In this document: positions 1-64,000 of the stretch, piece by piece
Layout of the letters: each line of letters starts with the position of its first letter
Position numbering within the stretch: the first letter of the stretch is position 1
From: an uncultured delta proteobacterium
GTDB taxonomy: Bacteria; Desulfobacterota; Desulfobaccia; Desulfobaccales; 0-14-0-80-60-11
Assembly (NCBI GenBank): GCA_963697965.1
Contig: OY969108.1
Coordinates: 1,055,997 to 1,119,996, forward strand
Direction of reading: 5' to 3'
DNA length: 64,000 nt
The notes under the pieces: generated by a model
What the model was told of the DNA's origin: nothing
What the model saw: only the letters and a program-made list of their open reading frames with translations
The model's database searches: none
Position numbers and translations under genes: made by a program

Positions 1-178
1 CTCGCCCATCCGATTTTGGCTCTTCAATGTTAACCGCCAGGCGACCTTCCTCAGCCTCGCAAAGATTCTTAAGTAATTCTTCGAAGGTTTCCCCTTGGGT
101 CGCACAACCGGGAAGGGCCGGTACTTCAGCCCAATACCCGCCTTCTTCCGCTTCATGAACAATAACCTTGATCTTCAT
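1..178 (-). CDS. hicB: HicB-family antitoxin (UPF0150), C-terminal part cut by window edge
   Basis: ATG at 178-176 sits behind a GGAAGAGG SD. The translation MKIKVIVHEAEEGGYWAEVPALPGCATQGETFEELLKNLCEA matches the HicB N-terminal signature (GGYxAxVPxLPGCxTQGET). No hicA is visible upstream. Confidence 0.75.
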   Translation of the reverse strand, partial: MKIKVIVHEAEEGGYWAEVPALPGCATQGETFEELLKNLCEAEEGRLAVNIEEPKSDGR

Positions 179-290
179 AGCCTCTTCCGAGATGTTCAAA
201 GGCCGCCAGGAACCGGCGCCCCAGCTCGCTGCTGATCCCCTAACGGTGGAACCGGCCCCAGCCCCATCCGGCCATTTTCCCCCGATAATA

Positions 291-319
291 TTGTCCCCAG
301 CCCTTAACAGACGTATAAT
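291..319 (+). promoter_or_regulatory. candidate sigma-70 promoter (TTGTCC-17 nt-TATAAT)
   Basis: TTGTCC lies at 291-296 and TATAAT at 314-319, with a 17-nt spacer, about 55 nt upstream of the 376 start codon. Confidence 0.35.
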
Positions 320-375
320 ACCATAAAAATTCCCTGACCGGAAAAGATTTCCGGTTGGGAACCGCGAGGTGGGTT

Positions 376-858
376 ATGGAATTGAAGCTGGTCAAGCTGA
401 TTATCCCCGAAGAGGCCAACATTATCCTGGGCCAGAGCCACTTCCTCAAGACCGTGGAGGACCTCTATGAGATCCTGGTGGGCACCGTGCCGGGAGCCAA
501 GTTTGGGCTGGCCTTTTGCGAATCTTCCGGAGAATGCCTCATCCGGGCCGAGGGCAACGAACCCACCCTGACCGCGGCGGCCACCAGGAACGCCGGCCTT
601 CTGGCCGCGGGCCACACCTTCAACATCCTCCTCAAGGGCGCCTTTCCCATCAACGTTCTCAACGCCATCAAGATGTGCCCGGAGGTCTGCCGCATCTTTT
701 GCGCCACCGCCAACCCGCTGGAAGTCATCGTGGCGGAAACCGCCCAGGGCCGGGGCATTCTGGGGGTGGTAGACGGCCTCTCCCCCAAGGGCTTGGAGGA
801 CGACGACGGCCGTGCCTGGCGCTATAAGATCTTGAGGGAATTCGGGTATAAGAAGTAA
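376..858 (+). CDS. adenosine-specific kinase family protein (PF04008-like)
   Basis: ATG 376 follows GAGGTG. MELKLVKLIIPEEANIILGQSHFLKTVEDLYE...FPINVLNAIKMCPEVCRIFCATANPLEVIVAETAQGRGILGVVDG resembles the conserved archaeal/bacterial adenosine-kinase-like family. Confidence 0.8.
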   Translation: MELKLVKLIIPEEANIILGQSHFLKTVEDLYEILVGTVPGAKFGLAFCESSGECLIRAEGNEPTLTAAATRNAGLLAAGHTFNILLKGAFPINVLNAIKMCPEVCRIFCATANPLEVIVAETAQGRGILGVVDGLSPKGLEDDDGRAWRYKILREFGYKK

Positions 859-931
859 CCGTTTTTAATCAGGGGCGGCCCGGGCTCCCGGCCTGGAAGC
901 CTGGGGCTCTGATGACAGGTGAATACCGGAA

Positions 932-1879
932 TTGATAGTGAAAGCAGCCATTTTAGCGGCAGGAAGGGGGATTAGGCTTAGGCCACTCACCGACTCAGTG
1001 CCCAAGACCCTGGTCCCCGTCCTGAACCGGCCCCTGTTGGGACTGTTGCTGGCGCGGCTGGAAGATGCCGGCTTCCTGCAGGTGGCGGTGAATGTTCATT
1101 ATCTGGCGGAGCAGGTGCTGCAGTTTTTGGCCCGACCTTGGGGGTTTCACCTCAGCGTCAGCCAGGAGCCGGAGCTGTTGGGAACCGGCGGCGGCCTGCA
1201 AAGGTTAGCGGAAATTTTGGGGGGCGGGCCGTTTCTGGCGGTCAACGGCGATATTCTCACCGACCTGGACCTGAAAACCGTTTACCGCAGCCACGCCCAG
1301 GAGGCGGTGGCCACCCTGGTTTTGCATGACTGCCCCCCTTATAATAATGTTTGGGTGGCCGAGGGATCGGTAGCGAGCGTGGGGGAGCCGCCGGCCGGCG
1401 GCTCCGCCGGGCCTCCTTTGGCCTACACCGGGGTCCAGGTGGTAGGCCCGGGGATGCTGCGTTATCTTCCCGCCGGAGGACCGGGCAACCTGCTGGACGC
1501 CTGGCGGGCGGCGTTGGCCGCGGGTGAGCGGCTGGCGGCGCTGGTGCTGACCGGCCACTTTTGGCAGGACCTGGGCACCCCGGCTGCCTATCTCACGGCC
1601 CACCAGCGGCTCCTCCAGGGGGCAGCCCCCCGGTTGGACCGTTATTTCGGGCCCCTGGGCGATCCCTTCCTCGGGCCCGGCGGGGTTATCGGGGCGGGCG
1701 CCGAGTTTGGCGGGGGCGTCTGTTTGGGAACTGGGGTTAGAATAGGGGCTGGCGCCGCCCTCAAGAACACGGTGGTGTGGGATGGGGCCGCCATCGAACC
1801 GGGAGTGGCGCTGGAGGATTGCCTAGTGGGCTCCGGCGTGCGGGTGCAGCGCAACGCCCGGGGGGAAGTGCTGGTTTGA
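932..1879 (+). CDS. sugar-1-phosphate nucleotidyltransferase with C-terminal left-handed beta-helix; MurU-like candidate
   Basis: The N-terminus AAILAAGRGIRLRPLTDSVPKTLVPV is the NTP-transferase G-rich loop. The C-terminal hexapeptide-like repeats are GAGAEFGGGVCLGTGVRIGAGAALKNTVVWDGAAIEPGVALEDCLVGSGVRV. The gene is paired with an APH-fold kinase two genes downstream. Confidence 0.8.
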   Translation: MIVKAAILAAGRGIRLRPLTDSVPKTLVPVLNRPLLGLLLARLEDAGFLQVAVNVHYLAEQVLQFLARPWGFHLSVSQEPELLGTGGGLQRLAEILGGGPFLAVNGDILTDLDLKTVYRSHAQEAVATLVLHDCPPYNNVWVAEGSVASVGEPPAGGSAGPPLAYTGVQVVGPGMLRYLPAGGPGNLLDAWRAALAAGERLAALVLTGHFWQDLGTPAAYLTAHQRLLQGAAPRLDRYFGPLGDPFLGPGGVIGAGAEFGGGVCLGTGVRIGAGAALKNTVVWDGAAIEPGVALEDCLVGSGVRVQRNARGEVLV

Positions 1880-1938
1880 AACCTTATCGATTTCCCCTTT
1901 CTTGAGGGAAAACTTGACAGTTAAGGAGATGTTTCCCG

Positions 1939-2229
1939 ATGATCACCCACATTGTCCTGTTTAAACTGGTGCGTTCTGATGAGAAATCCATTGAAGCCGC
2001 CAGGGCGGCCCTGGCAGGGCTGAGAGGGCAGATTCCCCAATTGCGCCATCTGGAGGTAGGGGTCAATATCGTCCCTACGGAGCGCTCGTATGATTTGGGC
2101 CTGGTGGCCAGGTTCGACTCTCTGGCAGATTTGCAGAGCTACCAGGACCATCCGCTCCATGTAGAAGTGGTCAAATTTTTGCAAGGCAACCGCCAGTCCA
2201 CGGTCTCCGTGGACTATGAAACATCCTGA
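1939..2229 (+). CDS. Dabb (stress-responsive alpha/beta-barrel) family protein
   Basis: An AAGGAG SD precedes the start. MITHIVLFKL...LRHLEVGVN...YDLGLVARFDSLADLQSYQDHPLHVEV is typical of the Dabb domain. Confidence 0.85.
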   Translation: MITHIVLFKLVRSDEKSIEAARAALAGLRGQIPQLRHLEVGVNIVPTERSYDLGLVARFDSLADLQSYQDHPLHVEVVKFLQGNRQSTVSVDYETS

Positions 2230-2249
2230 TCCCGGGAGCAAGGGAGCCC

Positions 2250-3254
2250 ATGGCGGATATTCTTTGGACCCCCAGGCTGCAAGCCGCGGCGGCTGGCTTG
2301 GGCGCCTCCCTGCAGGGGGCCCAGGCCCTGGCCGGGGACGGCTCCGACCGCCGCTTTTTCAGGCTGCTGGGCTCCCCCACGGTGATCCTCTTGCACCATT
2401 CCCAGCCAACGGCCCTGCAGGTAAATGAAAACGATTCCTACTTCCACCTGGGCCGTCACCTCAGGAGGCAAGGGGCGCCGGTGCCGGAGATTTATGAATA
2501 CTGCCGGGAAGAGGGCTGGCTGCTGCTGGAGGACCTGGGAGACATTCATCTGGCGGCGGCCGTCGCCCGGGAAAGCGGGGGAGAGCAGTTGGGGTACCGG
2601 TACCGGCAGGCCCTGGATATCCTGGTGAACTTGCAGGTGGACGGCAAGGAGGGCTTCGATCCGGCCTGGTGCTTCGATACCGCGGTGATGCACCGGCCTT
2701 TCTTGTGGGAACGGGAATGCGGCTATTTCGTCCGCGCTTATTTGCAGGGCTACGCGGGCCTGAAGCTGGAAATGGACGATCTGGCTCCGGACTTTGAACA
2801 CCTCCTCACCCGGGCCCTGACGCCGGCCCCCAACTTCTTCCTGCACCGGGACTTCCAGTCCCGCAACCTGATGATCAAGAACGGCCGTATCCGGGTCATC
2901 GATTTCCAGGGCGGGCGTCTCGGACCCCTGGGCTATGACCTGGCGGCTCTCCTCATTGACCCTTATGTGAACCTGAAACCGCCCTGGCAGGAAGAACTGC
3001 TGGCTGCTTACCTGGACCTGCTTGAGAAGCGGCTCCCGGACCTGGACCGCCAGGCCTTCCGGGAGCAGTATTGGCACCTGGCCCTGTGCCGGAACCTGCA
3101 GATCCTGGGAGCCTTCGGATACCTCACCCGGGAGCGGGGGAAGTCCGGTTTCTCCCGCTACATTCCCCCGGCCCTGGCCGGATTGCGCCGGCGATTGGGG
3201 GAACGCCCCGGCGAATTTCCCCTGTTGGAGCAGGCGATCGTCCCCCTGAGCTGA
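2250..3254 (+). CDS. aminoglycoside-phosphotransferase-fold kinase, AmgK-like (anomeric MurNAc/GlcNAc kinase candidate)
   Basis: It carries the catalytic-loop motif FLHRDFQSRNLMIKNGRIRVIDFQG (HxDxxxxN plus DFQ). It is about 334 aa and sits near a MurU-like nucleotidyltransferase. Confidence 0.75.
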   Translation: MADILWTPRLQAAAAGLGASLQGAQALAGDGSDRRFFRLLGSPTVILLHHSQPTALQVNENDSYFHLGRHLRRQGAPVPEIYEYCREEGWLLLEDLGDIHLAAAVARESGGEQLGYRYRQALDILVNLQVDGKEGFDPAWCFDTAVMHRPFLWERECGYFVRAYLQGYAGLKLEMDDLAPDFEHLLTRALTPAPNFFLHRDFQSRNLMIKNGRIRVIDFQGGRLGPLGYDLAALLIDPYVNLKPPWQEELLAAYLDLLEKRLPDLDRQAFREQYWHLALCRNLQILGAFGYLTRERGKSGFSRYIPPALAGLRRRLGERPGEFPLLEQAIVPLS

Positions 3255-3332
3255 AGTTCATCAAGAATCACAGCCTTAACGAGTTTAATCAAATTGACGA
3301 ACGATGCCCCAACCCGGTCAAGCATTGACCCT

Positions 3333-3977
3333 ATGACCCTGCTGCAGGAAGGGGCCGCGGCCCTGGGGCTGGATTTGCCCCCGGCCGCCCTGGCCCACTT
3401 CCGCTTTTACCTGACCGAGCTGAAGCTGTGGAACGCCCGGGTCAACCTCACCGGGTTAAAGACCGACCGGGACATGGTGGTCAAGCATTTCCTCGATTCC
3501 CTGGCGGTCCTGCCCTTCCTGGGGGGCCGCCCCTCCCTGGCGGACCTGGGCAGCGGCCCGGGATTTCCGGGACTGGCCCTGAAGCTGGTCCGGCCCGAGC
3601 TCCAGCTAACCCTGGTGGAGGCCCGGCAAAAGAAGGCGGCCTTCCTGGAATACCTAATTTCCTGTTTCAAGCTGCCGGGCGTCCAGGTGGCCTGCACCCA
3701 TCTGACCCCGGCGCAAGCCCGGGAGTGGGGCCCCCGCTTCCAGGCGGTGGTCTCCCGGGCCACCTTTCCCCTGGGGCGTTTCCTGGAACTGGCCGCCCCC
3801 CTGCTGCTGCCCGGAGGCCTGGCGCTGGCCCTCAAGGGGCCGCTCCTGGCCGGGGGCGAACTGGAAGCCGCGGCCGCCGCGGGCCGGCTCCTGGGCCTGG
3901 AACCCCTGGAACTTAAGCCTTACCGGCTGCCGCTGAGCGGCGAGCCCCGCCTGGCGGTTAGCTCCCGGCGACCCTGA
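3333..3977 (+). CDS. rsmG: 16S rRNA (guanine527-N7)-methyltransferase RsmG (GidB)
   Basis: LWNARVNLTGLKTDRDMVVKHFLDSL and the SAM motif LADLGSGPGFPGLALKL support the call. The start is ambiguous between TTG 3294 and ATG 3333. Confidence 0.9.
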   Translation: MTLLQEGAAALGLDLPPAALAHFRFYLTELKLWNARVNLTGLKTDRDMVVKHFLDSLAVLPFLGGRPSLADLGSGPGFPGLALKLVRPELQLTLVEARQKKAAFLEYLISCFKLPGVQVACTHLTPAQAREWGPRFQAVVSRATFPLGRFLELAAPLLLPGGLALALKGPLLAGGELEAAAAAGRLLGLEPLELKPYRLPLSGEPRLAVSSRRP

Positions 3978-4108
3978 TATGGCCGTAGGGTGGACTGCTG
4001 CTGGCTGCCGGCTGGAAGCTTTTTCCCAGAGGTCCCATTTTGTGTATAATAAATTAAGATCACGGGCGCGAACTAAGACGCCAAAGCACCAGAGACCTCC
4101 TGGACCAT

Positions 4109-5696
4109 ATGTCGTTCATTTCCTGGCAATATCTCATTTTTCTGCCCGTCGTCTTCCTCCTTTATTGGAGGCTCTCCGGCAAAAAGCGGCTATTGCTGCT
4201 GCTGGCGGTCAGTTATCTCTTTTACGCCGGCTGGGACGTGCGCTTCCTGGCGCTGGTGATGGCCACCACGGTCATCGATTTCCTTTGCGGCCTGAGTATC
4301 GACGGGGAAAGGACGAAAGCCCGTTGGGTGCTGCTGCTGGCCCTGGCGCCCGCCGCCTGGACCGCGGTGTGCCACCTGGCGCTGCCGGATAGCCACATCT
4401 CCCTCCGGGTCATGGGCCTAGCCGGGGCCCTGGGGCTCCTGTTCCTTGCGGCCCACGAGCTGCTGTGGGTCTGGGGCGGGGACCGGCGGCGCCGCTATTT
4501 CCTCATCCTCAGCGTCTGCTTCTGTCTCGCCATTCTCGGATTTTTCAAATATTTCGGCTTCTTCGTCCAATCGGCCCGGACGCTCCTTCAAACCGCGGGT
4601 CTGAGGACCGATCCGGTACTCCTCAAGATCATTCTGCCGGTGGGTATCTCCTTTTACACCTTCCAATCCCTGGGCTACGTCTTCGACATTTACCGAGGGC
4701 TGACCTCGGCCTGCCGCAGCCTGGTCACCTTCGCGGCCTTTGACGCCTTTTTCCCGCAAATGATCTCCGGGCCCATCGAGCGGGGCCATCAGCTCATCCC
4801 CCAACTGGAGGCCGACCAGGCCTTTCAGCCCGCCTTCCTGCAAGAACGGCCTCAGCATGATTCTGGTGGGCTTTTTCAAAAAGATCTTCGTGGCCGACAA
4901 CTGCGCCGTCCTGGCCAATTACGTCTTCGACCCCGCCACCCATCTGGACGGCTATTGGGCGGTCCTGGGGGTGGTCGCCTTCGCCTTTCAGATCTACGGG
5001 GATTTCTCCGGGTACACCGACATCGCCCGGGGTTCCGCCAAGCTCCTGGGCATCGACCTGGTGGAGAACTTCCGCTTTCCCTATCTGGCCGAAAATCCCT
5101 CGGACTTCTGGTCCAGGTGGCATATTTCGCTGTCCAACTGGTTCCGGGATTATCTCTACATCCCCCTGGGGGGCAACCGGGGCGGCCGCTGGCAGACCCT
5201 GCGCAACCTGGGGGTGACCATGCTCCTGGTGGGGCTCTGGCACGGGGCCTCGTGGATCTTCGTGCTCTGGGGCGCCTACCAGGGGGTACTGCTCATCCTC
5301 TACCACTTCCCGCCCCTTAAGCTGCTGGCGGGCAAATCCACGGCAAAGGACCGGTTCTCCTGGCGCTCGCTGCTGGCGGTGCCCCTCATGTGGCTTTTTA
5401 TCCTGGCGGGTTGGGCGATCTTCCGCAGCGCCAACCTGGCCCAACTGGGGGTCTGGTTCGGCGCCCTGGGCCACTGGCAGGCATCCCTGGCCATCCCCTG
5501 GCAGTCTTCCAGCATCTGGCTGCTGATTCATACCGGGCCCCTGATCCTGCTCCAGCTCTTGACCCTTAAATTTCGCGACGAAACCCGGGTCCGGAACCTG
5601 CCCTGGCCGGTGAAGGGGGCCGTCTATCTGCTGCTCCTGCTCCTGGTGGTCTCCTCCAGCGAACAGGACAAAGAATTCATCTACTTTCAATTTTGA
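4109..5696 (+). pseudogene. MBOAT-family O-acyltransferase (AlgI/PatA/DltB-like) interrupted by a +1 frameshift near 4845
   Basis: The N-terminal part in frame 2 runs up to ...FFPQMISGPIERGHQLIPQLEADQAFQPAFLQE. It continues in frame 0 as NGLSMILVGFFKKIFVADN...RWHISLSNWFRDYLYIPLGGNRG...WHGASW, which contains the MBOAT catalytic His region. After 4848 the frame-2 ORF becomes Arg/Gly/Pro-rich nonsense. Confidence 0.85.
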
Positions 5697-6766
5697 TGAA
5701 AAGGCTCGTTACTCCGGCTTTCCTGATGGTGTTGGCGCTGCTGGCTCTCTCCGAGATCAGCGCCCGCATCTTTTTTGCCAAGGATATCGATGGCCGGTTC
5801 GCATACGGCTACGATCCCCAGGCGGGATTCGACGAGCATCGGGACGGCACGGTGCAGCTCTTCCGGGCCGGCGGCCGCCGCTTCCATCGCCAATCCTTCC
5901 AGAGGGTTCGCCCCCCGGGCAGCTACCGCATCTTTGTGGTGGGGGACTCCGTCCCCCGGGGGCCCAGTTTCAAAGAGGCCTACCCCTGGGTGCTGGGCGA
6001 GGACCTGCGGCGGCAGGGCATCCAGGCGGAATCCTACAATATGGCCCTAGCGGGCTATGGGGCCCGCCGCTGCCAGGTGGTCCTCAAGAAGACCCTGGAG
6101 TTCGAGCCCAGCCTCATCATCTTGCACGTCGACGACCTCAACAAGTGGGAAGACGAACGGGAGTGGCGCCGCAGCCAGGAGTTCAAGGGTTGGCACCCCA
6201 GCCACTGGCTGATGAAGGTCTTCATCTTCCGGCGCCTGTATGAGGCCAATTTAGAGAAGGTCTTCTGGTCCCTGGTCCCGGAGGAGGTCCGCCTGAAATC
6301 CGCGGTGAGCGATGCTGACGCCGAGGTGGCCGCCTCCCGGGACCCCAAGGAGATCGCCACCCGCATCAACCTGGCCCGCGAGAAATTGGTGGAGAACGTG
6401 GCCATGGTGCGCCGCCTCCAGATTCCCCTGCTGTTGATCTCCCAGTGCCGGGTAGAAAGGGACGAGGGCCGGCCCCCGCGCCTGACCGACGACGGTCTGG
6501 ACGCCATGTGCGACACCTTGACCGGGCCCGGGGTTTACCATCTGGCCATGAGCGAGGTATTCCAAGGAGAGGCCGGCCCCTCCTATTTCGCCGACAGCAG
6601 CCACTTGCGGAGCCAGGGGCATCGGTTGCTGGCCCGGGCGATCTGCCGGAAAATCCTGACGGAACGGGCCGAATTCGGGCTGCCCGCGGTTAAAGTAGCT
6701 GCGGCCGCAGAGCTCCCCGCCGGGCCGGTGGCGGCCTCCCGGGGCAAGACCGCCGCTCCTCGCTAA
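5696..6766 (+). CDS. SGNH/GDSL-like hydrolase or acyltransferase partner of the MBOAT protein, with N-terminal signal/anchor
   Basis: ATG 5696 overlaps the MBOAT TGA (TGATG). It has a hydrophobic N-terminus, block I FVVGDSVPRG, and a C-terminal DSSHLRSQGH (DxxH). Confidence 0.7.
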   Translation: MKRLVTPAFLMVLALLALSEISARIFFAKDIDGRFAYGYDPQAGFDEHRDGTVQLFRAGGRRFHRQSFQRVRPPGSYRIFVVGDSVPRGPSFKEAYPWVLGEDLRRQGIQAESYNMALAGYGARRCQVVLKKTLEFEPSLIILHVDDLNKWEDEREWRRSQEFKGWHPSHWLMKVFIFRRLYEANLEKVFWSLVPEEVRLKSAVSDADAEVAASRDPKEIATRINLAREKLVENVAMVRRLQIPLLLISQCRVERDEGRPPRLTDDGLDAMCDTLTGPGVYHLAMSEVFQGEAGPSYFADSSHLRSQGHRLLARAICRKILTERAEFGLPAVKVAAAAELPAGPVAASRGKTAAPR

Positions 6767-6795
6767 CGGAGTCCGGGCCAGGAGAGGCGCCCGCC

Positions 6796-7737
6796 TCAAC
6801 CCACCCGAAACTGTCCCGCCTGCCCCCAAGATCGGAGAAGTTGGGTGAGGAGCCGGTTTACCGGGGTGGGGACCCCCAGGGCCTGCCCCCGGGAGGCCAC
6901 CTGGCCGTTGAGGGCGTCGATTTCCGTAGGCCGGCCGGCCAGGACGTCCTGGAGCATGGAGGAGCGATTGGCCGCGGTGGCCTGGCATACCTGGCGCAGG
7001 CGTTCCTCCGGGTCCAGGTCCAGGGGGAGCCCCGCGGCCCGCGCCACCCGCTGGGCTTCCCGAGCCGCGGCCAACGCCAGCTCCCAAGCCTCGGGCAGGT
7101 GCAGCAGCGCTCCGTTGGGCACCCGCAACAGGGCGGTCAGGGGATTGAGGCCGACGTTGACCAACAGCTTTTCCCACAAAGCCAGCTCGATGTCCGGCTG
7201 CTCCCGGCAGTCCAGGCCGGCCCGGCGCAGCGCCGCCGCCACCCGGGCCAGTTCCTCCGGGGAAACCTGAGAGCCGCTGGGGACTCCAATGATCAGCGGC
7301 CCCTCCCCGGCCAGAATAATCTCCCCCGCCGCCGTCCTGGTCACGCCCAGCATGGCCACCCCCACCAGCAGCCTTTGCGGTCCCACCGCCGCAGCCAGCG
7401 TCTCCAGGTTGCCCAGACCGTTTTGCAAGCTGAGGACCAGGCCGTGTTCCGCCAGCAGGGGCCTGAGACTCAGGGCCGCCACTTGGGTCTGGTGAGCTTT
7501 GACGGCCACGATGACCAGAGCCGCCGGGCCTGCTTCCCCTGGCAGGCCGATGGGCACCGGGATTTGCCGCTCTCCGCGTGCCGGGGTGCGCACCCTTAGG
7601 CCCTGCCGCTTGAGGCGCGCCGCCCGCTCCGGGAGATAATCGACCAGGGTGACCTCCTCCCCAGCCTCAAATAGCAAAGCCCCCAGCAAACCACCCAGGG
7701 CTCCGGGTCCGATGATGGCGATTTTCATGGTTTCCAT
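6796..7737 (-). CDS. panE: 2-dehydropantoate 2-reductase (ApbA/PanE family)
   Basis: It has the Rossmann N-terminus MKIAIIGPGALGGLLGALL and a C-terminal SMLQDVLAGRPTEIDALNG motif. The longest ORF (to 7845) has an implausible leader. Confidence 0.85.
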   Translation of the reverse strand: METMKIAIIGPGALGGLLGALLFEAGEEVTLVDYLPERAARLKRQGLRVRTPARGERQIPVPIGLPGEAGPAALVIVAVKAHQTQVAALSLRPLLAEHGLVLSLQNGLGNLETLAAAVGPQRLLVGVAMLGVTRTAAGEIILAGEGPLIIGVPSGSQVSPEELARVAAALRRAGLDCREQPDIELALWEKLLVNVGLNPLTALLRVPNGALLHLPEAWELALAAAREAQRVARAAGLPLDLDPEERLRQVCQATAANRSSMLQDVLAGRPTEIDALNGQVASRGQALGVPTPVNRLLTQLLRSWGQAGQFRVG

Positions 7738-7890
7738 TCCGGTAGCCACGGGCACTGGGGAGCTTTTAGGGCCTGCGGCCTCCCACCTGAAAAAGATTTT
7801 AGGTCCCTGCCCAGATATCTCTTCCAGATTGTTGATCTTTTGCACGATTTATAGTAAAATTCGTTACGCTGCAAGCAGAGGAAGGGATTG

Positions 7891-8595
7891 ATGATGGCGA
7901 CCCCCATGAAGATGGCGAGGCAATTCGATCAGGAATTGGAGCAGATCAAACAGGATCTGCTGCGAATGGGGAGCCTGGCCGAAACCGCAGTGGACAAGAG
8001 CATCATCTCGGTGACTACCCGTAATTCCGAGCTGGCCCGGGACGTGGTCATCGAGGACATTACCCTGAACCGCATGGAATTGGCCGTTGAAGAACAGGCC
8101 TTCAGGCTGCTGGCCCTGCGCCAGCCCCTGGCCACGGACCTGAGACTGACCACCGCGGCCATGCGCATCGCCACTGAGCTGGAGCGCATTGGCGATCAGG
8201 CGGTGAACATCGCCGAAAGAGCCATGGAACTCAACAGCAGCGAGCCCCTGCAGGTCCCCATCGATCTCAAGGTCATGGCCGACATGGCCCTGGGTATGGT
8301 GACCAGCAGCATCGACGCCTTCGTGCACCAGGACCCCAAGCTGGCCATCAAGGTGTGTCAGCGGGATGTGGAAGTGGACCTGTTGGACGATGAGTATGTC
8401 CAAAAGATTCTGGCGTGCATGGTCCAGGAGTCGCGCTGGGTGACGCGGCTGCACCATTTTCTCATTATCGTCCGGAATTTGGAGCGCATCGCCGACCTGG
8501 CCACCAACATCGCCGAAGACATCGTCTTCATCGTGGAAGGCAGGGTTATCAAGCATCAGTGCGAAGAGTGGATGCTGGTTTCGACCCCCACCTGA
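7891..8595 (+). CDS. phoU: phosphate signalling regulator PhoU
   Basis: Two PhoU repeats are present (ELERIGDQAVNIAE and NLERIADLATNIAEDIVF). A GAGGAAGGG SD lies upstream. No pst genes are adjacent. Confidence 0.9.
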   Translation: MMATPMKMARQFDQELEQIKQDLLRMGSLAETAVDKSIISVTTRNSELARDVVIEDITLNRMELAVEEQAFRLLALRQPLATDLRLTTAAMRIATELERIGDQAVNIAERAMELNSSEPLQVPIDLKVMADMALGMVTSSIDAFVHQDPKLAIKVCQRDVEVDLLDDEYVQKILACMVQESRWVTRLHHFLIIVRNLERIADLATNIAEDIVFIVEGRVIKHQCEEWMLVSTPT

Positions 8596-9925
8596 CCTGG
8601 GCCTGGGCCAACTTTTGCTCCAGTAGCTGCACTTCCTGGGCCAGGCGTTTATTGGTCTTGCGTTCCCGCTCCAGGGTTTGCAAGGCGTGCACCACGGTGG
8701 CGTGGCTCCTTTGAAAGAGGAGCCCCAACTCCGCCATCGTCTTCTCCGAATAGAGGCGGGCGAAATAATACCCTAGCTGCCGGGCCCGCACCAGCCGCTT
8801 CTGGCGGGAACGCCCCAAGAGTTCCACCAGGCTCACCCCATAATAGTCGCAGACAATCTTTTGGATCTCCGGGATGCTCAGGCGGCTGGACACCGCCTGC
8901 AAGTCCTGGAGGACCTCCCGGGCCATGGACGGGTTGAAGCTCTGGTTGAGCAAGGCCGACCGGGCCAGCAGGCAGTCCAGGGCGCTCTCCAGGCGGCGGA
9001 CGTCGCCGCTGACATATTCCGCCAGGTATTCCAGGATCTTCACCGAGACTTGCACCCCCCGGCTCTCGGCCTTTTTGGCCAGGATATTCACCCGGGTGGG
9101 GAAGTCCGGAGGGCCGATGGGGGTAATGACCCCGCCGGTGAGCCGGGAGCGGAGTTCCTGGGAGAGTTGGCTGATCTCCCCAGGAAGATAACAACTGGTG
9201 AAGACCAGCCTTTTGCGGTGGCTCAGGAGGGTGTCCAGGGTGTAGCACACTTCCGCCTGAATCTTCTCTTTGCCGCTTAAAAACTGGACCTCTTCCAGGA
9301 GCAAAATGTCGCATTCGCGGCGGAAGCGCTCCTTGAAATCGGCCATCTGCCCGCTTTTCAAGGCCCTCACCATTTGGTTGGCGAAATTCTCCGCGGTGAG
9401 ATACATTACCCTGCCCGCACCGGCCGTCTGGCTGATGAAGTTGCCCATGGCCTGGGATAGATGGCTCTTGCCCAGACCGGGGTTGGAGGTGATGAACAAG
9501 AGATGGTTATAAAAGGTGTCATCCCTGGCCAGGGCCCGGGAAGCTTGATAGGCCAGGCGGTTGGAGGCCCCGACCACAAATTTATCAAAGGTGAAGGCTT
9601 GGTTAAGACGGCTCCAGGTGGTAGGCGGCGCTAACTGGGGCAAAACCGGATGGGCCGGCCGCGGCAACGTCTGCGGCCGGGCAGGGGCGTTGAGCAATTT
9701 CAAGGACACCCCCGCCGGCGTCTGCCCCAGGTTTGCCAGGGCCTGCCGGATTAGCGGCAGATAATGGCCCTGAACCCATCTCAAGGAAAAGGGATTGGGG
9801 CAGGCCAGCAGCAGTTCGCCTCCGGGACCGCTTTCCACCTGGAGGGGCTCGATCCATAAATGGAAGGTGGAGGAGGGTATCTCGCCCTTGATTACCTCTT
9901 TGACCGCTTCCCAGGTGTTTGTCAT
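8549..9925 (-). CDS. dnaA: chromosomal replication initiator protein DnaA
   Basis: It has Walker A SNPGLGKSHL, an AAA+ core, and a domain IV helix-turn-helix (RQKRLVRARQLGYYFARLYSEKTMAELGLLFQRSHATVVHA). Confidence 0.97.
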   Translation of the reverse strand: MTNTWEAVKEVIKGEIPSSTFHLWIEPLQVESGPGGELLLACPNPFSLRWVQGHYLPLIRQALANLGQTPAGVSLKLLNAPARPQTLPRPAHPVLPQLAPPTTWSRLNQAFTFDKFVVGASNRLAYQASRALARDDTFYNHLLFITSNPGLGKSHLSQAMGNFISQTAGAGRVMYLTAENFANQMVRALKSGQMADFKERFRRECDILLLEEVQFLSGKEKIQAEVCYTLDTLLSHRKRLVFTSCYLPGEISQLSQELRSRLTGGVITPIGPPDFPTRVNILAKKAESRGVQVSVKILEYLAEYVSGDVRRLESALDCLLARSALLNQSFNPSMAREVLQDLQAVSSRLSIPEIQKIVCDYYGVSLVELLGRSRQKRLVRARQLGYYFARLYSEKTMAELGLLFQRSHATVVHALQTLERERKTNKRLAQEVQLLEQKLAQAQVRWGSKPASTLRTDA

Positions 9926-10499
9926 GGTCCCCCGCCGCCGGTGTAAATGCTGAACCGATGCTAACTTTTGGAGCCATCCCAGTCAAAGGGGATGGGACCG
10001 AAATGCACCTTAGCCCGACCACGTTGCCGGCAACCGAGGGGAAGGGTAAAGAGGCAATGGTGGTGCGGGCCTGTCCCACGCCACAAAATATCCTGCGAAA
10101 TCAATATGATTTGGAGCAGGAACCATCGGCCTCAGGGGTTTGTCAGGCTCCCCCGCGGCCCTTTGCGTTTTGAGTCCATCTCGCGTTTGCTACCGTTTCC
10201 GACGATTTTCATAAGATGAAAAGAGAATCAGGTGCAAAATTCGGTATCCCTGCTACACGCATATGAGAAATCCCTTCAAAAAATATTAATTAACAATATC
10301 CATAAGTTATCCAAGCAGCGGCCAGGGGCGGGGGTCATGGAGGAACCGGCTGGGCGGGATGCCTCTCACATCCGGGGTTCGCTGCCAGCCACCAAAGGGC
10401 TGGGGGCCTATGGTCCGCTTTATCTCCGCTTTCCTTGACAAATTCGCCCGCTCGGTTATATCATTGCCTAAATATTTCGAAAATCTTCCGAGGCCGGCC
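9926..10499. other. candidate oriC / dnaA upstream non-coding region
   Basis: About 570 bp upstream of dnaA has no convincing ORF. It contains an AT-rich stretch (10278-10300) and degenerate DnaA-box-like 9-mers ATATCCATA (10296-10304) and TTATCCAAG (10307-10315), plus other TATCC cores. Confidence 0.35.
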
Positions 10500-11069
10500 A
10501 TGATCAATTATCCCGCTTACCGCAAGTTCATCACCCTGCGCAACGGCAAACGGATGATGTTTCGTTTCCTCAACCAGGAGGATCGCCAGGGCTTGCTCCA
10601 GTTGTTTCAGGGTGCTCCCGAAGAGGATGTCCGGTATCTCAAGCAGAATGTCAAAGATCCCAAGGTGGTCAACTACTGGATAGATAACATCAATTACCAA
10701 AAGGTCTTACCCCTGCTGGCGGTGGACCTGGAAACCAATCGGATTGCGGCGGACGCCACCCTGCACCGGGGTAAACACTCCTCCAAGCACATCGGGGAGA
10801 TCCGGATTTTTGTGTCCCGCAGCTACCGCAACCTGGGACTGGGCTCCCTGATGCTGGAGGAGCTGATCGAACTGGCCTTTAGGGAAAATCTCCAGTGGCT
10901 GAGGGCGGAGATCATCGCCGACTTCAAAAAGGTGATCAAGGGCTTCAGAACCCATGGATTTGAACATAAGGCGGTGCTGGACGACTATTTTATCCGCATG
11001 GATGGGGTGACCCACGACGTGGTGTTGCTGATGCGCCCGGTCATGAAAATTGAGGAAGCGGAATTTTAA
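10500..11069 (+). CDS. GNAT-family N-acetyltransferase
   Basis: The acetyl-CoA binding segment IRIFVSRSYRNLGLGSLMLEELIELA matches (R/Q)xxGxG. The ATG at 10500 is chosen over the longer ORF. Confidence 0.8.
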   Translation: MINYPAYRKFITLRNGKRMMFRFLNQEDRQGLLQLFQGAPEEDVRYLKQNVKDPKVVNYWIDNINYQKVLPLLAVDLETNRIAADATLHRGKHSSKHIGEIRIFVSRSYRNLGLGSLMLEELIELAFRENLQWLRAEIIADFKKVIKGFRTHGFEHKAVLDDYFIRMDGVTHDVVLLMRPVMKIEEAEF

Positions 11070-11098
11070 CGGCGGCACCATGGGTTCGCGGTAAGACC

Positions 11099-11125
11099 GG
11101 GGCGGGTATTAAACCCGCCCCTTTT
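11099..11125 (+). terminator. rho-independent terminator after the GNAT gene
   Basis: GGGGCGGGT-ATTAA-ACCCGCCCC forms a 9-bp GC stem followed by TTTT. Confidence 0.7.
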
Positions 11126-11176
11126 CGTCCAGGGCCTCCCTGGAGCGGTTGGGTCTTCGATTAGGGAGAGAAAGCC

Positions 11177-12350
11177 ATGGGGCGGGTAATAACCGGTCTG
11201 GAAAGCTTCCTTAAAGACCCGCCTGCCTGGACGGCCCGGAGCCGGTTGGGGCTGCTCAGCCACCCGGCGGCGGTAGCCGCCGATCTGACCGCCGCCCGGG
11301 AACTCCTGGCAGCCCGCTTTCCCGGACAACTTAAGGTGCTGTTCAGTCCGCAGCACGGCCTGTGGGGGGAGAAGCAAGACAATATGATCTCCTCCGCCGA
11401 CTTTGTGGACCCCCTCCTGAAGCTGCCGGTGATAAGTCTTTATGGTCCCCGGATAGCCCCCCCCGCCGAGGCCCTGGCGGAGGTGGATGCCGTCCTGGTG
11501 GACCTGCAGGACGTGGGCGCCCGGGTGTACACCTTTGCCGCCACCCTGGCCAAGGTGATGGAGGCTGCGGCTCATCTGGGCAAAAAGGTGGCGGTCCTGG
11601 ACCGCCCCAACCCCATCGGCGGCGCCGCGGTGGAGGGTAATATCCTGCGGCCGGAATGGGCCTCTCTGGTGGGGCCTTATCCTCTGCCCATGCGCCATGG
11701 CCTTACCCTGGGGGAACTGGCCCGCTACTACCAGGTCACCCAAAAGATCGACTGCGACCTGGAGGTGATCCCCCTGGCCGGTTGGCGGCGGCGAGACTAT
11801 TTCGACGCCAGCGGCCTGCCCTGGGTATTGCCTTCCCCTAATCTGCCGACCCTGGAAGGAGCCCTGGTCTATCCGGGGCAGGTCCTCCTGGAAGGCACCA
11901 ATCTCTCGGAGGGGCGGGGCACCACCAAACCCTTCGAACTCTGCGGGGCGCCGTTCCTGGAGCCGGCGCGGCTGCAGGCCCTGTTGCCGAAACTGCCGGG
12001 AGTGATCCTGCGAGAGGCCTGCTTTGAGCCCACCTTTCAAAAGTGGAGCGGCGAGAATGTGCTGCGGCTTCCAACTGCACGTCATCGACCGGGGGAGTTT
12101 CAAGCCCTATTTCACCACCCTGGCCCTGTTGGCGGCGATCCGGGAGATTTACCCGGAGCAATTCGCCTGGCGCCAGCCGCCCTATGAATACGAGACCTCA
12201 AGGCTGCCCATCGACCTGCTCACCGGTGACGCCGCCATCCGCCTGGGGCTGGAGCGGGGCTTGAGCGCCGCGGAACTGGAAGATTCCTGGCAGGGAGATC
12301 TGGCCGGATTCCTAAAGACGCGGCGGGAGTTCCTGTTGTATCCGGAATGA
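11177..12350 (+). pseudogene. DUF1343 / NamZ-like exo-beta-N-acetylmuramidase interrupted by a +1 frameshift near 12060
   Basis: Frame 2 reads ...CFEPTFQKWSGENV and then nonsense. Frame 0 continues CCGFQLHVIDRGSFKPYFTTLALLAAIREIYPEQFAWRQPPYEYE..., the conserved DUF1343 C-terminus. Confidence 0.85.
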
Positions 12351-12406
12351 AAAGAATTTGGTGGGGGGGCCTCCGTGCCCGCCATTCCTACCTCTCAGGC
12401 AAAGAT

Positions 12407-12427
12407 AGTGCGCACTGCGCACTCTAC
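12407..12427 (-). repeat. REP-like element (GTAG head plus palindrome)
   Basis: The minus strand reads GTAGAGTGCGCAGTGCGCACT. AGTGCGCA-C-TGCGCACT is a perfect palindrome. Confidence 0.5.
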
Positions 12428-12445
12428 GCTTAATGCACCAGGGAA

Positions 12446-12465
12446 TAGGGCGGCCTGTGGCCGCC
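12446..12465 (+). repeat. REP-like element (TAGGG head plus GGCGGCC-TGT-GGCCGCC palindrome)
   Basis: The same 20-mer core AGGGCGGCCTGTGGCCGCCG recurs inverted near 18283-18304. Confidence 0.5.
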
Positions 12466-12642
12466 GGCCGTCAAAAAACCGGCTTCTTAAAATTTTTAGG
12501 TTTTTCGGCCCATCAATGCCCGATTTAACCAACTGGCCCTTGACTCCAACCAAGTAAGGCCATATCTACCAGGGTAAAGATGATACGGACTAGTTCGATA
12601 ACGTGAGATAGTCCTTGAACGATTAGGTTAGGGGGTTGGGCT

Positions 12643-13806
12643 ATGGCTTCCCCCGTTTCAGTTGGCGCCAAGCTGGCGATGGCCGTAGCGGATTTTCCGC
12701 AACTCCTGGCAGCCTTGGACCGCCTGGGCTACCAAATGGTGGGGCCTACTCTGCGGGATGGCCAGTTGCTTTACGGTGACCTGGTCGGGGTGGCTGACCT
12801 GCCCGTGGGTTGGACCGACGCGCAGGAACCCGGGGTTTTCAGCCTGCAACCCCGGGACGATCAGGCCCTCTTCGGCTACGGGGTCGGCCAGCAGTCCTGG
12901 AAGCAGTTCCTGTTTCCGTCCCACCACCTGCTCTGGCGCGCCGAACGCCACGGCGAAGGTTTTCAGATTATCCCGCCGGCTGAGAACGTCCCCCGCTACG
13001 CCTTCATCGGAGTCCGCGCCTGCGACCTTAAAGCCATGGCGGTCCAGAACCGGGTCTTTCTTGAAGGCCCTTACGTTGACCCGGTTTATCGGGCCCGCCT
13101 GGAGCAGACCTTCATCCTGGCGGTCAACTGCGGCGGCCGGAGTTGCGGCACCGGTTTCTGCGTCTCCATGGGCAGCGGCCCCCGGGCCACTTCCGGCTTC
13201 GATCTGGCGCTCACCGAGGTTTTAGAGGAAGGTGAACATTACTTCCTGGTGGAAGTGGGAACCGGGCGGGGCGCCGGCGTTCTCCGGTCAGTTTCCCAGC
13301 GGCCGGCCGCAGCCGCGGAAATCGGGGCTGCCGACCGCGTAATGGCGGCTATGACAGCAAGTCTGGGCCGCCAGCTGGAGACCCAGGGCCTCAAGGAACT
13401 CCTCTATCGCAATTACGAACACCCCCGCTGGGACGAAGTCACGGCCCGCTGCCTCAACTGCGGCAACTGCACCTGGGTCTGTCCCACCTGCTTCTGCCAC
13501 ACCGTCGAAGATGTCACCGACTTGACCGGCACCGTGGCTGCAAGATGGCGCCGTCAGGACGTCTGTTTCACCGTGGATTATTCCTACATTCATGGCGGCA
13601 GCATCCGCTCCTCGCCCCGGTCGCGTTACCGCCAGTGGCTGACCCACAAACTGGCTACCTGGCATGACCAGTTCGGCTGCTCCGGCTGCGTCGGCTGCGG
13701 CCGTTGTCTAACCTGGTGCCCGGTGGGCATCGACCTCACCGAGGAAGTCCGGGCCATTCGGGATAATGAAGTCCCTCGCAAGGAGACCGAGCATGGAGAC
13801 CATTGA
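12643..13806 (+). CDS. 4Fe-4S cluster subunit of group-3b-type NiFe hydrogenase (sulfhydrogenase beta / AsrA-like)
   Basis: Ferredoxin-type motifs [16 protein letters not shown] and [15 protein letters not shown] are present. It is the first gene of the hydrogenase operon. Confidence 0.8.
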
Positions 13807-14251
13807 GCCCATTCTGACGGCCCACCCCTTTTTCCGGGGGCTGGACCCGATCCACCTCAAGGACTTGGCCGCCTGCGCCTCCAAGGTCAACTACGCGGCG
13901 GGGGAGTTCCTCTACCGGGCCGAACAGGAGGCCACCTCCTTTTTCCTGATTCTCCAGGGCCGGGTCTCCTTGGAAATCTTCAGCGCCCGGCGGGGACCCT
14001 TGACTCTCAATACCCTGGAGGGGGGTGACGTTTTGGGCTGGCTCTGGTTCGAGGAGAAGCCCTATTACTGGTTCCTGGATGCCAGGGCCATGGACCTGAC
14101 CCGAGCCCTCAGTCTTAAGGTGGATTGCATTCGCAACAAGTGCGAATCGAACCACGATTTGGGCTTCGAAATCATGAAGCGCTACGCCCATTCTTTGGCG
14201 ATAGGCTTCCGGGCAATTAGTCTGCAGCTCGCTGATATGTTTCAGGCATAA
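13793..14251 (+). CDS. stand-alone cyclic-nucleotide-binding domain protein
   Basis: ATG 13793 follows AAGGAGA and overlaps the upstream stop by 14 nt. [52 protein letters not shown]...GDVLGW is a typical cNMP/Crp beta-barrel. No HTH or other output domain is present. Confidence 0.8.
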
Positions 14252-14331
14252 CTTAAGGGCGGGCGTCTTGCGGGGAAGTGGTTTGGGGTGTGAGAGACTG
14301 GCCAAGGCCCCGGCGGCGAAAGGGTAAACAG

Positions 14332-15192
14332 ATGACCCCAAAACCTGGGGAAATGAGCTTAGATAACCCTGCCCCCATGCTCCCGGAGATCTTCCAGGTC
14401 AAACGGGTGCAACGGGAAACTGCGGATACCTTCACCCTGGAGATGACCCGATCCGGAGGCAGCGCCGATTTTGCCTTTGTGCCAGGGCAGTTCAACATGC
14501 TTTATGCCTTCAGGGTGGGGGAGGTGCCCATCTCCATCAGCGGCGACCCGGCCCACCCCGGCATCCTGGTGCATACCCTCAGGAACGTCGGTAACGTCAC
14601 CCGGGCTATTTGTAAATCCCGCCCCGGCGCCCAATTGGGTGTGAGGGGCCCCTTTGGAGCGTCCTGGCCGGTGGCCGCGGCCGCAGGCAACGACGTAATT
14701 ATCGTGGCCGGGGGCTTAGGATTGGCACCATTGCGGCCCGCCCTATATCATATCCTCTCGCATCGCCGGGACTACGGCAATATCGAGCTGATTTACGGAG
14801 CCCGCACTTCTGCGGACCTGCTCTACCGCCGGGAGTTGGAGCGCTGGCGGGGTCGCTTCGACGTCAGGGTGCATGTCTCAGTGGACACCGCCGCCGCTGA
14901 CTGGAAGGGGAGCGTCGGAGTGGTGACCACCGTCATCCCCCGGGCCCGCTTCGACTCGGAAAACACCACCGCCCTGGTATGCGGACCCCAGTTGATGATG
15001 CGCTACACCCTCATGGAACTTCTGGGCCGGGGCCTGGCTCCCGCGCAAATCTTCGTCTCCATGGAACGCCACATGAAATGCGGCCTGGGCCTGTGCGGGC
15101 ACTGCCAGTGGGGGCCCTTCTTCGTCTGCAAGGACGGGCCGGTTTTTCGCTACGATAAGGTCCTGGACTGGTTCGAGCGGCGGGAGGTCTGA
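14332..15192 (+). CDS. FAD/NAD(P)-binding plus 2Fe-2S oxidoreductase subunit (sulfhydrogenase gamma / AsrB-like)
   Basis: It has a ferredoxin-reductase-type fold ([19 protein letters not shown]) and the C-terminal cluster motif [23 protein letters not shown]. Confidence 0.85.
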
Positions 15193-15195
15193 CTC

Positions 15196-15975
15196 ATGGC
15201 CTTGAAAAAAAAGCCCCGGCTTTCGGTCTGGAAATTCGCCTCCTGCGACGGCTGCCAGCTCTCCCTGCTGGACTGCGAAGATGAGCTGCTGGCCGTCACC
15301 GGAGAGCTGGATTTGGCCTATTTTCCGGAGGCCTCCCGGGCCATGGCCAAAGGCCCCTACGACCTGACCCTGGTGGAAGGCTCCATCACCACCCACCACG
15401 ACGCCGCCCTTATCCAAAAAGTGCGCCGAGCCTCCAAATACTTAGTGGCAATCGGCACCTGCGCCTGCTCCGGCGGCATCCAGGCCCTGCGCAACTTCAA
15501 GGATGTCAATGATTTTGTCAGGGCGGTCTACGCCCATCCGGAATACATCCAGGCTCTCGAGCAGTCCACGCCGCTTTCGGCCCATGTCAAGGTGGATTAT
15601 CAACTCAACGGCTGTCCCCTTAACAAACGCCAGCTCCTGGAGCTGATCAGCGCTTATCTGACGGGCCGCACCCCATTGGTCCAGCCCCACAGCGTCTGTC
15701 TGCAATGCAAGGCTCGGGGCAATATCTGCGTCATGGTCACGGGCACTCCCTGCTTGGGGCCGGTAACCCACGGGGGCTGCGGGGCCCTCTGTCCCACCTA
15801 CTACCGGGGCTGCTACGGCTGCTATGGCCCTAAGGAGACGCCCAACACCGCCTCCCTGGCCGCCTGGTTCAGTCAGCGTTTTGGGATCTCCGAAGCAGGA
15901 TTGGTGCAGGCATTTCGTAATTTCTACGCCAACGCCCCGGAGTTCCGCCGGGAGAGCGAAGCCCATGAAAAGTAG
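15196..15975 (+). CDS. NiFe hydrogenase small subunit, group 3b delta type (NuoB/20-kDa fold)
   Basis: The motifs [20 protein letters not shown] and further Cys clusters fit the small subunit. It lies directly upstream of, and overlapping, the large subunit gene. Confidence 0.85.
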
Positions 15976-17254
15976 AACCATCAAGGTCGATATGCTGGCC
16001 CGGGTGGAGGGTGAAGGTGGCCTCTACCTCCGGATCAAAGGCGGCGCCGTGGCCGAAGTCAAGCTGAAGATCTTCGAGGCGCCCCGGTTATTCGAGGCTT
16101 TCTTGAGAGGCCGGCAGTTCCACGAAGCCCCGGATATCACCGCCCGCATCTGCGGCATCTGCCCGGTGGCCTACCAGATGAGCGCGGTGCACGCCATGGA
16201 GGACGCTCTGGGAGTGAAGGTCACCGGCCCCTTGAGGGACCTGCGCCGCCTCCTTTATTGCGGTGAGTGGATCGAGTCCCACGCCCTCCACATCTTCCTG
16301 CTCCACGCTCCGGATTTCCTGGGCTACCAGGACGCCATCAGCCTGGCCCAGGACCACCCGGAGGTGGTCAAAATGGGCCTCCGGCTCAAAAAGATCGGCA
16401 ACGAGGTGGTCACCCTGGTGGGGGGCCGGGAGATCCATCCCATCAACGTCCGGGTGGGGGGCTTCTACCGCGTGCCCACCAAACCGGAACTGGCCCCGCT
16501 GGCGGAGGAACTCAAGTGGGCCCGGGACGCGGCCCTGAAGACGGTGTGCTGGGTGGCGGCTCTCCCCATGCCGGAGTTTGAGCAGGATTACGAATTCGTC
16601 TCCCTGCGCCCTGCCCAGGAATACCCCTTCAACGAAGGACGGCTGGCCTCCAACCAGGGCCTCGATATTGCGGTTCAGGACTACGAGGCCCACTTTGCCG
16701 AGGAGCAGGTCCCTTATTCCAATGCCCTGCACTCGCGGCGCCAGGGCCGCGGTCCCTATTTTGTCGGCCCCCTGGCCCGCTACCATCTGAATTACGACCG
16801 CCTCTCGCCCCTGGCCCAGGAAGCCGCGCAGGAGGCCGGATTGAGCCGGGAGTGCCGCAACCCCTTCCAGAGCATCATCGTGCGGGCGGTGGAAACCCTG
16901 TACGCGGTGGATGAGGCTCTCAGGATCATCGCGGCCTACGAACGGCCCGAGCAACCGGCAATTAAAGCGGAGCCCCGCTCCGGGGTCGGCTGCGCCGCCA
17001 CCGAGGCGCCCCGGGGCCTGCTTTACCACCGCTATCGCCTGGACGAGTCCGGGGCCATCCTGGAGGCCAAGATCGTGCCGCCCACCTCCCAAAACCTGAA
17101 GATCATCGAACAGGACCTCTGGCGGTTCGTGGAAAAGCGCCTCGATTTACCTGATGACCAACTCACCTGGCAGTGCGAACAGTTGGTGCGCAACTACGAC
17201 CCTTGCATCTCCTGCGCCACCCACTTTTTGAAAATCCGGCTGGAGCGGCAGTAG
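15965..17254 (+). CDS. NiFe hydrogenase large (catalytic) subunit, group 3b type
   Basis: It has the N-terminal [13 protein letters not shown] (RxCGxC) and C-terminal DPCISCATH (DPCxxCxxH) Ni-Fe ligands, followed by a 9-aa tail removable by the protease. Confidence 0.92.
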
Positions 17255-17263
17255 AGGACCGCG

Positions 17264-17893
17264 GTGGCTTCTCCCCAGAATTTTCGACTGCAGATCATCG
17301 GCGTCGGCCAGGAATGGCGGGGCGACGACGCGGCCGGACTACTGGTGGCGCGACTTTTGAAACCGACCCAGACCCGTGGGGGCGGAATTGGCGGTCCAGC
17401 CCCGGGAGGGCGCCCACCCGGGAGCGTCCCCACGGCGAATGCTGCTTCTTCGACGCCAAATCGGCCCCAGGTGACAGTTTTGGAAACCTCCGGTGCGATA
17501 AGCGATTTGCTGGCTGCCTGGGATGGGGCCGACGCCGTTATTCTGGCCAACGCCGTCCGGGGCGGCGGGCCGCCCGGCAAGATTTACCGGTTCCCGGTGC
17601 ATGAGGCCGCCTTGCCGGTAGATCTGTTTCCGGCCGCCTCCACCCACGCCTGGGGGATCGGCCAGGCCGTGGCCCTGGGGCAGGCGCTCCGGCAATTGCC
17701 GCCTTATCTGGTGGTCTATGGCATCGAGGGCCGGGACTTTGGCCCCGGACAGACAATTTCTGCGGCGGTGGCCGAGGCCATTCCGGCGGCGGCCCGGCTG
17801 ATATTGCAGGAAATCCAAGAGGTTCTGGGGGAGGGGAGCAAAGCCTGCCCTTTGCTCGGGCGGCCAGGGACGGCCGCCCCACCCAATTTCTAA
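17264..17893 (+). CDS. hydrogenase maturation endopeptidase (HyaD/HycI family) with a Gly/Pro-rich insertion
   Basis: It starts at a GTG. The motifs IIGVGQEWRGDDAAG and ...AVILANAV...GIG fit the protease family. An insert of about 35 aa, QTRGGGIGGPAPGGRPPGSVPTANAASSTPNRPQ, separates them. Confidence 0.75.
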   Translation: MASPQNFRLQIIGVGQEWRGDDAAGLLVARLLKPTQTRGGGIGGPAPGGRPPGSVPTANAASSTPNRPQVTVLETSGAISDLLAAWDGADAVILANAVRGGGPPGKIYRFPVHEAALPVDLFPAASTHAWGIGQAVALGQALRQLPPYLVVYGIEGRDFGPGQTISAAVAEAIPAAARLILQEIQEVLGEGSKACPLLGRPGTAAPPNF

Positions 17894-18135
17894 TGCACCA
17901 GGGCCAGGGCGCTTCTGAGGGCGGCCTTGGGGGGCACGATTTCGGGTTCTCCAGCCAGGCCCCGCCTGGCCTTTTGCAGCCAGTCGTAGATGGTTTGCCG
18001 GGCCGCAGGAATCTCTACCCGGTTGGGCGGCGAAAGACTCGCCAGGATTGCTTTGATGACCTGCAAGGCTGCGTCGTTTTGCCGCCGGTCCACCATATCA
18101 AATGCCTTCTGAATTTCGCTTTTCATATCGGTCAT
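17890..18135 (-). CDS. hypothetical small protein (81 aa)
   Basis: A GAGGAG SD lies 6 nt upstream of ATG 18135. The amino-acid composition is balanced and no domain was recognised. Confidence 0.55.
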   Translation of the reverse strand: MTDMKSEIQKAFDMVDRRQNDAALQVIKAILASLSPPNRVEIPAARQTIYDWLQKARRGLAGEPEIVPPKAALRSALALVH

Positions 18136-18193
18136 GGCGATCTCCTCGATTTTTCTTTTGTTCGCCGCAGGCTAAAGACAAACGGCGGAATAT

Positions 18194-18404
18194 AAGGAAT
18201 TGGTGGGCAGTGCCCACCCTACATTTTTTCTTGGTAGCCGTTTCAATAATTTTCCAGCCCTGGACACGAGACCCCGATGATCGGCGGCCACAGGCCGCCC
18301 TCTAAAATCCTATCTCTCTGCTTATAGGGCGGGCTGTGCCATCGCCTTAAGCGAAAATATTTGATCTCTGGGCGTGTAGGGTGGGCATTGCCCACCAATT
18401 CCTT
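18194..18404. repeat. MITE/BIME-like element with 30-bp terminal inverted repeats enclosing further REP-like units
   Basis: AAGGAATTGGTGGGCAGTGCCCACCCTACA (18194-18223) is the reverse complement of 18375-18404 with one mismatch. Each arm contains a GTAGGGTGGGCA-N-TGCCCACC hairpin. The interior has two GGCGG-type palindromes. The right end touches the radA stop codon. Confidence 0.7.
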
Positions 18405-19771
18405 CACTTGGGAAACAGGCTGCGGATGGCCGCGGCCAGGGTTTCCACTCCCAGGAGTTCCAGCCCGGGGTAGTCCCCCAGGCGCTCTTTTTGGCGCAGG
18501 GCCAGGAGGGCGCGGCGGAACCCCAGCTTATGCCCTTCCTTGAGGCGCACTTCCGGGGCGCTCACCGCCCGGATCTCCCCGGTGAGGCCCACTTCTCCGA
18601 AGATCAGGGTGTCCGCGGGCAGCGCCCGCTCCAGAAAGGAGGAGGCCACGGCCAGGGAGATCCCCAGGTCCGCGGCCGGTTCGGTGAGGCGGACCCCGCC
18701 GGCCACGTTGACAAAGAGATCCTGGCCGCTCAGGCCCAGTCCCACCCGCTTTTCCAGGATGGCCACCAGCAGCGACACCCTCCCCGGGTCCACTCCCATG
18801 CTTTGGCGGCGGGGCAGGGCCAGGGAGGAGGGGGACACCAGTGCCTGGACCTCCACCAGGATGGGGCGGGAGCCCTCAAGGCTGGGGACCACCGCGGCGC
18901 CGGGGACCTCCAGGGACCGCTCCGCCATGAAAAGGCCCGAGGGGTTGTCCACCTCCAGGAGGCCGGCCTCCTGCATCTCGAAGACCCCCAGTTCCTGGGT
19001 GGGCCCGAAGCGGTTCTTCACGGTGCGCAGCAGCCGGAAGGAGTGGCTGCGGTCCCCTTCCAGGTAGAGGACCGTGTCCACCAGGTGTTCCAGGGTCATG
19101 GGGCCGGCGATGGCGCCTTCCTTGGTGACATGGCCGATGAGAAAGGTGGCGACCCCGGTGAGTTTGGCCTGTTGCACCAGCCGAAAAGCTGTCTCTCTCA
19201 CCTGGTTCAGGGAGCCGGGGGCCGCGGGAATAGTGGCTGTGTACATGGTCTGGATGGAATCGAGGGCCAGGAAGGCGGGCCGGACCTCTTCCACTATCTT
19301 GAGGATGTTTTCCAGGCAGGTCTCGGTGGCCACCAGCAGCTCGCCGGAGGTGAGGCCCAGGCGATTGGCCCGGAGTTTGAGTTGGGCTTCGGACTCTTCC
19401 CCGGAAATGTAAAGGCCGACCAGTCCTCCCCGGCTGAGCCGGTCCAGAACCTGGAGGATGAGGGTCGATTTGCCGATCCCCGGGTCGCCGCCCAGCAGCA
19501 CCACGGAACCCTGGATCACCGCGCCTCCCAGGGTGCGGTCGAACTCCTGGATGCCGGAGATCCGGCGCACCTCCGGGGCCGCAACCAGGCTAAGCAGGGG
19601 CAGGGGCTGGCCGCGCCGGGGAGGCAGTTGCGCCAGGCCGGGGGCCACGGGGGCTATTTCCTCTTCGGCCATGGAGCTCCAGGCGCCGCACTCGGGGCAG
19701 CGCCCCAGCCATTTGGCCGCCTGGTAGCCGCACTGCTGGCAGACAAACACCGGTCTTCCGGCCCGGGACAT
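18404..19771 (-). CDS. radA: DNA repair protein RadA/Sms
   Basis: It has an N-terminal zinc ribbon CQQCGYQAAKWLGRCPECGAW, Walker A GDPGIGKST, KNRFG, and a Lon-like C-domain. Confidence 0.96.
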   Translation of the reverse strand: MSRAGRPVFVCQQCGYQAAKWLGRCPECGAWSSMAEEEIAPVAPGLAQLPPRRGQPLPLLSLVAAPEVRRISGIQEFDRTLGGAVIQGSVVLLGGDPGIGKSTLILQVLDRLSRGGLVGLYISGEESEAQLKLRANRLGLTSGELLVATETCLENILKIVEEVRPAFLALDSIQTMYTATIPAAPGSLNQVRETAFRLVQQAKLTGVATFLIGHVTKEGAIAGPMTLEHLVDTVLYLEGDRSHSFRLLRTVKNRFGPTQELGVFEMQEAGLLEVDNPSGLFMAERSLEVPGAAVVPSLEGSRPILVEVQALVSPSSLALPRRQSMGVDPGRVSLLVAILEKRVGLGLSGQDLFVNVAGGVRLTEPAADLGISLAVASSFLERALPADTLIFGEVGLTGEIRAVSAPEVRLKEGHKLGFRRALLALRQKERLGDYPGLELLGVETLAAAIRSLFPK

Positions 19772-20035
19772 GGAGGCGAGAATCCTTGGAGAGCTAGATT
19801 GGTGATGCCCAACAAAAAACCTTGGTTGATCTTACTTGAACTGCGGCGCAAAAGACAATGATAAAACTTGGACTCGGCCAAGCTACCCTGTTTCTGTTGG
19901 CTTTTTATATTTGCTTAGCAAGGCGGTATTATAGCCACCAGGCGTCGTTTTTATTTTGGGTGACAGTAAGTTTTGGCTGGGATTTTCCAATTAACTTTAG
20001 CAGACCCACATCGATTCAATAACTTTGCTTACTTA

Positions 20036-20461
20036 TTATTCCAAGTCACCTAATCCATGTTCATCAAGTGCTCTACTAAGATCATCTATATCCTTTGTAG
20101 TGACGTTATATTTAATTTTAATTAACAGTTTTCCTAATTCTTTGATCAACGATTGCAGAGAACCATTAAGATCAAAGCCAGTATCTATAAATTTATGAAT
20201 TCTTTCCCTTAACTTTTTTACTTTTGGTAATATGATTGACGCATCATCCGAAAGAAGTACATTTGCTTCCATTATAATGTTATGTTTATAACGACTTACT
20301 ATATTCTCTGCGATTTTAACCCATTTTACGTCATATTCTCTTTCGATAACTGAATGAAGAAGATTTAGAGCTTCTTCTAAGGTATTAACGTTTCTATCTT
20401 TGTCATAGCTTGATAGCAAGCGCCTTGCGTTGATTAATTCTTCTGGTTCTGAAGCCTTCAT
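20036..20461 (-). CDS. hypothetical protein, ORFan B (141 aa, predicted all-helical)
   Basis: The ORF is clean in AT-rich DNA, where random ORFs are short. It starts 12 nt after the upstream gene stop. No motif was recognised. Confidence 0.75.
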   Translation of the reverse strand: MKASEPEELINARRLLSSYDKDRNVNTLEEALNLLHSVIEREYDVKWVKIAENIVSRYKHNIIMEANVLLSDDASIILPKVKKLRERIHKFIDTGFDLNGSLQSLIKELGKLLIKIKYNVTTKDIDDLSRALDEHGLGDLE

Positions 20462-20473
20462 CTGGACACCCCC

Positions 20474-21196
20474 TTATTTAACCTTGTTTAACATATTCAA
20501 CATTGTCTTTGGAATCTTTGCCTTTGAGATCTTTCTTGGATTAAGGGGCCTCCCTTCTTCGACAACCTTCTCAAGTTTAGGTATGGCATCATCTACAATG
20601 TGACTCGTTGCGTAATATACATATTCTGTTATAGGGTCATCTTTGCCCAGGAGTGCCTTAATATCAGCGCAAATTTCTTCGATCTTTTCACCAAAATCCA
20701 ATAGTTTGTTTAATGCCAGTTGATAATTGGGCATTCTTTTTTGTTCATATTTTTTTATAAAGTGAGCATAATCGATAATAATAGTTTCCATAATTTTATC
20801 CCTTTTAATTTTAAAACTTAATGAAAAGTTATTTAGTATCCTGATGGCTCCAAGGCTTATTACATATGTTTTTCGAGCTTTAAACTTTTCTCGCGAAGTT
20901 ATCAGCTTTTGGAAAATGGTGTGTTGACCCGACCATTCATCCTTGTCCTCGATGAGGTTATCCATCCAATGTTCGATAGCCAAGTCAATGACCTCTTTAA
21001 TTTTGACCTCGCCGTGGTTTGCAAGCCATTCAAGGGATTTGATGGATTCTTCGCTCAGTTTGAAGGTTGTGCGCTCTGATTTTTTATTAGAGAGATCAAA
21101 TTTATAATCCTTTCCTTTATATAGCCCCAAAGGGATTGATAATTCCTTTATGCTTCCTGATGAACTCTTTGGTTTTTCGCGGTTTTCGTTTTTCAC
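20474..21196 (-). CDS. hypothetical protein, ORFan A (240 aa) with two ribbon-helix-helix-like segments
   Basis: GTG 21196 has a GAGG SD 8 nt upstream. The segments RTTFKLSEESIKSLEWLANHGEVKIKEVIDLAIEHWM and RKTYVISLGAIRILNNFSLSFKIKRDKIMETIIIDYA each fit a strand-helix-helix pattern. This is pattern inference, not a database hit. Confidence 0.75.
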   Translation of the reverse strand: MKNENREKPKSSSGSIKELSIPLGLYKGKDYKFDLSNKKSERTTFKLSEESIKSLEWLANHGEVKIKEVIDLAIEHWMDNLIEDKDEWSGQHTIFQKLITSREKFKARKTYVISLGAIRILNNFSLSFKIKRDKIMETIIIDYAHFIKKYEQKRMPNYQLALNKLLDFGEKIEEICADIKALLGKDDPITEYVYYATSHIVDDAIPKLEKVVEEGRPLNPRKISKAKIPKTMLNMLNKVK

Positions 21197-21225
21197 AGAT
21201 TATGCCTCAAATATTTTGGTTACCA

Positions 21226-21256
21226 TAAATAGAATGATTACTAATGATATTGTCAA
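21226..21256 (-). promoter_or_regulatory. candidate promoter of the islet operon (TTGACA-19 nt-TATTTA)
   Basis: On the minus strand TTGACA lies at 21256-21251 and TATTTA at 21231-21226. The spacer is long at 19 nt. Confidence 0.3.
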
Positions 21257-21405
21257 GAATAAAAAAGCATCAAAAATGCAAAATATTCAAAAAACCATAG
21301 CAAATTGATAATAATTATAAAAAAATTTTGGGGGCAAAGCCCGCCCGAGGCAGGCGGTCAGGGTGGAGGGGGATTAACCGCCCCGGGCGGGGCGGTCCAC
21401 CATTT

Positions 21406-21573
21406 TCAAGCTTTGGCCTCCCGGGGGCGCACCCGCAGGTCCAGGCGTTCCGAGCCCTCGCCGGGGCCTGCCTGAGTGCCGGGAGGGACGCTGGCGGCCA
21501 GGTCCTCGCCCGAGATGAGGTTCAAAGTGCGCCGCACCTGCTCTTCCATGAAATACTCCAAAGATCTAGCCAT
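21406..21573 (-). CDS. possible small protein (55 aa), uncertain
   Basis: The ORF was found by hand and is below the track cutoff. It reads MARSLEYFMEEQVRRTLNLISGEDLAASVPPGTQAGPGEGSERLDLRVRPREAKA. It is high-GC and lies immediately right of the islet. No SD is obvious. Confidence 0.25.
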   Translation of the reverse strand: MARSLEYFMEEQVRRTLNLISGEDLAASVPPGTQAGPGEGSERLDLRVRPREAKA

Positions 21574-21818
21574 CGAGCCCAGGCCTGGTGAGTCTCAATG
21601 TTGGTGGCGCTGCCCAGCCCAACCCGACAGTTGACCGCCACCAGGGATCTTATATAAATATAACCTAAATTGGAGCGGCGGCCGGGATTAATGAATTTAT
21701 TATCCTTAAATATATGGTAAAAAAGCAGGATGAGGTAGGCCCGCGAAGCCCCGGCCAGCGGCCGGATTTTTGCACAAAACCGGGTCAATCTCTCATCCAA
21801 AGGGGATTTGGGTTCGGG

Positions 21819-23287
21819 ATGTCCGAGATGACCGTCAATGCCCTGCGCCAAGAGCTGGTGGCGGGAGCCGGCAGGCTGGCAGGACGGCGTTCTTTGCGAG
21901 TGTTGCGGGAGCTGGCGGCGGCCCGGAAGGCCAAGGTTTATTTGGTGGGGGGCTCAACGCGGGAGTTGGCCCTGGGGCGGACCGCTGCGGACCTGGATCT
22001 GGCGGTCTCGAGGCAAACCCTGGACCTGGCCCGGGAACTGGCCGGCGCTCTGGAAGGCACCTTTGTGCTCCTGGACGAAGGGGAGCGCACCGCCCGAGTC
22101 GTCTGGCAGGGAGAGATCCTGGACCTGGCCGAGTTCAGGGCCCCCGGACTGGAAGGGGATCTGAGGGGCCGGGATTTCACCATCAATGCGGTGGCCCTGG
22201 ACCTGGACGCCATCCTGGGTTTGGCTCCTCTCGCGGTCCTCGATCCCCTGGGAGGTCTGGAGGATTTGTCCCGGGGGTTGATCCGGATGGTGGCGGCGCA
22301 GAATCTGGCTGCAGATCCGTTGCGGCTGCTGCGGGCTTACCGGTTTGCCGCCACCCACGGTCTGGAGGCGACGCCGGATACCGAGGCCGCCATTGCCGGG
22401 CTGGCCCGGGAATTCTCCCGGGTAGCCGGCGAGCGGGTCCACCAGGAGTTGTTTCTCCTACTGGGAGCACCCCGGGCCGCCCCCGTTCTGGCCCGGATGG
22501 ATCGAGTTGGCCTCCTCACCCGGATCCTGCCGGAGCTGGAAGAGATGAAAGGGGTGGAGCAGGATGGTTATCACCACCTCGACGTGTTCCAGCACTCCCT
22601 GGCTGCGGTGTTGCATCTGGAGGAGGTGCTGGCGGAGCCGCGGCGGTACTTTGGGGAAATGGCTGCGGCAGTGGCCGCGGCGGGGGCGCCGCCCTGGCCG
22701 GCCCTGGTCAAACTGGCGGCCCTGTTCCACGACATTGGTAAACCGAGGGTTCGGGAGCGGCGCCGGGATCCGGACCGCTATACCTTTTATTTTCATGAGA
22801 AGCTGGGTATAGAGATCTTTGCCGGGGTAGTCCAGAGATTGCGTCTGAGCGCCGCTGAAGCCAAGGTGGTGAACACCCTTATCCGGCTGCATATGCGTCC
22901 TTTTTTGCTGCTGTCCGCCTTTCGGCAGCGGGAGCTGAGTTTCCGAGCCCTGGGACGGATGGTGCGGGCAGCGCGCCCGAGTTGCCAGGCCTCTTCACCC
23001 TGGCCATGGCCGACAGCCTGGCAGGTCAGGGGCCCACGAAACCTGCGGATTCCGAGGCGGTATTGGCCGAACTGGCGGATGAGGCCCTGCGTTTCCTCAA
23101 GGAGAAGCTGGAGCCCCAGGAAACCCTGCCCCGGCTGCTCAGCGGCGGCGACCTGATCCGGGAATTTCACCTGGAACCCGGCCCTCGCTTTCGAGACCTG
23201 TTGACCGCGGTGCAGGAGGCCCAGTGGGAAGGGATGGTGCGCACCCGGGAAGAGGCCCTCGGCCTGGTGCGCCGCTTGCTGGGGTAA
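21819..23287 (+). pseudogene. cca: CCA-adding enzyme / poly(A) polymerase family tRNA nucleotidyltransferase with HD domain, interrupted by a frameshift near 22975
   Basis: It has the PolyA_pol head GGSTRELALGRTAADLDLAV and RDFTINA, and an HD domain (HHLDVFQHS...LFHDIGKP). Frame 0 becomes nonsense after ...RALGRMVRAA, and frame 2 continues PELPGLFTLAMADSLAGQGP...LLSGGDLIREFHLEPGPRF. Confidence 0.85.
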
Positions 23288-23345
23288 GGATGGCCGCCTC
23301 CGGAAAAATTGGGGGGGCGGGCCAGGTTGCCGCGACAAAGATAAG

Positions 23346-23360
23346 TGTATACAATATACA
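23346..23360. promoter_or_regulatory. palindrome TGTATA-CAA-TATACA in the AT-rich leader of the RpiR/MurR gene (possible operator)
   Basis: It has perfect 6-bp arms and lies 66 nt upstream of ATG 23427. Confidence 0.3.
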
Positions 23361-23426
23361 AACTTTCTGGTAATCATTGCATTTACAAATTGATAATGCT
23401 ACTAAGTTTCCAAAGGAGACCTGTCC

Positions 23427-24290
23427 ATGGAAAGGTCCAACCCGGAGGAAAGAGGGGACCTTCAGAGCGGCGCCTTGATCCGCCTGCGCGGGGTTTATCC
23501 TTCCCTGAAAGCGGCCGTGCAGAAAGTGGCGAGCCTGATCCTGAAACAGCCGGAGATGGCCATCTATGCCTCGGTCAATGAAGTGGCGGCGGCCGCCGGG
23601 GTCAGCGAGGCCACCGTCATGCGCTTTTGCCGCACCTTGGGTTTTAAGGGTTTTCAAGATTTCAAGATCGCCATGGCCCGGGAACTGGTGGCGCCGCCTA
23701 CGCGGCTGCCGGAAGATGCGGGTCCCGCCACCCTGGTGCGGTCGATCTTCAAGGCCAACGCCGCCGCCCTGGAGGAAACCCTGGAAGTTTTGGAGATACA
23801 GCAGTTGCTCCAGGCCGGGCAGGTCATAGAAAATTGCCGGAGGCTGATCATTGGCGGCTTGCGAGGCTCGGCGCTGGCGGCGCAATATGCCGCCATTCGC
23901 TTCGCCCCCCTGGGGCTAGACCTATGCTGTTTTACCGAGACCTACCAGATGTCCATGGGCACGGCCCTCTTGGGGAGGGAAGATGTCCTGCTGGCCATCT
24001 CCCACTCGGGCAGCACCCGGGGAATCCTGACCCCGGCCCGGGTGGCTAAAGACAACGGGGCCCGGGTCCTGGCCATCGCCAGCAACCCTTTGTCTCCCTT
24101 GGCCCGGATGGCGGACCTGGTGCTGGTGAACGCGGTCCGGGTTTTGCCAGCAGCCCCGGACTGCCTGGCAGCCCTTCCCAGCCAGATCTCCATCATCGAC
24201 TGCCTGGCCACCTTGCTGCAACAGGGCCGGCTCGAGGAGGCCCGTGCCAATCTGGCCAAGATCGAGGGAGCCCTCTCGGGGGCGGCTTAA
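23427..24290 (+). CDS. MurR/RpiR-family transcriptional regulator (HTH_6 plus SIS domain)
   Basis: The HTH is SVNEVAAAAGVSEATVMRFCRTLGFKGFQDFK. SIS motifs follow (AISHSGSTRG). Confidence 0.88.
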   Translation: MERSNPEERGDLQSGALIRLRGVYPSLKAAVQKVASLILKQPEMAIYASVNEVAAAAGVSEATVMRFCRTLGFKGFQDFKIAMARELVAPPTRLPEDAGPATLVRSIFKANAAALEETLEVLEIQQLLQAGQVIENCRRLIIGGLRGSALAAQYAAIRFAPLGLDLCCFTETYQMSMGTALLGREDVLLAISHSGSTRGILTPARVAKDNGARVLAIASNPLSPLARMADLVLVNAVRVLPAAPDCLAALPSQISIIDCLATLLQQGRLEEARANLAKIEGALSGAA

Positions 24291-24311
24291 TCTTTCCGGA
24301 CAGGACCGGCC

Positions 24312-24956
24312 ATGATGCGCCAAGCTCAGCTAAAGCAGGATATTGTCCGGGTCTGCCAGATGTTGCACCGGAAAAATTACCTGGCGGCCACCGACGGCAA
24401 TGTCAGTGTGCGTCTGGGGGACCAGGTCCTCCTCACCCCCAGCGGGGTGAATAAGGGAATGATGGCGGAGGACCAGGTGATCACCGTGGACCTGGAAGGC
24501 CGATTGCTGGCCGGGACGGGACGGCCCACTTCGGAACTTCGCATGCACCTGCTGGTCTATGAGTTGCGGCCGGAGGCGGGGGCCGTGGTGCACGCCCATC
24601 TACCCTATGCCACTGCCTGTACCCTGGCTGGCATCTCCCTGCTGGAACCCATCTTGCCGGAGGTGGTGATTACCCTAAAGGGGATTCCCACCGCGGCCTA
24701 TGCCACCCCGGGCACCGAAGAAGTCCCAAAGGCCATCCGGGAATTTATCCCGGAATTCGACGCCATCCTCTTATCCAGGCACGGCGCCATGACCGTGGGG
24801 CGCGATGTGATGGACGCTTATAACAAAATGGAAAAGCTGGAGCACACCGCCCGGGTGGTCCTGGCGGCGCGGCTGCAGGGGGTGGTGTCGCCTCTGTCAG
24901 ATTCGGAGGTGGAGAAGCTGCGGCGTCTGAGAGAAAAGTATGAGGCGGGCGGTTGA
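24312..24956 (+). CDS. class II aldolase/adducin-domain protein (fuculose-1-phosphate aldolase-like)
   Basis: TDGNVSVR, PSGVNKG, SELRMHLLVY and VVHAHLPYATA are typical metal-binding class II aldolase motifs. Confidence 0.85.
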   Translation: MMRQAQLKQDIVRVCQMLHRKNYLAATDGNVSVRLGDQVLLTPSGVNKGMMAEDQVITVDLEGRLLAGTGRPTSELRMHLLVYELRPEAGAVVHAHLPYATACTLAGISLLEPILPEVVITLKGIPTAAYATPGTEEVPKAIREFIPEFDAILLSRHGAMTVGRDVMDAYNKMEKLEHTARVVLAARLQGVVSPLSDSEVEKLRRLREKYEAGG

Positions 24957-25026
24957 TTTTTGAGAGGCGTTTAGGGCGCTATTATTACGGCGCCGTCCCT
25001 CCTGGCAGGTTCCCCGGAGACCCCGG

Positions 25027-25833
25027 ATGAAACTCACAGTATCCCTGGCCCAGATTGAGGTGGCAAATTCGCAGCCGGAGATGAACCTCAGCAAAGGCGA
25101 GCGTTTGGTTGCCGAGGCGGCCCGCCGGGGAAGCGATGTGGTCTGTTTCCCGGAGATGTGGACCACGGGCTTTAACTGGGCCAACAACGAACGCCTGGCG
25201 GCCGATCACGAAAAGATCATAGATCGCATCGCCGGCATGGCCAAGGATCACGGTATCTGGATCAACGGCTCCATGGCCGCCCTCGACGAAGATGGGAAAA
25301 TCTCCAATACCTCCATCCTATTCAGCCCCAAGGGAGAGAGAACCGCAACCTACCGCAAAACGCACCTCTTCAGCCTGATTGGCGAAGAGAAGCATATGGC
25401 GGCCGGGAAAACCCTGGGCCTGGCCGAGACCCCCTGGGGTCCGACCGGTCTGGCGGTTTGCTACGACCTTCGCTTCCCGGAGCTTTTCCGGACTTATGCC
25501 CTCAAGGGCGTCAGGATAGTCTTCTCTCCCATGGCCTTTCCTTACCCGAGGCTGGAGCATTGGAAAATTTTGGTGCGGGCTCGAGCCATCGAGAACCAGA
25601 TGTTTGTAGTTGGAACCAACCAGGTGGGCAGGGAAGACTTCGGTCCCGGTAATCTGGTGACCTACTGCGGCGATTCGGTAATCATCGACCCCTGGGGGAG
25701 GACCGTGGTGGAGGCCAGCGAAACGGATGAAGCGCTCCTCACCGCCGCCATCGATCTCGACCTGGTTGAGGAGATCAGAGGCAAGATGAAGGTGTTGGCT
25801 GATCGTCGGCCCGACCTTTACGAGCTTGGCTAA
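25027..25833 (+). CDS. carbon-nitrogen hydrolase (nitrilase superfamily amidase)
   Basis: The E-K-C triad context is present: FPEMW, YRKTHLF and AVCYDLRFPELF. Confidence 0.88.
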   Translation: MKLTVSLAQIEVANSQPEMNLSKGERLVAEAARRGSDVVCFPEMWTTGFNWANNERLAADHEKIIDRIAGMAKDHGIWINGSMAALDEDGKISNTSILFSPKGERTATYRKTHLFSLIGEEKHMAAGKTLGLAETPWGPTGLAVCYDLRFPELFRTYALKGVRIVFSPMAFPYPRLEHWKILVRARAIENQMFVVGTNQVGREDFGPGNLVTYCGDSVIIDPWGRTVVEASETDEALLTAAIDLDLVEEIRGKMKVLADRRPDLYELG

Positions 25834-25875
25834 GCAATTCCGGCAGCCCCTCATATCCCATTGACCAGCGTGGCC

Positions 25876-27147
25876 TCAATAGTCGCTGCTGACGGCTGAC
25901 TGCTCGCGGCTCGCCGCCTCGATCCGCCGCACCGTGGGAAGCACCCAGGGGAGCAGGGCGAAGGCGGGCCAGGCGGCCAGGAAGCTCAGGAAGAAGAAGG
26001 TGGCGTAGCCCAAAGAGGCCGCCAGCCAGCCCCCCAGGTAGCCGCAGAGGCGGCCGCTGAGGCCGAAGAGCATGGACAGGAAGGCGTAGTGGGAGGCGCT
26101 GAAGCGTTTATCGCAGAGGCACATCAGGAAGGCCATGAAGGCCGCGGAGCCCATCTGGCCCGCCAGGTTATCCCCCAGGGTGGCCAGATAGATGGTGTAA
26201 TGCCAGGACCCCGGTAGCGCCGCCAGCCAGTATCCTAAAATCGAAAGCGCCTGAAAAATACCCAGGACCCAGAGGGCGCGGCTGATGCCCCAGCGGGTCG
26301 TGAGCACCCCCCCCAGAAAACCGCCCAGGATGGCGGGCACTTTGCCCAGGGTGATGGAAGCCACCCCGAACTGGGTGCCGCTGAACCCCAGGTCCCGCCA
26401 GAAGGCGCTCACCATGGCCCCCAACATGGCGTCGCCGGCCTTATAGGCCAGGATAAAGACGATGATCACCCCCATATTGGCATGGCGCATCAGCCCCCTG
26501 AAAGACTCCTTGATCTGGCTGGGGGGCCTCGATCCCAAGGCGGCCCGGGGCCGCTCCAGCCGGGGCAGATGGAAGGGGCGGCAGGCCAGGACGGTGACCG
26601 CCAGGGCCACCATGATCAGGCCCACCCCCACGAAGGCGGGGCTCCAGCCCACCAGGTCGCTGAGAATCAGGACCCCGCCCCCGGCGGCGATGAGGCCCAC
26701 CCGGTAGGCGCCGATGCGGATGCCGTTGGCCAGCCCCAGCTCCCGGGTGTCCAGAAGGTCGATGGTGTAGGCGTCCACCGCCAGGTCCTGGGTAGCCGAG
26801 GCCAGGCAGAGGAGCCCCACCAGGACCCAGAAGGCTGGGCCCACCGGCGCCGCGGCCAGCCAGGCCAGCCCCAGCAGGCTGAGGATCACCCCCACTTGGG
26901 CCGGCACCAGCCAAGCGGCCCGGGAGCCGAAGCGGTCCGCCAGGGGGCTCCACAGGACCTTGAGGCTCCAGGCCAGACCCACGAGGCTCAGGATGCCGAT
27001 CTGCTCCAGGGGCACCCCCCGGCTGCGGAGGTAGTAGGACAGGGTCGTGTAGACGAAGCCGAAGGGCACTCCTTCGGCGAAATAGAGCACGAAGACCACC
27101 AGCATCTTCAGGCGGCCGGAGAGTTGGGGGTGGGATTCCTGAGGCAT
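25876..27147 (-). CDS. ampG: MFS transporter, AmpG-like muropeptide permease family
   Basis: It is a multi-pass hydrophobic protein. FAEGVPFGFVYTTLSYYLRSRGVPLEQIGILSLVGLAWSLKVLWSPLADRFG matches the AmpG N-terminal signature. Confidence 0.75.
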   Translation of the reverse strand: MPQESHPQLSGRLKMLVVFVLYFAEGVPFGFVYTTLSYYLRSRGVPLEQIGILSLVGLAWSLKVLWSPLADRFGSRAAWLVPAQVGVILSLLGLAWLAAAPVGPAFWVLVGLLCLASATQDLAVDAYTIDLLDTRELGLANGIRIGAYRVGLIAAGGGVLILSDLVGWSPAFVGVGLIMVALAVTVLACRPFHLPRLERPRAALGSRPPSQIKESFRGLMRHANMGVIIVFILAYKAGDAMLGAMVSAFWRDLGFSGTQFGVASITLGKVPAILGGFLGGVLTTRWGISRALWVLGIFQALSILGYWLAALPGSWHYTIYLATLGDNLAGQMGSAAFMAFLMCLCDKRFSASHYAFLSMLFGLSGRLCGYLGGWLAASLGYATFFFLSFLAAWPAFALLPWVLPTVRRIEAASREQSAVSSDY

Positions 27148-27348
27148 CTCGGAATTAACTTAGAAGCTGGCAGGAAGAAAGTCGAGCCTTTTTTCAGGCC
27201 TGGTTAACAGGATAGAAGGACAGGGCGCCCACATTACAGGCAGGAAACCTGTGCCGTTGCCGCCCGGCGGGGATTGGGGGCGGGGGCAGGCGGGCCGGAG
27301 GCGCCAGCGCTCGCTGCCCAGGCCACCCCCACCTTCCTCCCCCAACAC

Positions 27349-28113
27349 TTACTCGGCGCTCAACTTCCCGGCGATGGTCGCGGCCACCTCCAACAGTTCC
27401 GGGAGGGCCTCATAGGGGGGGATGCCCTTCAGGTCGGCTTCGATGATCTTGTCGTCAAAGGGAATGAAGCCCAGGAAAGGCAGGTCCGGCAGGTTTTTAC
27501 GCAAGAAGGCTTCGTCCGCCTCCCCGCGGATCTTGTTGCCTACCACCGCCACCCGCTGCAGTCCCAGGTCTCCGGCCAACTGCCGCACGTGCAAGGCCGT
27601 CTCGACGCTGCGGCGGCCCGGCTCCACCACCACGATGAGCCAGTCCACCCCCTTGGCGGTGGCCCGGCCCAGGTGCTCGATCCCCGCCTCCATGTCCATG
27701 ACCACCACTTCATCCCGGAGAAGCACCATGTGGGTAACCAGGGTGCGCAGCAGCACGCTCTCCGGGCAGATGCAGCCGCTGCCGCCCTTCTTCACCCCGC
27801 CCATGACGATGAGCTTGACCCCGTCCAGTTGCCGGGCATACTTCTCGGGGATGTCATCCACCTTGGGGTTTAGCTTGAAGAAGCCCCCCATCTTACCGGG
27901 CTGGGATTCGGTGCGCTCCGCTACCATCTCTTTCATCTGGCTCAGGGGCACGATGTTCTCCGGATCAGGGACCCCCAGGGCCAGGGCCAGATTGGCGTCC
28001 GGATCGGCGTCCACCGCCAGCACCTTTTTGCCCTGGTCCTGAAAATATTTGATGAGCAGGGCCGCCAGGGTGGTCTTGCCCACCCCGCCTTTGCCGCTGA
28101 TGGCAATTTTCAT
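27349..28113 (-). CDS. cooC: CooC/AcsF-type nickel-insertion P-loop ATPase (MinD/ParA fold)
   Basis: It has the deviant Walker A ISGKGGVGKTT and the CxC metal motif GSGCICPES. Confidence 0.8.
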   Translation of the reverse strand: MKIAISGKGGVGKTTLAALLIKYFQDQGKKVLAVDADPDANLALALGVPDPENIVPLSQMKEMVAERTESQPGKMGGFFKLNPKVDDIPEKYARQLDGVKLIVMGGVKKGGSGCICPESVLLRTLVTHMVLLRDEVVVMDMEAGIEHLGRATAKGVDWLIVVVEPGRRSVETALHVRQLAGDLGLQRVAVVGNKIRGEADEAFLRKNLPDLPFLGFIPFDDKIIEADLKGIPPYEALPELLEVAATIAGKLSAE

Positions 28114-28328
28114 GTATAATCTCTCCTGGCTAGTTATTCCCTTGGATCACAGTTATTTTACCACAGAGCCCCGGATAAGCGTTTTTCTATTCCGGTTTTT
28201 CTTTTTGGGTTTTTCGATTTTTGTATTTGGGCCCCTGGGCCAGTTTCTGAGAAGAACCAAAAACGGAAAATTAGAAACCGATCTGCCTCTCGGGGTGTCT
28301 GCGTTAAAGATTTTTTGCGGAGAATCTC

Positions 28329-28760
28329 ATGCAAAGCGAAATCGAACCCTTGACGCCGGAACAGGAAGCTCCCATACGCGCCCGCCTGGCTGCCAACCCT
28401 TTCATCCGCTTCGTGGGCATCCAGGTGCCGCAATTGGGTCGGGGCTACGCCCGCTTCCTCTTACCCTTCAAGCCGGAGCTGGCAAATGCCATTGGCCTGT
28501 TGCAGGGCGGCATGATCGCCGCTCTGGCGGACGAGGCGGTGGCTTACGCCCTTTACAGCCTGGTGGCGCCAGGCGAAACCATCAACACCGTGGAGATGAA
28601 GATCAATTTCCTGGCCGCGGTGAAGGAGGGCGAGGTGGAGGCGGTGGCCCGCATCACCAAGCGGGGGCGCACCATCTCCCTGGGGGAAGTGGAGGTGCGC
28701 CAGGGGGAGCGCCTGGTGGCCAAGGCCATGTGCACCTACATCCACCTGGCCAGGAAATAG
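28329..28760 (+). CDS. PaaI-family hotdog-fold thioesterase
   Basis: GLLQGGMIAALADEAVAYA and the overall length of about 140 aa fit the family. Confidence 0.8.
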   Translation: MQSEIEPLTPEQEAPIRARLAANPFIRFVGIQVPQLGRGYARFLLPFKPELANAIGLLQGGMIAALADEAVAYALYSLVAPGETINTVEMKINFLAAVKEGEVEAVARITKRGRTISLGEVEVRQGERLVAKAMCTYIHLARK

Positions 28761-28866
28761 GGGGCCAGGGCCGATTTCCTTTGCCCCCGGCTCCTTGCCC
28801 CACCCGCCTCAGTCGAGGCCATACGGCTCCGGCAATTCCTTCAGCAAATTTTTTTAGAGGAGTTTT

Positions 28867-29385
28867 CTAAGCCCCCTTCCGGCTCCAAGCCAGCAGACTT
28901 GCCAGCAGCCGGGAGCTGGATGCCATGGTGAGGTGGATGACGAGGTCCGTTTCCCGGCTCAGGAGCCGCCGGGTCTGGAAGTCGCCGCTGACCCGCAGCT
29001 CCAGGCGCTGGGGGCCGCGGCGCCGTGCCGTGAGCCGGGATGCTTCGCAAAAGATGAAGAGGTTTTGATCGGGAAGGTGGCAGGCGGCCAGGATTGGGGT
29101 CTCCAGCAGTTCGGCCACGGCCGGCGCCGCTTCCAGGCGCAGCTCGTGCCGTGGGGCGAACCCCTCGATCAAATCGGCCAGGGACACGGGCGGGGGCAGC
29201 AGGGCCTCCAGCCAGATACCCGCCTCCCCCCGGAGTTCCGGGGCCTCCAGAACCTCCAGACCCTCCACCCGCAGCACGCAGGCCCCACCATGTTCATCCC
29301 AAATTAGCCGGGCGGGCTCCCGGTTCTGCAGCCTAAGCTTTGCCGCCGGAAAATCCGCCAGCACCCGGGGACAGTCAAATTGCAC
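28867..29385 (-). CDS. hypothetical protein (172 aa)
   Basis: It starts at a GTG preceded by GGAGGAAGG. No domain was recognised and the composition is plausible. Confidence 0.5.
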   Translation of the reverse strand: MQFDCPRVLADFPAAKLRLQNREPARLIWDEHGGACVLRVEGLEVLEAPELRGEAGIWLEALLPPPVSLADLIEGFAPRHELRLEAAPAVAELLETPILAACHLPDQNLFIFCEASRLTARRRGPQRLELRVSGDFQTRRLLSRETDLVIHLTMASSSRLLASLLAWSRKGA

Positions 29386-29731
29386 CCTTCCTCCTCATTA
29401 TCCAGCGGCTCCCACCCACCGGGGAGGCTGCTTCCGGCCCTCGCACCTTTCTGAGGCCAGATGCGGGATCTATCTTACCTATCATCATACCACGCCAGGG
29501 CTCCCTGAGAATCTTGGGAGGTTAAAAAAATTTGGCTTGGGTGGCCGCGGCGTGCTTGCCAAGGATTTATCAGGGATTGCCACCTGGCAAACCCTGGGAA
29601 TTATTTCCGCTCAAAGTAACTCTGGTTCATAACTGCCCGGACTGCTTTGGCTTATCCTTGATTTATCTTCGGGCAAATCTTATATTAAATAATTGCAAAT
29701 TTTGGTTTAATTAAAATTGGAGTCACGTCAC

Positions 29732-30250
29732 ATGCCATATTCCCCCGTAGTTTTGGACCATTTCAAGAATCCCCGCAATGTCGGAGAAATCCTGGATGCC
29801 GACGGCATCGGCGAAGTCGGCAACCCGGTGTGCGGCGACATCATGAACGTCTATATCAAGGTGGTGGACAACCGCATCGAGGACGTTAAATTCAAGACCT
29901 TCGGCTGCGGCGCGGCCATCGCGGTTTCCAGCATGATCACCTCCATGGCCAAGGGCAAGACCCTGGAAGAGGCCATGAAGATCACCAACGCCGACGTGGC
30001 CGAGGCCCTGGGCGGCCTGCCGCCCAACAAGCTGCACTGCTCCAACCTGGGGGCCGACGCCCTGCACTCCGCCATCAAGAACTACCGGGACCGCTTGGCC
30101 GGCAAGCCGGCTACCGGCGAAGCCGACCGGGAGCCTCACCACAAGGGCACCGGCCAGTGCTACTGCCCCTACTGCGAGATGAAGGTGGACGATGAGGCCC
30201 ATTTCTGCATGTCCTGCGGGCAGGAGCTGCCCCATGAACACGATCATTAA
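29732..30250 (+). CDS. nifU: NifU/IscU-type Fe-S scaffold with C-terminal zinc-ribbon-like tail
   Basis: It has the scaffold Cys motifs GNPVCGD, FGCGAAIA and LHCS. An extra tail GQCYCPYCEMKVDDEAHFCMSCGQ (CxxC...CxxC) follows. Confidence 0.88.
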   Translation: MPYSPVVLDHFKNPRNVGEILDADGIGEVGNPVCGDIMNVYIKVVDNRIEDVKFKTFGCGAAIAVSSMITSMAKGKTLEEAMKITNADVAEALGGLPPNKLHCSNLGADALHSAIKNYRDRLAGKPATGEADREPHHKGTGQCYCPYCEMKVDDEAHFCMSCGQELPHEHDH

Positions 30251-30282
30251 CCGGCCGCGGGGAGAGGAGGTTTTCTAAAATC

Positions 30283-31455
30283 ATGTCCTTGACCTACCTG
30301 GACTATCTGTCCGCGGCGCCCCTCCATCCCCAGGTCAAAGAGGCGATGCTCCGGCACCTGGAGACCGTGTTCGGCAACCCTGCCACGGACAATCAGGTGG
30401 GGCAGCCGGCCGCCGCGGCGCTGGAAAAGGCCCGGGGACAGGTAGCGGCGCTGATCAACGCCGACCCCAAGGAAGTGGTCTTCACCTCCGGCGGCACCGA
30501 GGCCAACAACCATGCCATCAAGGGTGTGGCCATCGGCCTCCGGGAGAAGGGCCGCCACCTGATCACCTCCAATATCGAGCATAAATCCGTGCTCAATTCC
30601 TTGCGCACCCTGCGCCTCCTGGACTATCGGGTGACCTCCCTGGACGTGGACCGATACGGGCTGGTGGACCCGGCGGCGCTGGAAAAGGCCATCACCCCCG
30701 AGACCATCCTCATCAGCGTCATGTTGGGCAACAACGAGATCGGCACTGTCGAGCCCATCACCGAGATCGCCGGGATCGCCAAAAAGCACAAGGTGGCTTT
30801 GCACACCGACGCAGTGGCCGCGGTGGGCGCCATCCCGGTGGATGTCCAGGAACTGGGGGTCAACCTGCTAAGTCTGGCGGCCAACCCGTTTTACGGTCCC
30901 CCCGGGGTCGGGGCCCTCTTTATCCGCAAAGGCACCCCCATCTGGCCCTTGCTGGACGGCGGCCTTCAGGAGAACAAGCGCCGGGCCGGCGCTGAAAACC
31001 TGGTGGGCATCGTTGGCCTGGGCGCCGCCGCCGAACTGGCGGCCAGGGAAATGCCGGAGCGCCTGCCCCGGCTTAAAGCCTTGAAAGAGCGCCTGCGCCA
31101 GGGCCTAGCAGCCAGCATCCCGGAGGTCAAGATCAACGGTCATCCCGACCGCTGCCTACCCCACCTTTTGTCCGTTTCGGTGCCCTACGTCGAAGGTGAG
31201 AGCCTGATGATGCTGCTGGAAGAAGAGGGCATCATTGTCAATACCCGCTCCGCCTGCGCCTCGGGGTCGCTCCGGGCCTCCCACGTCCTTATCGGCACCG
31301 GCCTCGACTTCGCCCTGGCCCAGGGCACCCTGGTCTTCACCTTGGGCCGGGAGACCACCCCAGCCGACATCGAGCGGGTGCTGGAGGTTATGCCGGGCAT
31401 CGTTCAGACCCTGCGAGATATGTCGCCCCTCTACAAGAAAGAGCACACCGCCTAA
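30283..31455 (+). CDS. nifS: cysteine desulfurase (NifS/IscS class V aminotransferase)
   Basis: It has FTSGGTEANN, the PLP-Lys region and the active-site loop RSACASGS. Confidence 0.9.
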   Translation: MSLTYLDYLSAAPLHPQVKEAMLRHLETVFGNPATDNQVGQPAAAALEKARGQVAALINADPKEVVFTSGGTEANNHAIKGVAIGLREKGRHLITSNIEHKSVLNSLRTLRLLDYRVTSLDVDRYGLVDPAALEKAITPETILISVMLGNNEIGTVEPITEIAGIAKKHKVALHTDAVAAVGAIPVDVQELGVNLLSLAANPFYGPPGVGALFIRKGTPIWPLLDGGLQENKRRAGAENLVGIVGLGAAAELAAREMPERLPRLKALKERLRQGLAASIPEVKINGHPDRCLPHLLSVSVPYVEGESLMMLLEEEGIIVNTRSACASGSLRASHVLIGTGLDFALAQGTLVFTLGRETTPADIERVLEVMPGIVQTLRDMSPLYKKEHTA

Positions 31456-31464
31456 AAAAATTAA

Positions 31465-31499
31465 GGGGGAAAGCCACGGGCTGCCGGCCCCTTTCCCCC
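31465..31499. terminator. bidirectional hairpin terminator between convergent nifS and the alcohol dehydrogenase gene
   Basis: GGGGGAAAG...CTTTCCCCC has an inner GGGC/GCCC pairing. An A-run on the plus side gives TTAATTTTTTT after the hairpin on the minus strand. Confidence 0.6.
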
Positions 31500-31523
31500 T
31501 GCCCCAACCCGCCTGGTTGATGA

Positions 31524-32504
31524 TTACTTGAGCTCCAGCACCACCTTTAAGGATTCCTGGGCCGCGCTGACAATCTTGAATGCCTCCTGAATCCGTGCCA
31601 ACGGCAGCTTCTGGGTTATGGTGTCTTTGACATTGATCTTCTTATCGGCAATGAATTGCAACGCTTCCGCCAGATCGACCGGAGCGGCGCCGTAAGATGA
31701 GGTCACGGTATATTCATTTCTCCAAAAGTCCGGTATGGGAAGGGCAATATCCCGGTCCGGGATGGCAAAAAGGAGCATAATCCCCTTCTTATCGAGACAC
31801 TGGAAGGCTTGCTCCACCGCCCGGGGGGCTCCGGTACAGACGATCACCCTCTCCGCCTTAATGTTTAGATCCTGATCGGCGCGCCTCACCTCATGGGCCC
31901 CAAACTCTTTGGCCTTGCTCAGACGATACTCATTAACATCGGTGGCCACCACCCTGGCGCCGGTTAATCTGGCCAATTGAATATTCAGGATGCCGGAGAT
32001 ACCGCAGCCAAGAATCAGGACGGTGTGGCCTTCCCGGAGATCGAGCAGCTTCAGCCCTCGTATCCCGCAGGCCAACGGTTCGATCATGGTTCCTTCGGCA
32101 TAGGAAACCTGATCCGGCAAGACGTACACCCCGTAATCGACGTTAATCTTGGGCGCCCGGACAAATTCGCTGTAGCCGCCGGGATCATAATTGCCCCGGT
32201 GTAGGGTATCGCACGCCGTATGGTTGCCCGCCCGGCAGTATTTGCACTGGTTGCACGGCACGTGGTGGCTGACAAAGACCCTCTGGCCTTTCCGGTAGCG
32301 GCGGGATTTTGACTCGACGATCTCCCCGGCGATCTCATGGCCCAAAATCCGGGGACCCTTTTTAATCCGGTACCATTCCATGACATCGGTGCCGCAAATG
32401 CCGCTGGCGCGCACCTTTACCAAAATCTCCCCCGGCCCGATCTTGGGGATGGGGAGCTCCTCCAGACGGATATCGTTATTGTTGTAGTATCTGGCAACCA
32501 GCAT
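31524..32504 (-). CDS. zinc-dependent medium-chain dehydrogenase (threonine/sorbitol dehydrogenase-like)
   Basis: It has GICGTDV and GHEIAGE, the structural-zinc motif CNQCKYCRAGNHTAC, and the Rossmann motif ILGCGISG. Confidence 0.88.
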   Translation of the reverse strand: MLVARYYNNNDIRLEELPIPKIGPGEILVKVRASGICGTDVMEWYRIKKGPRILGHEIAGEIVESKSRRYRKGQRVFVSHHVPCNQCKYCRAGNHTACDTLHRGNYDPGGYSEFVRAPKINVDYGVYVLPDQVSYAEGTMIEPLACGIRGLKLLDLREGHTVLILGCGISGILNIQLARLTGARVVATDVNEYRLSKAKEFGAHEVRRADQDLNIKAERVIVCTGAPRAVEQAFQCLDKKGIMLLFAIPDRDIALPIPDFWRNEYTVTSSYGAAPVDLAEALQFIADKKINVKDTITQKLPLARIQEAFKIVSAAQESLKVVLELK

Positions 32505-32528
32505 ATGCGGTTCTGCTTGGCAGCTATT

Positions 32529-33335
32529 CTACGCCTTGACGGTGGCTCTCTTTTCTTTGCTCTGCTTTAAGATTTCGTGGGCTTGCTTGACGGAAGCCTT
32601 GTCATGAACAACGGCCCTTAAGGCCTTGGCCATCGCCACCGGATGAGGGCTCTGCCAGACGTTTCTGCCCAGGTTGATCCCCACCGCTCCCTTCTTGATG
32701 CCATCATGAACGAATTCCAGGACCTCCAGTTCCGTCTCACACTTAGGCCCACCGGCCATAATGACCGGAACCGGACAGCCGTAAACCACCTTATCAAAAT
32801 CTCTTTCACACCAATAAGTCTTAACCACCCTGGCGCCCAATTCCGCGGCCACGCGACAGCTTAGCGCCAGGTAACGCGCCTCCCTTTTCTCCAATTCCCG
32901 GCCCACGGCGGTAACCGCCATCACCGGGATGCCAAAATCCTCGCAGAGGTTGACCATGTCGGTGAGATTCTTCAGGGACTCTTTTTCATAATGACTGCCG
33001 ATAAAGACGGAGAGACCCACGGCCGCCACGTTCAAACGAATAATCTCCTCGATGGAGGTGGTGAGCTCCTCGTTGGCCAAATCCTCTCCCACCATGCTGG
33101 TGCATCCGGACACCCTTAGGACAATCGGTTTGCTGTTTAAAGGATCGATGGCCGCCCGCAAAGCGCCACGGGTGCAAAAGATGGCGTCCACATAAGGAAG
33201 CAGCGGTTTTACCGTCTCCCCCGGCCTCTCCAGACCCCTGGTCGGCCCTTGAAAATAGCCATGATCGATCGGCATAAAAAAACATTTGCCATTGGGCATA
33301 AGCTGGCCCAAGCGATTTTGCATTCCCCAATCCAT
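32529..33335 (-). CDS. class I aldolase, DhnA/FbaB/LsrF family
   Basis: ATG 33335 follows AAAGGAGAA. FFMPIDHGYFQGP and the Schiff-base Lys region VVKTYW fit the family. Confidence 0.8.
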   Translation of the reverse strand: MDWGMQNRLGQLMPNGKCFFMPIDHGYFQGPTRGLERPGETVKPLLPYVDAIFCTRGALRAAIDPLNSKPIVLRVSGCTSMVGEDLANEELTTSIEEIIRLNVAAVGLSVFIGSHYEKESLKNLTDMVNLCEDFGIPVMAVTAVGRELEKREARYLALSCRVAAELGARVVKTYWCERDFDKVVYGCPVPVIMAGGPKCETELEVLEFVHDGIKKGAVGINLGRNVWQSPHPVAMAKALRAVVHDKASVKQAHEILKQSKEKRATVKA

Positions 33336-33428
33336 CGGTAGTTCTCCTTTCCCTGGGGCTTCCCTTAAATTAAGCAGAGGTCCCACAGCTTGCAGGCTAA
33401 AGTGATTATCTTTACCGGACCGCCGCCT

Positions 33429-33749
33429 TCACTTGCGGCCCTTCGGCGGCTGCTGGCGGAGCCGCTCGATGGCTGCCTCCTCCAGTACCAGAAATTCCTC
33501 CCGGGGAAAGTCCATTCTGATGGCGCCGCTGCTCCTGGAGATGGAAATCATCAGGGGCGGTCCGGCATACATGGTCTCCCAGGTGACGTGCACCGTGTCG
33601 GTGGCCACCTCCAGGTGGATGCCCCGCCAGGCGCCGAAGATGGCGTCGAACTCCAGGTCGAAAAGCTCGTTCCAGGCCCGGCCCAGGTAATCGACCACCT
33701 CGGCTTCGGTCAGGCGCTGGTCCCAGTAATACAGCGAATAATCTTTCAT
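33429..33749 (-). CDS. hypothetical protein (106 aa)
   Basis: The composition is protein-like (W/Y/F/D/E balanced), unlike the overlapping shadow ORFs. No clear SD is present. Confidence 0.5.
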   Translation of the reverse strand: MKDYSLYYWDQRLTEAEVVDYLGRAWNELFDLEFDAIFGAWRGIHLEVATDTVHVTWETMYAGPPLMISISRSSGAIRMDFPREEFLVLEEAAIERLRQQPPKGRK

Positions 33750-33775
33750 GGGGTTGGAGGGGGTGCGAAAAGATA

Positions 33776-33800
33776 GGGGGCGCCGGCAAGCGGCGCCCCC
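33776..33800. repeat. REP-like / intra-operon hairpin GGGGGCGCCG-GCAAG-CGGCGCCCCC
   Basis: It has a perfect 10-bp GC stem preceded by ATAG. It lies between two minus-strand small genes. Confidence 0.55.
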
Positions 33801-33820
33801 GGTGTGAGGTCTATCTTATC

Positions 33821-34009
33821 CTACTTTTTCTTTTCGTGGAAGAATTTGCATTCCTTGGGAGCCGTCCAGGCTCCAGGCCGCGCTTCCTTAAAAATGCCAA
33901 GCAGGAAAGGATATTCGATGGCCCGGCAGTGACCATGGAGCATCTTGGAAATCTGCGGGTCATAGGTATATTTGAAATCCCGGCAATCTTCGCAAAGAAT
34001 CTTCGGCAT
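33821..34009 (-). CDS. small Cys/His-rich protein (62 aa)
   Basis: A GGAGGA SD lies 9 nt before ATG 34009. The protein reads MPKILCEDCRDFKY...HGHCRAIEY...PKECKFFHEKKK. Confidence 0.6.
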   Translation of the reverse strand: MPKILCEDCRDFKYTYDPQISKMLHGHCRAIEYPFLLGIFKEARPGAWTAPKECKFFHEKKK

Positions 34010-34047
34010 ATTGAGCATTCCTCCTGTGTTCCAAAGTTACCCGGCGG

Positions 34048-34461
34048 CTACCAGGATTTCCCATACTTCCGCTGGGCGCTGATGCGTTTCCAGCAACTGC
34101 CGTCCAGATCTTCCGGCTTGAGCTGGGTGCAGGCGACCAGCTTGCCGCGAGCCGATTGCGTCAGGTTCTTGGGCTTGCCCAGGAAGGTGACATTGGCGAA
34201 AGGCGGCGACGAGGTCTTGCCTTCCCCGGAAAGGGGCTTCAGGTCTGGGGTTTCCGCGTAACCTGGTAGGATGAAATCGGTGCCCCGACCCTTTTCCGGC
34301 TCCACCACCCGCTGGCCGTTTTCCCACTCGGCGTAGTAGAGGACGTCACAGCCGGCGCACTTGAAATTCCCGGAATATTCCCAATAACTATAGGGATCGA
34401 AGAAGTTACGCGCCTTGCACTTCGGGCAATCATAAAACAACGAGATTTTGAATTCAGTCAT
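34048..34461 (-). CDS. zinc-ribbon protein (137 aa)
   Basis: An AAGGGAGGAA SD is present. CPKCKARN...CAGCDV forms a Cys4 ribbon. The rest of the protein was not recognised. Confidence 0.65.
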   Translation of the reverse strand: MTEFKISLFYDCPKCKARNFFDPYSYWEYSGNFKCAGCDVLYYAEWENGQRVVEPEKGRGTDFILPGYAETPDLKPLSGEGKTSSPPFANVTFLGKPKNLTQSARGKLVACTQLKPEDLDGSCWKRISAQRKYGKSW

Positions 34462-34533
34462 ATCGAGTTATTCCTCCCTTGTCGAAAGAGGTTGGCTCCG
34501 GGAAGGCTGCCAAGAAATAAGCCTCCCTTACGG

Positions 34534-35892
34534 TTAGATGATTTCCTTGGCTTCACATTCCCGGATTTGCTCCAGGCTGAGGCCGCAAACCCGCTGGTAG
34601 ATCTCCTCGTTATCGGAGCCCACCGGCCGGTGCACGTGCTTCAACCGGGGTGGCGACTCGCTCATCTTGTACATGGTTTTCTGAGTGAAGACGTCGCCGT
34701 AATACGGGTCGTCGTACCAGCCCAAGGAGCCCCGTTCCAGGAAGTGGTCGCAGTTGGCAGCTTCCCGGATGGTGAGCAGCGGCTGGGAGATGATGCCGGC
34801 CTTGCTGAAGGCCTCGTGGGCTTTCTCCTTGGTCTTGTCTTTCAGGAACTCTTCGATGGCCGGGTAGATCTCTTCCTGGGCCCGGGCCTCGACGCGAGCA
34901 TCGTGGGTGGCGTATTTCTTGGCCAGGTCGGCCTTACCTATGAGGTTCATCAACTTGGCAAAGTCTTCGTCGGTGTATGCCTGGACGCAAATATAGCCCT
35001 CTTCCTTCTCCGCCGGGTGATTCGATCCGGGGTAGGAGGAATGGCCGCATTTGCAGATGCCGTTGACGCAGATCTCGGTATCCCAGTTGCCCCAGCGCAT
35101 GCGCACGATGCCGTGGCGGCCCCACAGGGGCAGGCCGTATTCGGTGTAGCGGGTGGAGCCTTGCACCTGGGAGCACTCGAAGTAGTTGCCCAGGTTGGAG
35201 ACCGTGTCCCGCCAGTAAAGGCCGGCCAGCGTCGCAGTGGAGACCAGCATGCCGATGGAGTAGTCCATGATCCAGGTGGTGTGCTTGCTGGGGAAGCCCG
35301 CCGCGGCGCCGGCCCGCTGGCCGGTAAAGGAAAAGACGCCGCCTTTGGCCTGGCCCAGGATGTCATAGGAGGCCCAGTTCCGGCCGGGGCCGAAGCCGCC
35401 AAAGCCGCCGCACCAGGCCAAAACGATCCGCGGGTTCACCTCTTTGCAGGCGCCGTAGCCGATCTTCCAGCGGTCGAAGGTCCCGGGCCGGTAGTTCCAG
35501 ACCATGAAATCCGACTTCTGCACCAGATTGTAGAAGATCTCCTTGGCCTCCGGTTTGCGGTAGTCCAGGGTGACGAAATATTCGTTATGGTTGGCGCCCT
35601 GGAAGGCCGGGGAGGTGCCGCGGCCCGGGTTCCACCGGGAAACCGGGTAGAACCAGGATTCGTTGTAAGGCGAGCAGTGGCGCATGGGCTCGCCCAGACG
35701 GGGCACCTCGATCTTGATGACCTCGGCCCCCAACTCGCCCAGGTAGGCGGCAGCCGCCGGCCCCAGGATATACTGGGTGCAGGACAGACCCCGATAACCT
35801 TTCAGGCACTCCGGTTTCTCAAAAATCGTCTCCTTATTGAAGATGGTCTTGCAATATTCTTCAAATGGCAGTTTATCCAGGTGTTCGGACAT
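34534..35892 (-). CDS. family III CoA-transferase (CaiB/BaiF/Frc fold), subunit 2
   Basis: It has the N-terminal Rossmann-like motif GPAAAAYLGELGAEVIKIEVPRLGEPMRH and a candidate catalytic Asp in WIMDYSIGML. Confidence 0.85.
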   Translation of the reverse strand: MSEHLDKLPFEEYCKTIFNKETIFEKPECLKGYRGLSCTQYILGPAAAAYLGELGAEVIKIEVPRLGEPMRHCSPYNESWFYPVSRWNPGRGTSPAFQGANHNEYFVTLDYRKPEAKEIFYNLVQKSDFMVWNYRPGTFDRWKIGYGACKEVNPRIVLAWCGGFGGFGPGRNWASYDILGQAKGGVFSFTGQRAGAAAGFPSKHTTWIMDYSIGMLVSTATLAGLYWRDTVSNLGNYFECSQVQGSTRYTEYGLPLWGRHGIVRMRWGNWDTEICVNGICKCGHSSYPGSNHPAEKEEGYICVQAYTDEDFAKLMNLIGKADLAKKYATHDARVEARAQEEIYPAIEEFLKDKTKEKAHEAFSKAGIISQPLLTIREAANCDHFLERGSLGWYDDPYYGDVFTQKTMYKMSESPPRLKHVHRPVGSDNEEIYQRVCGLSLEQIRECEAKEII

Positions 35893-35909
35893 ATTTCCAA
35901 CCCCCTCTA

Positions 35910-37341
35910 TTAGATGAGCCCTTTGTCGTGCAGCCCATTCAGCTTGGCGGTGTCGAAATTCAGTAGCTTGCGGTAGACGTCGTTATTGTCGTAGCCCACC
36001 GGCCGGCCCAGGTCTTTCACCCGTCCCGGGGTCCGGTGTCCATAGAACACCGAGCCGCAGAACAGCACCTTGCCGTAGTGGGACGTCTCAATGGCCCGCA
36101 CCATGCCCCGGTATTTGTAGTGGGGCTCTTCCGCCACTTCGTCCAGGAAGGAGACGCCGCCCGCGGCCACTTCTTCCTCCAGCAGTTTGGCCCGGCATTC
36201 TTCCCGGGTCCAGTCCTTCATCCAGTCGGTGAGGATAGTGCAGGTTTTGACCTGCTGATCGTGGCCGACCCGGTCGATGACCACCCGCAGGGTGGGCTCA
36301 TCCAGGATCATGTCTTCCAACTCGGGGCGATCCTTGCCCACGGTCTTCCAGATGCGGTACCAGAGGCGGTCATGACCGCCGCCCACCATCATGTAGCCGT
36401 CTTTGCACGGGTTCACCGAGTAGATGTTGATGGCCAGGTCCCAGTTGCCATAGCGGGGCTTGGAGGATCCGTCCATGCCATACCAGCCCCAGGCATAGTC
36501 ATGGATCCGGGCGTGGGCTTCAGAACGAGGTCACCTCCAGGAACTGGCCCTTGCCTGAGGCCTTGTCCCGGTAGATCAGGGCGGCGATGGTGCCGTGGGC
36601 GGTGAGGTTGCCGCAGAGGATATCGTCAGCCCGCTCGCCGGCCCGGAGGGGGGTGCCGCCGAAACTCTTGGGCAGCCCGGTGGCATGGCACCAGCCGGAG
36701 GCGCAGGGGGAAGACGGATAAAGCTCACCCGGCTTGTCCTTCAGGGACCCCCACTGGCCTTTCTGGCCGTTCCAAACATAGATCAGGCGGGGGTTGATCT
36801 TGGAGAGCTGGCGGTAGCCGATGCCCCAGGCGTCAAACTGCCCGGGGGCATAGTTCTCGATGAGGACGTCGACGTGGACTACCAGCTTTTTCAGGATTTC
36901 CCGGCCTTCCGGTTTGGTCAGGTCGAGGGTGATGGACTGTTTGTTGCGGCATTCGTGCAGGAAGGTGCCGCCGCACAGGTCGCCGTTGACGTTGTCCTTG
37001 AACATGTAGCGTTTGCGCCCAAAGGCCGTCAGTTTGCGGAGAGGCGAGCCGCCGGGCGGTTCCACCATGATGACGTTGGCTCCCAGTTCGCCCAGGTAGC
37101 CGCCGGCCTGCATGGCATTCACCTGGAGGCCGCCGTGGCCGCACTCCAGCACCCGGATTTGCCCAAGGGCCTCGGGTTTGGCCATCTCATGCTTGGGATG
37201 GAGCCAGCCCTCAAAAAGGGTGGAAATTTCCCGGGACGCTTCGGTGCAGATCTTGGGATCATACACTTCTTCGAAGGTGGGGATCGGGGTTAGAGGCCAA
37301 AGCAACGGTGCTTCTTGAACCTCTTTCTTCAGATCAGCCAT
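35910..37341 (-). pseudogene. family III CoA-transferase, subunit 1, split by a +1 frameshift near 36522
   Basis: ORF 36520-37341 ends ...GQFLEVTSF*. The next frame continues SEAHARIHDYAWGWYGMDGSSKPRYGNWDLAI... This aligns colinearly with the paralog segment [40 protein letters not shown]. Confidence 0.85.
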
Positions 37342-37479
37342 TCAATTTCCTCCTTACTCAACAGGTGAGTCAAGATTACCGCTTAGGAATAATTGAATCA
37401 TCTCACTTAGTCATGTGTGTCTCCTACGGTGACAGCACCCCCTTCCGTCTGTTTTTAAGGCTCGCAAAGGAGCCAGGGC

Positions 37480-37493
37480 GCGGGAATTCCCGC
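37480..37493. promoter_or_regulatory. perfect 14-bp palindrome GCGGGAATTCCCGC in the leader of the CoA-transferase operon
   Basis: It was seen directly. It lies about 140 nt upstream of ATG 37341 on the minus strand. Confidence 0.35.
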
Positions 37494-37516
37494 ATAATAG
37501 TCCATCGGTATCCTAA

Positions 37517-37531
37517 GCTAAATTTGTGCCA
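37517..37531 (-). promoter_or_regulatory. sigma-54-like -24/-12 element TGGCAC-AAATT-TAGC
   Basis: The GG and GC dinucleotides have the correct 12-nt register, with one mismatch to TTGC. Tandem TTGCGAT boxes (37536-37542 and 37545-37551) lie just upstream. Confidence 0.3.
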
Positions 37532-37720
37532 AATGTTGCGATTATTGCGATATTTAACTACTTTGAGGTTATCTTACTTATATTCCTAATGATTTTTTAT
37601 GCAAACAAATGTCTGCCAGGGCGTGCTACTGGAGAAAGCCAGTCTCCATCTGCCTGGGCCTGGGGGAATCGGTATCAAACGGGGGGTGATTCACCCCAGC
37701 CGGAGCGGATGCCGACTCAG

Positions 37721-37786
37721 AGAGTTCAAGGTACAACGTTCAAAGTCAAAAAACCAGCGAATAAATAACCGTGAACCTTGAACTCT
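37721..37786. repeat. inverted repeat AGAGTTCAAGGT / ACCTTGAACTCT (12 bp perfect, 42-nt spacer) built from GTTCAA heptads
   Basis: The arms lie at 37721-37732 and 37775-37786. The GTTCAAGG core is shared with the 44972-45006 tandem array. Confidence 0.6.
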
Positions 37787-37889
37787 GAACTTATTTAGGA
37801 GGCGGAATTTGCTATAATCACCTGGAAAGGCCGTTAAAGGCCGGGAACCCGCCCCCTCGGCGGGAGCGGCAGGCAGGACGAGAACAGCT

Positions 37890-39086
37890 ATGACAGACGC
37901 AGCACGTGAGCAGACCCAGAAAAATTGGTTTGAAGAGAATCCCAAGAAGACCCTGGTCCTGATTTTCTTGATCTTCCTGGTGGCCGCCACCTGGGCCGCC
38001 GAAAAGGTCCTGGCCTACCGCAACCATAGCCAAAATCGGGTGCTGTTCACCGAGCGGCGCTACATCAACCTCCGGGAGTTCCAAACCTCCATCGACGTGG
38101 TGTACACGCCGACGGACAAAGAAGTGCGGGAGTCCGACAGCCTGGTGCAGAAGGCCTACCGGGTCCGCACCGACGCCAACGGCCTCATCCTGCCTGATAA
38201 CCGCTACCCCCACCCCGACCTCACCCTGGTCTTTCTGGGGGGCTCCACCGTGGCCTGCCTCTACGTCGAGGAAGAGAACCGCTACCCCTATCTGGTGGGC
38301 AACCTCCTGGAGAAGGCGACCGGCGAAAAGGTCACCTCGTACAACTCCGGGGTGGGCGGCAACAATTCGCTGCACTCCCTGGATATCCTGCTGAATAAGC
38401 TCATCCCCCTGCACCCCGACGTCGTGGTGATGATGCACGATATCAACGACCTGGTGACCCTGATTTACGACGGGACTTATTGGAGCAACAACCCCACCCG
38501 CGGCCCCATCATCGATTATAAGCTGTATAAGAATTTGACCGGGATGCAGGCCATCGCCACTCTGGCCCGGGACACCTACATCCCCAACCTGCACCTGGCC
38601 TTCCGCAGCCTGTGCAAAAAGGTGGCACCCCTGTTCGGAAGGAAGCCCAGGGACCCGGAGGATGAATTCGCCAAGGAACGGGGCAGGAAGATCGTCTTCG
38701 ATCCGGCCCGGATACTGGATGAGTTCCGGATGAACCTGCAGACCTTCATCAATATTTGCCGGGCGCGCCGAATCACGCCGGTGTTGATGACCCAGTTCAA
38801 CCGCTACAAGTCCAACCCGGATGAGAAGATCCGCCAGGCCATGAAAGGCTTCGAGTCCGGTTCCCAGATCTCCGCCCAGGAGTTCAAGGAGATCTACGAT
38901 AAGTTTAATGAGGCCACCGTCGAGGTGGGCCGCCGCAACGGGGTCCTGGTCATCGATCTGGCCCGCTTGATTCCCCAGGAAGCAAAATACATGTATGATG
39001 TGGTTCACGTAAATACCGCCGGTTCGCGGCTGGCGGCGCAGATCATCAGTGAGCAGTTGCTGCCACTGGCGAAGTCAAAGAAATGA
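37890..39086 (+). CDS. SGNH/GDSL-like hydrolase with N-terminal membrane anchor
   Basis: It has block I VFLGGSTVA, GVGGNNS, and a C-terminal DVVHVNTAGSRL (DxxH). It is distantly paralogous to 5696-6766. Confidence 0.7.
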   Translation: MTDAAREQTQKNWFEENPKKTLVLIFLIFLVAATWAAEKVLAYRNHSQNRVLFTERRYINLREFQTSIDVVYTPTDKEVRESDSLVQKAYRVRTDANGLILPDNRYPHPDLTLVFLGGSTVACLYVEEENRYPYLVGNLLEKATGEKVTSYNSGVGGNNSLHSLDILLNKLIPLHPDVVVMMHDINDLVTLIYDGTYWSNNPTRGPIIDYKLYKNLTGMQAIATLARDTYIPNLHLAFRSLCKKVAPLFGRKPRDPEDEFAKERGRKIVFDPARILDEFRMNLQTFINICRARRITPVLMTQFNRYKSNPDEKIRQAMKGFESGSQISAQEFKEIYDKFNEATVEVGRRNGVLVIDLARLIPQEAKYMYDVVHVNTAGSRLAAQIISEQLLPLAKSKK

Positions 39087-39220
39087 CCAGGCTGCTGGGA
39101 TACGCCAAAATAGTTTTTGGGGGTCCAGGTCCCCGGACCCCTGATTGAGGAGAGGAAGAGGCCCTGGATAAGATCAACGTCCTCTTCATCATCAAGCCGG
39201 AGCGGGCCGCGGGCGCCGAG

Positions 39221-40282
39221 ATGGTTCTGATGGCGGCCGCGGCCCGGCTGAACCCGGAGCGCTTCCGGGTCTTTGCCGGGCTGCTCACTCCCGACCGGGA
39301 AAACCTCCTGCCGCCCCAGCTCACCCCTATCAATTTTAATCTCCCCGGGCTCAACGGCTGGGTCTGGCTCCGTTTTTTCCTGACCCTCTGCCGGGTGCTG
39401 CGCCGCTACCGCATCCAACTGCTCCACACCAACAGCTACGTGCCGGGCAATTACGCCCGCCTGGCTGCGGTCCTGATGGGGGTGCCCCTGATCGTCGACC
39501 ACTGGCACGGCTTCACCCGCTTCAGCCGCAAGCGCCGGCTGATCTGCCGCCTGCTGGGGCGGCGCACCACCCTGAGCCTGGCAGTTTCCCAGGGAGTGCG
39601 GGATTACGTGATCGAGCAGTGCGCCCTGGACCCGGCGAAGGTAAGGGTGGTGGCCAACGCCATCGACCTGGCGCGGATTCAGGAACACCGGCCCCGGGCC
39701 GAAGTGCGCCGGGAATTGGGGATTACTGAGGAAACCCGGGTGGTGGGCCTGGTGGGGCGGCTGGACCATTGGGGCAAGGGGCACCGGGAATTGTTCATCG
39801 CCCTGGCGGGATTAAAAGACCGCTATCCCTTGACGGCCCTGATCATCGGCGGCGGCCGGCGGGAGGCGGAAATGCGGCAATTGGCTTCTGAACTGGGCCT
39901 GGGGCCGCAGGTTCTCTTCCTCGGCCAGCGCCGGGATATCCCGGACCTGCTGGCCGCTATGGATATCCTGGTGCTGCCCAGCCACAGCGAGGGAGTGTCG
40001 CTGGCCCTACTGGAGGCCATGGCCGCGGGGCTGCCGGTGATCGCCACCGCGGTGGGCGGTCTCCCGGAAGTGGTGACCGACGCAGCCAACGGCCTGCTCA
40101 TCCCCCCCCGGGATCCCGAGGCCCTGGCCCGGGCCCTGGAGCGCCTGCTGGCGGACCCGAAATTCGCCCGGCGGCTGGGGGAGCAAGCCCGCGTCGAGGT
40201 GGCGGCCCATTATTCCCTGGAGCGCCTGGGCCGGGAGATTAATGAGATTTACGGAGAGTTAAGCGCCCGCCGCAGGCTTTAG
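39221..40282 (+). CDS. GT4-family glycosyltransferase (start uncertain; conserved N-terminus extends upstream to about 39149)
   Basis: It has the C-terminal EGVSLALLEAMAAGLPVIATAVGGLPEVV motif. The beta1-like segment KINVLFIIKPERAAGAE lies upstream of the first ATG and downstream of an in-frame TGA at 39146. Confidence 0.8.
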   Translation: MVLMAAAARLNPERFRVFAGLLTPDRENLLPPQLTPINFNLPGLNGWVWLRFFLTLCRVLRRYRIQLLHTNSYVPGNYARLAAVLMGVPLIVDHWHGFTRFSRKRRLICRLLGRRTTLSLAVSQGVRDYVIEQCALDPAKVRVVANAIDLARIQEHRPRAEVRRELGITEETRVVGLVGRLDHWGKGHRELFIALAGLKDRYPLTALIIGGGRREAEMRQLASELGLGPQVLFLGQRRDIPDLLAAMDILVLPSHSEGVSLALLEAMAAGLPVIATAVGGLPEVVTDAANGLLIPPRDPEALARALERLLADPKFARRLGEQARVEVAAHYSLERLGREINEIYGELSARRRL

Positions 40283-40513
40283 CCTGGGATATCGGTTTGC
40301 CTGACCATGAAGATTAATAAGCTAAGAAATGGTGCGGCTTGCAGCAAAGTGTCTGGCAATAAAATTGCGTGGATGAAGATTACAATACCTCGCGGGTAAA
40401 ATCTAGAGCATTATAATTCCCGCGATATCAACATATTATACCGATGCAGCTAAATCCCCCTCTCCCCTGAGAGGGGACGACACCGGCTGAGGGGTGGCTT
40501 TGCATGGTTTTTC

Positions 40514-40577
40514 GTAGGGGCGGGTTTTAACTCCGCCCCTACACTTTCGTAGGGGGCGCACACATGGGTGCCCCTAC
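40514..40577. repeat. two adjacent REP-like hairpins with GTAGGGG heads
   Basis: They are GTAGGGGCGG-GTTTTAACT-CCGCCCCTAC (40514-40542) and GTAGGGGGCGCACACATGGGTGCCCCTAC (40549-40577). Confidence 0.7.
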
Positions 40578-40683
40578 AAGACCATTCCTTGGCGAGATGA
40601 TGATCGGCCGGGCGCGCTTGCAAGTCCCTGAGAAGGTGGTTAGATTAAAAAACGGTAAATAATCGAAGGGAGATGTCCGGTCA

Positions 40684-41151
40684 ATGTTGCCTTTCAAAAG
40701 AATTTTGTGTCCCACCGATTTCAGTGAGCCGGCTTTCACCGCACTGAAACAAGCCGAGGAACTGGCCCGCCATTTTGAGGCGCAATTAATCGTGGCCCAT
40801 GTCATTCCGGAGTTGCCGGTTCCCCATCAGTTCCCCGACCCGGAAGCGGACTTCAAATTTGATGTGCCCTTATTCGAGCAAGAACTGGCGATCAAGGCGG
40901 AGCAAATGCTCAAAGACCTGGTGGCGCATCATAAAGTGAGGACTCGGACAGTGGTGGCCACCGGAGAAGCAGCTCCGGAAATCCTGCGGCTGGCCCATGA
41001 GGAGCACGCGGACCTCATCGTCATTGCCTCCCACGGGCTGGCCGGCTGGCGGCGGCTGGTCTTCGGGTCGGTGACCGAAAAAGTTTTGCGCCAGGCCACC
41101 TGTCCGGTCTTGACCATCATGGCGCCACCCGAGGCGGAAGGCCCCCATTAG
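40684..41151 (+). CDS. universal stress protein (UspA family)
   Basis: ILCPTDFSE, DLIVIASHGLAGWRRLVFGSVTEKVLRQATCPVLT matches the Usp ATP-binding motif G-x2-G-x9-GS. Confidence 0.88.
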   Translation: MLPFKRILCPTDFSEPAFTALKQAEELARHFEAQLIVAHVIPELPVPHQFPDPEADFKFDVPLFEQELAIKAEQMLKDLVAHHKVRTRTVVATGEAAPEILRLAHEEHADLIVIASHGLAGWRRLVFGSVTEKVLRQATCPVLTIMAPPEAEGPH

Positions 41152-41637
41152 CTAATATTCGCCGTTAACAGCGCCTCGACTTTGGAGTCCAGATCCCGCC
41201 TTCATAGCTTCCGCACTTCCATACGGAGCCAGGAAGCTGGCCATCTTGTCGTAAGACAGGTGTACACCATCCGCTCGCGCATCGATTAGAATGGTCACCG
41301 GCGCGTAGGAGCCAGCGTCTGGCGCAGGCTCGATCATCTGCTTCATGATAAGCGGGTTGCCGATTAAGAGACGCAGACTCCGCGGCGCTTCCTTGCCGCG
41401 TTCCTTACGCATGATCTCGCCGAAGTCAAAGCGGATAAACTCCATGAACCCTGACACCCCAACGGCCTGGTGAATGACCTTCTCCAACTCCGCGTAGTTT
41501 TTTGCTGAGGCGACATCCCTCCGAAATCCGTGCATATCAGGATGGCCAACAGCCGCTTCAAGCTTTGTTACGACTTCCTCGAATGATTTAGAAGAAGTCA
41601 CGCTGAATCGCTGCACATTAACTTGCCTCATGGTCAT
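41152..41637 (-). CDS. DUF302-domain protein
   Basis: SFEEVVTKLEAAV...RLLIGNPLIMKQMIE...SYAPVTILI resembles DUF302. Its stop codon abuts the uspA stop. Confidence 0.65.
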   Translation of the reverse strand: MTMRQVNVQRFSVTSSKSFEEVVTKLEAAVGHPDMHGFRRDVASAKNYAELEKVIHQAVGVSGFMEFIRFDFGEIMRKERGKEAPRSLRLLIGNPLIMKQMIEPAPDAGSYAPVTILIDARADGVHLSYDKMASFLAPYGSAEAMKAGSGLQSRGAVNGEY

Positions 41638-41717
41638 CTTCTTGCCTCAATCTCAACTCCGGGCAATGACAGGAGCCCTTGGCCTAGGCCAGCCAACGGC
41701 GCCGGCTGGGCTGAGCT

Positions 41718-42719
41718 TCAGGGTTTTAAGACTATCCTGTACCTCGGTTTGCCATGCCGTAATTTCTCCAGGGCATCATTAATTTCACTGAACCGATAGG
41801 TCTCAACGGTGGGCTGGATGTGGTGCCGGGCCGCAAAGTTGAGCATGGTGGCGATGGCCGCCGGACTGCCCGTCGGACTGGCGGAGATGGATTTCTGGCC
41901 TGCCAGCAAAGGAAAAAGAGGCACTGCAATCGGCTGAGTCACCACCCCCACCAGGTGCAGGTGGCCTTGGGGACGCAAGGCTTCGACATAGGCCTGCCAA
42001 TCCAGAGGCGCATTCACTGTTGACAGGATAAAATCGAAAGAGTTTGCCGCCTTTTTCAAAGCCTCGGGGTCACGGGAGTTGATGAAGTGGTCGGCGCCGA
42101 ACCCCTTGGCTTCAGCCTCCTTGTCCGGGGTGCTGGAGAACGCCGTCACCTCGCAGCCCCAGGCATGGGCAAATTTCAGGGCCATATGGCCAAGCCCCCC
42201 TATGCCGACAACTCCCACCCGGGCGGTGGGCAACACGTCCCACAGCAGCAAGGGATTGAACACGGTTACGCCGCCGCACATAAGGGGACCGGCGGTTTCG
42301 GGGGCGAGCCCCTCGGGCAGAGGCAAGACCCAGGCCGCGTCGGCCCGGACCCGGTCAGCAAAGCCCCCAGGGCGGCCGACTATGGTCCCCACCGTGTTGG
42401 CGCACAGATGCTGGTTTCCGGACTTACACCATTCGCAGGTCAGGTCTGAGCCGGCAAACCATCCCAGACCGACCCGTTGCCCCACCGTTAACCCCCGGGC
42501 GTGGGGGCCCAGGGCCGCGACGGTGCCGATAACTTCATGTCCGGGAACCAAAGGAAATTGGCTCATTCCCCATTCGTTGTCCAACATACTGAGATCGCTG
42601 TGACATAACCCGCAATACTCGACTTTGATCTCAACCTGGGTGTCTCCCAGGGGGCCGGGGTCAAATGCGAACGGCTTCAGCGTTCCCTTAGGTTCAGTGG
42701 CGGCATATCCGTTTATCAT
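41718..42719 (-). CDS. NAD(P)-dependent zinc alcohol dehydrogenase (cinnamyl-alcohol/YahK-like)
   Basis: It has CGLCHSDL and GHEVIGTV, the structural-zinc motif CEWCKSGNQHLC, and GIGGLGHMA. Confidence 0.9.
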   Translation of the reverse strand: MINGYAATEPKGTLKPFAFDPGPLGDTQVEIKVEYCGLCHSDLSMLDNEWGMSQFPLVPGHEVIGTVAALGPHARGLTVGQRVGLGWFAGSDLTCEWCKSGNQHLCANTVGTIVGRPGGFADRVRADAAWVLPLPEGLAPETAGPLMCGGVTVFNPLLLWDVLPTARVGVVGIGGLGHMALKFAHAWGCEVTAFSSTPDKEAEAKGFGADHFINSRDPEALKKAANSFDFILSTVNAPLDWQAYVEALRPQGHLHLVGVVTQPIAVPLFPLLAGQKSISASPTGSPAAIATMLNFAARHHIQPTVETYRFSEINDALEKLRHGKPRYRIVLKP

Positions 42720-42744
42720 TAGAAAGCTCCCTTTTCTGAGGTCT

Positions 42745-43149
42745 TCACCGTCCGGAGAACCGGCGGCGAATCTCTTCCATTCTTCGCCGGTTCACCCCAA
42801 AATCGCTGTAGCCCACCCGCGCGGCCGAACGGATGTCGATTCGCCTGGCGTTGTCGTCGAATAGGAACTCCACGTCGTCCACGAACTGCCACAGCGCGCT
42901 CCTGAACTCCGCCCGCCAGTAATTGGCAGCGCGCACAGCCACCCGCGCCCGCTTCATCCCGGCAATGGCTCCCTCGAGCCGCTCCCGCGCCTGCCCCGGT
43001 TCGCCACTGTAGGTGAGCCCCACGATGTAATGTTGCTTATCGCTCGCCGCCGCCTGGCTCGACACGCAGTTGGGCTTGTTCGGGCACGGCGCCAGCCGCC
43101 CATCCACGCTCCCGACGCCAATGCCGCTATTGCCGCCAGTTGGAGACAT
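42745..43149 (-). CDS. DUF1499-domain protein
   Basis: CPNKPNCVSS...DDVEFLFDD...IDIRSAARVGYSDFGVNRRRMEEIR is the DUF1499 pattern. Confidence 0.7.
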   Translation of the reverse strand: MSPTGGNSGIGVGSVDGRLAPCPNKPNCVSSQAAASDKQHYIVGLTYSGEPGQARERLEGAIAGMKRARVAVRAANYWRAEFRSALWQFVDDVEFLFDDNARRIDIRSAARVGYSDFGVNRRRMEEIRRRFSGR

Positions 43150-43496
43150 GGGCTCCTCCTTCTTGAAGTTGGGTAACTAACCTATTGAGACCAGGGGCTC
43201 TGAAGCCTGGGTTTTTCAGGTCTCTGGGCCCGGCTACCGGAATGGCGGGCTCTGGAGCGCGGGGCCGGGGAGCAAAAGGCGTTAGAGAATGCCTATAAGG
43301 TAGGTGCTTGTTATCTAGGTGTCAAGAGAACCTGCTCAGGGTGGGGGGGCATGGAACCCCGATGCACTTGAGGACGCTATGCTAATGAACTGGCGGCAAG
43401 ACGGGTTGGAGGCGGGTCAACGGCAAAAGGACATAGAAACCACCCTGCGGGGCAGTGTCAAATCAAATCCGGGTCAGGAAAAGCTAACTATTAGAG

Positions 43497-43598
43497 TTAC
43501 TTGGTGATCTCCTTGCCCTTTTGGACACCTTTCTTGGCGCCTTTCTTGGGCTTTTTGGCCTCTTTCTTACCCTTATCCTTCTTTCCTTTGTCTCCCAC
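43497..43598 (-). CDS. possible 33-aa lysine-rich peptide
   Basis: The ORF was found by hand. GTG 43598 has a GGAGGG SD 7 nt upstream. It reads (M)GDKGKKDKGKKEAKKPKKGAKKGVQKGKEITK. Confidence 0.3.
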   Translation of the reverse strand: MGDKGKKDKGKKEAKKPKKGAKKGVQKGKEITK

Positions 43599-43813
43599 GG
43601 CTTTTCCCTCCAGTTTCCCCGGCTTTTGCCGGTTTTTTCGGGTTCAAACCTTCGTCAGTTTCTCTTGTTCAAGGTTTGCCAGGATGTTACTAATTTGCCA
43701 ACTTGTCGGGTTTTGTCAAGGAATAATTGTTTACCCGGAAAAATTCCACGGCCGCCGGCCCGGCTTCCGAGGCCGGGGACGGAGACTCCAGGCTGCACTT
43801 ATTCCTAACCACT

Positions 43814-44971
43814 TCAATCATTTCCCCCAGATTTGGCTTTGCTTAAGAAAAACCGCGGCTCCCACCATTCTTTAATCAGCTTTAGCACTTGAGAGACCTC
43901 GATGGCCGACAGGCAGCGGTTGTCGGGGCACTTCTTCAACAGGCACGCCTCCAGGGTGCAAATCTCTTGTCGTTTGTGCAGAGAGACGCCCCATTCCACC
44001 TGATGGGGCCCCACCCGGGCGGGATGGTCGGCGCCGATGAGGGCAATGCTGGGCACCCCCAAGGCCAGGCCCAGGTGCAGAGGACCGCTGTCGTTGGCCA
44101 CCAGGAGGCGGCAGCGGCGGAGCAGGGCGGCCACCGTCAACAAGGGAAAGCGCCCTCCGGTTACCAGGCTGGGGCCCTGGATGCGGGCCGCGATGGCCTC
44201 CGCCTGGTTCACGTCCTTGGCGCCGCTGATAATCAGCAAAGGCGCCCGGTAGCTTTCAAAGAGCCAATTCCCCAATTCCGCGAAGGAGTCCGCCGGCCAC
44301 CATTTGTAAGGATCAGAGCCGGAGGGGTGCAGGGCCAACAGCAGGGGAGGGACCTCCCCGAAATGCCCGGATAAGATGGCCTGGGCCTCGGCCTCCTCCT
44401 CCGGCGCCAGGAAGAGGTCCATGCGTCGGTTATGGGTATCAGCGCCCAAGAGGCGCACGTAATCGAGGCGCCGCTCGATGGCGTGGGTGAAGGGGTCCGC
44501 CGGCTGAGGCACCCGGGCGGCATAGGCAAAGGACAGGGGGCTGGCCGCGGAACCTACGATAACGGGGCTCCCGGTCAGATGCGCCACCAGGGTGGCCTCG
44601 GGGTCGTTGCCGTGCAGGATGATGCCCAGGTCATAGCGCCGGCCCCGCAGTTCCCTGATCAACCGCAGAAGCTGACGCCGCCGGCCGGGGTAGGCATAGA
44701 GCCGGGCCACGTGGGGGTTATGGGCCAGCAGCGTCCCGAAGACCCGGTGCCCCAGGACCTCCAGCTCCCAGGCCGGAAAACGCTCTTTCAGGGCCCGGAT
44801 GGCCGGGGTGGAGAACAGGGTGTCCCCCAGGGCGGTGGAACTGATGAGCAGCACCCGGCGGACCCCGGCAAAAAATTCCGGCTGCAGGTCCGCAAGAGGC
44901 CGGGGCGGCCGCCGGGCCAGCCGGCGCCGCAGATATTGGCGGCTCAGGGTCAATAAAATCTTATGCCACAT
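43814..44971 (-). CDS. GT9-family glycosyltransferase (heptosyltransferase-like)
   Basis: VLLISSTALGDTLFSTPAIRALKERFP and C-terminal NDSGPLHLGLALGVP fit the family. The start is uncertain, because there is a 38-aa Arg-rich leader before the conserved core and no SD at 44971. Confidence 0.82.
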   Translation of the reverse strand: MWHKILLTLSRQYLRRRLARRPPRPLADLQPEFFAGVRRVLLISSTALGDTLFSTPAIRALKERFPAWELEVLGHRVFGTLLAHNPHVARLYAYPGRRRQLLRLIRELRGRRYDLGIILHGNDPEATLVAHLTGSPVIVGSAASPLSFAYAARVPQPADPFTHAIERRLDYVRLLGADTHNRRMDLFLAPEEEAEAQAILSGHFGEVPPLLLALHPSGSDPYKWWPADSFAELGNWLFESYRAPLLIISGAKDVNQAEAIAARIQGPSLVTGGRFPLLTVAALLRRCRLLVANDSGPLHLGLALGVPSIALIGADHPARVGPHQVEWGVSLHKRQEICTLEACLLKKCPDNRCLSAIEVSQVLKLIKEWWEPRFFLSKAKSGGND

Positions 44972-45006
44972 GGTTCAAGGTTCAAAGTTCAAAGTTCAAG
45001 GTTCAA
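44972..45006. repeat. tandem heptanucleotide array, 5 x (G/A)GTTCAA
   Basis: GGTTCAA GGTTCAA AGTTCAA AGTTCAA GGTTCAA immediately abuts the annotated GT9 start codon. Confidence 0.9.
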
Positions 45007-45064
45007 GGGGCCCGGGTCGATGAGTATTTTGATTTTCTCTTCTTTTTTGGGGTTTGGGGCTTGG

Positions 45065-46270
45065 TTAACCCCCGGCGTCCGATCCCCGGTGCCTGACTTC
45101 GGCGTAAACCTGCTCCAGGCGGTGGGCGGCCTGCTCCCAGGAAAAGTTCTCCGATACCCATTCCCGGCCCTGGCGCCCCAAGCGTTGTCCCAGCTCCCGG
45201 TCCCGAAGCACCTCGAGAATCTTTGCCGCCAGTTCTCCGGGGTCGTCCTGCCGCTTAAGCAGCATGCCGTTGACCCCGTCCTGCACCACCTCGGGAATGC
45301 CGCCCCTGGCGGTGGCGATGATGGGCAGCCCCGCGGCCGCCGCCTCCAGGAAGACCAGACCCAGGCCCTCCTCTACCTGGGAGGGGCCTACGAAGACGTC
45401 CCCCAGGAGATAGGCCCGGGGCATCTCAGGATGCGGCAGGAAGCCGGTGAGCACCACGCGGCCGGCCGCCTGGGCTATTTGCCGGTGCAACTCCTTCAGA
45501 AAAGGGGTCTGCCGCATGGTGCGCGCTTGTCCGTATTCCGTGCCCCCCGCCAGGACCAGGACTGCCTGGGGGAGGCTCTGCCAGACGCGTTCCATGGCCG
45601 CCAGCAGCACCCCCACCCCTTTGCTTTCCCGGAGTTTGCCGGCGAACAGGACGGTGGGCTCCCCACTGAGCCCGTAAGGTTGCCGCGCCCGGCGCACCGC
45701 CTCTTCGTCCTGCCAGCGGCAGGTGAAGGCCGCCACTTCCACCCCGTTATAGACCACCCGCCGGATGGGAGCCCCGGCGCCCAACCCGGCGCTTTCCCGC
45801 TCCAGCACGAAACGGCTGCAGGCGATGAAGCCCTCCAGGGGGATCGCTTCTCCGGGCCGGGGTTTCTCCCGTTTTCCCAGGGAGTCGCTGAGGTTGTGCA
45901 TGTGCAGGATCACCGGAATCCCGGGGGCGAGCCGCCTTTTTAACTGCCAGGCCAACAGAGGGCGGTTGTGCACATGGACCAAATCGGGTTGCAGAAGGGC
46001 CAGCAGCCGGGCTACCTGCCGGTCATACAGGGGAAAATGGCGGCGGTCGCGGCAGTAGAGCCATTTGCGCCATCCCTGTAAAGGGATGCGGAAATATTCG
46101 ACTCCCTGGCGCACCTCCCGCGCCGGCAACTCGGGGTCCGAGACCCCGATGACCAGAGGACGCCAGCCCTTAAGGCGGGCCGCCACCTTCTCGATGAACA
46201 GCTCGGCGGCGCCGCCCCGGATGGGCGGGATGGGGTAGAGCTCCGGTCCGATGAGAGCCACTAGAGGCAT
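45065..46270 (-). CDS. GT4-family glycosyltransferase
   Basis: It has the N-terminal PIRGGAAELF and the C-terminal EGLGLVFLEAAAAGLPIIATARGGIPEVV motif. Confidence 0.88.
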   Translation of the reverse strand: MPLVALIGPELYPIPPIRGGAAELFIEKVAARLKGWRPLVIGVSDPELPAREVRQGVEYFRIPLQGWRKWLYCRDRRHFPLYDRQVARLLALLQPDLVHVHNRPLLAWQLKRRLAPGIPVILHMHNLSDSLGKREKPRPGEAIPLEGFIACSRFVLERESAGLGAGAPIRRVVYNGVEVAAFTCRWQDEEAVRRARQPYGLSGEPTVLFAGKLRESKGVGVLLAAMERVWQSLPQAVLVLAGGTEYGQARTMRQTPFLKELHRQIAQAAGRVVLTGFLPHPEMPRAYLLGDVFVGPSQVEEGLGLVFLEAAAAGLPIIATARGGIPEVVQDGVNGMLLKRQDDPGELAAKILEVLRDRELGQRLGRQGREWVSENFSWEQAAHRLEQVYAEVRHRGSDAGG

Positions 46271-46445
46271 GGTTGGTTCGAGTTTGGAGTTTCGAAAGGC
46301 AAAGCGCCTTCAAGAGCCTTACTCTCAATTCAGTATAGCAGATTTACTTAAACTTCTCAGGGGCCTGGCGGTAATTCCCCCGCAGGGGGTGCTGAGCCGA
46401 AAAGCTACGGGAAAGGACCCCGGTGGCCATGATGTCATAAATTTC

Positions 46446-46473
46446 TTGACACCGGGCCAGGACTTTGTAATAT
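46446..46473 (+). promoter_or_regulatory. candidate sigma-70 promoter TTGACA-16 nt-TAATAT
   Basis: TTGACA lies at 46446-46451 and TAATAT at 46468-46473, about 75 nt upstream of ATG 46550, which has an AAGGAGGAAG SD. Confidence 0.5.
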
Positions 46474-46549
46474 GCTTCACATAGTCCTGCCTCAGGAATT
46501 ATCAAGAAGCCTAATTTAGAATCAATTTATCTCAAGGAGGAAGTAGTAA

Positions 46550-48235
46550 ATGAGTAAAATCCCTGCGGATTATTTGCCACCTAAGGAACTCTGGGCCCAG
46601 TATACCACACCTGAGGAGTACAAGAAGTACCACTCGGGACAGTGGAACATTGCGGAAGAATTTCTGGATCGGCATGTGAAGGAAGGCCGGGGCGATCAGG
46701 CCGCCATCCTTTTCGGCGACCAGAAGATCAGTTTCAAAGAATTGGTGGCCATGGCCAACAAGTTCGCCAACGTCCTCACCAAGATAGGGGTCGGGTCCCA
46801 GGACCGGGTAGGCATCCGTCTCACCAATACCCCGGAGGCCATCGCCATCAATTTCGGGATCGAGAAGTGCGGCGCCATCCCGGTGCCGGTGTCGCCTCTG
46901 TGGGCCAAGGAAGAGGTCACCTTCGTTCTGAACAACGCCGAATTCAAGGCCTTTGCGGTGAGCTTTCCCCTGCTGGGCGCGGTGGAAGCCGGGGCACACG
47001 AATTCGAGTTTCCCACCAAGATCGTGGTAGTGGGCGGGAAGCCCGAAGAGGCGGAGGCCAAGGGCTACGTCTCCTTCGCTAAGGAGATGGCGAGCGCCTC
47101 CGACCAGTTCAGCAACGTCAAGCTGGGCCCTGAAGACATCGGGGTCATCCTGTTCACCTCTGGCACCACCGGCCAGCCTAAGGGCTGCGTCCATTTCGTC
47201 AAAGAGGTGCTGGTCGAGGCCGCCCTGGTCAACAAGTACGTCTATAAGATGGGCCCCGGGGACGTCCTGGGTGGCTCGGCCCCGGTCTCCTTCGCCGCGG
47301 GTTATGGCACCTTCTGCCTCATTCCCTTTGCCGGGGGCGCCTCCATTTCGCTGCTGCCCAAGTTCACCCCGGACGAGATGATGTCCACCATCCAGAAGCA
47401 CAAGATCACGGTGATCACCGGGTTGCCCACCGCCTACCGGAGACTGTTGGAGATGCCCAATTTCAAAGACTACGACCTCTCCAGCGTCCGCATGTACACC
47501 ACTGGCGGCGACGCCCTGACCGGCAAAACCCTGGCCATGTGGCAGGCCAAGACCGGCAAGCCCATCTGGGAAGGGCTGGGCGGCACTGAGATGATGCATC
47601 TGGTGACCTCCAACACCATGAGCGAGGTGCCGATGCCTGACTCCATCGGCAGGGCCCTGCCTGGTTTCGAGATCAAGGTGGTGCGGGAAGACGGCACCAC
47701 CGCTGGCCCCGGCGAAGTGGGCAGCATGATGATCAAGGGCCCCACCGGCACCCTGTATTGGAAGCCCTATATCCAGGAAAACAAGTTGCTGAAATCGATG
47801 AAGAAGGGCATCAAGGAAGGCTTCAACATGATGGGCGACGCCGTTATGATTGATAAAGACGGCTTCATCTTCTTCCAGGCCCGGGAAGACGACATGATCA
47901 AGTCCTCCGGCTTCCGCCTGGCGCCCACCGAGATCGAAGACGCCATCATCCGGCACCCGGCGGTGCGGGATGACGCGGTGGTGGGTATTCCCGACGAGAT
48001 CATGGGCCAAAAGGTGGTGGCCATGGTGGAATTGGAACCCGGTTACACCCCCTCCCAGGAGATGGCCAGCGAAATCATCAAGTCTGCCCTGGACCTGCTG
48101 GCCATGTATAAGCTGCCCCGGGAAGTGGTCTTTCTTGATTCCATCCCCCGGACTCCCACCGGCAAGATCATCAAAAAGGACCTGCGGAAGAACTATCCGG
48201 AGATGCCCAATAAGTTCACCCCCAAGGTGAAGTAA
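46550..48235 (+). CDS. AMP-forming acyl/aryl-CoA ligase (ANL superfamily)
   Basis: It has the AMP-binding motif ILFTSGTTGQPKG, GGTEM, GDAVMIDKDGFIFFQAREDDMIKSSG and C-terminal PRTPTGKIIKK. Confidence 0.9.
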   Translation: MSKIPADYLPPKELWAQYTTPEEYKKYHSGQWNIAEEFLDRHVKEGRGDQAAILFGDQKISFKELVAMANKFANVLTKIGVGSQDRVGIRLTNTPEAIAINFGIEKCGAIPVPVSPLWAKEEVTFVLNNAEFKAFAVSFPLLGAVEAGAHEFEFPTKIVVVGGKPEEAEAKGYVSFAKEMASASDQFSNVKLGPEDIGVILFTSGTTGQPKGCVHFVKEVLVEAALVNKYVYKMGPGDVLGGSAPVSFAAGYGTFCLIPFAGGASISLLPKFTPDEMMSTIQKHKITVITGLPTAYRRLLEMPNFKDYDLSSVRMYTTGGDALTGKTLAMWQAKTGKPIWEGLGGTEMMHLVTSNTMSEVPMPDSIGRALPGFEIKVVREDGTTAGPGEVGSMMIKGPTGTLYWKPYIQENKLLKSMKKGIKEGFNMMGDAVMIDKDGFIFFQAREDDMIKSSGFRLAPTEIEDAIIRHPAVRDDAVVGIPDEIMGQKVVAMVELEPGYTPSQEMASEIIKSALDLLAMYKLPREVVFLDSIPRTPTGKIIKKDLRKNYPEMPNKFTPKVK

Positions 48236-48248
48236 TCCTTTCCTCCCT

Positions 48249-49683
<1,435 letters not shown>

Positions 49684-49688
49684 AACCG

Positions 49689-49776
49689 CGCCGCCGCCCC
49701 CGGCGGGAATATGTAGCGCCGCCGCTCCCGGCGGGCCCTGCCTGCAGAATAGAACCGCCGGGGGCGGCGGTTCTAC
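49689..49776. repeat. cluster of three copies of the hairpin unit CCGCCG-CCCC-CGGCGG (two direct, one inverted)
   Basis: The units lie at 49689-49707 and 49717-49735 (one mismatch). The inverted copy sits inside TAGAACCGCC-GGGGGC-GGCGGTTCTA (49750-49776). GTAG heads occur at 49713 (+) and 49776 (-). Confidence 0.65.
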
Positions 49777-50085
49777 ACAAACCGAGGCTCATATTCCCAA
49801 ATAACGCCTAAACGGGCTCCGTAATGCCCGGCAATCGATCCATAAAGCCCCGGCGAATTTTTTATAAGCAGACTTTACCTGGAAATGGTTTATGCTTACT
49901 ATAATCGGGACTGCAATTCCCCCAGGTTATGAAGATGGGCAACGACAGGGCGCAGACCCCCCCGGCAGGCTCGTTTATAAGATAATCGTTGACAGGAAAA
50001 TCACAAATTATCCGGTTTTAATTTGCCGCCGGCGGGATAAGGTTAACCGAGGCACCCAGGAAACCCTTCCCTAACTGTAAGGAAA

Positions 50086-50649
50086 ATGGAGATGATCGAA
50101 ATCCGCTTTCACGGCCGCGGCGGCCAGGGCGCGGTGACTTCGGTGGAGCTGCTGGCCCTGGCGGCCATTGGCGAAGGTAAGTTCGCCCAGGGCTTCCCCA
50201 GCTTCGGCCCGGAGCGCCGGGGCGCTCCGGTAATGGCCTTCTGCCGGGTGGATGACCGGCGCATCCGTCTGCGCTGCAAGATCCTGCAGCCGGATGTGGT
50301 GGTGGTGCTGGACCCCTCGCTGCTGAGGATTCAAAACCCCCCGGCGGACCTGAGGGAAAACGGCGTCATCGTCTTGAACACCCACAAGAACGCCGCCGAA
50401 ATTCGCCGGGAGTACGGCTATCAGCATACCCTGGCCCTGGTGGACGCCAACAAGATCGCCCGGGAGGTCCTGGGGGTGCCTATTGTCAACACCGCCATGA
50501 TCGGGGCGTTAGTGCGGGCCACCGGGTTGGTGAAGTTGGAGTCCCTGGAGGAGCCTCTGAAGGAACGTTTCGGCCCCCTGGCGGTAAAGAATTTCAATGC
50601 CCTGAAGGTGGCCTTGGAGGCCACTACCATAGAGGAGCGCCAGTCGTGA
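50086..50649 (+). CDS. 2-oxoacid:ferredoxin oxidoreductase gamma subunit (Por/Vor type)
   Basis: [19 protein letters not shown]...[13 protein letters not shown] supports the call. Confidence 0.9.
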
Positions 50650-50936
50650 GCAAAGCATGGGACCAGGTGACCTGGCAGGAAATGGAGATCGGTTCGGTCC
50701 TCACCGAGCCGGGGTCGGCCCGGGCTTACCGCACCGGGGAATGGCGGTCCATGTATCCGGTATGGGACAAGAAGCGCTGCATCCAGTGCGGGGTCTGCTG
50801 GACCGTGTGTCCCGAAGCCGGCATCTCCGAGGACGCGGATGGCTATTTCGAGATGAACGACTATTGCAAAGGCTGCGGCATCTGCGCCAAAGAGTGCGTC
50901 ACCGGTTGCATCAGCATGGCGCCGGAGGAGGGATAA
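50646..50936 (+). CDS. 2-oxoacid:ferredoxin oxidoreductase delta subunit (2x 4Fe-4S ferredoxin)
   Basis: Its GTG overlaps the upstream TGA. It has CIQCGVCWTVCP and CKGCGICAKEC. Confidence 0.9.
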   Translation: MSKAWDQVTWQEMEIGSVLTEPGSARAYRTGEWRSMYPVWDKKRCIQCGVCWTVCPEAGISEDADGYFEMNDYCKGCGICAKECVTGCISMAPEEG

Positions 50937-52111
50937 TGGGCCACCGAGTCGGCATGGAAGTCTCCATCGCGGTGAGCCATGCGGTGCGACTGGCCCGGGC
51001 CGAGGCTATCGCCGCCTATCCCATCACCCCCCAGACCCACATTGTGGAGCATCTCTCCTCTTTGGTGGCCAATGGCGAACTGGATGCGGATTTCGTCACC
51101 GTGGAGTCGGAGCACTCGGCCATGAGCGCCAGCGTCGGCGCCGCCGCCACCGGGGCCCGCACCTACACCGCCACCAGCTCCCAGGGTCTGGCCCTGATGC
51201 ACGAGATCCTCTTCATCGCTTCCGGCATGCGGCTGCCCATCGTCATGACCGTGGCCAACCGGGCTTTATCGGCGCCCCTGAGCATCTGGAACGACCACAG
51301 CGACATCATGGCGGAGAAGGACATCGGCTGGATCCAGTTCTTCGTGGAGAACGGCCAGGATGCCTTCGACCACAGCGTCATGGCCTTCAAGATCGCCGAA
51401 GACCATCGGGTGCTGCTGCCCACCATTATTAATATGGATGGCTTCATCCTGACCCACGTGGTGGAACCCTTGGAGATGCTGGACCAGGAGACGGTGGACC
51501 GGTTTCTGCCGCCGCTTACGCCTTATCTCAAGCTGGACCCCAAGAAGCCCGTGACCATGGGGGCCTTCGCCTTGCCGGAGCTCTTCACCGAGGCTAAGAT
51601 GGCCCATCAGATGGCCCTGACCAATTCTTATGACACTATCCTGGAGGTCTGGCGGGAGTGGGGCGAGCTGACCGGGCGCCATTATCAACCGGTGGAGCGT
51701 TACCGCACCGAGGGCGCCAGGGTGCTGCTGCTTCTCATGGGGTCCCTAGCGGAAGTGGCGGAAGTGGCGGTGGATGAGATGCGAGAGGCGGGCCAGGCCG
51801 TGGGCCTGTTGAAGCCCAGGCTGTGGCGGCCTTTCCCCTTCGCGGATTTGCGGGCCGCCATGGCCGGAGCCGACCTGGTCATCGTCTGCGACCGGGCCAT
51901 GTCCCTGGGTGGGGCGGCAGGGCCGGTGCTGGCGGAAGTGCGCAGCGCCCTCTATCCTCTGGCCCAAAGGCCCCAGGTGTTGGGCTATATCGTGGGACTG
52001 GGAGGCCGGGACGTGCAGCCCCAGGTCTTCAAGGACCTGGTAAGCCACGCCCTCAAGGAAATTGAGCAAGGACCCAGGGAAGAATTCTACCTGGTGGGAG
52101 TGAGAGGCTGA
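50936..52111 (+). CDS. 2-oxoacid:ferredoxin oxidoreductase alpha subunit
   Basis: The start shows a TAATG overlap. AIAAYPITPQT...ESEHSAMSA...TATSSQGLALM supports the call. Confidence 0.92.
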   Translation: MGHRVGMEVSIAVSHAVRLARAEAIAAYPITPQTHIVEHLSSLVANGELDADFVTVESEHSAMSASVGAAATGARTYTATSSQGLALMHEILFIASGMRLPIVMTVANRALSAPLSIWNDHSDIMAEKDIGWIQFFVENGQDAFDHSVMAFKIAEDHRVLLPTIINMDGFILTHVVEPLEMLDQETVDRFLPPLTPYLKLDPKKPVTMGAFALPELFTEAKMAHQMALTNSYDTILEVWREWGELTGRHYQPVERYRTEGARVLLLLMGSLAEVAEVAVDEMREAGQAVGLLKPRLWRPFPFADLRAAMAGADLVIVCDRAMSLGGAAGPVLAEVRSALYPLAQRPQVLGYIVGLGGRDVQPQVFKDLVSHALKEIEQGPREEFYLVGVRG

Positions 52112-53106
52112 TGGAAAAATTCGGTCACGCCCAGAGCCAAAAGTTCGATACTTACGCTTCCCGGTTGTTGCCCCGGGAAGAATTCTTCACTTCGGGGCAC
52201 CGGTCCTGCCAGGGATGCGGCGAAGCCCTGGCGGTGCGTTGGGTGTGCAAGGCCATCGGCAAGGATGCCATCATCGCCCACGCCACCGGCTGCATGGAGA
52301 TCGTCTCCTCGGGCCTGCCCCAAACGGCCTGGATGCACCCCTGGATTCACGTGGCCTTTGAGAACACCTCGGCTGTGGCCTCCGGCATCGAATCCGCCTT
52401 GAAGGTCCTCGCGCGCAAAGGCAAACTCTCCGGCCCCATGCCCAAGGTGGTGGCCATGGGCGGTGACGGCGGCACCAGCGATATCGGTCTCCAGGCCCTC
52501 TCCGGGGCCCTGGAGCGAGGCACCAACTTCACTTACTTCTGCTGGGATAACGAAGCCTACATGAACACCGGCATCCAGAGGTCCAGCGCCACGCCCTTCG
52601 GGGCCATGACCACCACCTCGCCTCCGGGCAAGATGAGCATCGGCCAGCGCAACTGGAAGAAGGACATGGTGGCCATCGCCGTGGCCCACGGCATCCCCTA
52701 CGTGGCCACCGCCTCGCCCAGCTACCTCTTCGACCTTTACTTCAAGGTGAGGAAGGCCCTGGAAACCCCGGGCCCGGCCTACATCAGCGTCCTGTCGGTG
52801 TGCCCCACCGGCTGGCGCTCCGCCACCGATCTCAGCGTCCGCCTGGGCCGCCTGGCGGTGGAAACCGGTGTCTTTCCCCTTTATGAGGTGGTGGATGGCA
52901 AGTTTCGCCTCACCGTGGAGCCACCCAAATTACGGCCCGTCCAGGACTATCTCAAGCCTCAGGGCCGCTTTCGCCATCTGCGGGACCCGGAGATCCACTT
53001 CATTCAGCAGCAAATTCAAGCCAATTACGAGCTACTCCTCCAGAAATGCCAGTCGCCGTTTCCGGAATTCGCCCCGGTGCACATCCCTGAGGTTGATCAA
53101 AGATGA
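52111..53106 (+). CDS. 2-oxoacid:ferredoxin oxidoreductase beta subunit (TPP-binding)
   Basis: The start shows a TGATG overlap. It has GHRSCQGCGEAL and GGDGGTSDIGLQALS...NEAYMNTGIQ. Confidence 0.92.
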   Translation: MEKFGHAQSQKFDTYASRLLPREEFFTSGHRSCQGCGEALAVRWVCKAIGKDAIIAHATGCMEIVSSGLPQTAWMHPWIHVAFENTSAVASGIESALKVLARKGKLSGPMPKVVAMGGDGGTSDIGLQALSGALERGTNFTYFCWDNEAYMNTGIQRSSATPFGAMTTTSPPGKMSIGQRNWKKDMVAIAVAHGIPYVATASPSYLFDLYFKVRKALETPGPAYISVLSVCPTGWRSATDLSVRLGRLAVETGVFPLYEVVDGKFRLTVEPPKLRPVQDYLKPQGRFRHLRDPEIHFIQQQIQANYELLLQKCQSPFPEFAPVHIPEVDQR

Positions 53107-55487
53107 CAAATCCAGAAAAACTCGAAGCGATACTGTCTCATTATCAAGGAGGGTCCGCGGACCTGATTCCGGTGCTCCAGGACATTCAAGGGGCCTATAA
53201 TTATCTGCCCATGGAGATGTTGAAGTCGGTGGCCCAGAGGCTTAGGGTGCCTTTGACCCAGATCTACAGCGTGGCCACCTTCTACAATATGTTTTCCCTG
53301 GTTCCCAAGGGGCGCCACCAGCTCAGGGTCTGCCTGGGAACGGCCTGTCACCTCAAGGGCGGCTCCAGTCTGGTGCGGGGGCTGGAAAGGGATCTCAAGA
53401 TCAGCGTGGGCCAGACCACCGAGGACCAGCTCTTCACTCTGGAAACCGTTAATTGCCTCGGGGCTTGCGCCCTGGCCCCTCTGGTGGCCGTCGGCGCTGA
53501 ATATCACCCCCATGCCTCCACCCGCGAGCTCTCCCGGGTGGTCAAGCAGTTGCGGAAAGCCGCCGAAGAAGAACCGGAAGAAAAAGTGAAGGCGGAGGAA
53601 CCGGTGGCCGCCAAGACCGAAGGGCTCCCCCGGATCCAATCAGCCCAGGATTTGCATGCCTTCCGGGACCAGATTCTGTCCCAACGCGATCCCAACCAGC
53701 CCGTGGTCATCGTCTGCCACGGCACCGGCTGCCTGGCCAACAACAGCCCCGCAGTGGCTGAGGCCCTGCGCGGGGCCATCAAGGCCGCCAAGATCACGGC
53801 TAAGGTGGTGCCGCAGATCAAGACCACCGGTTGCCACGGCTTCTGTTCCCGGGCTCCGGTAGTGGTGGTCCAGCCCGCAGGCTTTTTTTACCAAAACGTC
53901 GCTCCGGACGATGCGGCCGAAATCGTGGCGACCACGCTCATGGAAGGGAAACCGGTGGACCGTCTCCTGGCGGTGGATTACCAGACCGGCGAACACGTGC
54001 CCCTCGAGAAGGACATCCCCTTTTACAAGCACCAGACGCGCATCGTGCTGAGCAACATCGGCAAGATCGACCCCACCGACGTCCACGACACCATCGCTGT
54101 CAACGGCTACCAGGCTGCGGTCAAGGCCATCACCACCCAGACCCCGGATGAGATCATTGATGCCGTGGAGGCCTCCGGGCTTCGAGGCCGCGGCGGCGGG
54201 GGCTTCCCCACCGGAAGGAAATGGCGTATTTGCCGGGGTGTCCCCGGAGATCAGAAATGCATTATCTGCAACGGTGATGAAGGCGATCCCGGAGCCTTCA
54301 TGGACCGGAGCATCATGGAGGGCGATCCCCACCGGGTGTTGGAGGGGATGATCATCGGCGCCTACGCCATCGGCGCCAGCGAGGCTCGCATCTATGTGCG
54401 CTCCGAGTATCCCCTGGCCGTCAAGCATCTGGGCATCGCCATAGAGCAGGCCCGGGCCATGGGCCTCCTGGGGAAAAACATCCTGGGCAAGGGTTTCGAT
54501 TTTGACATTAAGATCAGCAAGGGGGGCGGCGCCTTTGTCTGCGGCGAAGAGACTGCTCTCATCCGTTCGGTGGAGGGCGATATCGGTGAGCCGGTGCCCC
54601 GGCCCCCCTATCCGGCCCAACACGGTCTCTGGGACAAGCCTACGGTGATCAACAACGTGGAAACCTGGGCCACCATCCCGGAAATCATCAACCGGGGGGC
54701 GGATTGGCTGGCCGCCATCGGCACCGAAAAGAGCAAGGGCACCAAGGTCTTCTCCCTGGTGGGCGCGGTGAACCATACCGGGCTGGTGGAAGTGGCCATG
54801 GGCACCACCCTGCGCCAGGTTATCTACGACATGGGGGGCGGCATCGCCGGGAACCGCGACTTTAAAGCGGTCCAGATCGGCGGCCCCTCGGGGGGCTGCA
54901 TCCCGGCTCAGTATCTCGACCTGCCGGTGGACTACGACAGCCTGCAGTCCGTGGGCTCCATGATGGGTTCCGGCGGCATGATCGTCATGGATACCGCCAC
55001 TTGCATGGTGGACGTGGCCCGCTATTTCATGTCCTTCTGTCATGAAGAGTCCTGCGGCAAGTGCACCCCCTGCCGGGAAGGAACCAAGCAAATATTGGAG
55101 ATCCTTACCGAAATCACCCAAGGCCGTGGCACCCCGGAGCATCTGTCCCTGATGGAGGAACTGTGCGTCATCATGGACTCCGCCTCTCTCTGCGGTCTGG
55201 GCCAAAGCGCCGCCAAACCGATCCTCTCCACCCTGAAATATTTCCGGGAGGAATACGAGGCTCACGTCCGGGATAAGAAATGCCACGCCCTGGTGTGCCG
55301 GGCCTTGCTGAAATACACCATCGATCCGGAGACCTGCACCGGTTGCCTGGCCTGTGTGCGGGAGTGCCCGGCGGAGGCGATCCGGGGCGAAGCGGGCGAA
55401 CCCCAGGAACTGGACCAGGAACTCTGTGTCAAATGCGGCCGCTGTTATGAAATCTGCAAATTCGCAGCGGTTAAGGTAGAGTCATGA
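53103..55487 (+). CDS. fused NuoE-like / thioredoxin-like 2Fe-2S / NuoF-like flavoprotein with C-terminal 2x 4Fe-4S ferredoxin (HydB/HndC, Bfu-B/C-like)
   Basis: The start shows an ATGA overlap. It has NuoE Cys pairs (CLGTAC, CLGAC) and a second 2Fe-2S domain (CHGTGC...CHGFC). It also has an FMN/NADH site GRGGGGFPTGRKW and CNGDEGDPGAFMDR, the N3 cluster motif ESCGKCTPCREG, and CTGCLACVRECP / CVKCGRCYEIC. Confidence 0.92.
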   Translation: MTNPEKLEAILSHYQGGSADLIPVLQDIQGAYNYLPMEMLKSVAQRLRVPLTQIYSVATFYNMFSLVPKGRHQLRVCLGTACHLKGGSSLVRGLERDLKISVGQTTEDQLFTLETVNCLGACALAPLVAVGAEYHPHASTRELSRVVKQLRKAAEEEPEEKVKAEEPVAAKTEGLPRIQSAQDLHAFRDQILSQRDPNQPVVIVCHGTGCLANNSPAVAEALRGAIKAAKITAKVVPQIKTTGCHGFCSRAPVVVVQPAGFFYQNVAPDDAAEIVATTLMEGKPVDRLLAVDYQTGEHVPLEKDIPFYKHQTRIVLSNIGKIDPTDVHDTIAVNGYQAAVKAITTQTPDEIIDAVEASGLRGRGGGGFPTGRKWRICRGVPGDQKCIICNGDEGDPGAFMDRSIMEGDPHRVLEGMIIGAYAIGASEARIYVRSEYPLAVKHLGIAIEQARAMGLLGKNILGKGFDFDIKISKGGGAFVCGEETALIRSVEGDIGEPVPRPPYPAQHGLWDKPTVINNVETWATIPEIINRGADWLAAIGTEKSKGTKVFSLVGAVNHTGLVEVAMGTTLRQVIYDMGGGIAGNRDFKAVQIGGPSGGCIPAQYLDLPVDYDSLQSVGSMMGSGGMIVMDTATCMVDVARYFMSFCHEESCGKCTPCREGTKQILEILTEITQGRGTPEHLSLMEELCVIMDSASLCGLGQSAAKPILSTLKYFREEYEAHVRDKKCHALVCRALLKYTIDPETCTGCLACVRECPAEAIRGEAGEPQELDQELCVKCGRCYEICKFAAVKVES

Positions 55488-56206
55488 CCAGCGATTATGT
55501 GAATCTGACCATCGACGGCCAAACGGTGCAAGCGCAGCCCGGCCTGACCCTGTTGCTGGCGGCCCGGGAGCAGGGGATCGATATTCCCACCCTCTGTCAC
55601 CATGACGATCTCAAGCCCGAAGGCCATTGCCGCCTGTGCGTGGTGGAAATCGGCGAACCGGGCCGTACCCGCCTGGTGAACTCCTGCACCTATCCGGCGG
55701 AGCCGGGACTCACCGTGCAAACCGCCTCGGAGAACGTGCTTAAGGCCCGGCGTATGGTGCTGGAGTTGCTATTGGCCCAAGCGCCGGCGGCCGAGATTAT
55801 CCAGAAGATGGCCGCCGAGCACGGCGTCTACGAGACCCGCTTCAAAAAGGCGGATCCCCAGGCCCGCTGCATCCTCTGTGGCCAGTGCGTCCGCACCTGC
55901 CGGGAAGTGGTGGGGGTGAGCGCCATTTCCATGGTCTTCCGCACCCCGAAGAAAGTAGTTGCCACGCCCTTTAAGGAAGAATCCGCGGCCTGCATCGGCT
56001 GCGGCTCCTGCGTCTTCGTCTGCCCCACCAACGTCATCCCTTATACCGAGAAGGACGGCATCCGCACCGTCTGGGGCCGCCATTTCGAACTGCAACCCTG
56101 TAAGGTGTGCGGCAACTACATCGCCCCCAAGGCGCAACTGGAACACTGGGCCAAGATCACCGGCGATCCGCTGGAAAGCTTTTTTGTCTGCCGGGATTGT
56201 AGATAG
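55484..56206 (+). CDS. NuoG/HydA N-terminal-like Fe-S protein (2Fe-2S plus 4Fe-4S clusters) lacking any catalytic domain
   Basis: The start shows an ATGA overlap. It has CHHDDLKPEGHCRLCVVEI...NSC, CILCGQCVRTC and CIGCGSCVFVCP. At 240 aa it ends where the H-cluster or Mo domain would begin. Confidence 0.88.
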   Translation: MTSDYVNLTIDGQTVQAQPGLTLLLAAREQGIDIPTLCHHDDLKPEGHCRLCVVEIGEPGRTRLVNSCTYPAEPGLTVQTASENVLKARRMVLELLLAQAPAAEIIQKMAAEHGVYETRFKKADPQARCILCGQCVRTCREVVGVSAISMVFRTPKKVVATPFKEESAACIGCGSCVFVCPTNVIPYTEKDGIRTVWGRHFELQPCKVCGNYIAPKAQLEHWAKITGDPLESFFVCRDCR

Positions 56207-56272
56207 AAATGATTTGGGGGAAGGCCGGGGAATTCTTTCCCCCCAACCCCCTCATAAATAGGAAAAAATTTA

Positions 56273-56301
56273 GGGGCACGGCTTGCCGTGCCCCTTTTTT
56301 T
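56273..56301. terminator. bidirectional rho-independent terminator
   Basis: GGGGCACGGC-TT-GCCGTGCCCC is followed by TTTTTTT on the plus strand and preceded by AAAAAATTT, which gives a T-run on the minus strand. It lies between the convergent OFOR operon and pdxA. Confidence 0.85.
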
Positions 56302-56384
56302 AACACCCGCCCCAGGTTTTTGGTCAGGGCCTTTCCTGGGTGGGGAGGCCAGCTTAACTCCTAAGCGCTTCGCCCACTCCGGGG

Positions 56385-57422
56385 TTAACCCTGCTCCCCC
56401 AATCTCCTGTTGGCCATCCCGGCTGCCATTTTAATGGCGGCCTTGAGGCTGTCGGGGGCCGCCTGGCCGGTGCCTGCCAGGCCGTAGGCGGTGCCGTGGT
56501 CCACCGAGGTGCGGATGATGGGGAGACCCAGGGTGACGTTCACCCCGTCCAGGAAATGGAGAAGCTTCAAGGGAATGAGGCCCTGGTCGTGGTACATGCA
56601 AACCACCGCGGCGAACTCCCCCTGGCGGTGGCGCCAGAACAGGGTGTCGGCCGGGAAAGGGCCGGTGACCGGCAAGCCCGCGGCCTGGGCCTTCTTAATC
56701 GCGGGGGAGATGATCTCCTCTTCTTCGCGGCCGAACAGGCCGCCCTCGCCGGCGTGGGGGTTGAGGGCCGCCACCGCCAGGGGCGCGGCCGTGAGGCCGA
56801 AATCCCGGGCCAGGGCCTTGCAGGTGAGGGCGAAGAGGCGGTAGAGGCCATCGATGTTCAGGCGCCGGGGCACCTCGGCCAGGGCGCAGTGGATGGTGGC
56901 CAGAACGACCCGGAATTCTCCACCGGCCAGCATCATGGCCACCCCGGCGGCGCCGGTCTTGTCCGCCAGCAGCTCGGTGTGCCCAGGATAGGGGTATCCA
57001 GACAGATTCATGGAGAGCTTGCTGATGGGCGCGGTGACCAGCCCGGCTACCCGCTGGTCCAGGGCCAGCTCGATGGCCCGCAAGATATACGAGACCATGG
57101 CTCGGCCGCTGTCCGGAGTGGGATGGCCGAACTTCAGATCCCTGGGCGGCAGTTGGGACAGCACCATGAGGTCCAGGGTTCCAGCCTTATAGCGGCCTGC
57201 CTCTGGCCGCTCCGCCAGGTGAATGGCCAGGGCCGGGGAAAGCGAAAGGACGGCCCGCTCCAGGGCTGGATAGTCCCCCAGCACCAGGGGCCGGCAGAGC
57301 TGGTAGATGCTGGCGTCGGCCAGGGCCTTGACGATGATCTCCGGCCCTACTCCCACCGGATCTCCCATGCTCAGGGCCAATATGGGGCGCTGTTTTTCAG
57401 AAATGGCTTGGGCTCCAGTCAT
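56385..57422 (-). CDS. pdxA: 4-hydroxythreonine-4-phosphate dehydrogenase
   Basis: GDPVGVGPEI, YPGHTELLA, MYHDQGLIPLK and IIRTSVDHGTA support the call. Confidence 0.93.
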   Translation of the reverse strand: MTGAQAISEKQRPILALSMGDPVGVGPEIIVKALADASIYQLCRPLVLGDYPALERAVLSLSPALAIHLAERPEAGRYKAGTLDLMVLSQLPPRDLKFGHPTPDSGRAMVSYILRAIELALDQRVAGLVTAPISKLSMNLSGYPYPGHTELLADKTGAAGVAMMLAGGEFRVVLATIHCALAEVPRRLNIDGLYRLFALTCKALARDFGLTAAPLAVAALNPHAGEGGLFGREEEEIISPAIKKAQAAGLPVTGPFPADTLFWRHRQGEFAAVVCMYHDQGLIPLKLLHFLDGVNVTLGLPIIRTSVDHGTAYGLAGTGQAAPDSLKAAIKMAAGMANRRLGEQG

Positions 57423-57982
57423 CGGCCAGGACCACAGGGCTGGGAACGGCGCAGGTGCTCCTGAAAATTGGCTTCATAGCGGGCCGCCAGAGATGGGTCC
57501 CGAATCACCAGCAGATTTTCGGCGTTGTACTCTTCGGCGCTGCGGGTGAAGTTGAAGGACCCGGTAATCACCGTCTCCCCGTCAATGATTATAATTTTAT
57601 TGTGGGCGATTTGGTAGGCCGCGTCAATCCAGGTGGGCACCCCGGCCGCCAGCAGGGAGTGCAAAACGGAAAATTTGTCCCTCGCCTCCCCCGCGTCCAT
57701 GATGACCGCCACCTTAACTCCCCGGTTCTGGGCCGCGATGACCGCCTTGAGTATGGGCTGCGAGGTAAAGATATAGGCCTCAATGTGGAGAGAGCTGCGG
57801 GCCTGGCCCACCGCGGCGACGACGGCCTCGGTGCAGCCACCCTGAGGGGAAAAATAGACCGCCCAGCGCGGCTGGGCCGCAGCCTCAACCGCAGGGGCCG
57901 CCAGGGCCGGGGCCGGGGCCGCCAGGCACCACCACAGCGCCAGCGCTAGTCCGAGCGCTCTATTTATCTTCCTCAATCTCAT
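57419..57982 (-). CDS. secreted phospholipase D / Nuc-like endonuclease family protein
   Basis: It has a signal peptide (ALALWWCLAAPAPALA), a single HKD motif HNKIIIIDGETVITGSFNFT, and a 4-nt overlap with pdxA. Confidence 0.85.
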   Translation of the reverse strand: MRLRKINRALGLALALWWCLAAPAPALAAPAVEAAAQPRWAVYFSPQGGCTEAVVAAVGQARSSLHIEAYIFTSQPILKAVIAAQNRGVKVAVIMDAGEARDKFSVLHSLLAAGVPTWIDAAYQIAHNKIIIIDGETVITGSFNFTRSAEEYNAENLLVIRDPSLAARYEANFQEHLRRSQPCGPGR

Positions 57983-58143
57983 AAGTTATCCCCGCCTTCA
58001 GGTTGTCCGCCCACGAGTTAGGCGGATTGGAAGGGCAGTCAGGGCTGAGGAATCCCCCCCCGCACTTTTTCCATGCACTTTCCGGGGGATATGTGCCAAA
58101 ATAGGTTCCAATGAAACTATGACGTGGGATAGGGGCTTTGTCA

Positions 58144-58971
58144 ATGGCAGAGACGGGAAGCGGACGACTTAAGGGAGTGAAACTTGGGTTTATCGGCGCC
58201 GGGGCCATGGGCGGCGCCATTATCCAGGGACTCTTGGTGAATGGCCTGGTAGCCGGGAAGAACCTGGTCTATTACGACCCGGACCGGACCCGGCAGACGC
58301 AGATGGACCAGTTGGGGGTGCAGGCCGCAACGGCCCCGGCCGCGGTGATGGAGGCCCAGGTGGTGCTCCTGGCGGTCAAGCCCCAGGTAATGGGCCAGGT
58401 GCTGGCAGGGATCCGGGAAGCCGCCCGTCCCGACCATCTCATCATCTCCATCGCCGCCGGGGTGACCCTGAAGACGCTGGAAACCGCCCTGCCCCAGTCC
58501 CGGGTGATCCGGGCCATGCCCAATACCCCCACCCTGGCGGGGGTCGGCATGGCGGCCCTGGCCCCGGGGGGCCGGGCCACGCCCTTAGACCTGGCCCTGG
58601 CCCTGGAGATCTTCGAGGCCGTGGGCCGGGCCGTGGTGGTGGAAGAGAAGCTGATGGACGCGGTCACCGGCCTGAGCGGCAGCGGCCCGGCTTACGTGGC
58701 CGTGTTCCTGGAGGCCCTGACGGACGGCGGCGTCAAAATGGGCCTGCCGCGGCCCCTGGCTCTGCTCCTGGCCAGCCAGACCGTCATCGGCGCCGCCCGC
58801 CTCTGCCTGGAAAAGGAGATCACCCCCGGGACGCTGAAAGACCTGGTGACCTCTCCGGGAGGCACCACCATCGCCGGGCTCCACGTCCTGGAAGAGGGCC
58901 GCTTTCGGGGCCTGGTGATGAGCGCCGTGGAAGCCGCGGCCCGCCGATCCCGGGAGTTGGGGAAGGAGTGA
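58144..58971 (+). CDS. proC: pyrroline-5-carboxylate reductase
   Basis: FIGAGAMGGAII, MPNTP and SPGGTT support the call. The start could be TTG 58138 or ATG 58144. Confidence 0.93.
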   Translation: MAETGSGRLKGVKLGFIGAGAMGGAIIQGLLVNGLVAGKNLVYYDPDRTRQTQMDQLGVQAATAPAAVMEAQVVLLAVKPQVMGQVLAGIREAARPDHLIISIAAGVTLKTLETALPQSRVIRAMPNTPTLAGVGMAALAPGGRATPLDLALALEIFEAVGRAVVVEEKLMDAVTGLSGSGPAYVAVFLEALTDGGVKMGLPRPLALLLASQTVIGAARLCLEKEITPGTLKDLVTSPGGTTIAGLHVLEEGRFRGLVMSAVEAAARRSRELGKE

Positions 58972-59019
58972 AGTAGATTTATCTAGTGACGAAAATCAGG
59001 GGTTCATTATGGGCTCTGG

Positions 59020-59334
59020 CTACAGATGCAGATCGTTACCCATTTTGGCTTTGACGGGATGCTCAGGGATTTTATTCAGCGCCTCGCCTATCTCCTGCAC
59101 CGCCAGCCGCAGCTCGTAATTTTTTTGCAGGTTCATCCAGATATCCGGCCCCGTACCGAACCAGCGGCCCAGGCGCAAGGCCGTATCTCCCGAGATTCCA
59201 CGCCTCCCCCGGATGATCTCGGTGAGCCGGTTTGTCGGCACCCCCAATGCTTTCGCCAGTTCGTTGGCGCTCATGCCCAGCGCTTTTAGCTCGTCAGCCA
59301 GGTGTTCCCCTGGATGGATAAGAAGCCGCGCCAT
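59020..59334 (-). CDS. higA: HigA-family antitoxin (XRE HTH)
   Basis: IHPGEHLADELKALGMSANELAKALGVPTNRLTEIIRGRRGISGDTALRLGRWFGT supports the call. Confidence 0.9.
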   Translation of the reverse strand: MARLLIHPGEHLADELKALGMSANELAKALGVPTNRLTEIIRGRRGISGDTALRLGRWFGTGPDIWMNLQKNYELRLAVQEIGEALNKIPEHPVKAKMGNDLHL

Positions 59335-59344
59335 AAGTCACCTC

Positions 59345-59626
59345 CTAATGGTAATCCACGATTTCCACGTTAAACGGCCCCGGAGAGCCTTCCGGCCATT
59401 CAAAGCATATTCGCCATTGGTCGTTGATCCGGATGCCATATTGGCCTTGGCGATCCCCTTTCAGCCTTTCAAGCCGGTTCCCGGGCGTGTTCAGCGCCAG
59501 CAGGCGGTCGGCAGCGTGGAGGCGGTCGAGCCGCAACATAGCTTGCTGCTCGAACCCCTGGAAAGCCTTAACCCGGTCGCCCTCGAAAAAGGCCCGGGTC
59601 CGCTTGTCGCGGAAACTTAAAATCAT
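59345..59626 (-). CDS. higB: HigB-type toxin (plasmid maintenance killer, RelE/ParE superfamily)
   Basis: LERLKGDRQGQYGIRINDQWRICFEW is the family signature. It lies 10 nt upstream of higA. Confidence 0.88.
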   Translation of the reverse strand: MILSFRDKRTRAFFEGDRVKAFQGFEQQAMLRLDRLHAADRLLALNTPGNRLERLKGDRQGQYGIRINDQWRICFEWPEGSPGPFNVEIVDYH

Positions 59627-59654
59627 ACCAAGTTACCGTCAAAAGGAGATTTTT

Positions 59655-59684
59655 GTAGGGCCGGACCCCTGTGTTCGCCCCTGC
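59655..59684 (+). repeat. REP-like element, GTAGGG head plus imperfect palindrome
   Basis: It reads GTAGGGCCGGACCCCTGTGTTCGCCCCTGC. The arms AGGGCCGGAC and GTTCGCCCCT pair at 8 of 10 positions. Confidence 0.45.
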
Positions 59685-59878
59685 GGAGGATATTTCTAGC
59701 TCTTTGACTGCAACCTGGCACCGGTCATTACCCTGGCTGATGTATGCTATACGTTTAACATAAAACGTCAAGGCTTTTTCGCCGGGATGATGATTTCTAG
59801 GGCCGGGGGGGTGGGTGTTTGGGAGAGGGGGCAGGGGCCACTTACAAAAAGCCCCTGGCTCCCTCCCCCAAGAAATGC

Positions 59879-60733
59879 TCATTTCCAAGTCTTTATCAAC
59901 CGCAGATGGATATCCGCGGCGGGGGCGCTGTGGGTGAGCTGGCCCATGGAGATGAGGTTGACTCCGGTGGCGGCCACCCGGGGCAGGCGTTCGGCGTTGA
60001 TGGAGCCTGAGGCCTCCAACAGGGCGCGGCCGGCGGCGATGGCCACGGCTTTTTTCATGGCAGCCTCATCCATATTATCGAGCATGATGACCTCGGCGCC
60101 GGCGGCCAGGGCTTCTTCCAGGCCCGCCAGGTCGCTGACTTCCACCTCAATCTTCAGGAGGTGGTGGGAGTGCTGGCGGGCCTGGTGCACCGCCTGGGTG
60201 AGGGAGGCTGCCGCGGCCAGGTGGTTGTTCTTGATGAGGACGCCGTCGTAGAGCCCGGCCCGGTGGTTGCGGGCGCCGCCCAGGCGCACCGCGTATTTCT
60301 CCAGGGCCCGCCAGCCCGGGGTAGTCTTGCGGGTGTCCACCAGGGTGGCGGCGGAGCCTTCAATCAGGCTCGCCATGCGCCGGGTGAAGGTGGCGATGCC
60401 CGAGAGGCGCTGGAGGAAGTTGAGGGCGGTGCGCTCGCCCGTAAGGATTCCGGCCACCGGGCCGCTCAAGCGTGCCAGTACCGTGCCTGCAGCAATTTCC
60501 CGCCCTTCTGCCACCTGCGGCTCAAAGGCGAGACTGGCATCCAACTTGCGAAAAACCCGGCCGGCCACCGGCAGGCCTGCCACCACCAGGTCCTGCCGGG
60601 CCCGCAGGTGGGCCTCACCCTGAAGATCCGGGGGGATCAAGGCCTGGGTGGTGACGTCGCCCGCTCCCAGATCTTCTTCCAGGGCCAGGTCGATGAGGCG
60701 GTCAACGAAGGGCCAGGCAGGGAAATTGGCCAT
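59879..60733 (-). CDS. nadC: nicotinate-nucleotide diphosphorylase (carboxylating)
   Basis: ALEEDLGAGDVTT, TRKTTPG, RNHR and DNM motifs are present. ATG 60733 is chosen because the longer ORF overlaps the OsmC gene. Confidence 0.92.
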   Translation of the reverse strand: MANFPAWPFVDRLIDLALEEDLGAGDVTTQALIPPDLQGEAHLRARQDLVVAGLPVAGRVFRKLDASLAFEPQVAEGREIAAGTVLARLSGPVAGILTGERTALNFLQRLSGIATFTRRMASLIEGSAATLVDTRKTTPGWRALEKYAVRLGGARNHRAGLYDGVLIKNNHLAAAASLTQAVHQARQHSHHLLKIEVEVSDLAGLEEALAAGAEVIMLDNMDEAAMKKAVAIAAGRALLEASGSINAERLPRVAATGVNLISMGQLTHSAPAADIHLRLIKTWK

Positions 60734-60776
60734 CAGTCCGAATCCTCGTAGGGGCGACCCGCCGGGTCGCCCTGCA

Positions 60777-61157
60777 TCATGGCGAGCTGCGGAAAGATAT
60801 TGGCTTTGCAAGCGCTTGACTAACCGCGCATAATTCCTCCATTTTCATCAACTTTTGCCGTTGCCCCGGGGTCAGATCACCCTTAAGTTCAATCGTATAT
60901 TCAAAGACCGTCTGCTTAGGATCGTCTCTATGAAGGGAGACATTTACCTTCGCCTCGGAGAGCGGGATTTGGTGTTTATCTGCGTACTTGCGGATGGTTA
61001 CATTGAGGCAACAGGCGAAAGCCGCCTCCAGGAGATCGACAGGACGAAAGCCGGCGCCGCTCCCTCCTTTATCAGGGGCCGTATCGCAGGCAGCCTCATT
61101 TTTGCCGTCGCCAAAGACCGTCACATACGGTATCTTGCTACTGACACTGACAATCAT
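60777..61157 (-). CDS. OsmC/Ohr-family peroxiredoxin-like protein
   Basis: It is about 126 aa, with GFRPVDLLEAAFACCLNVTI and a C-terminal LCAVSQAL Cys. Confidence 0.8.
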   Translation of the reverse strand: MIVSVSSKIPYVTVFGDGKNEAACDTAPDKGGSGAGFRPVDLLEAAFACCLNVTIRKYADKHQIPLSEAKVNVSLHRDDPKQTVFEYTIELKGDLTPGQRQKLMKMEELCAVSQALAKPISFRSSP

Positions 61158-61221
61158 TTTATCTTCCTCCCATCCAGCTTTTTAAGTTGTATCAGGTCAA
61201 AGAGGTAGGCCGCCCGTTATT

Positions 61222-63888
61222 TTACCCCATCAATTCCTTAATCCGCTCCCGGTGGTTTTTGAGTTTGGTGAGTTTTTCGGTCCAGGCGGTGAGCTTTTCT
61301 TTTTCTTTCTGGACCACGTGGGCCGGGGCCTTGCCGAGGAAATCCTCATTGCTCAGTTTGCGTTGGGCTGCCGTCAGGTCTTTTCCCAGTTTCTCGATTT
61401 CCCGGCTGAGGCGGCGTTCTTCCTCGGTAAAGTCGATGATCCCGGCCAGGGGCAGGTAGATGTCCACATCACCCACAACCGCTCTGGCTGCAGAGGAAGG
61501 CGGTCCGGAAGCGTCGTTAAAGTGAAGGTCTGCAACCTTTGCCAATAGGGAGATCGATTGCCGGTGTTTGTGCAAACCCTGGATGGCTTGAGCGTCCGGG
61601 CTATGGATGTAGGCCTGCACCTGCACCGCAGGAGGAACATTCATTTCCGCTCTTAAGTTGCGAATAGCAATAATGCAACCCATTACCCCGGCCAGTTCGG
61701 CTTCGGCGTGAGGGTTGATTAGGGCTGCATCCGCCTCGGGGTAAGGCGCCGCCATGATGGAGTCCTGGGTCCCGGGCAGTTTCTGCCAGATCTCCTCGGT
61801 GATAAAGGGCATGAAGGGATGGAGCAGCCTTAGTACGGCGCTCAGGAGGCCCAGCAGGACCCCCTGGCAGTGGCGGCGGGCTGCCAGGTTTTCTTTATCA
61901 TAGAGCTGGGGCTTGATAAGCTCCAGGTACCAGTCGCAGAACTCGTGCCAGATGAACTGGTAAAGGCTGTTGGCCGCCTGGTCGAACTCGTAAGCGTCCA
62001 GGCGGGTCCGGGTCTCCTGGGAGACCCGCTGCAGGCGGCTTAAGATCCAGGCCTCCTCCGCCCGCAAAGGGGTTGGGCCGGTCTCATCCGGGGGACCGGC
62101 AGGGTCGTAGTCCTCCAGGTTCATCAAGGTGAAGCGGGAGGCGTTCCACACCTTGTTGGCGAAGTTGCGGTAGCCGGCGATGCGCTCCTCGGAGAGGCGC
62201 ACGTCCCGGCCCATGGCCGCGAAAGCCGCCAGGGAAAAGCGGAAGGCGTCGGTGCCGTAGGATTCCATCAGGTCCAGGGGGTCGATAACGTTGCCCTTGG
62301 ATTTGCTCATCTTCTGGCCTTCCGGGTCCCGCACCAGGGCGTGGATATATACCTCCCGGAAGGGAACCTCCCCCATGAAATGAATCCCCATCATCATCAT
62401 CCGGGCTACCCAAAAAAAGAGAATATCGAAGGCGGTAACCAGAACGCTGGTGGGGTAGAAGATTTTCAGCTCCGGGGTGGCATCCGGCCAGCCCAGGGTG
62501 GAGAAGGGCCACAGGGCCGAGGAGAACCAGGTGTCCAGGACGTCGGTCTCCTGGGCCAGTTCGGCGCCGCCGCATTGGGGGCACTGAGTGGGATCCTCCC
62601 GGCTGACTATGATTTGTCCGCAATTCTTACAGGTCCAGGCGGGAATGCGATGGCCCCACCAGATCTGCCGGGAGATGCACCAGTCCCGGATATTGGTCAT
62701 CCAGTCGAAGTAGCTCTTGTCCCAGTTGGCCGGGATAAGAAGGGTGCGGCCGTCCTGGACCGCTTCCATGGCCGGCTCGGCCAGGGACTTCACCCTCACG
62801 AACCACTGCCGGGAGACCAAAGGCTCGACGATGACCTTGCAGCGGTAGCAATGACCCACCGGAACGACGTAGGGCTCCACCTTCACCAGGAGGCCCAGGC
62901 GCTTCAGGTCCTTGACGATCTGCTCCCGGCAGACGAAGCGGTCCATACCCACGTATTTGGGGCCGGCTTCTTTGGTCATCTTGCCGCCCGGGTCGATGAC
63001 CTGGATGGCCGGGAGTTGATGGCGCCGGGCCACCTCAAAGTCGTTGAAGTCATGGGCTGGGGTGATCTTCAGGGCGCCGGTGCCGAACTCCTGGGAGACG
63101 TAAGAGTCGGTAATTACCGGGATCTCCCGCCCCAGCAGCGGCAGGCGCAGGGTGGCTCCATGGAAGGCCAGATAGCGCTTATCTTCGGGATGGACCGCCA
63201 CCGCGGTGTCGCCCAGCAGGGTCTCGGGCCGGGTGGTGGCCACAGTGAGGTGGTCGCGGCCCTGGGCCAGGGGATAGCGGATATGGTAAAGGTGGCCGTC
63301 GTGGGGATCGTGCTCCACCTCCAGGTCCGCCAGGGCGGTGAGACAGCGGGGGCACCAGTTGATCATGTAGTCGCCCCGGTAGATGAGGCCTTCTTCATAG
63401 AGGCGCACGAAGACCTCGCGCACCGCCCGGGACAGACCCTGATCCAGGGTGAAGCGCTCCCGGCTCCAGTCGCAGGAGCAGCCCAGGCGTTGCAACTGCT
63501 TGATGATCTGCCCGCCGGATTCCGCCTTCCAGCGCCAGACCCGCTCAATAAAGGCCTCCCGGCCCAGGGCGTGGCGGTCGCTGCCCTCCGCGGCGAGCAT
63601 CCGCTCCACCACGTTCTGGGTAGCGATGCCGGCGTGGTCGGTGCCCGGCATCCACAGGACGTCAAAACCCAGCATGCGCTTGTAGCGCACCAATATGTCC
63701 TGCAGGGTATTGTTCAGGGCGTGGCCCATGTGCAGGAGGCCGGTGACGTTGGGGGGCGGGATGACGATGCAGTAAGGAGGTTTGCTGCCGTCGGCCAAGG
63801 CCCGGAACAGCCCCTGCTCTTGCCAATACTGGTACCACTTTTCCTCGATCCGGGAGGGGTCGTAAACCTTGTCGAGAATTTCCGCCAT
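61222..63888 (-). CDS. valS: valine--tRNA ligase
   Basis: It has the HIGH motif PPNVTGLLHMGHAL, the KMSKS motif, and a C-terminal coiled coil. Confidence 0.97.
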   Translation of the reverse strand: MAEILDKVYDPSRIEEKWYQYWQEQGLFRALADGSKPPYCIVIPPPNVTGLLHMGHALNNTLQDILVRYKRMLGFDVLWMPGTDHAGIATQNVVERMLAAEGSDRHALGREAFIERVWRWKAESGGQIIKQLQRLGCSCDWSRERFTLDQGLSRAVREVFVRLYEEGLIYRGDYMINWCPRCLTALADLEVEHDPHDGHLYHIRYPLAQGRDHLTVATTRPETLLGDTAVAVHPEDKRYLAFHGATLRLPLLGREIPVITDSYVSQEFGTGALKITPAHDFNDFEVARRHQLPAIQVIDPGGKMTKEAGPKYVGMDRFVCREQIVKDLKRLGLLVKVEPYVVPVGHCYRCKVIVEPLVSRQWFVRVKSLAEPAMEAVQDGRTLLIPANWDKSYFDWMTNIRDWCISRQIWWGHRIPAWTCKNCGQIIVSREDPTQCPQCGGAELAQETDVLDTWFSSALWPFSTLGWPDATPELKIFYPTSVLVTAFDILFFWVARMMMMGIHFMGEVPFREVYIHALVRDPEGQKMSKSKGNVIDPLDLMESYGTDAFRFSLAAFAAMGRDVRLSEERIAGYRNFANKVWNASRFTLMNLEDYDPAGPPDETGPTPLRAEEAWILSRLQRVSQETRTRLDAYEFDQAANSLYQFIWHEFCDWYLELIKPQLYDKENLAARRHCQGVLLGLLSAVLRLLHPFMPFITEEIWQKLPGTQDSIMAAPYPEADAALINPHAEAELAGVMGCIIAIRNLRAEMNVPPAVQVQAYIHSPDAQAIQGLHKHRQSISLLAKVADLHFNDASGPPSSAARAVVGDVDIYLPLAGIIDFTEEERRLSREIEKLGKDLTAAQRKLSNEDFLGKAPAHVVQKEKEKLTAWTEKLTKLKNHRERIKELMG

Positions 63889-64000
63889 GGTGGTCCTTGT
63901 GGGAGTGTCAGGGAAGGGTGGTAAGGGGCCCGGTAGCCCGGACGTCTCGCGGTGGCAACCCGGTACCCTCTCCCCCGATATCTAACTATTTAATATCATT

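Follow-up and report, generated by a model that had tools for sequence, protein, structure and literature searches.

An acquired AT-rich two-gene cassette beside radA in an uncultured member of the Desulfobaccales and its possible kinship with toxin-antitoxin modules

The cassette and its chromosomal site

This study focused on a small AT-rich islet in the genome of an uncultured delta proteobacterium, lying within a window of 64,000 nucleotides (the whole stretch of DNA that was analysed, from contig OY969108.1). The surroundings are of a housekeeping character, with radA, cca, hydrogenase and RpiR-like genes, and the islet carries two small genes, here called A and B (Table 1). At 34% GC against 61% for the window as a whole (z = -4.8), the 1448-bp cassette is the strongest compositional anomaly of the 64 kb, with a minimum GC of 0.29, and the sharp AT-rich islet of the original prediction is therefore well founded. 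The GC profile runs at 0.63-0.73 over radA and on the htrA-relic/cca side, at 0.27-0.43 between 19800 and 21330, and at 0.655 over 21300-21499. The remaining low-GC stretches of the window are 300-600 bp long; of these only the two lowest were inspected, and both proved to be intergenic spacers.

The ends of the insert were defined by aligning filled sites with empty ones. Host homology stops at 21340 and restarts at 19891, to a precision of about +/-10 bp, and the junctions are precise and clean around an insert of just 1.45 kb. The cassette DNA contains many short repeats, and a weak hairpin resembling a terminator, a function it may have, straddles one junction (19865-19884). No tRNA, Rfam, integrase or transposase features were found in the islet. 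At the junctions fixed by the alignment the repeat search detected no terminal repeats, inverted or direct, and gave short low-complexity matches only; the cassette accordingly lacks the usual marks of a genomic island or integrative element, namely a gene for an integrase or transposase, an att site such as a tRNA, and direct repeats on its flanks. The 9-bp direct repeat CAAAAAACC, offered in the original prediction as a possible sign of the insertion ends, does occur at 19813-19821 and 21288-21296, but neither copy sits at a boundary, the one being about 70 bp beyond the insert and the other about 45 bp within it, and the repeat is not conserved in the sister filled site. It was therefore rejected as a target-site duplication and is regarded as a chance match.

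The cca/radA neighbourhood is retained, with genes A and B both absent, in about 20 related genomes of Desulfobaccales type (L015-L034), which confirms that the cassette is an acquired insert in a conserved housekeeping neighbourhood; since no mobility gene accompanies it, it is a cargo-only insert, as had been claimed. The comparison with related genomes that had been proposed as a check, a search for radA and cca without the insert, thus found empty sites. Low-GC genes ancestral to the whole clade, which had been named as a finding that would speak against acquisition, were not found, the two genes being confined to a very narrow lineage. Only the window genome and its nearest sisters carry the cassette, the radA genes of filled sites being 98.0-98.1% identical to that of the window at the nucleotide level and those of the nearest empty sites 95.3-96.6%. 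The insertion would have taken place in a recent ancestor of these genomes, in the spacer that separates radA from an htrA-like gene.

The predicted location between radA and cca was right as to the neighbourhood, but the cassette does not abut cca, because an HtrA-like relic intervenes. The relic corresponds to a 346-aa trypsin/PDZ (HtrA-like) gene that has lost 299 codons by an in-frame deletion; tblastn aligned only two parts of it, residues 1-34 and, at the C-terminus, ERLDLxVRPREAKA. An intact copy is present in L002-L004, and also in L015-L018 and L033, which are relatives with an empty site. The cca-type gene beyond it gave two tblastn HSPs in different frames, with a 1-nt gap relative to L002, and near 22975 a run of C is one nucleotide short, which is either a frameshift or a homopolymer sequencing error.

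Table 1. Features of the cassette and its flanks (positions are those of the window)
Feature	Position	Strand	Basis or remarks
radA (DNA repair protein RadA/Sms), flank	18404..19771	-	Pfam zinc-ribbon, KaiC/AAA_25 and ChlI-like domains
Inserted AT-rich cassette	19892..21339	.	Filled sites (window, L002) aligned to empty ones (L015, L016, L017)
Non-coding 3' cassette tail	19892..20035	-	Conserved in sister genome; putative function
Gene B, 141 aa	20036..20461	-	ORF list; holds the slot of DUF4258 in the other readable A cassettes
Gene A, 240 aa, GTG start	20474..21196	-	ORF list; putative autorepressor/antitoxin
Cassette promoter/candidate operator region	21197..21339	-	Read from the sequence; putative promoter and operator function
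SD GAGG	21205-21208	-	8 nt before GTG of gene A
-10 TCTATT	21228-21233	-	17-nt spacer containing GTAATCA
-35 TTGACA	21251-21256	-	Read from the sequence
HtrA-like relic, 55 aa, flank	21406..21573	-	tblastn; GC-rich host DNA
cca-type nucleotidyltransferase/HD gene, flank	21819..23287	+	Pfam PolyA_pol, PolyA_pol_RNAbd and HD domains

The two genes, their promoter and their relatives

Genes A and B lie on the same strand with a gap of 12 nt, exactly as the original prediction had it, and each has its own SD, that ahead of B being strong. The SD and TTGACA promoter that had been described upstream of A are also borne out. An ATGC motif precedes the -35 by 10 nt. The layout TTGACA-N17-TAtatT recurs ahead of the A homologues of five other lineages, with GTAATCA present in four of six upstream regions of the family and ATGC-N9/10 likewise in four of six. 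This comparison shows conservation across the A family of what appears to be a sigma70-type promoter, although the -10 of the window is poor: it carries A->C at position 2 relative to TATATT in the sister L002, and a consensus promoter scan of the window did not list the cassette promoter. The overall arrangement, two small co-oriented genes with a short junction and a promoter of their own, is that of a type II toxin-antitoxin (TA) module.

Gene A encodes a basic protein (pI 9.3) with eight unannotated homologues, which are 50-56% identical and display conserved lengths and column-wise conservation. Searches of Pfam, NCBIfam and PADLOC placed it in no curated family, PHROGs gave nothing above noise (the weak matches were to regulators, over residues 34-93), and its profile retrieved only an engineered protein from the PDB sequences. 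An AF2 model was built from nine sequences, with two of five models confident; its pLDDT is 72 for the whole chain and 80-91 within two tandem beta-alpha-alpha units of ribbon-helix-helix (RHH) type. It depicts a disordered N-terminus of about 35 residues, RHH units at 40-82 and 106-~150, an acidic helical hairpin at ~150-214, and a variable basic tail (215-240); DSSP assigned E40-48/H49-62/H66-82 and E106-114/H115-128/H132- to the two units. The top Foldseek matches of the model were TraY chains (prob 0.99, TM on target 0.57-0.63, E ~0.1). The two RHH units align in register with one another, a match that is not significant as an internal duplication (E = 0.044, probability 1%), and the isolated RHH segments matched nothing in Pfam, RHH models included. 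Unit 1 does not differ between the window and its sister. Gene A is predicted from the model to specify a DNA-binding protein with a single-chain tandem RHH, which supports the earlier impression of a DNA-binding upstream protein.

Gene B encodes an acidic protein (pI 5.85). Its AF2 prediction, modelled before divergent relatives were found, is an all-alpha protein of six helices (pLDDT 67), for which Foldseek against PDB and BFVD returned generic helical matches only (E > 0.6). No profile match was obtained in Pfam, NCBIfam, PADLOC, PHROGs or PDB sequences, and curated family searches therefore agree with the initial statement that neither protein has a recognizable motif. Four of nine B-family members gave a weak match to DUF5617 (best E = 0.006), which was dropped as a lead, DUF5617 being itself uncharacterised. 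HEPN Rx4-6H and Fic/Doc motifs were sought by eye and rejected, neither being conserved in the family alignment, and an assignment to DUF4258/BECR was rejected on the lack of a PF14076 match, the all-alpha prediction and a blastp E of 0.77 against DUF4258 partners. No relation between the B and A families was detected by hhalign. The B family is small, its distant relatives being 22-45% identical with conserved lengths; its invariant positions are mostly hydrophobic, and a catalytic motif is absent. Elsewhere, B-family genes likewise reside in AT-rich islets, adjoining secreted proteins, a lipoprotein, a helicase or an IS fragment, with no consistent antitoxin-like neighbour. Each gene thus has a small family and neither is a strict ORFan, the label first given to them. 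A scan of metagenome contigs yielded, among the matches listed, only a contig already known.

The relatives of A have a different partner. Among the seven distant homologues, four (P0003, P0005-P0007) have readable DNA downstream, and in all four the next gene is a DUF4258 gene of 84 aa, situated 0-45 nt downstream, which passes the Pfam cutoff over the full model (PF14076) and encodes a protein of pI ~10. These cassettes occupy three genomic settings (after an RNR gene, after a DUF218 gene and beside a transposase), and each is a 1.2-1.4-kb AT-rich islet with a GC of 0.37-0.40 vs 0.58-0.61. BrnT/BrnA pairs occur near them. DUF4258 is listed as a toxin of the RelE/ParE superfamily with A/T (antitoxin-first) order, and is a predicted BECR-fold RNase toxin that has not been experimentally characterised (PMC11980606). 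Its partners in the literature examined are of HicB and MqsA/YgiT type, rather than a tandem-RHH protein. Neither the window nor L002 was found to contain a DUF4258 gene or relic, and a B-family HMM found no B-like ORFs at the A-DUF4258 loci. These comparisons show that in a narrow lineage of sulfate-reducer-like bacteria the DUF4258 slot is occupied by an unrelated, all-helical, acidic protein, B.

Both cassette genes evolve rapidly. Their dN/dS values are 0.86 (B) and 0.72 (A), against 0.14 for radA, which is 98.9% identical at the amino acid level to that of the sister genome. Synonymous divergence is 0.144 for B and 0.05 for A and radA. Divergence steps up at the A/B boundary, and from the start of B to the start of radA it is 2-3 times the neutral rate of the flanks. 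This pattern suggests that alleles were replaced by recombination in the B region, over a putative tract from ~20500 to 19780, or that diversifying pressure has acted there. Both ORFs, A and B, are unbroken in every independent assembly (window, L001-L004 and L014). Random placement of the 49 observed substitutions leaves the B ORF open in 6.8% of trials, and the integrity of B is thus borderline in exceeding chance.

Interpretation of the cassette

The reading favoured here, at about an even chance of being correct, is that the islet is a horizontally acquired cassette of type II TA-like character in which the second gene has been swapped. It is strengthened by the position of A relatives directly upstream of DUF4258 BECR-type predicted toxins, in AT-rich islets of three genomic settings, and by the promoter layout common to the family. 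In the mechanism envisaged, A would be TraY-like, a whole RHH "dimer" within one polypeptide to which an acidic hairpin and a variable tail are added. It could repress its own cassette by binding the conserved promoter/operator, and its C-terminal part may bind and neutralise the product of the downstream gene. B would be the effector of this variant, either growth-inhibitory or otherwise conflict-related, and restrained by A; this is the weakest step. The partner belongs to a recognised toxin family in the case of the DUF4258 genes alone, and the toxin-antitoxin suggestion of the original prediction is partly supported: A relatives do precede predicted toxins, but B has no recognisable toxin features and is acidic, and its relatives lack an antitoxin-like partner, so that the equation of the small unknown protein with a toxin is not established. 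The charges point both ways. An acidic hairpin in A with a very basic DUF4258 partner at the distant loci favours the TA-like reading. The window partner B, however, is acidic, and the retention of the acidic hairpin through this change from basic to acidic partner does not fit a simple charge-complementary neutralisation of B.

A decaying module would likewise show a dN/dS near 1 for A and B and, as seen in the window, a weakened -10. It is possible, though less than likely, that an ancestral pair of A and DUF4258 lost its toxin, which was replaced by a non-toxic accessory protein, B, leaving A as an orphan RHH regulator and both genes in near-neutral drift. The contrast in dN/dS with radA would follow naturally, as would the loss from the window -10 of the key A at position 2 that the sister and other family members possess; the acidity of B, its want of a catalytic signature and the occurrence of B-family genes without an antitoxin-like partner argue in the same direction, the last of these specifically against intrinsic toxicity. 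On the other hand, a drifting module sits poorly with ORFs that are intact in every independent assembly, with the small fraction of random substitution placements that keep B open, with the full conservation of RHH unit 1 of A, and with the retained 12-nt coupling and strong SD before B, while the threefold higher dS of B points to recombination rather than simple drift.

TA modules often have a defensive function. A role in anti-phage defence or abortive infection, in which A would sense or repress and B be released or activated on infection, is nonetheless improbable. The cassette is compact, acquired and fast-evolving, with a swapped effector, a DEAD/Hrq1-MZB helicase and MazE/Phd pairs are found next to one relative of B, BrnT/BrnA pairs occur near A-DUF4258 cassettes, and RelE/ParE toxins have been framed as defence toxins (Gerdes 2025, PMC11980606), all of which would suit such a role. 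Against this, PADLOC-DB v2 contains no match for A or B of the window, a PADLOC search over 18 family members gave one isolated, weak match per family at the level of chance (JetA, E = 0.003; DndC, E = 0.011), defence genes do not flank the locus, and no relatives of A or B were present in the phage collection or viral contigs. The defence function raised in the original prediction is accordingly unsupported, with nothing above chance in PADLOC and no defence-island context at the locus.

It is very improbable that the islet is a remnant of an element that was conjugative or mobilisable, in which A would serve, like TraY, as a relaxosome accessory protein beside a degenerate oriT. The best structural match of A is indeed F-plasmid TraY, and many short repeats occur in the AT-rich DNA, but the RHH fold is common to many repressors and antitoxins, relaxase, T4SS, integrase and other element genes are absent at all A-family loci, no homologue was found among 72,556 plasmids, and an insert of this small size with clean junctions is not what such a remnant would leave. 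Lastly, that the ORFs are spurious frames, as could be imagined for proteins outside curated families in AT-rich DNA rich in short ORFs, is effectively refuted by homologues (at the identities given above for A and B) with conserved lengths and columns, by conserved start codons, SD sequences and promoter, and by confidently modelled RHH units.

The swapped TA-like cassette can also be taken further, in a form that is rather unlikely as a whole: A would represent an undescribed class of single-chain tandem-RHH antitoxins or regulators, serving as a portable platform over unrelated effectors, and B would be the first of a new family of non-enzymatic-looking, all-helical toxins or conflict effectors, diversifying by allelic exchange at a fixed chromosomal site. 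If the favoured TA-like reading is right, it would add a new antitoxin architecture, in which the RHH "dimer" is fused in one chain with a helical-hairpin neutralisation domain, and would supply the first candidate cognate antitoxin of such a kind for the uncharacterised DUF4258/Ntox49 toxins. It would also provide a natural effector swap, from which it could be learned how antitoxin platforms change partners. The cassette would also be a clean, datable landing of a promoter-to-terminator unit in a housekeeping spacer without a mobility gene, which bears on how small modules move. Its practical importance is limited: the hosts are known as MAGs of uncultured Desulfobaccales, each family is very small, and no phenotype has yet been linked to the cassette.

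Comparison with known systems

TraY of the F plasmid is a monomeric RHH pseudo-dimer (PMC12117103; structures PDB 9f0x-9f12), and the modelled residues ~40-150 of A resemble it in having two beta-alpha-alpha repeats in one chain. The two share 10-14% identity, and A differs in lacking a relaxosome context and in possessing a 35-residue disordered N-terminus and an extra C-terminal helical domain of ~90 residues. The resemblance is one of fold, not of family or role.

The DUF4258 (PF14076)/Ntox49 and Colicin-like BECR modules (PMC11980606; bioRxiv 10.64898/2026.08.28.747851) are alike in organization in that all the readable distant A cassettes have DUF4258 directly downstream in A/T order; the window cassette departs from them in having neither the gene nor a relic of it.

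The RHH type II TA modules (RelBE, ParDE, KacAT and CcdAB-type) have antitoxins of ~70-100 aa that form the RHH by dimerising, whereas A, at 240 aa, is predicted to hold both halves in one chain and to carry a long hairpin as well; A also matches no antitoxin HMM, and B belongs to no known toxin family. The likenesses are those of a bicistronic operon with the putative antitoxin first, a short gap and its own promoter, of mobility as small islets, and of the shuffling of partners between antitoxin and toxin families; RHH-type DNA binding through the N-terminal part is predicted for A as well, and its C-terminal part may bind the partner. The module is regarded as a variant of a toxin-antitoxin module rather than a new kind of system.

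The insert between cca and radA

The AT-rich islet is, by alignment with related genomes, a recent insert. An empty-site survey anchored on RadA, in which each GTDB species was represented by one genome, recovered about 20 MAGs of the Desulfobaccales type (radA 71–98% amino acid identity) that retained cca and radA as divergent neighbours, and tblastn with genes A and B found neither gene in any of them, in keeping with the original prediction of an insert in a housekeeping neighbourhood. The A+B pair is confined to the window and the carriers L001–L004 and L014. Carrier radA and cca genes are 98.0–98.1% and 98.9–99.0% identical to those of the window at the nucleotide level, and the nearest genomes without the pair (L015, L017 and L016) have radA genes 95.3–96.6% identical to it. 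The junctions, as placed by alignment of filled and empty sites, define an insert of 1448 bp with a GC of 0.34, and no repeats were found at them. A 9-bp repeat, CAAAAAACC, had been put forward as possible insertion ends, but one copy lies ~70 bp outside one junction and the other ~45 bp inside the other, and the outer copy is not kept in the filled site of the sister genome L002, so this is a chance match.

In 200-nt windows, GC falls from 0.63–0.73 in radA to 0.27–0.43 across ~19800–21330, and is 0.655 at 21300–21499. The islet is the deepest GC trough of the 64-kb window (minimum 0.29, z = −4.8; 300-nt windows, mean 0.611, sd 0.067); other low-GC stretches are 300–600 bp long, and the two lowest of these, the pair that was inspected, are intergenic spacers. 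The sharp islet, the two minus-strand ORFs with their exact coordinates, lengths and gap, and the GAGG and TTGACA signals are all as first described. So is the lack of mobility genes: no tRNA, tmRNA or Rfam family was found throughout the whole window, and no integrase or transposase ORF near the islet.

Features of the islet and its surroundings (window positions)
Feature	Position	Strand	Description
Gene A	20474-21196	-	240 aa, GTG start
Gene B	20036-20461	-	141 aa, 12 nt from gene A
SD of gene A	8 nt 5' of GTG	-	GAGG, read from sequence
-35 hexamer	21251-21256	-	TTGACA, read from sequence
-10 hexamer of cassette promoter	21228-21233	-	TCTATT, read from sequence
Insert junctions	~19891/19892 and ~21339/21340		filled versus empty site
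Raised divergence from L002	19780-20500		gene B, 3' tail, host spacer, up to radA start codon
ORF downstream of radA	17890-18135	-	81 aa
HtrA-like relic	21406-21573	-	55 aa
cca-type gene, two frames	21819-22985; 22940-23284	+	frame 3; frame 2

The cca–radA spacer is itself variable, being 200–700 bp in distant relatives; in closer relatives, and only in these, it contains a GC-rich gene for a 346-aa protease of the trypsin/PDZ (HtrA-like) type. The sister genomes and the nearest empty-site relatives have an intact copy of this gene, and the 55-aa ORF right beside the promoter end of the islet is its relic, in which a 299-codon in-frame deletion joins ...GPGEGS to ERLDL..., with junction microhomology of only GGA(A). 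At the same place in the spacer, L016 (~1790–2180) has a further non-coding insertion of ~340 bp with GC-rich hairpins. The cca-type nucleotidyltransferase/HD gene is split into two frames by a one-base deletion in a C-run at ~22975 (GCGCG-CCCGAG versus GCGCGCCCCGAG in L002), which could be either a true frameshift or a homopolymer assembly error. Just downstream of radA, a stretch of moderately low GC (0.50–0.58) contains an 81-aa ORF without annotation; L002–L004 and L014 have an ORF call of equal length at this position. In the carrier contig L001 (ena:ERZ25039473:contig_34817, 126 kb), the DNA after gene B (9200–16700) is unlike that of the other sister contigs. Identity in radA falls to 61% over 375 aa and many of the genes are in fragments, suggesting a frameshift-ridden or chimeric assembly; it was left out of comparisons for this reason.

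Gene A and its cassettes in other genomes

Gene A was unrecognised by all curated family libraries searched, and residues 34–93 match two PHROG regulator families at E ~0.02. A search of 5.8 billion proteins gave eight relatives, all unnamed, one 92% identical (sister MAGs) and seven 51–56% identical, with strong conservation across residues 28–150 of the alignment. The AF2 model built on the family alignment (mean pLDDT 72, core 80–91; two of five models confident) runs beta40-48/alpha49-62/alpha66-82, then beta106-114/alpha115-128/alpha132-183, followed by a return helix (188–214) and a short C-terminal helix. In Foldseek searches of the PDB, F-plasmid relaxosome chains rank first (probability 0.89–0.99, TM on target 0.56–0.63, E 0.1–0.6); by sequence look-up these are TraY, which in F is a monomer with the whole RHH-dimer fold within one polypeptide (PMC12117103). 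Given these fold matches and the single-chain nature of TraY, the best reading of the modelled protein is a DNA-binding protein of the single-chain tandem RHH form, to which a helical hairpin has been added. The two RHH units align in register in hhalign at E = 0.044 and a probability of 1%, below significance, and Pfam RHH models did not match gene A, so the assignment rests on structure prediction. The phrase 'tandem RHH' was absent from the 12 top-ranked papers on RHH antitoxins.

At all more distant loci with readable downstream DNA, an 84-aa gene follows A after 0–45 nt (loci L005–L013, representing homologues P0003 and P0005–P0007; P0002, P0004 and P0008 were left out of this count). These loci fall into three genomic settings: after a ribonucleotide reductase gene, after a DUF218 gene, and beside a DDE transposase. 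The 84-aa partners align to the whole length of the Pfam DUF4258 model (27.8–33.5 bits, gathering cutoff 25) and have a pI of ~10. DUF4258, a predicted toxin, is listed as one of the type II TA toxin families with a BECR fold, with the order antitoxin–toxin (Gerdes 2025, PMC11980606), and a preprint of 2026 assigns it to the Colicin-like branch of BECR proteins, where it overlaps Ntox49; its antitoxin partners in earlier surveys were HicB or MqsA-type. Every A–DUF4258 cassette is an AT-rich islet of 1.2–1.4 kb (GC 0.37–0.40 versus 0.58–0.61 for the genome). Upstream of A, TTGACA-N17-TAtatT occurs in all six lineages read, with GTAATCA within the promoter spacer in four and ATGC 9–10 nt upstream of the −35 also in four. 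Promoter, A and downstream gene thus travel as one unit. In position and architecture, gene A corresponds to an autoregulating antitoxin, from which we infer autoregulation and neutralisation.

In L007–L010, a BrnT/BrnA toxin–antitoxin pair lies ~1.5 kb downstream of the cassette (~10500–11020 in L007), and the ORF calls in between differ (64, 96, 227 and 270 aa) among contigs with an identical A protein, suggesting that the interval between the RNR and FabH genes is a small accessory-gene hot spot.

Gene B and its divergence

It is only in the lineage of the window that gene B takes the place of DUF4258. Neither the window nor L002 has a relic of DUF4258, and no B-like ORF was found at DUF4258 loci. 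In the best-supported reading, to which we give about an even chance, the islet is a type II TA-like cassette acquired by horizontal transfer, in which protein A would be a new single-chain RHH antitoxin or regulator and the predicted DUF4258 RNase of the effector slot would have been replaced by the unrelated helical protein B.

Protein B is acidic (pI 5.85), with six helices in the model (pLDDT 67). Nothing convincing emerged from fold searches of the PDB and BFVD or from comparison with PDB sequences, Pfam, NCBIfam, PHROGs and PADLOC, nor was there a convincing relation to the A family. Exhaustive HMMER searching of 1.84 billion representatives recovered a small family of 116–164 aa, 22–45% identical to B, and since its invariant positions (P6, E8, L9, A12, L16, L28, L32, L35, I39, A51, N53, S71 and F91) are mostly hydrophobic, no catalytic set stands out. 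The family genes elsewhere are AT-rich relative to their own flanks, so that B can be taken as a real accessory-genome gene, to which homology, fold and neighbourhood assign no function. Their neighbourhoods are heterogeneous, and none of the neighbours is A-like: unknown 112-aa and 159-aa proteins (L097–L099), signal-peptide proteins (L100, L103), an IS1595 fragment (L101), a lipoprotein (L105), and a DEAD/Hrq1-MZB helicase with MazE and Phd pairs after it (L096). Only the last (L096, 285–5426) resembles a conflict-gene cluster; there, 147 nt separate the B-family gene from an upstream gene for a DEAD/Hrq1-WHD/MZB helicase of 813 aa, which has a weak exonuclease/RNase H-like region, and MazE-/Phd-type antitoxin genes with small partners follow the B-family gene.

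Between the window and L002, dS is 0.052 in radA, 0.049 in gene A and 0.144 in gene B, with dN/dS of 0.14, 0.72 and 0.86, respectively. In a 50-column map, mismatches are ~2% in radA and ~3.7% in A, and at the A/B boundary (~20475–20500) they step from 2–4% to 10–18% per bin (mean ~12%). The threefold synonymous excess in B, and its extension into host spacer DNA, favour homologous recombination that brought in a divergent allele from a more divergent cassette carrier. This fits better than drift alone and implies that the cassette is present at this site in further lineages as well.

That B-family genes elsewhere have no consistent neutraliser beside them argues against intrinsic toxicity of B. 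In the main rival reading, which is less likely but plausible, the swap left a module that is non-toxic and slowly decaying. The A at position 2 is the most important base of a −10 hexamer; L002 and two other family lineages have TATATT, and since the window has lost this A (TCTATT), a down-mutation is suspected and its cassette copy may be expressed more weakly. The frame of B has nevertheless been kept: when the 49 observed substitutions were placed at random, 6.8% of placements avoided a stop codon.

Comparison with known systems

A role in anti-phage defence, as first suggested, is conceivable for any TA module, and without specific support here it is improbable. That the islet is a remnant of a conjugative element, or that its ORFs are spurious, is effectively excluded. 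The initial interpretation is borne out in part. The description of an 'undescribed system' is fair for the A and B protein families and does not extend to a new system, since the architecture is of a known kind. The closest likeness by fold is to F TraY, with both RHH halves in one chain (in gene A, according to the model), and gene A differs from it by the added helical hairpin.

Follow-up and report, generated by a model that had tools for sequence, protein, structure and literature searches.

Organization of the locus

Six co-directional genes occupy positions 50086-56206 of the + strand of the analysed window, a 64,000-nt stretch of DNA from a sulfate-reducer-like Desulfobaccales host, and end at a strong terminator. 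From 5' to 3', they are porC (50086..50649), porD (50646..50936), porA (50936..52111), porB (52111..53106), a bfuC-bfuB fusion gene (53103..55487), and bfuA (55484..56206). All five junctions, taken straight from the nucleotide sequence, overlap: GTGA between porC and porD (GTG at 50646, TGA at 50647-50649), TAATG between porD and porA (50934-50938, with ATG at 50936), TGATG between porA and porB (52109-52113), and ATGA both between porB and the fusion gene (53103-53106) and between the fusion gene and bfuA (55484-55487). The original prediction had placed the six ORFs on the + strand at these coordinates and described them as coupled throughout, and this is borne out. Some starts have alternatives. 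For instance, porC may begin at its second ATG (50092), because residue 3 is where the profile alignments start and the L001 locus has an ortholog of 185 aa, and an in-frame ATG at 50682 could serve porD, in which case the porC/porD overlap would become a 32-nt gap. The porA ORF is open upstream to 50657, and the start that fits family profiles is the ATG at 50936.

A leader of ~400 nt separates purA from porC (49684..50085, + strand) and contains GC-rich inverted repeats (49689-49768) that probably terminate purA. The leader is alignable only among close relatives; a + strand scan of it for the sigma-70 consensus found none and did not locate a promoter, and an Rfam search of 49684..50085 returned no match. 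Downstream, a bidirectional intrinsic terminator (56272..56302; 10-bp GC-rich stem with 8 GC pairs, and a T-run) lies between bfuA (+) and pdxA (-). The operon neighbours are purA, pdxA, proC, nadC, and valS. No catalytic partner other than the 2-oxoacid:ferredoxin oxidoreductase (OFOR) was found within ~6 kb of the operon, in agreement with the claim that the OFOR is the only one encoded here, and the window holds no second OFOR or Bfu paralog. The same window contains a [NiFe]-hydrogenase cluster at 12643-17893, ~33 kb from the operon. This hydrogenase is a self-contained group-3b (sulfhydrogenase-like) enzyme that brings an Fe-S beta subunit and an FAD/NAD(P) gamma subunit of its own.

The OFOR subunits

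The first four genes encode an OFOR whose alpha, beta, gamma, and delta subunits are normal in length and motifs, as in the four-subunit pyruvate:ferredoxin oxidoreductase (PFOR; PorABDG, 9BT4). PorC (gamma, 187 aa) matches PF01558 (E 2e-39) and TIGR02175 PorC_KorC (215 bits versus a cut-off of 81). PorD (delta, 96 aa, GTG start) matches TIGR02179 PorD_KorD (91.6 bits versus 60) and PorD_Arch (E 9e-29), and its translation has two CxxCxxCxxxC [4Fe-4S] motifs. PorA (alpha, 391 aa) matches PF01855, PF17147, and PorA_Arch (486 bits), has the PFOR alpha chain 9bt4_B as its top PDB match (E 2e-108), and carries YPITPQT (Thr31) and VANRA..SAP..IWNDH (Arg109) as in four-subunit PFOR. Similarly, PorB (beta, 331 aa) matches PF02775, PRK11865 PorB (402.6 bits versus 405), and 9bt4_C (E 3e-85), with a GDG TPP motif (118-120) and [4Fe-4S] cysteines C33, C36, C61, and C231. 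In stand-alone PorABDG the delta subunit passes electrons directly to ferredoxin, whereas here three more modules are translationally coupled downstream.

Por models rank first among NCBIfam matches for all four subunits. Because their scores fall just under the equivalog cut-offs (PorA 486 versus 550, PorB 402.6 versus 405, PorC 209 versus 225, and PorD 99 versus 120), pyruvate is only the predicted substrate. The models of VOR, oxalate oxidoreductase, and Pad are strong secondary matches.

The BfuC-BfuB fusion and BfuA

Pfam, NCBIfam, and alignments to Acetomicrobium mobile HydB (7t2r_B, E 7e-234) and WorB (9mqx_B) define the domains of the 794-aa NuoE/NuoF-type fusion. A BfuC/NuoE domain (aa 1-152; C1 cluster C77, C82, C118, C122) and a flexible linker (~aa 153-196) precede a B5 [2Fe-2S] domain (C205, C210, C244, C248), the FMN motif GRGGGGF (362-368), the NADH motif GDEGDPG (391-397), the B1 cluster (C651, C654, C657, C697), a B2/Zn site (C634, T672, H721, C727, C732), and a B3/B4 ferredoxin domain (C745-C755, C775-C785). 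Judged from these ligands, which are invariant across homologs in a multiple alignment, the fusion holds every cofactor site defining the bifurcating BfuBC core: C1, B5, B1, B3, B4, B2-Zn, and FMN/NADH. The sites that tell bifurcating BfuB/BfuC apart from their non-bifurcating homologs NuoEF/HoxF/FdsB (B5, B2 His/Cys, B3/B4, and C1) are all in the fusion. Its AF2 model (pLDDT 86, pTM 0.89) drops below 50 only at residues 157-166, and all top Foldseek matches are bifurcating BfuB chains, WorB being the best fold match of the BfuB part (TM 0.90 on target). Overall, the best sequence and fold matches of the fusion are all experimentally bifurcating enzymes. NuoE-like and NuoF-like domains also share one polypeptide in HoxF of the NAD+-reducing [NiFe]-hydrogenase (5XFA) and FDH1 beta of Methylorubrum (7VW6), but these align over ~720 Foldseek columns at an identity of only 25-26%; from the description of non-bifurcating homologs by Schut et al. 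only, both should be without the Bfu-specific clusters.

The 240-aa BfuA, which corresponds to the N-terminus of NuoG, matches PF13510 and Fer4_7, and WorA (9mqx_A, 247 aa) is its top PDB match (E 4e-50). Ligands are present for the A1 [2Fe-2S] cluster (C38, C49, C52, C68), for the A2/A4 pair of [4Fe-4S] clusters (C129, C132, C135, C139; C170, C173, C176, C180), and for a zinc finger (C206, C209, C236, C239), and none of these 16 cysteines varies among 15 homologs. The His-ligated A3 [4Fe-4S] cluster is absent (no Pfam match to PF10588), as is a catalytic domain, and the protein ends in CRDCR without a C-terminal adaptor helix. By its cluster complement, BfuA is a Type-2 BfuA of the WorA kind; Feng et al. 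2025 have commented on the BfuA of Por-Bfu. The domain content originally proposed for the 794-aa and 240-aa proteins thus agrees with Pfam and NCBIfam. The lack of A3 and the terminal zinc finger had been overlooked.

Conservation and mosaic structure of the operon

The order porCDAB-bfuC-bfuB-bfuA is colinear in 49 of 53 informative loci (species-level genome loci in which the upstream sequence is long enough) from Desulfobacterota and Dehalococcoidia; BfuA identity in the orthologous Dehalococcoidia loci is 45-54%. Junction statistics cover up to 60 related loci. porA and porB overlap by 1 nt in 52/60, and porB and bfuC overlap in 42/59, with a gap of at most 20 nt in 14 more. The close spacing of the genes is conserved in the por-bfu operon and is not accidental. 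Additionally, L036 and L046 have bfuCBA without por, L074 has por followed by bfuA only, without bfuBC, and L082, L083, and L086 have por with a GltD-like protein replacing BfuBC. Therefore, the por and bfu modules are separable in nature. Sibling operons have a GltD-like NADPH domain in place of the ferredoxin-binding domain.

In most Desulfobaccales relatives, bfuC and bfuB are unfused; their joining in one gene is new here and is the lineage-specific part of the operon, a point missed earlier. The ancestry of a central fusion segment (~aa 81-640; 53343..55022, + strand) is at odds with that of the flanking operon, as checked with nucleotide windows, protein windows, and distance matrices. 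For instance, nucleotide identity between L005 and the window is 91-96% up to ~53200, falls to 40-64% across 53300-54200, and returns to 90-97% from ~55300. Because PorB is 97% identical in the nearest relative and the core only 65%, the comparison indicates that the fusion core was swapped by cassette exchange. The discordance of the fusion with its flanks is likewise new here.

A predicted Por-Bfu enzyme

The arrangement itself is not new. Working from genomes, Schut et al. (2022, Front Microbiol 13:946711, PMC9304861) named the same gene cluster 'Por-Bfu', a biochemically uncharacterised Type-2 Bfu member (Por-BfuA-G), predicted it in Dehalococcoides mccartyi 195 and syntrophic Deltaproteobacteria, and reported co-expression of the D. 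mccartyi genes. A literature search for Por-Bfu found no purification, enzyme assay, or other biochemical characterisation. The original prediction had mentioned such OFOR-linked Bfu variants as noted bioinformatically without characterisation, which matches this report; it missed the existing name. In D. mccartyi 195, the seven modules likewise run porCDAB, bfuC, bfuB, bfuA, and the system has an A3-less BfuA with zinc finger and without C-terminal helix, and equal BfuBC cofactors. The present operon differs in having six genes instead of seven, a fused core discordant with its flanks, and a Desulfobaccales host.

On balance, it is likely that the six genes encode one cytoplasmic Por-Bfu complex linking pyruvate/acetyl-CoA to NAD(H) and ferredoxin by bifurcation or confurcation. 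The complete BfuBC cofactor sites and the linkage in 49/53 loci support the original suggestion of an NAD(H)-linked, possibly confurcating, HydABC/Bfu-type 2-oxoacid oxidoreductase. The PorCDAB TPP site would interconvert pyruvate + CoA and acetyl-CoA + CO2, and single electrons would pass through three [4Fe-4S] clusters, first one in PorB and then two in PorD, to the short BfuA, travel A4 to A2 to A1, and reach the B1 cluster and FMN of the fusion. There, the FMN/B1/C1 'flavobicluster' would split four mid-potential electrons, sending one hydride to NAD+ and two low-potential electrons through B3/B4 to ferredoxin. The predicted net reaction is 2 pyruvate + 2 CoA + NAD+ + 2 Fd(ox) <-> 2 acetyl-CoA + 2 CO2 + NADH + 2 Fd(red); in reverse, NADH and reduced ferredoxin would be confurcated.

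Among the closest known systems is WorABCSL, the tungsten aldehyde oxidoreductase-Bfu of A. mobile (PDB 9MQX), for which bifurcation was shown experimentally. Like the predicted enzyme, it has a low-potential third substrate and the Type-2 architecture: its short BfuA (WorA) takes up electrons at A4 from a distinct catalytic module. It differs in its catalytic module, tungstopterin WorSL versus a TPP-dependent OFOR here, and the present operon has no WorS-type nanowire subunit. The PorD-BfuA contact is a prediction, and the C-terminal helix by which WorA docks its partner WorS is missing from BfuA, a point against a Por-Bfu complex. In the HydABC [FeFe]- and HydABCSL [NiFe]-hydrogenases (7P5H, 8A6T, 7Q4V, 7T2R) and NfnABC (9BP5, 9N5U, 8OH5), the BfuB/BfuC core is 50-61% identical and shares FMN, B1, B2/Zn ligands, B3/B4, B5, and C1. 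In these enzymes BfuA has a C-terminal domain, either catalytic or a remnant, and in most cases a His-ligated A3 cluster as well, whereas here BfuA is truncated and the catalytic site would lie on four extra subunits.

The energetic rationale for bifurcation is unclear, because pyruvate oxidation (~-500 mV) could reduce NAD+ or ferredoxin unaided, as Schut et al. (2022, PMC9304861) acknowledged. An NAD+-dependent pyruvate oxidoreductase without bifurcation, in which BfuA and BfuCB form a diaphorase wire like NuoEFG/HoxFU (POR to NAD+, or NADH to POR) and ferredoxin is not obligatory, is nevertheless unlikely. NAD+ alone makes the oxidation exergonic (potentials in Table 1, PMC9304861), and the GltD-like swap in sibling operons shows that some relatives can do without the ferredoxin exit. 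NAD-linked OFORs also exist: the NADH-dependent phenylglyoxylate dehydrogenase PadEFGHI of Azoarcus evansii (NF045762-NF045766) combines an OFOR core with an NAD-reducing subunit, and its models are secondary matches to PorC, PorD, PorA, and PorB, far under their cut-offs (e.g. 167 versus 300). However, characterised non-bifurcating homologs are without B5, the B2 His/Cys site, and B3/B4 (Schut et al. 2022, PMC9304861), all of which the fusion retains, with ligands that are invariant across homologs. No Pad model is among the NCBIfam matches listed for the fusion and BfuA, so the NAD-linking proteins here are without Pad counterparts.

It is more doubtful that the operon encodes two enzymes, an ordinary ferredoxin-dependent POR and a BfuABC that serves a catalytic partner from another locus, such as a hydrogenase or formate dehydrogenase, or acts as a stand-alone NADH:ferredoxin oxidoreductase. 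The por-less L036 and L046, the bfuBC-less L074, the hydrogenase cluster ~33 kb away, and the missing adaptor helix would fit such a division. Yet the modules are colinear in 49/53 loci from two phyla with overlapping porB/bfuC junctions, catalytic genes adjoin bfuABC in the known NiFe-, FeFe-, Fdh-, and Wor-Bfu enzymes, and the group-3b hydrogenase needs no Bfu module because it has its own beta and gamma subunits. Least probable is that the same complex acts on 2-oxoisovalerate, 2-oxobutyrate, oxalate, or aryl-glyoxylate, as the sub-cut-off Por scores and strong secondary matches would allow: the Por models come first for 4/4 subunits, PFOR 9bt4 is the closest structure (YPITPQTHIVE identical, VANRA.SAP..IWNDH near-identical), and the model of Dehalococcoides, in whose strain 195 Schut et al. 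2022 place Por-Bfu, has no pyruvate synthase besides the four por genes.

Judged from context and the Dehalococcoides analogy only, the Por-Bfu enzyme probably works as a reversible pyruvate synthase. An anabolic role of the orthologs is supported because the metabolic model of Dehalococcoides has no route from acetate to pyruvate other than POR. In the Desulfobaccales lineage, the enzyme would likewise be mainly anabolic, converting acetyl-CoA and CO2 to pyruvate, with NADH sparing part of the costly reduced ferredoxin.

Operon organization and genomic setting

The porC-porD-porA-porB-(bfuC-bfuB)-bfuA operon occupies 50086-56206 on the plus strand and consists of six open reading frames: porC (50086-50649; 187 aa), porD (50646-50936; 96 aa, with a GTG start), porA (50936-52111; 391 aa), porB (52111-53106; 331 aa), a bfuC-bfuB fusion (53103-55487; 794 aa), and bfuA (55484-56206; 240 aa). 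The original prediction held that all five junctions overlap, and each of the overlaps was found on reading the DNA of the plus strand: GTGA at 50646-50649, TAATG at 50934-50938, TGATG at 52109-52113, and ATGA at both 53103-53106 and 55484-55487. Ahead of each internal start, within the preceding gene, lies a purine-rich stretch resembling a Shine-Dalgarno sequence. A second ATG at 50092 may be the start of porC, and another in-frame ATG, at 50682, could serve as the porD start. A terminator flagged on both strands (56272-56302), with a 10-bp hairpin containing 8 GC pairs and a T-run, lies 3' of bfuA.

Approximately 400 nt of non-coding DNA separate porC from purA. No recognizable promoter was found in a sigma-70 scan of the plus strand of this leader, where a TTGACA hexamer at 49991-49996 is not accompanied by a canonical -10 partner, and no regulatory RNA in the leader matched Rfam at the gathering threshold or at E<=1. 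The neighbors of the operon are biosynthetic housekeeping genes (purA, pdxA, proC, nadC, and valS), and an acyl/acetate-CoA-ligase-like gene is located two genes upstream. A small minus-strand ORF of the PLD family (57419-57982) overlaps the start of pdxA and is weakly similar to the nuclease NucT and to DrmC of DISARM; a syntenic relative (L002) has a metallophosphatase gene in its place.

Further from the operon, the window contains dnaA (8549-9925, minus strand; DnaA_N, Bac_DnaA, and Bac_DnaA_C domains), and may therefore lie close to the replication origin. Additionally, an island of approximately 1.4 kb at 19850-21300 is low in GC (31-40%, compared with about 62% in the background), and sits between radA (18404-19771, minus strand) and a CCA-adding/poly(A)-polymerase-like gene (21714-23156, plus strand). 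Its minus-strand ORFs at 20474-21196 (240 aa) and 20036-20461 (141 aa) have no Pfam match, and the island was probably acquired horizontally.

The fused flavin core and BfuA

The Bfu family is defined by a conserved BfuBC core with FMN and six Fe-S clusters, and by a reaction in which NAD(H), ferredoxin, and a third substrate are tightly coupled (Schut et al. 2022, PMC9304861; HydABC homolog survey). The 794-aa protein had been read as a fusion of NuoE-like, [2Fe-2S], NuoF, and 2x[4Fe-4S] domains, and Pfam matches and motif positions return the same domains, in the order NuoE-like domain (aa 8-150), linker, thioredoxin-like [2Fe-2S] domain, NuoF FMN/NADH module, NuoF [4Fe-4S] helical domain, and 2x[4Fe-4S] ferredoxin domain. 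BfuC is thus not a separate subunit but makes up the N-terminal portion of the fusion; PF01257 spans aa 8-150, and the C1 [2Fe-2S] ligands are C77, C82, C118, and C122. The NuoF-like BfuB part matches PF01512 and PF10589, and HydB of A. mobile NiFe-HydABCSL (E 7e-234) and WorB can each be aligned along the full stretch of residues 202-790.

Sequence motifs for every cofactor expected of a Bfu core were found in the fusion. The FMN motif GRGGGGF (362-368), the NADH motif GDEGDPG (391-397), and the B1 [4Fe-4S] ligands (C651, C654, C657, and C697) are invariant in the alignment of its homologs. The B5 [2Fe-2S] domain of the BfuB part has C205, C210, C244, and C248, and B3 and B4 correspond to two CxxCxxCxxxC motifs at 745-755 and 775-785. 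The B2 site, which binds a [2Fe-2S] cluster or Zn, is defined by Cys, Cys/Thr, His, Cys, and Cys, of which the His is missing in non-bifurcating homologs (Schut et al. 2022, PMC9304861). In the fusion this site consists of C634, T672, H721, C727, and C732, which align with C438, C476, H525, C531, and C536 of A. mobile HydB. Characterized non-bifurcating homologs of the NuoEFG, HoxFU, and FdsBG types have none of B2-B5 (Schut et al. 2022, PMC9304861). All four are present in the fusion, and its assignment to these types fails.

A confident AlphaFold2 model of the fusion (pLDDT 86, pTM 0.89) falls below pLDDT 50 only at linker residues 157-166. Its top Foldseek neighbors are all BfuB chains from experimentally bifurcating enzymes, although these matches are to single B chains only and thus do not inform the packing of the C part against the B part. 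Among Foldseek matches, NuoE-NuoF fusions are already known from HoxF and the FDH beta subunit, which are non-bifurcating.

The 240-aa BfuA likewise agrees with the prediction that it comprises only the Fe-S N-terminus of NuoG/HydA, with a [2Fe-2S] fold, two [4Fe-4S] clusters, and nothing catalytic. Clusters A1, A2, and A4 are present and A3 and A5 are not; at the position of the His-ligated cluster of NuoG/HydA, BfuA reads LLLAQAPAAEII, and the HxxxCxxCxxxxxC motif is absent. The C-terminus has a CxxC...CxxC pair of the zinc-finger type (C206, C209, C236, and C239) and stops one residue past the last cysteine, leaving no C-terminal adaptor helix. Across 15 homologs, none of the 16 cysteines varies. 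The best PDB match is the 247-aa WorA (9MQX_A, E 4e-50) of a bifurcating tungsten aldehyde oxidoreductase; A3 is missing from WorA too, and its C-terminus also bears a zinc finger. The BfuA homolog of Por-Bfu is described as keeping the zinc finger and missing the adaptor helix (Feng et al. 2025), as is the case here.

If the operon instead encoded a non-bifurcating NAD-linked POR, this would be energetically sufficient. However, such an enzyme fits poorly with the presence of all Bfu-specific sites and with the Wor-Bfu precedent, and is considered unlikely.

Por-Bfu identity and synteny

The original prediction described OFOR-linked Bfu variants as already noted bioinformatically, in agreement with Schut et al. 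(2022, PMC9304861), who list "Por-Bfu" as an uncharacterized Type-2 Bfu member, hypothesize a coupling of pyruvate to NAD and ferredoxin, and report co-expression of the por-bfu genes of D. mccartyi. As judged from its predicted products, the window operon is Por-Bfu: its seven modules are carried on six polypeptides, with the four POR genes contiguous and co-oriented with the bfuC, bfuB, and bfuA modules. Por-Bfu is thus a kind of system already predicted from bioinformatics in 2022 and not experimentally characterized; literature on Por-Bfu, the D. mccartyi genes, and "bifurcating pyruvate" enzymes yielded no purified or assayed Por-Bfu. What is new in the window locus is at the level of the variant, namely the BfuC-BfuB fusion and the exchanged core described below.

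The generality of the por-bfu linkage was surveyed by scanning a BfuA homolog alignment over one genome per species (GTDB representatives) and searching the loci with the window proteins. The best 80 of 167 confirmed matches, a selection in which more distant BfuA partners (Wor, Mbh, and others) are poorly represented, come from Desulfobaccales, Syntrophobacterales, Syntrophales, and many Dehalococcoidia. Among these best 80 of 167, 53 loci were informative, having 5.8 kb or more of sequence on the upstream side of bfuA: the linkage was seen in 49, with porC-porD-porA-porB-bfuC-bfuB-bfuA colinear; two have bfuCBA without por (L036 and L046); and two, both from Syntrophaceae, have por, a 642-aa protein, and bfuA (L082 and L083). 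Truncated loci fit the colinear order as far as their sequence reaches, except L074. Also within the best 80 of 167, porA and porB share a 1-nt overlap in 52 of 60 loci, and porB and bfuC overlap in 42 of 59 and are separated by at most 20 nt in 14 more; bfuC/bfuB distances are unreliable because the BfuB probe began past the variable N-terminus.

The original prediction also stated that the OFOR is the only catalytic partner encoded, and no hydrogenase or FDH partner was found within 6 kb. A group 3b-type, sulfhydrogenase-like [NiFe]-hydrogenase cluster at 12643-17893 comprises genes for the beta (12643-13806), gamma (14278-15192, with an FAD/NAD(P) domain), delta (15196-15975), and alpha (approximately 15975-17254) subunits and a HycI-type maturation protease (17264-17893), all with NCBIfam scores under the equivalog cut-offs. 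This cluster was rejected as a partner since it is self-contained. That POR and the Bfu proteins are two independent enzymes sharing an operon is weakened by the synteny in 49 of 53 informative loci (from the best 80 of 167), by the overlapping porB/bfuC junction, and by the hydrogenase having beta and gamma subunits of its own; it appears quite improbable. The cofactor sites, the match to Por-Bfu, and the synteny together support the predicted NAD(H)-linked, possibly electron-confurcating 2-oxoacid oxidoreductase.

The POR module and its substrate

Pfam and NCBIfam identify the first four proteins as the gamma, delta, alpha, and beta subunits of an OFOR, as had been proposed. The four-subunit POR composition is complete: alpha (domains I and II), beta (TPP and [4Fe-4S]), gamma (domain III), and delta (2x[4Fe-4S]), with Pfam matches to PF01855 and PF17147, PF02775, PF01558, and Fer4 families. 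The TPP motif, the [4Fe-4S] cysteines of the beta subunit, and both cluster motifs of the delta subunit are present. The nearest solved structure is the four-subunit PFOR 9BT4 (E 2e-108 for alpha and 3e-85 for beta). A search for extra docking domains in the Por subunits gave nothing convincing, and their lengths are those of stand-alone POR except for short termini.

The subfamily models TIGR02175 and TIGR02179 score over their cut-offs, and pyruvate-specific Por models rank top in NCBIfam for all four subunits. The scores are slightly under the NCBIfam equivalog cut-offs (PorB, 402.6 vs 405; PorA, 485.7 vs 550; PorC, 208.7 vs 225; PorD, 99.4 vs 120), and pyruvate is therefore the best call from these models, not a proven substrate. 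The operon has no equivalog-level match to NADH-dependent phenylglyoxylate dehydrogenase, PadEFGHI (PadE, 167 vs 300; PadF, 66 vs 150; PadG, 309 vs 700; PadI, 225 vs 700). A different 2-oxoacid is a rival because the Por cut-offs are narrowly missed but, with pyruvate models ranking first throughout, an unlikely one.

Cassette exchange and core variants

In most relatives, bfuC (153 aa) and bfuB (618 aa) are unfused; these relatives include one on a 2.2-Mb contig with the same purA...pdxA neighborhood. In por operons, the fused gene was found in the window, L006, L008, and the more distant L087. An assembly or frameshift artefact was ruled out, since the 794-aa form recurs in several independent assemblies (proteins P0001-P0004; loci L006 and L008) and L087 represents a second fused lineage. 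Fused BfuC-BfuB proteins of 792-795 aa, 54-55% identical, also occur in L004 and in L088, the latter from a Planctomycetota MAG. These adjoin large BfuA-like proteins with FlpD and pyridine-nucleotide-disulfide-oxidoreductase domains rather than POR, and thus the C-B fusion also exists in other Bfu contexts.

In comparison to its surroundings, the fused core is phylogenetically discordant. The flanks share 93-98% identity with two relatives, L005 and L007, whereas identity in the BfuC-BfuB core drops to 65%. For instance, relative to L005, PorB is 97% and BfuA 98% identical, whereas core residues 200-640 are 65% identical; relative to L086, the corresponding values are 90%, 76%, and 84%, making the L086 lineage the closest to the window core. 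Similarly, nucleotide identity to L005 is 91-96% up to about 53200, 40-64% over 53300-54200, and 90-97% from about 55300. The segment discordant with its flanks against L005, L007, and L086 spans 53343-55022, and the L005 core itself shares 82% identity with the core of the L010 lineage, in which the genes are unfused. Therefore, the bfuC-bfuB cassette seems to have been exchanged by recombination between close relatives; distance matrices did not show the direction of the exchange.

Sibling operons vary at the same place. In L086 (ENA k141_554338, 2-4930), porB is followed by a 1214-aa protein and bfuA; this protein has the NuoE-[2Fe-2S]-NuoF core, with a GltD-like Fer4_20 and Pyr_redox_2 unit replacing the B3/B4 ferredoxin domain, which suggests that this POR works with NADH and NADPH, the latter in the place of ferredoxin. 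In L082 and L083, porCDAB precede a 642-aa protein (8055-9983 in L083) and a short bfuA, without BfuC or an FMN module. The 642-aa protein combines the C-terminal [4Fe-4S] domain of NuoF with Fer4_20 and Pyr_redox_2, a GltD-like NAD(P)H module, and is predicted to offer a third means of connecting POR to a nicotinamide cofactor. The modules also occur apart from each other. In L074 (Dehalococcoidales, 1594-5310), bfuA directly follows porB, without bfuC or bfuB, and a thiolase gene is next. In L036 and L046, bfuC-bfuB-bfuA are present but no por lies within 9 kb, and in L046 they are flanked by a Fur-family gene upstream and a methyltransferase gene downstream.

The core types in the clade are thus unfused BfuC and BfuB, the fused BfuC-BfuB of the window, and a fused core with a GltD-like NADPH domain. 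It is conceivable, if somewhat doubtful, that the por operons of this clade form a "plug-and-play" series, in which interchangeable flavin cores, swapped by recombination between close relatives, join the same POR and short BfuA. Separately, L085 (GCA_049284095.1, 377-5868) encodes P0007, a 1207-aa protein of the same NuoE-NuoF-GltD architecture, whose gene is preceded by one for methylenetetrahydrofolate reductase and followed by a Fer2_4 gene resembling the NuoG N-terminus; this locus may be a Wood-Ljungdahl-associated redox module in Desulfobaccales.

Proposed electron path and physiological role

The best-supported model is that the six genes make one complex, for which the synteny, the translational coupling, and the D. 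mccartyi co-expression give indirect support. POR would oxidize pyruvate at TPP, and electrons would pass through the PorB and PorD clusters to BfuA (A4 to A2 to A1) and then reach B1 and FMN of the fused core. By analogy with the scheme proposed for the Bfu family, a "flavobicluster" of FMN, B1, and C1 would split them, sending a hydride to NAD+ and two low-potential electrons through B3/B4 to ferredoxin. Every step would be reversible. As estimated from textbook potentials, NADH and reduced ferredoxin in equal parts would deliver electrons at about -390 mV, and by the same estimate this is enough for pyruvate synthesis only if pyruvate is held low. A metabolic model of Dehalococcoides has POR as the sole route from acetate to pyruvate (PMC2930330). 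Together with the biosynthetic neighbor genes and the acyl/acetate-CoA-ligase-like gene, this model favors the reverse direction, in which the enzyme would work anabolically, as a confurcating pyruvate synthase with a lower demand for reduced ferredoxin.

Overall, the locus is unsurprising to a specialist, and its value lies in making the 2022 prediction testable rather than in discovery. It is a compact and well-bounded candidate for a first biochemical test, and a practical one: its six genes leave one subunit fewer to express, it forms a single promoter-to-terminator unit, and close relatives vary only in the flavin core. If the enzyme drives pyruvate synthesis by confurcation of NADH and reduced ferredoxin, it would be the first 2-oxoacid oxidoreductase demonstrated to bifurcate, a TPP enzyme would join the proven Bfu partners, and the core variants would be natural experiments on the low-potential branch. 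The conversion of acetyl-CoA and CO2 to pyruvate is the entry into biosynthesis in many strict anaerobes and needs electrons of very low potential. Confurcation could account for how the cost of reductive carboxylation of acetyl-CoA is borne in acetate-assimilating, energy-limited anaerobes such as Desulfobaccales and Dehalococcoidia. Coupling of pyruvate synthesis to NADH and ferredoxin by Por-Bfu would change how energy and redox balances are reckoned for Desulfobaccales, syntrophs, and organohalide-respiring Dehalococcoidia.
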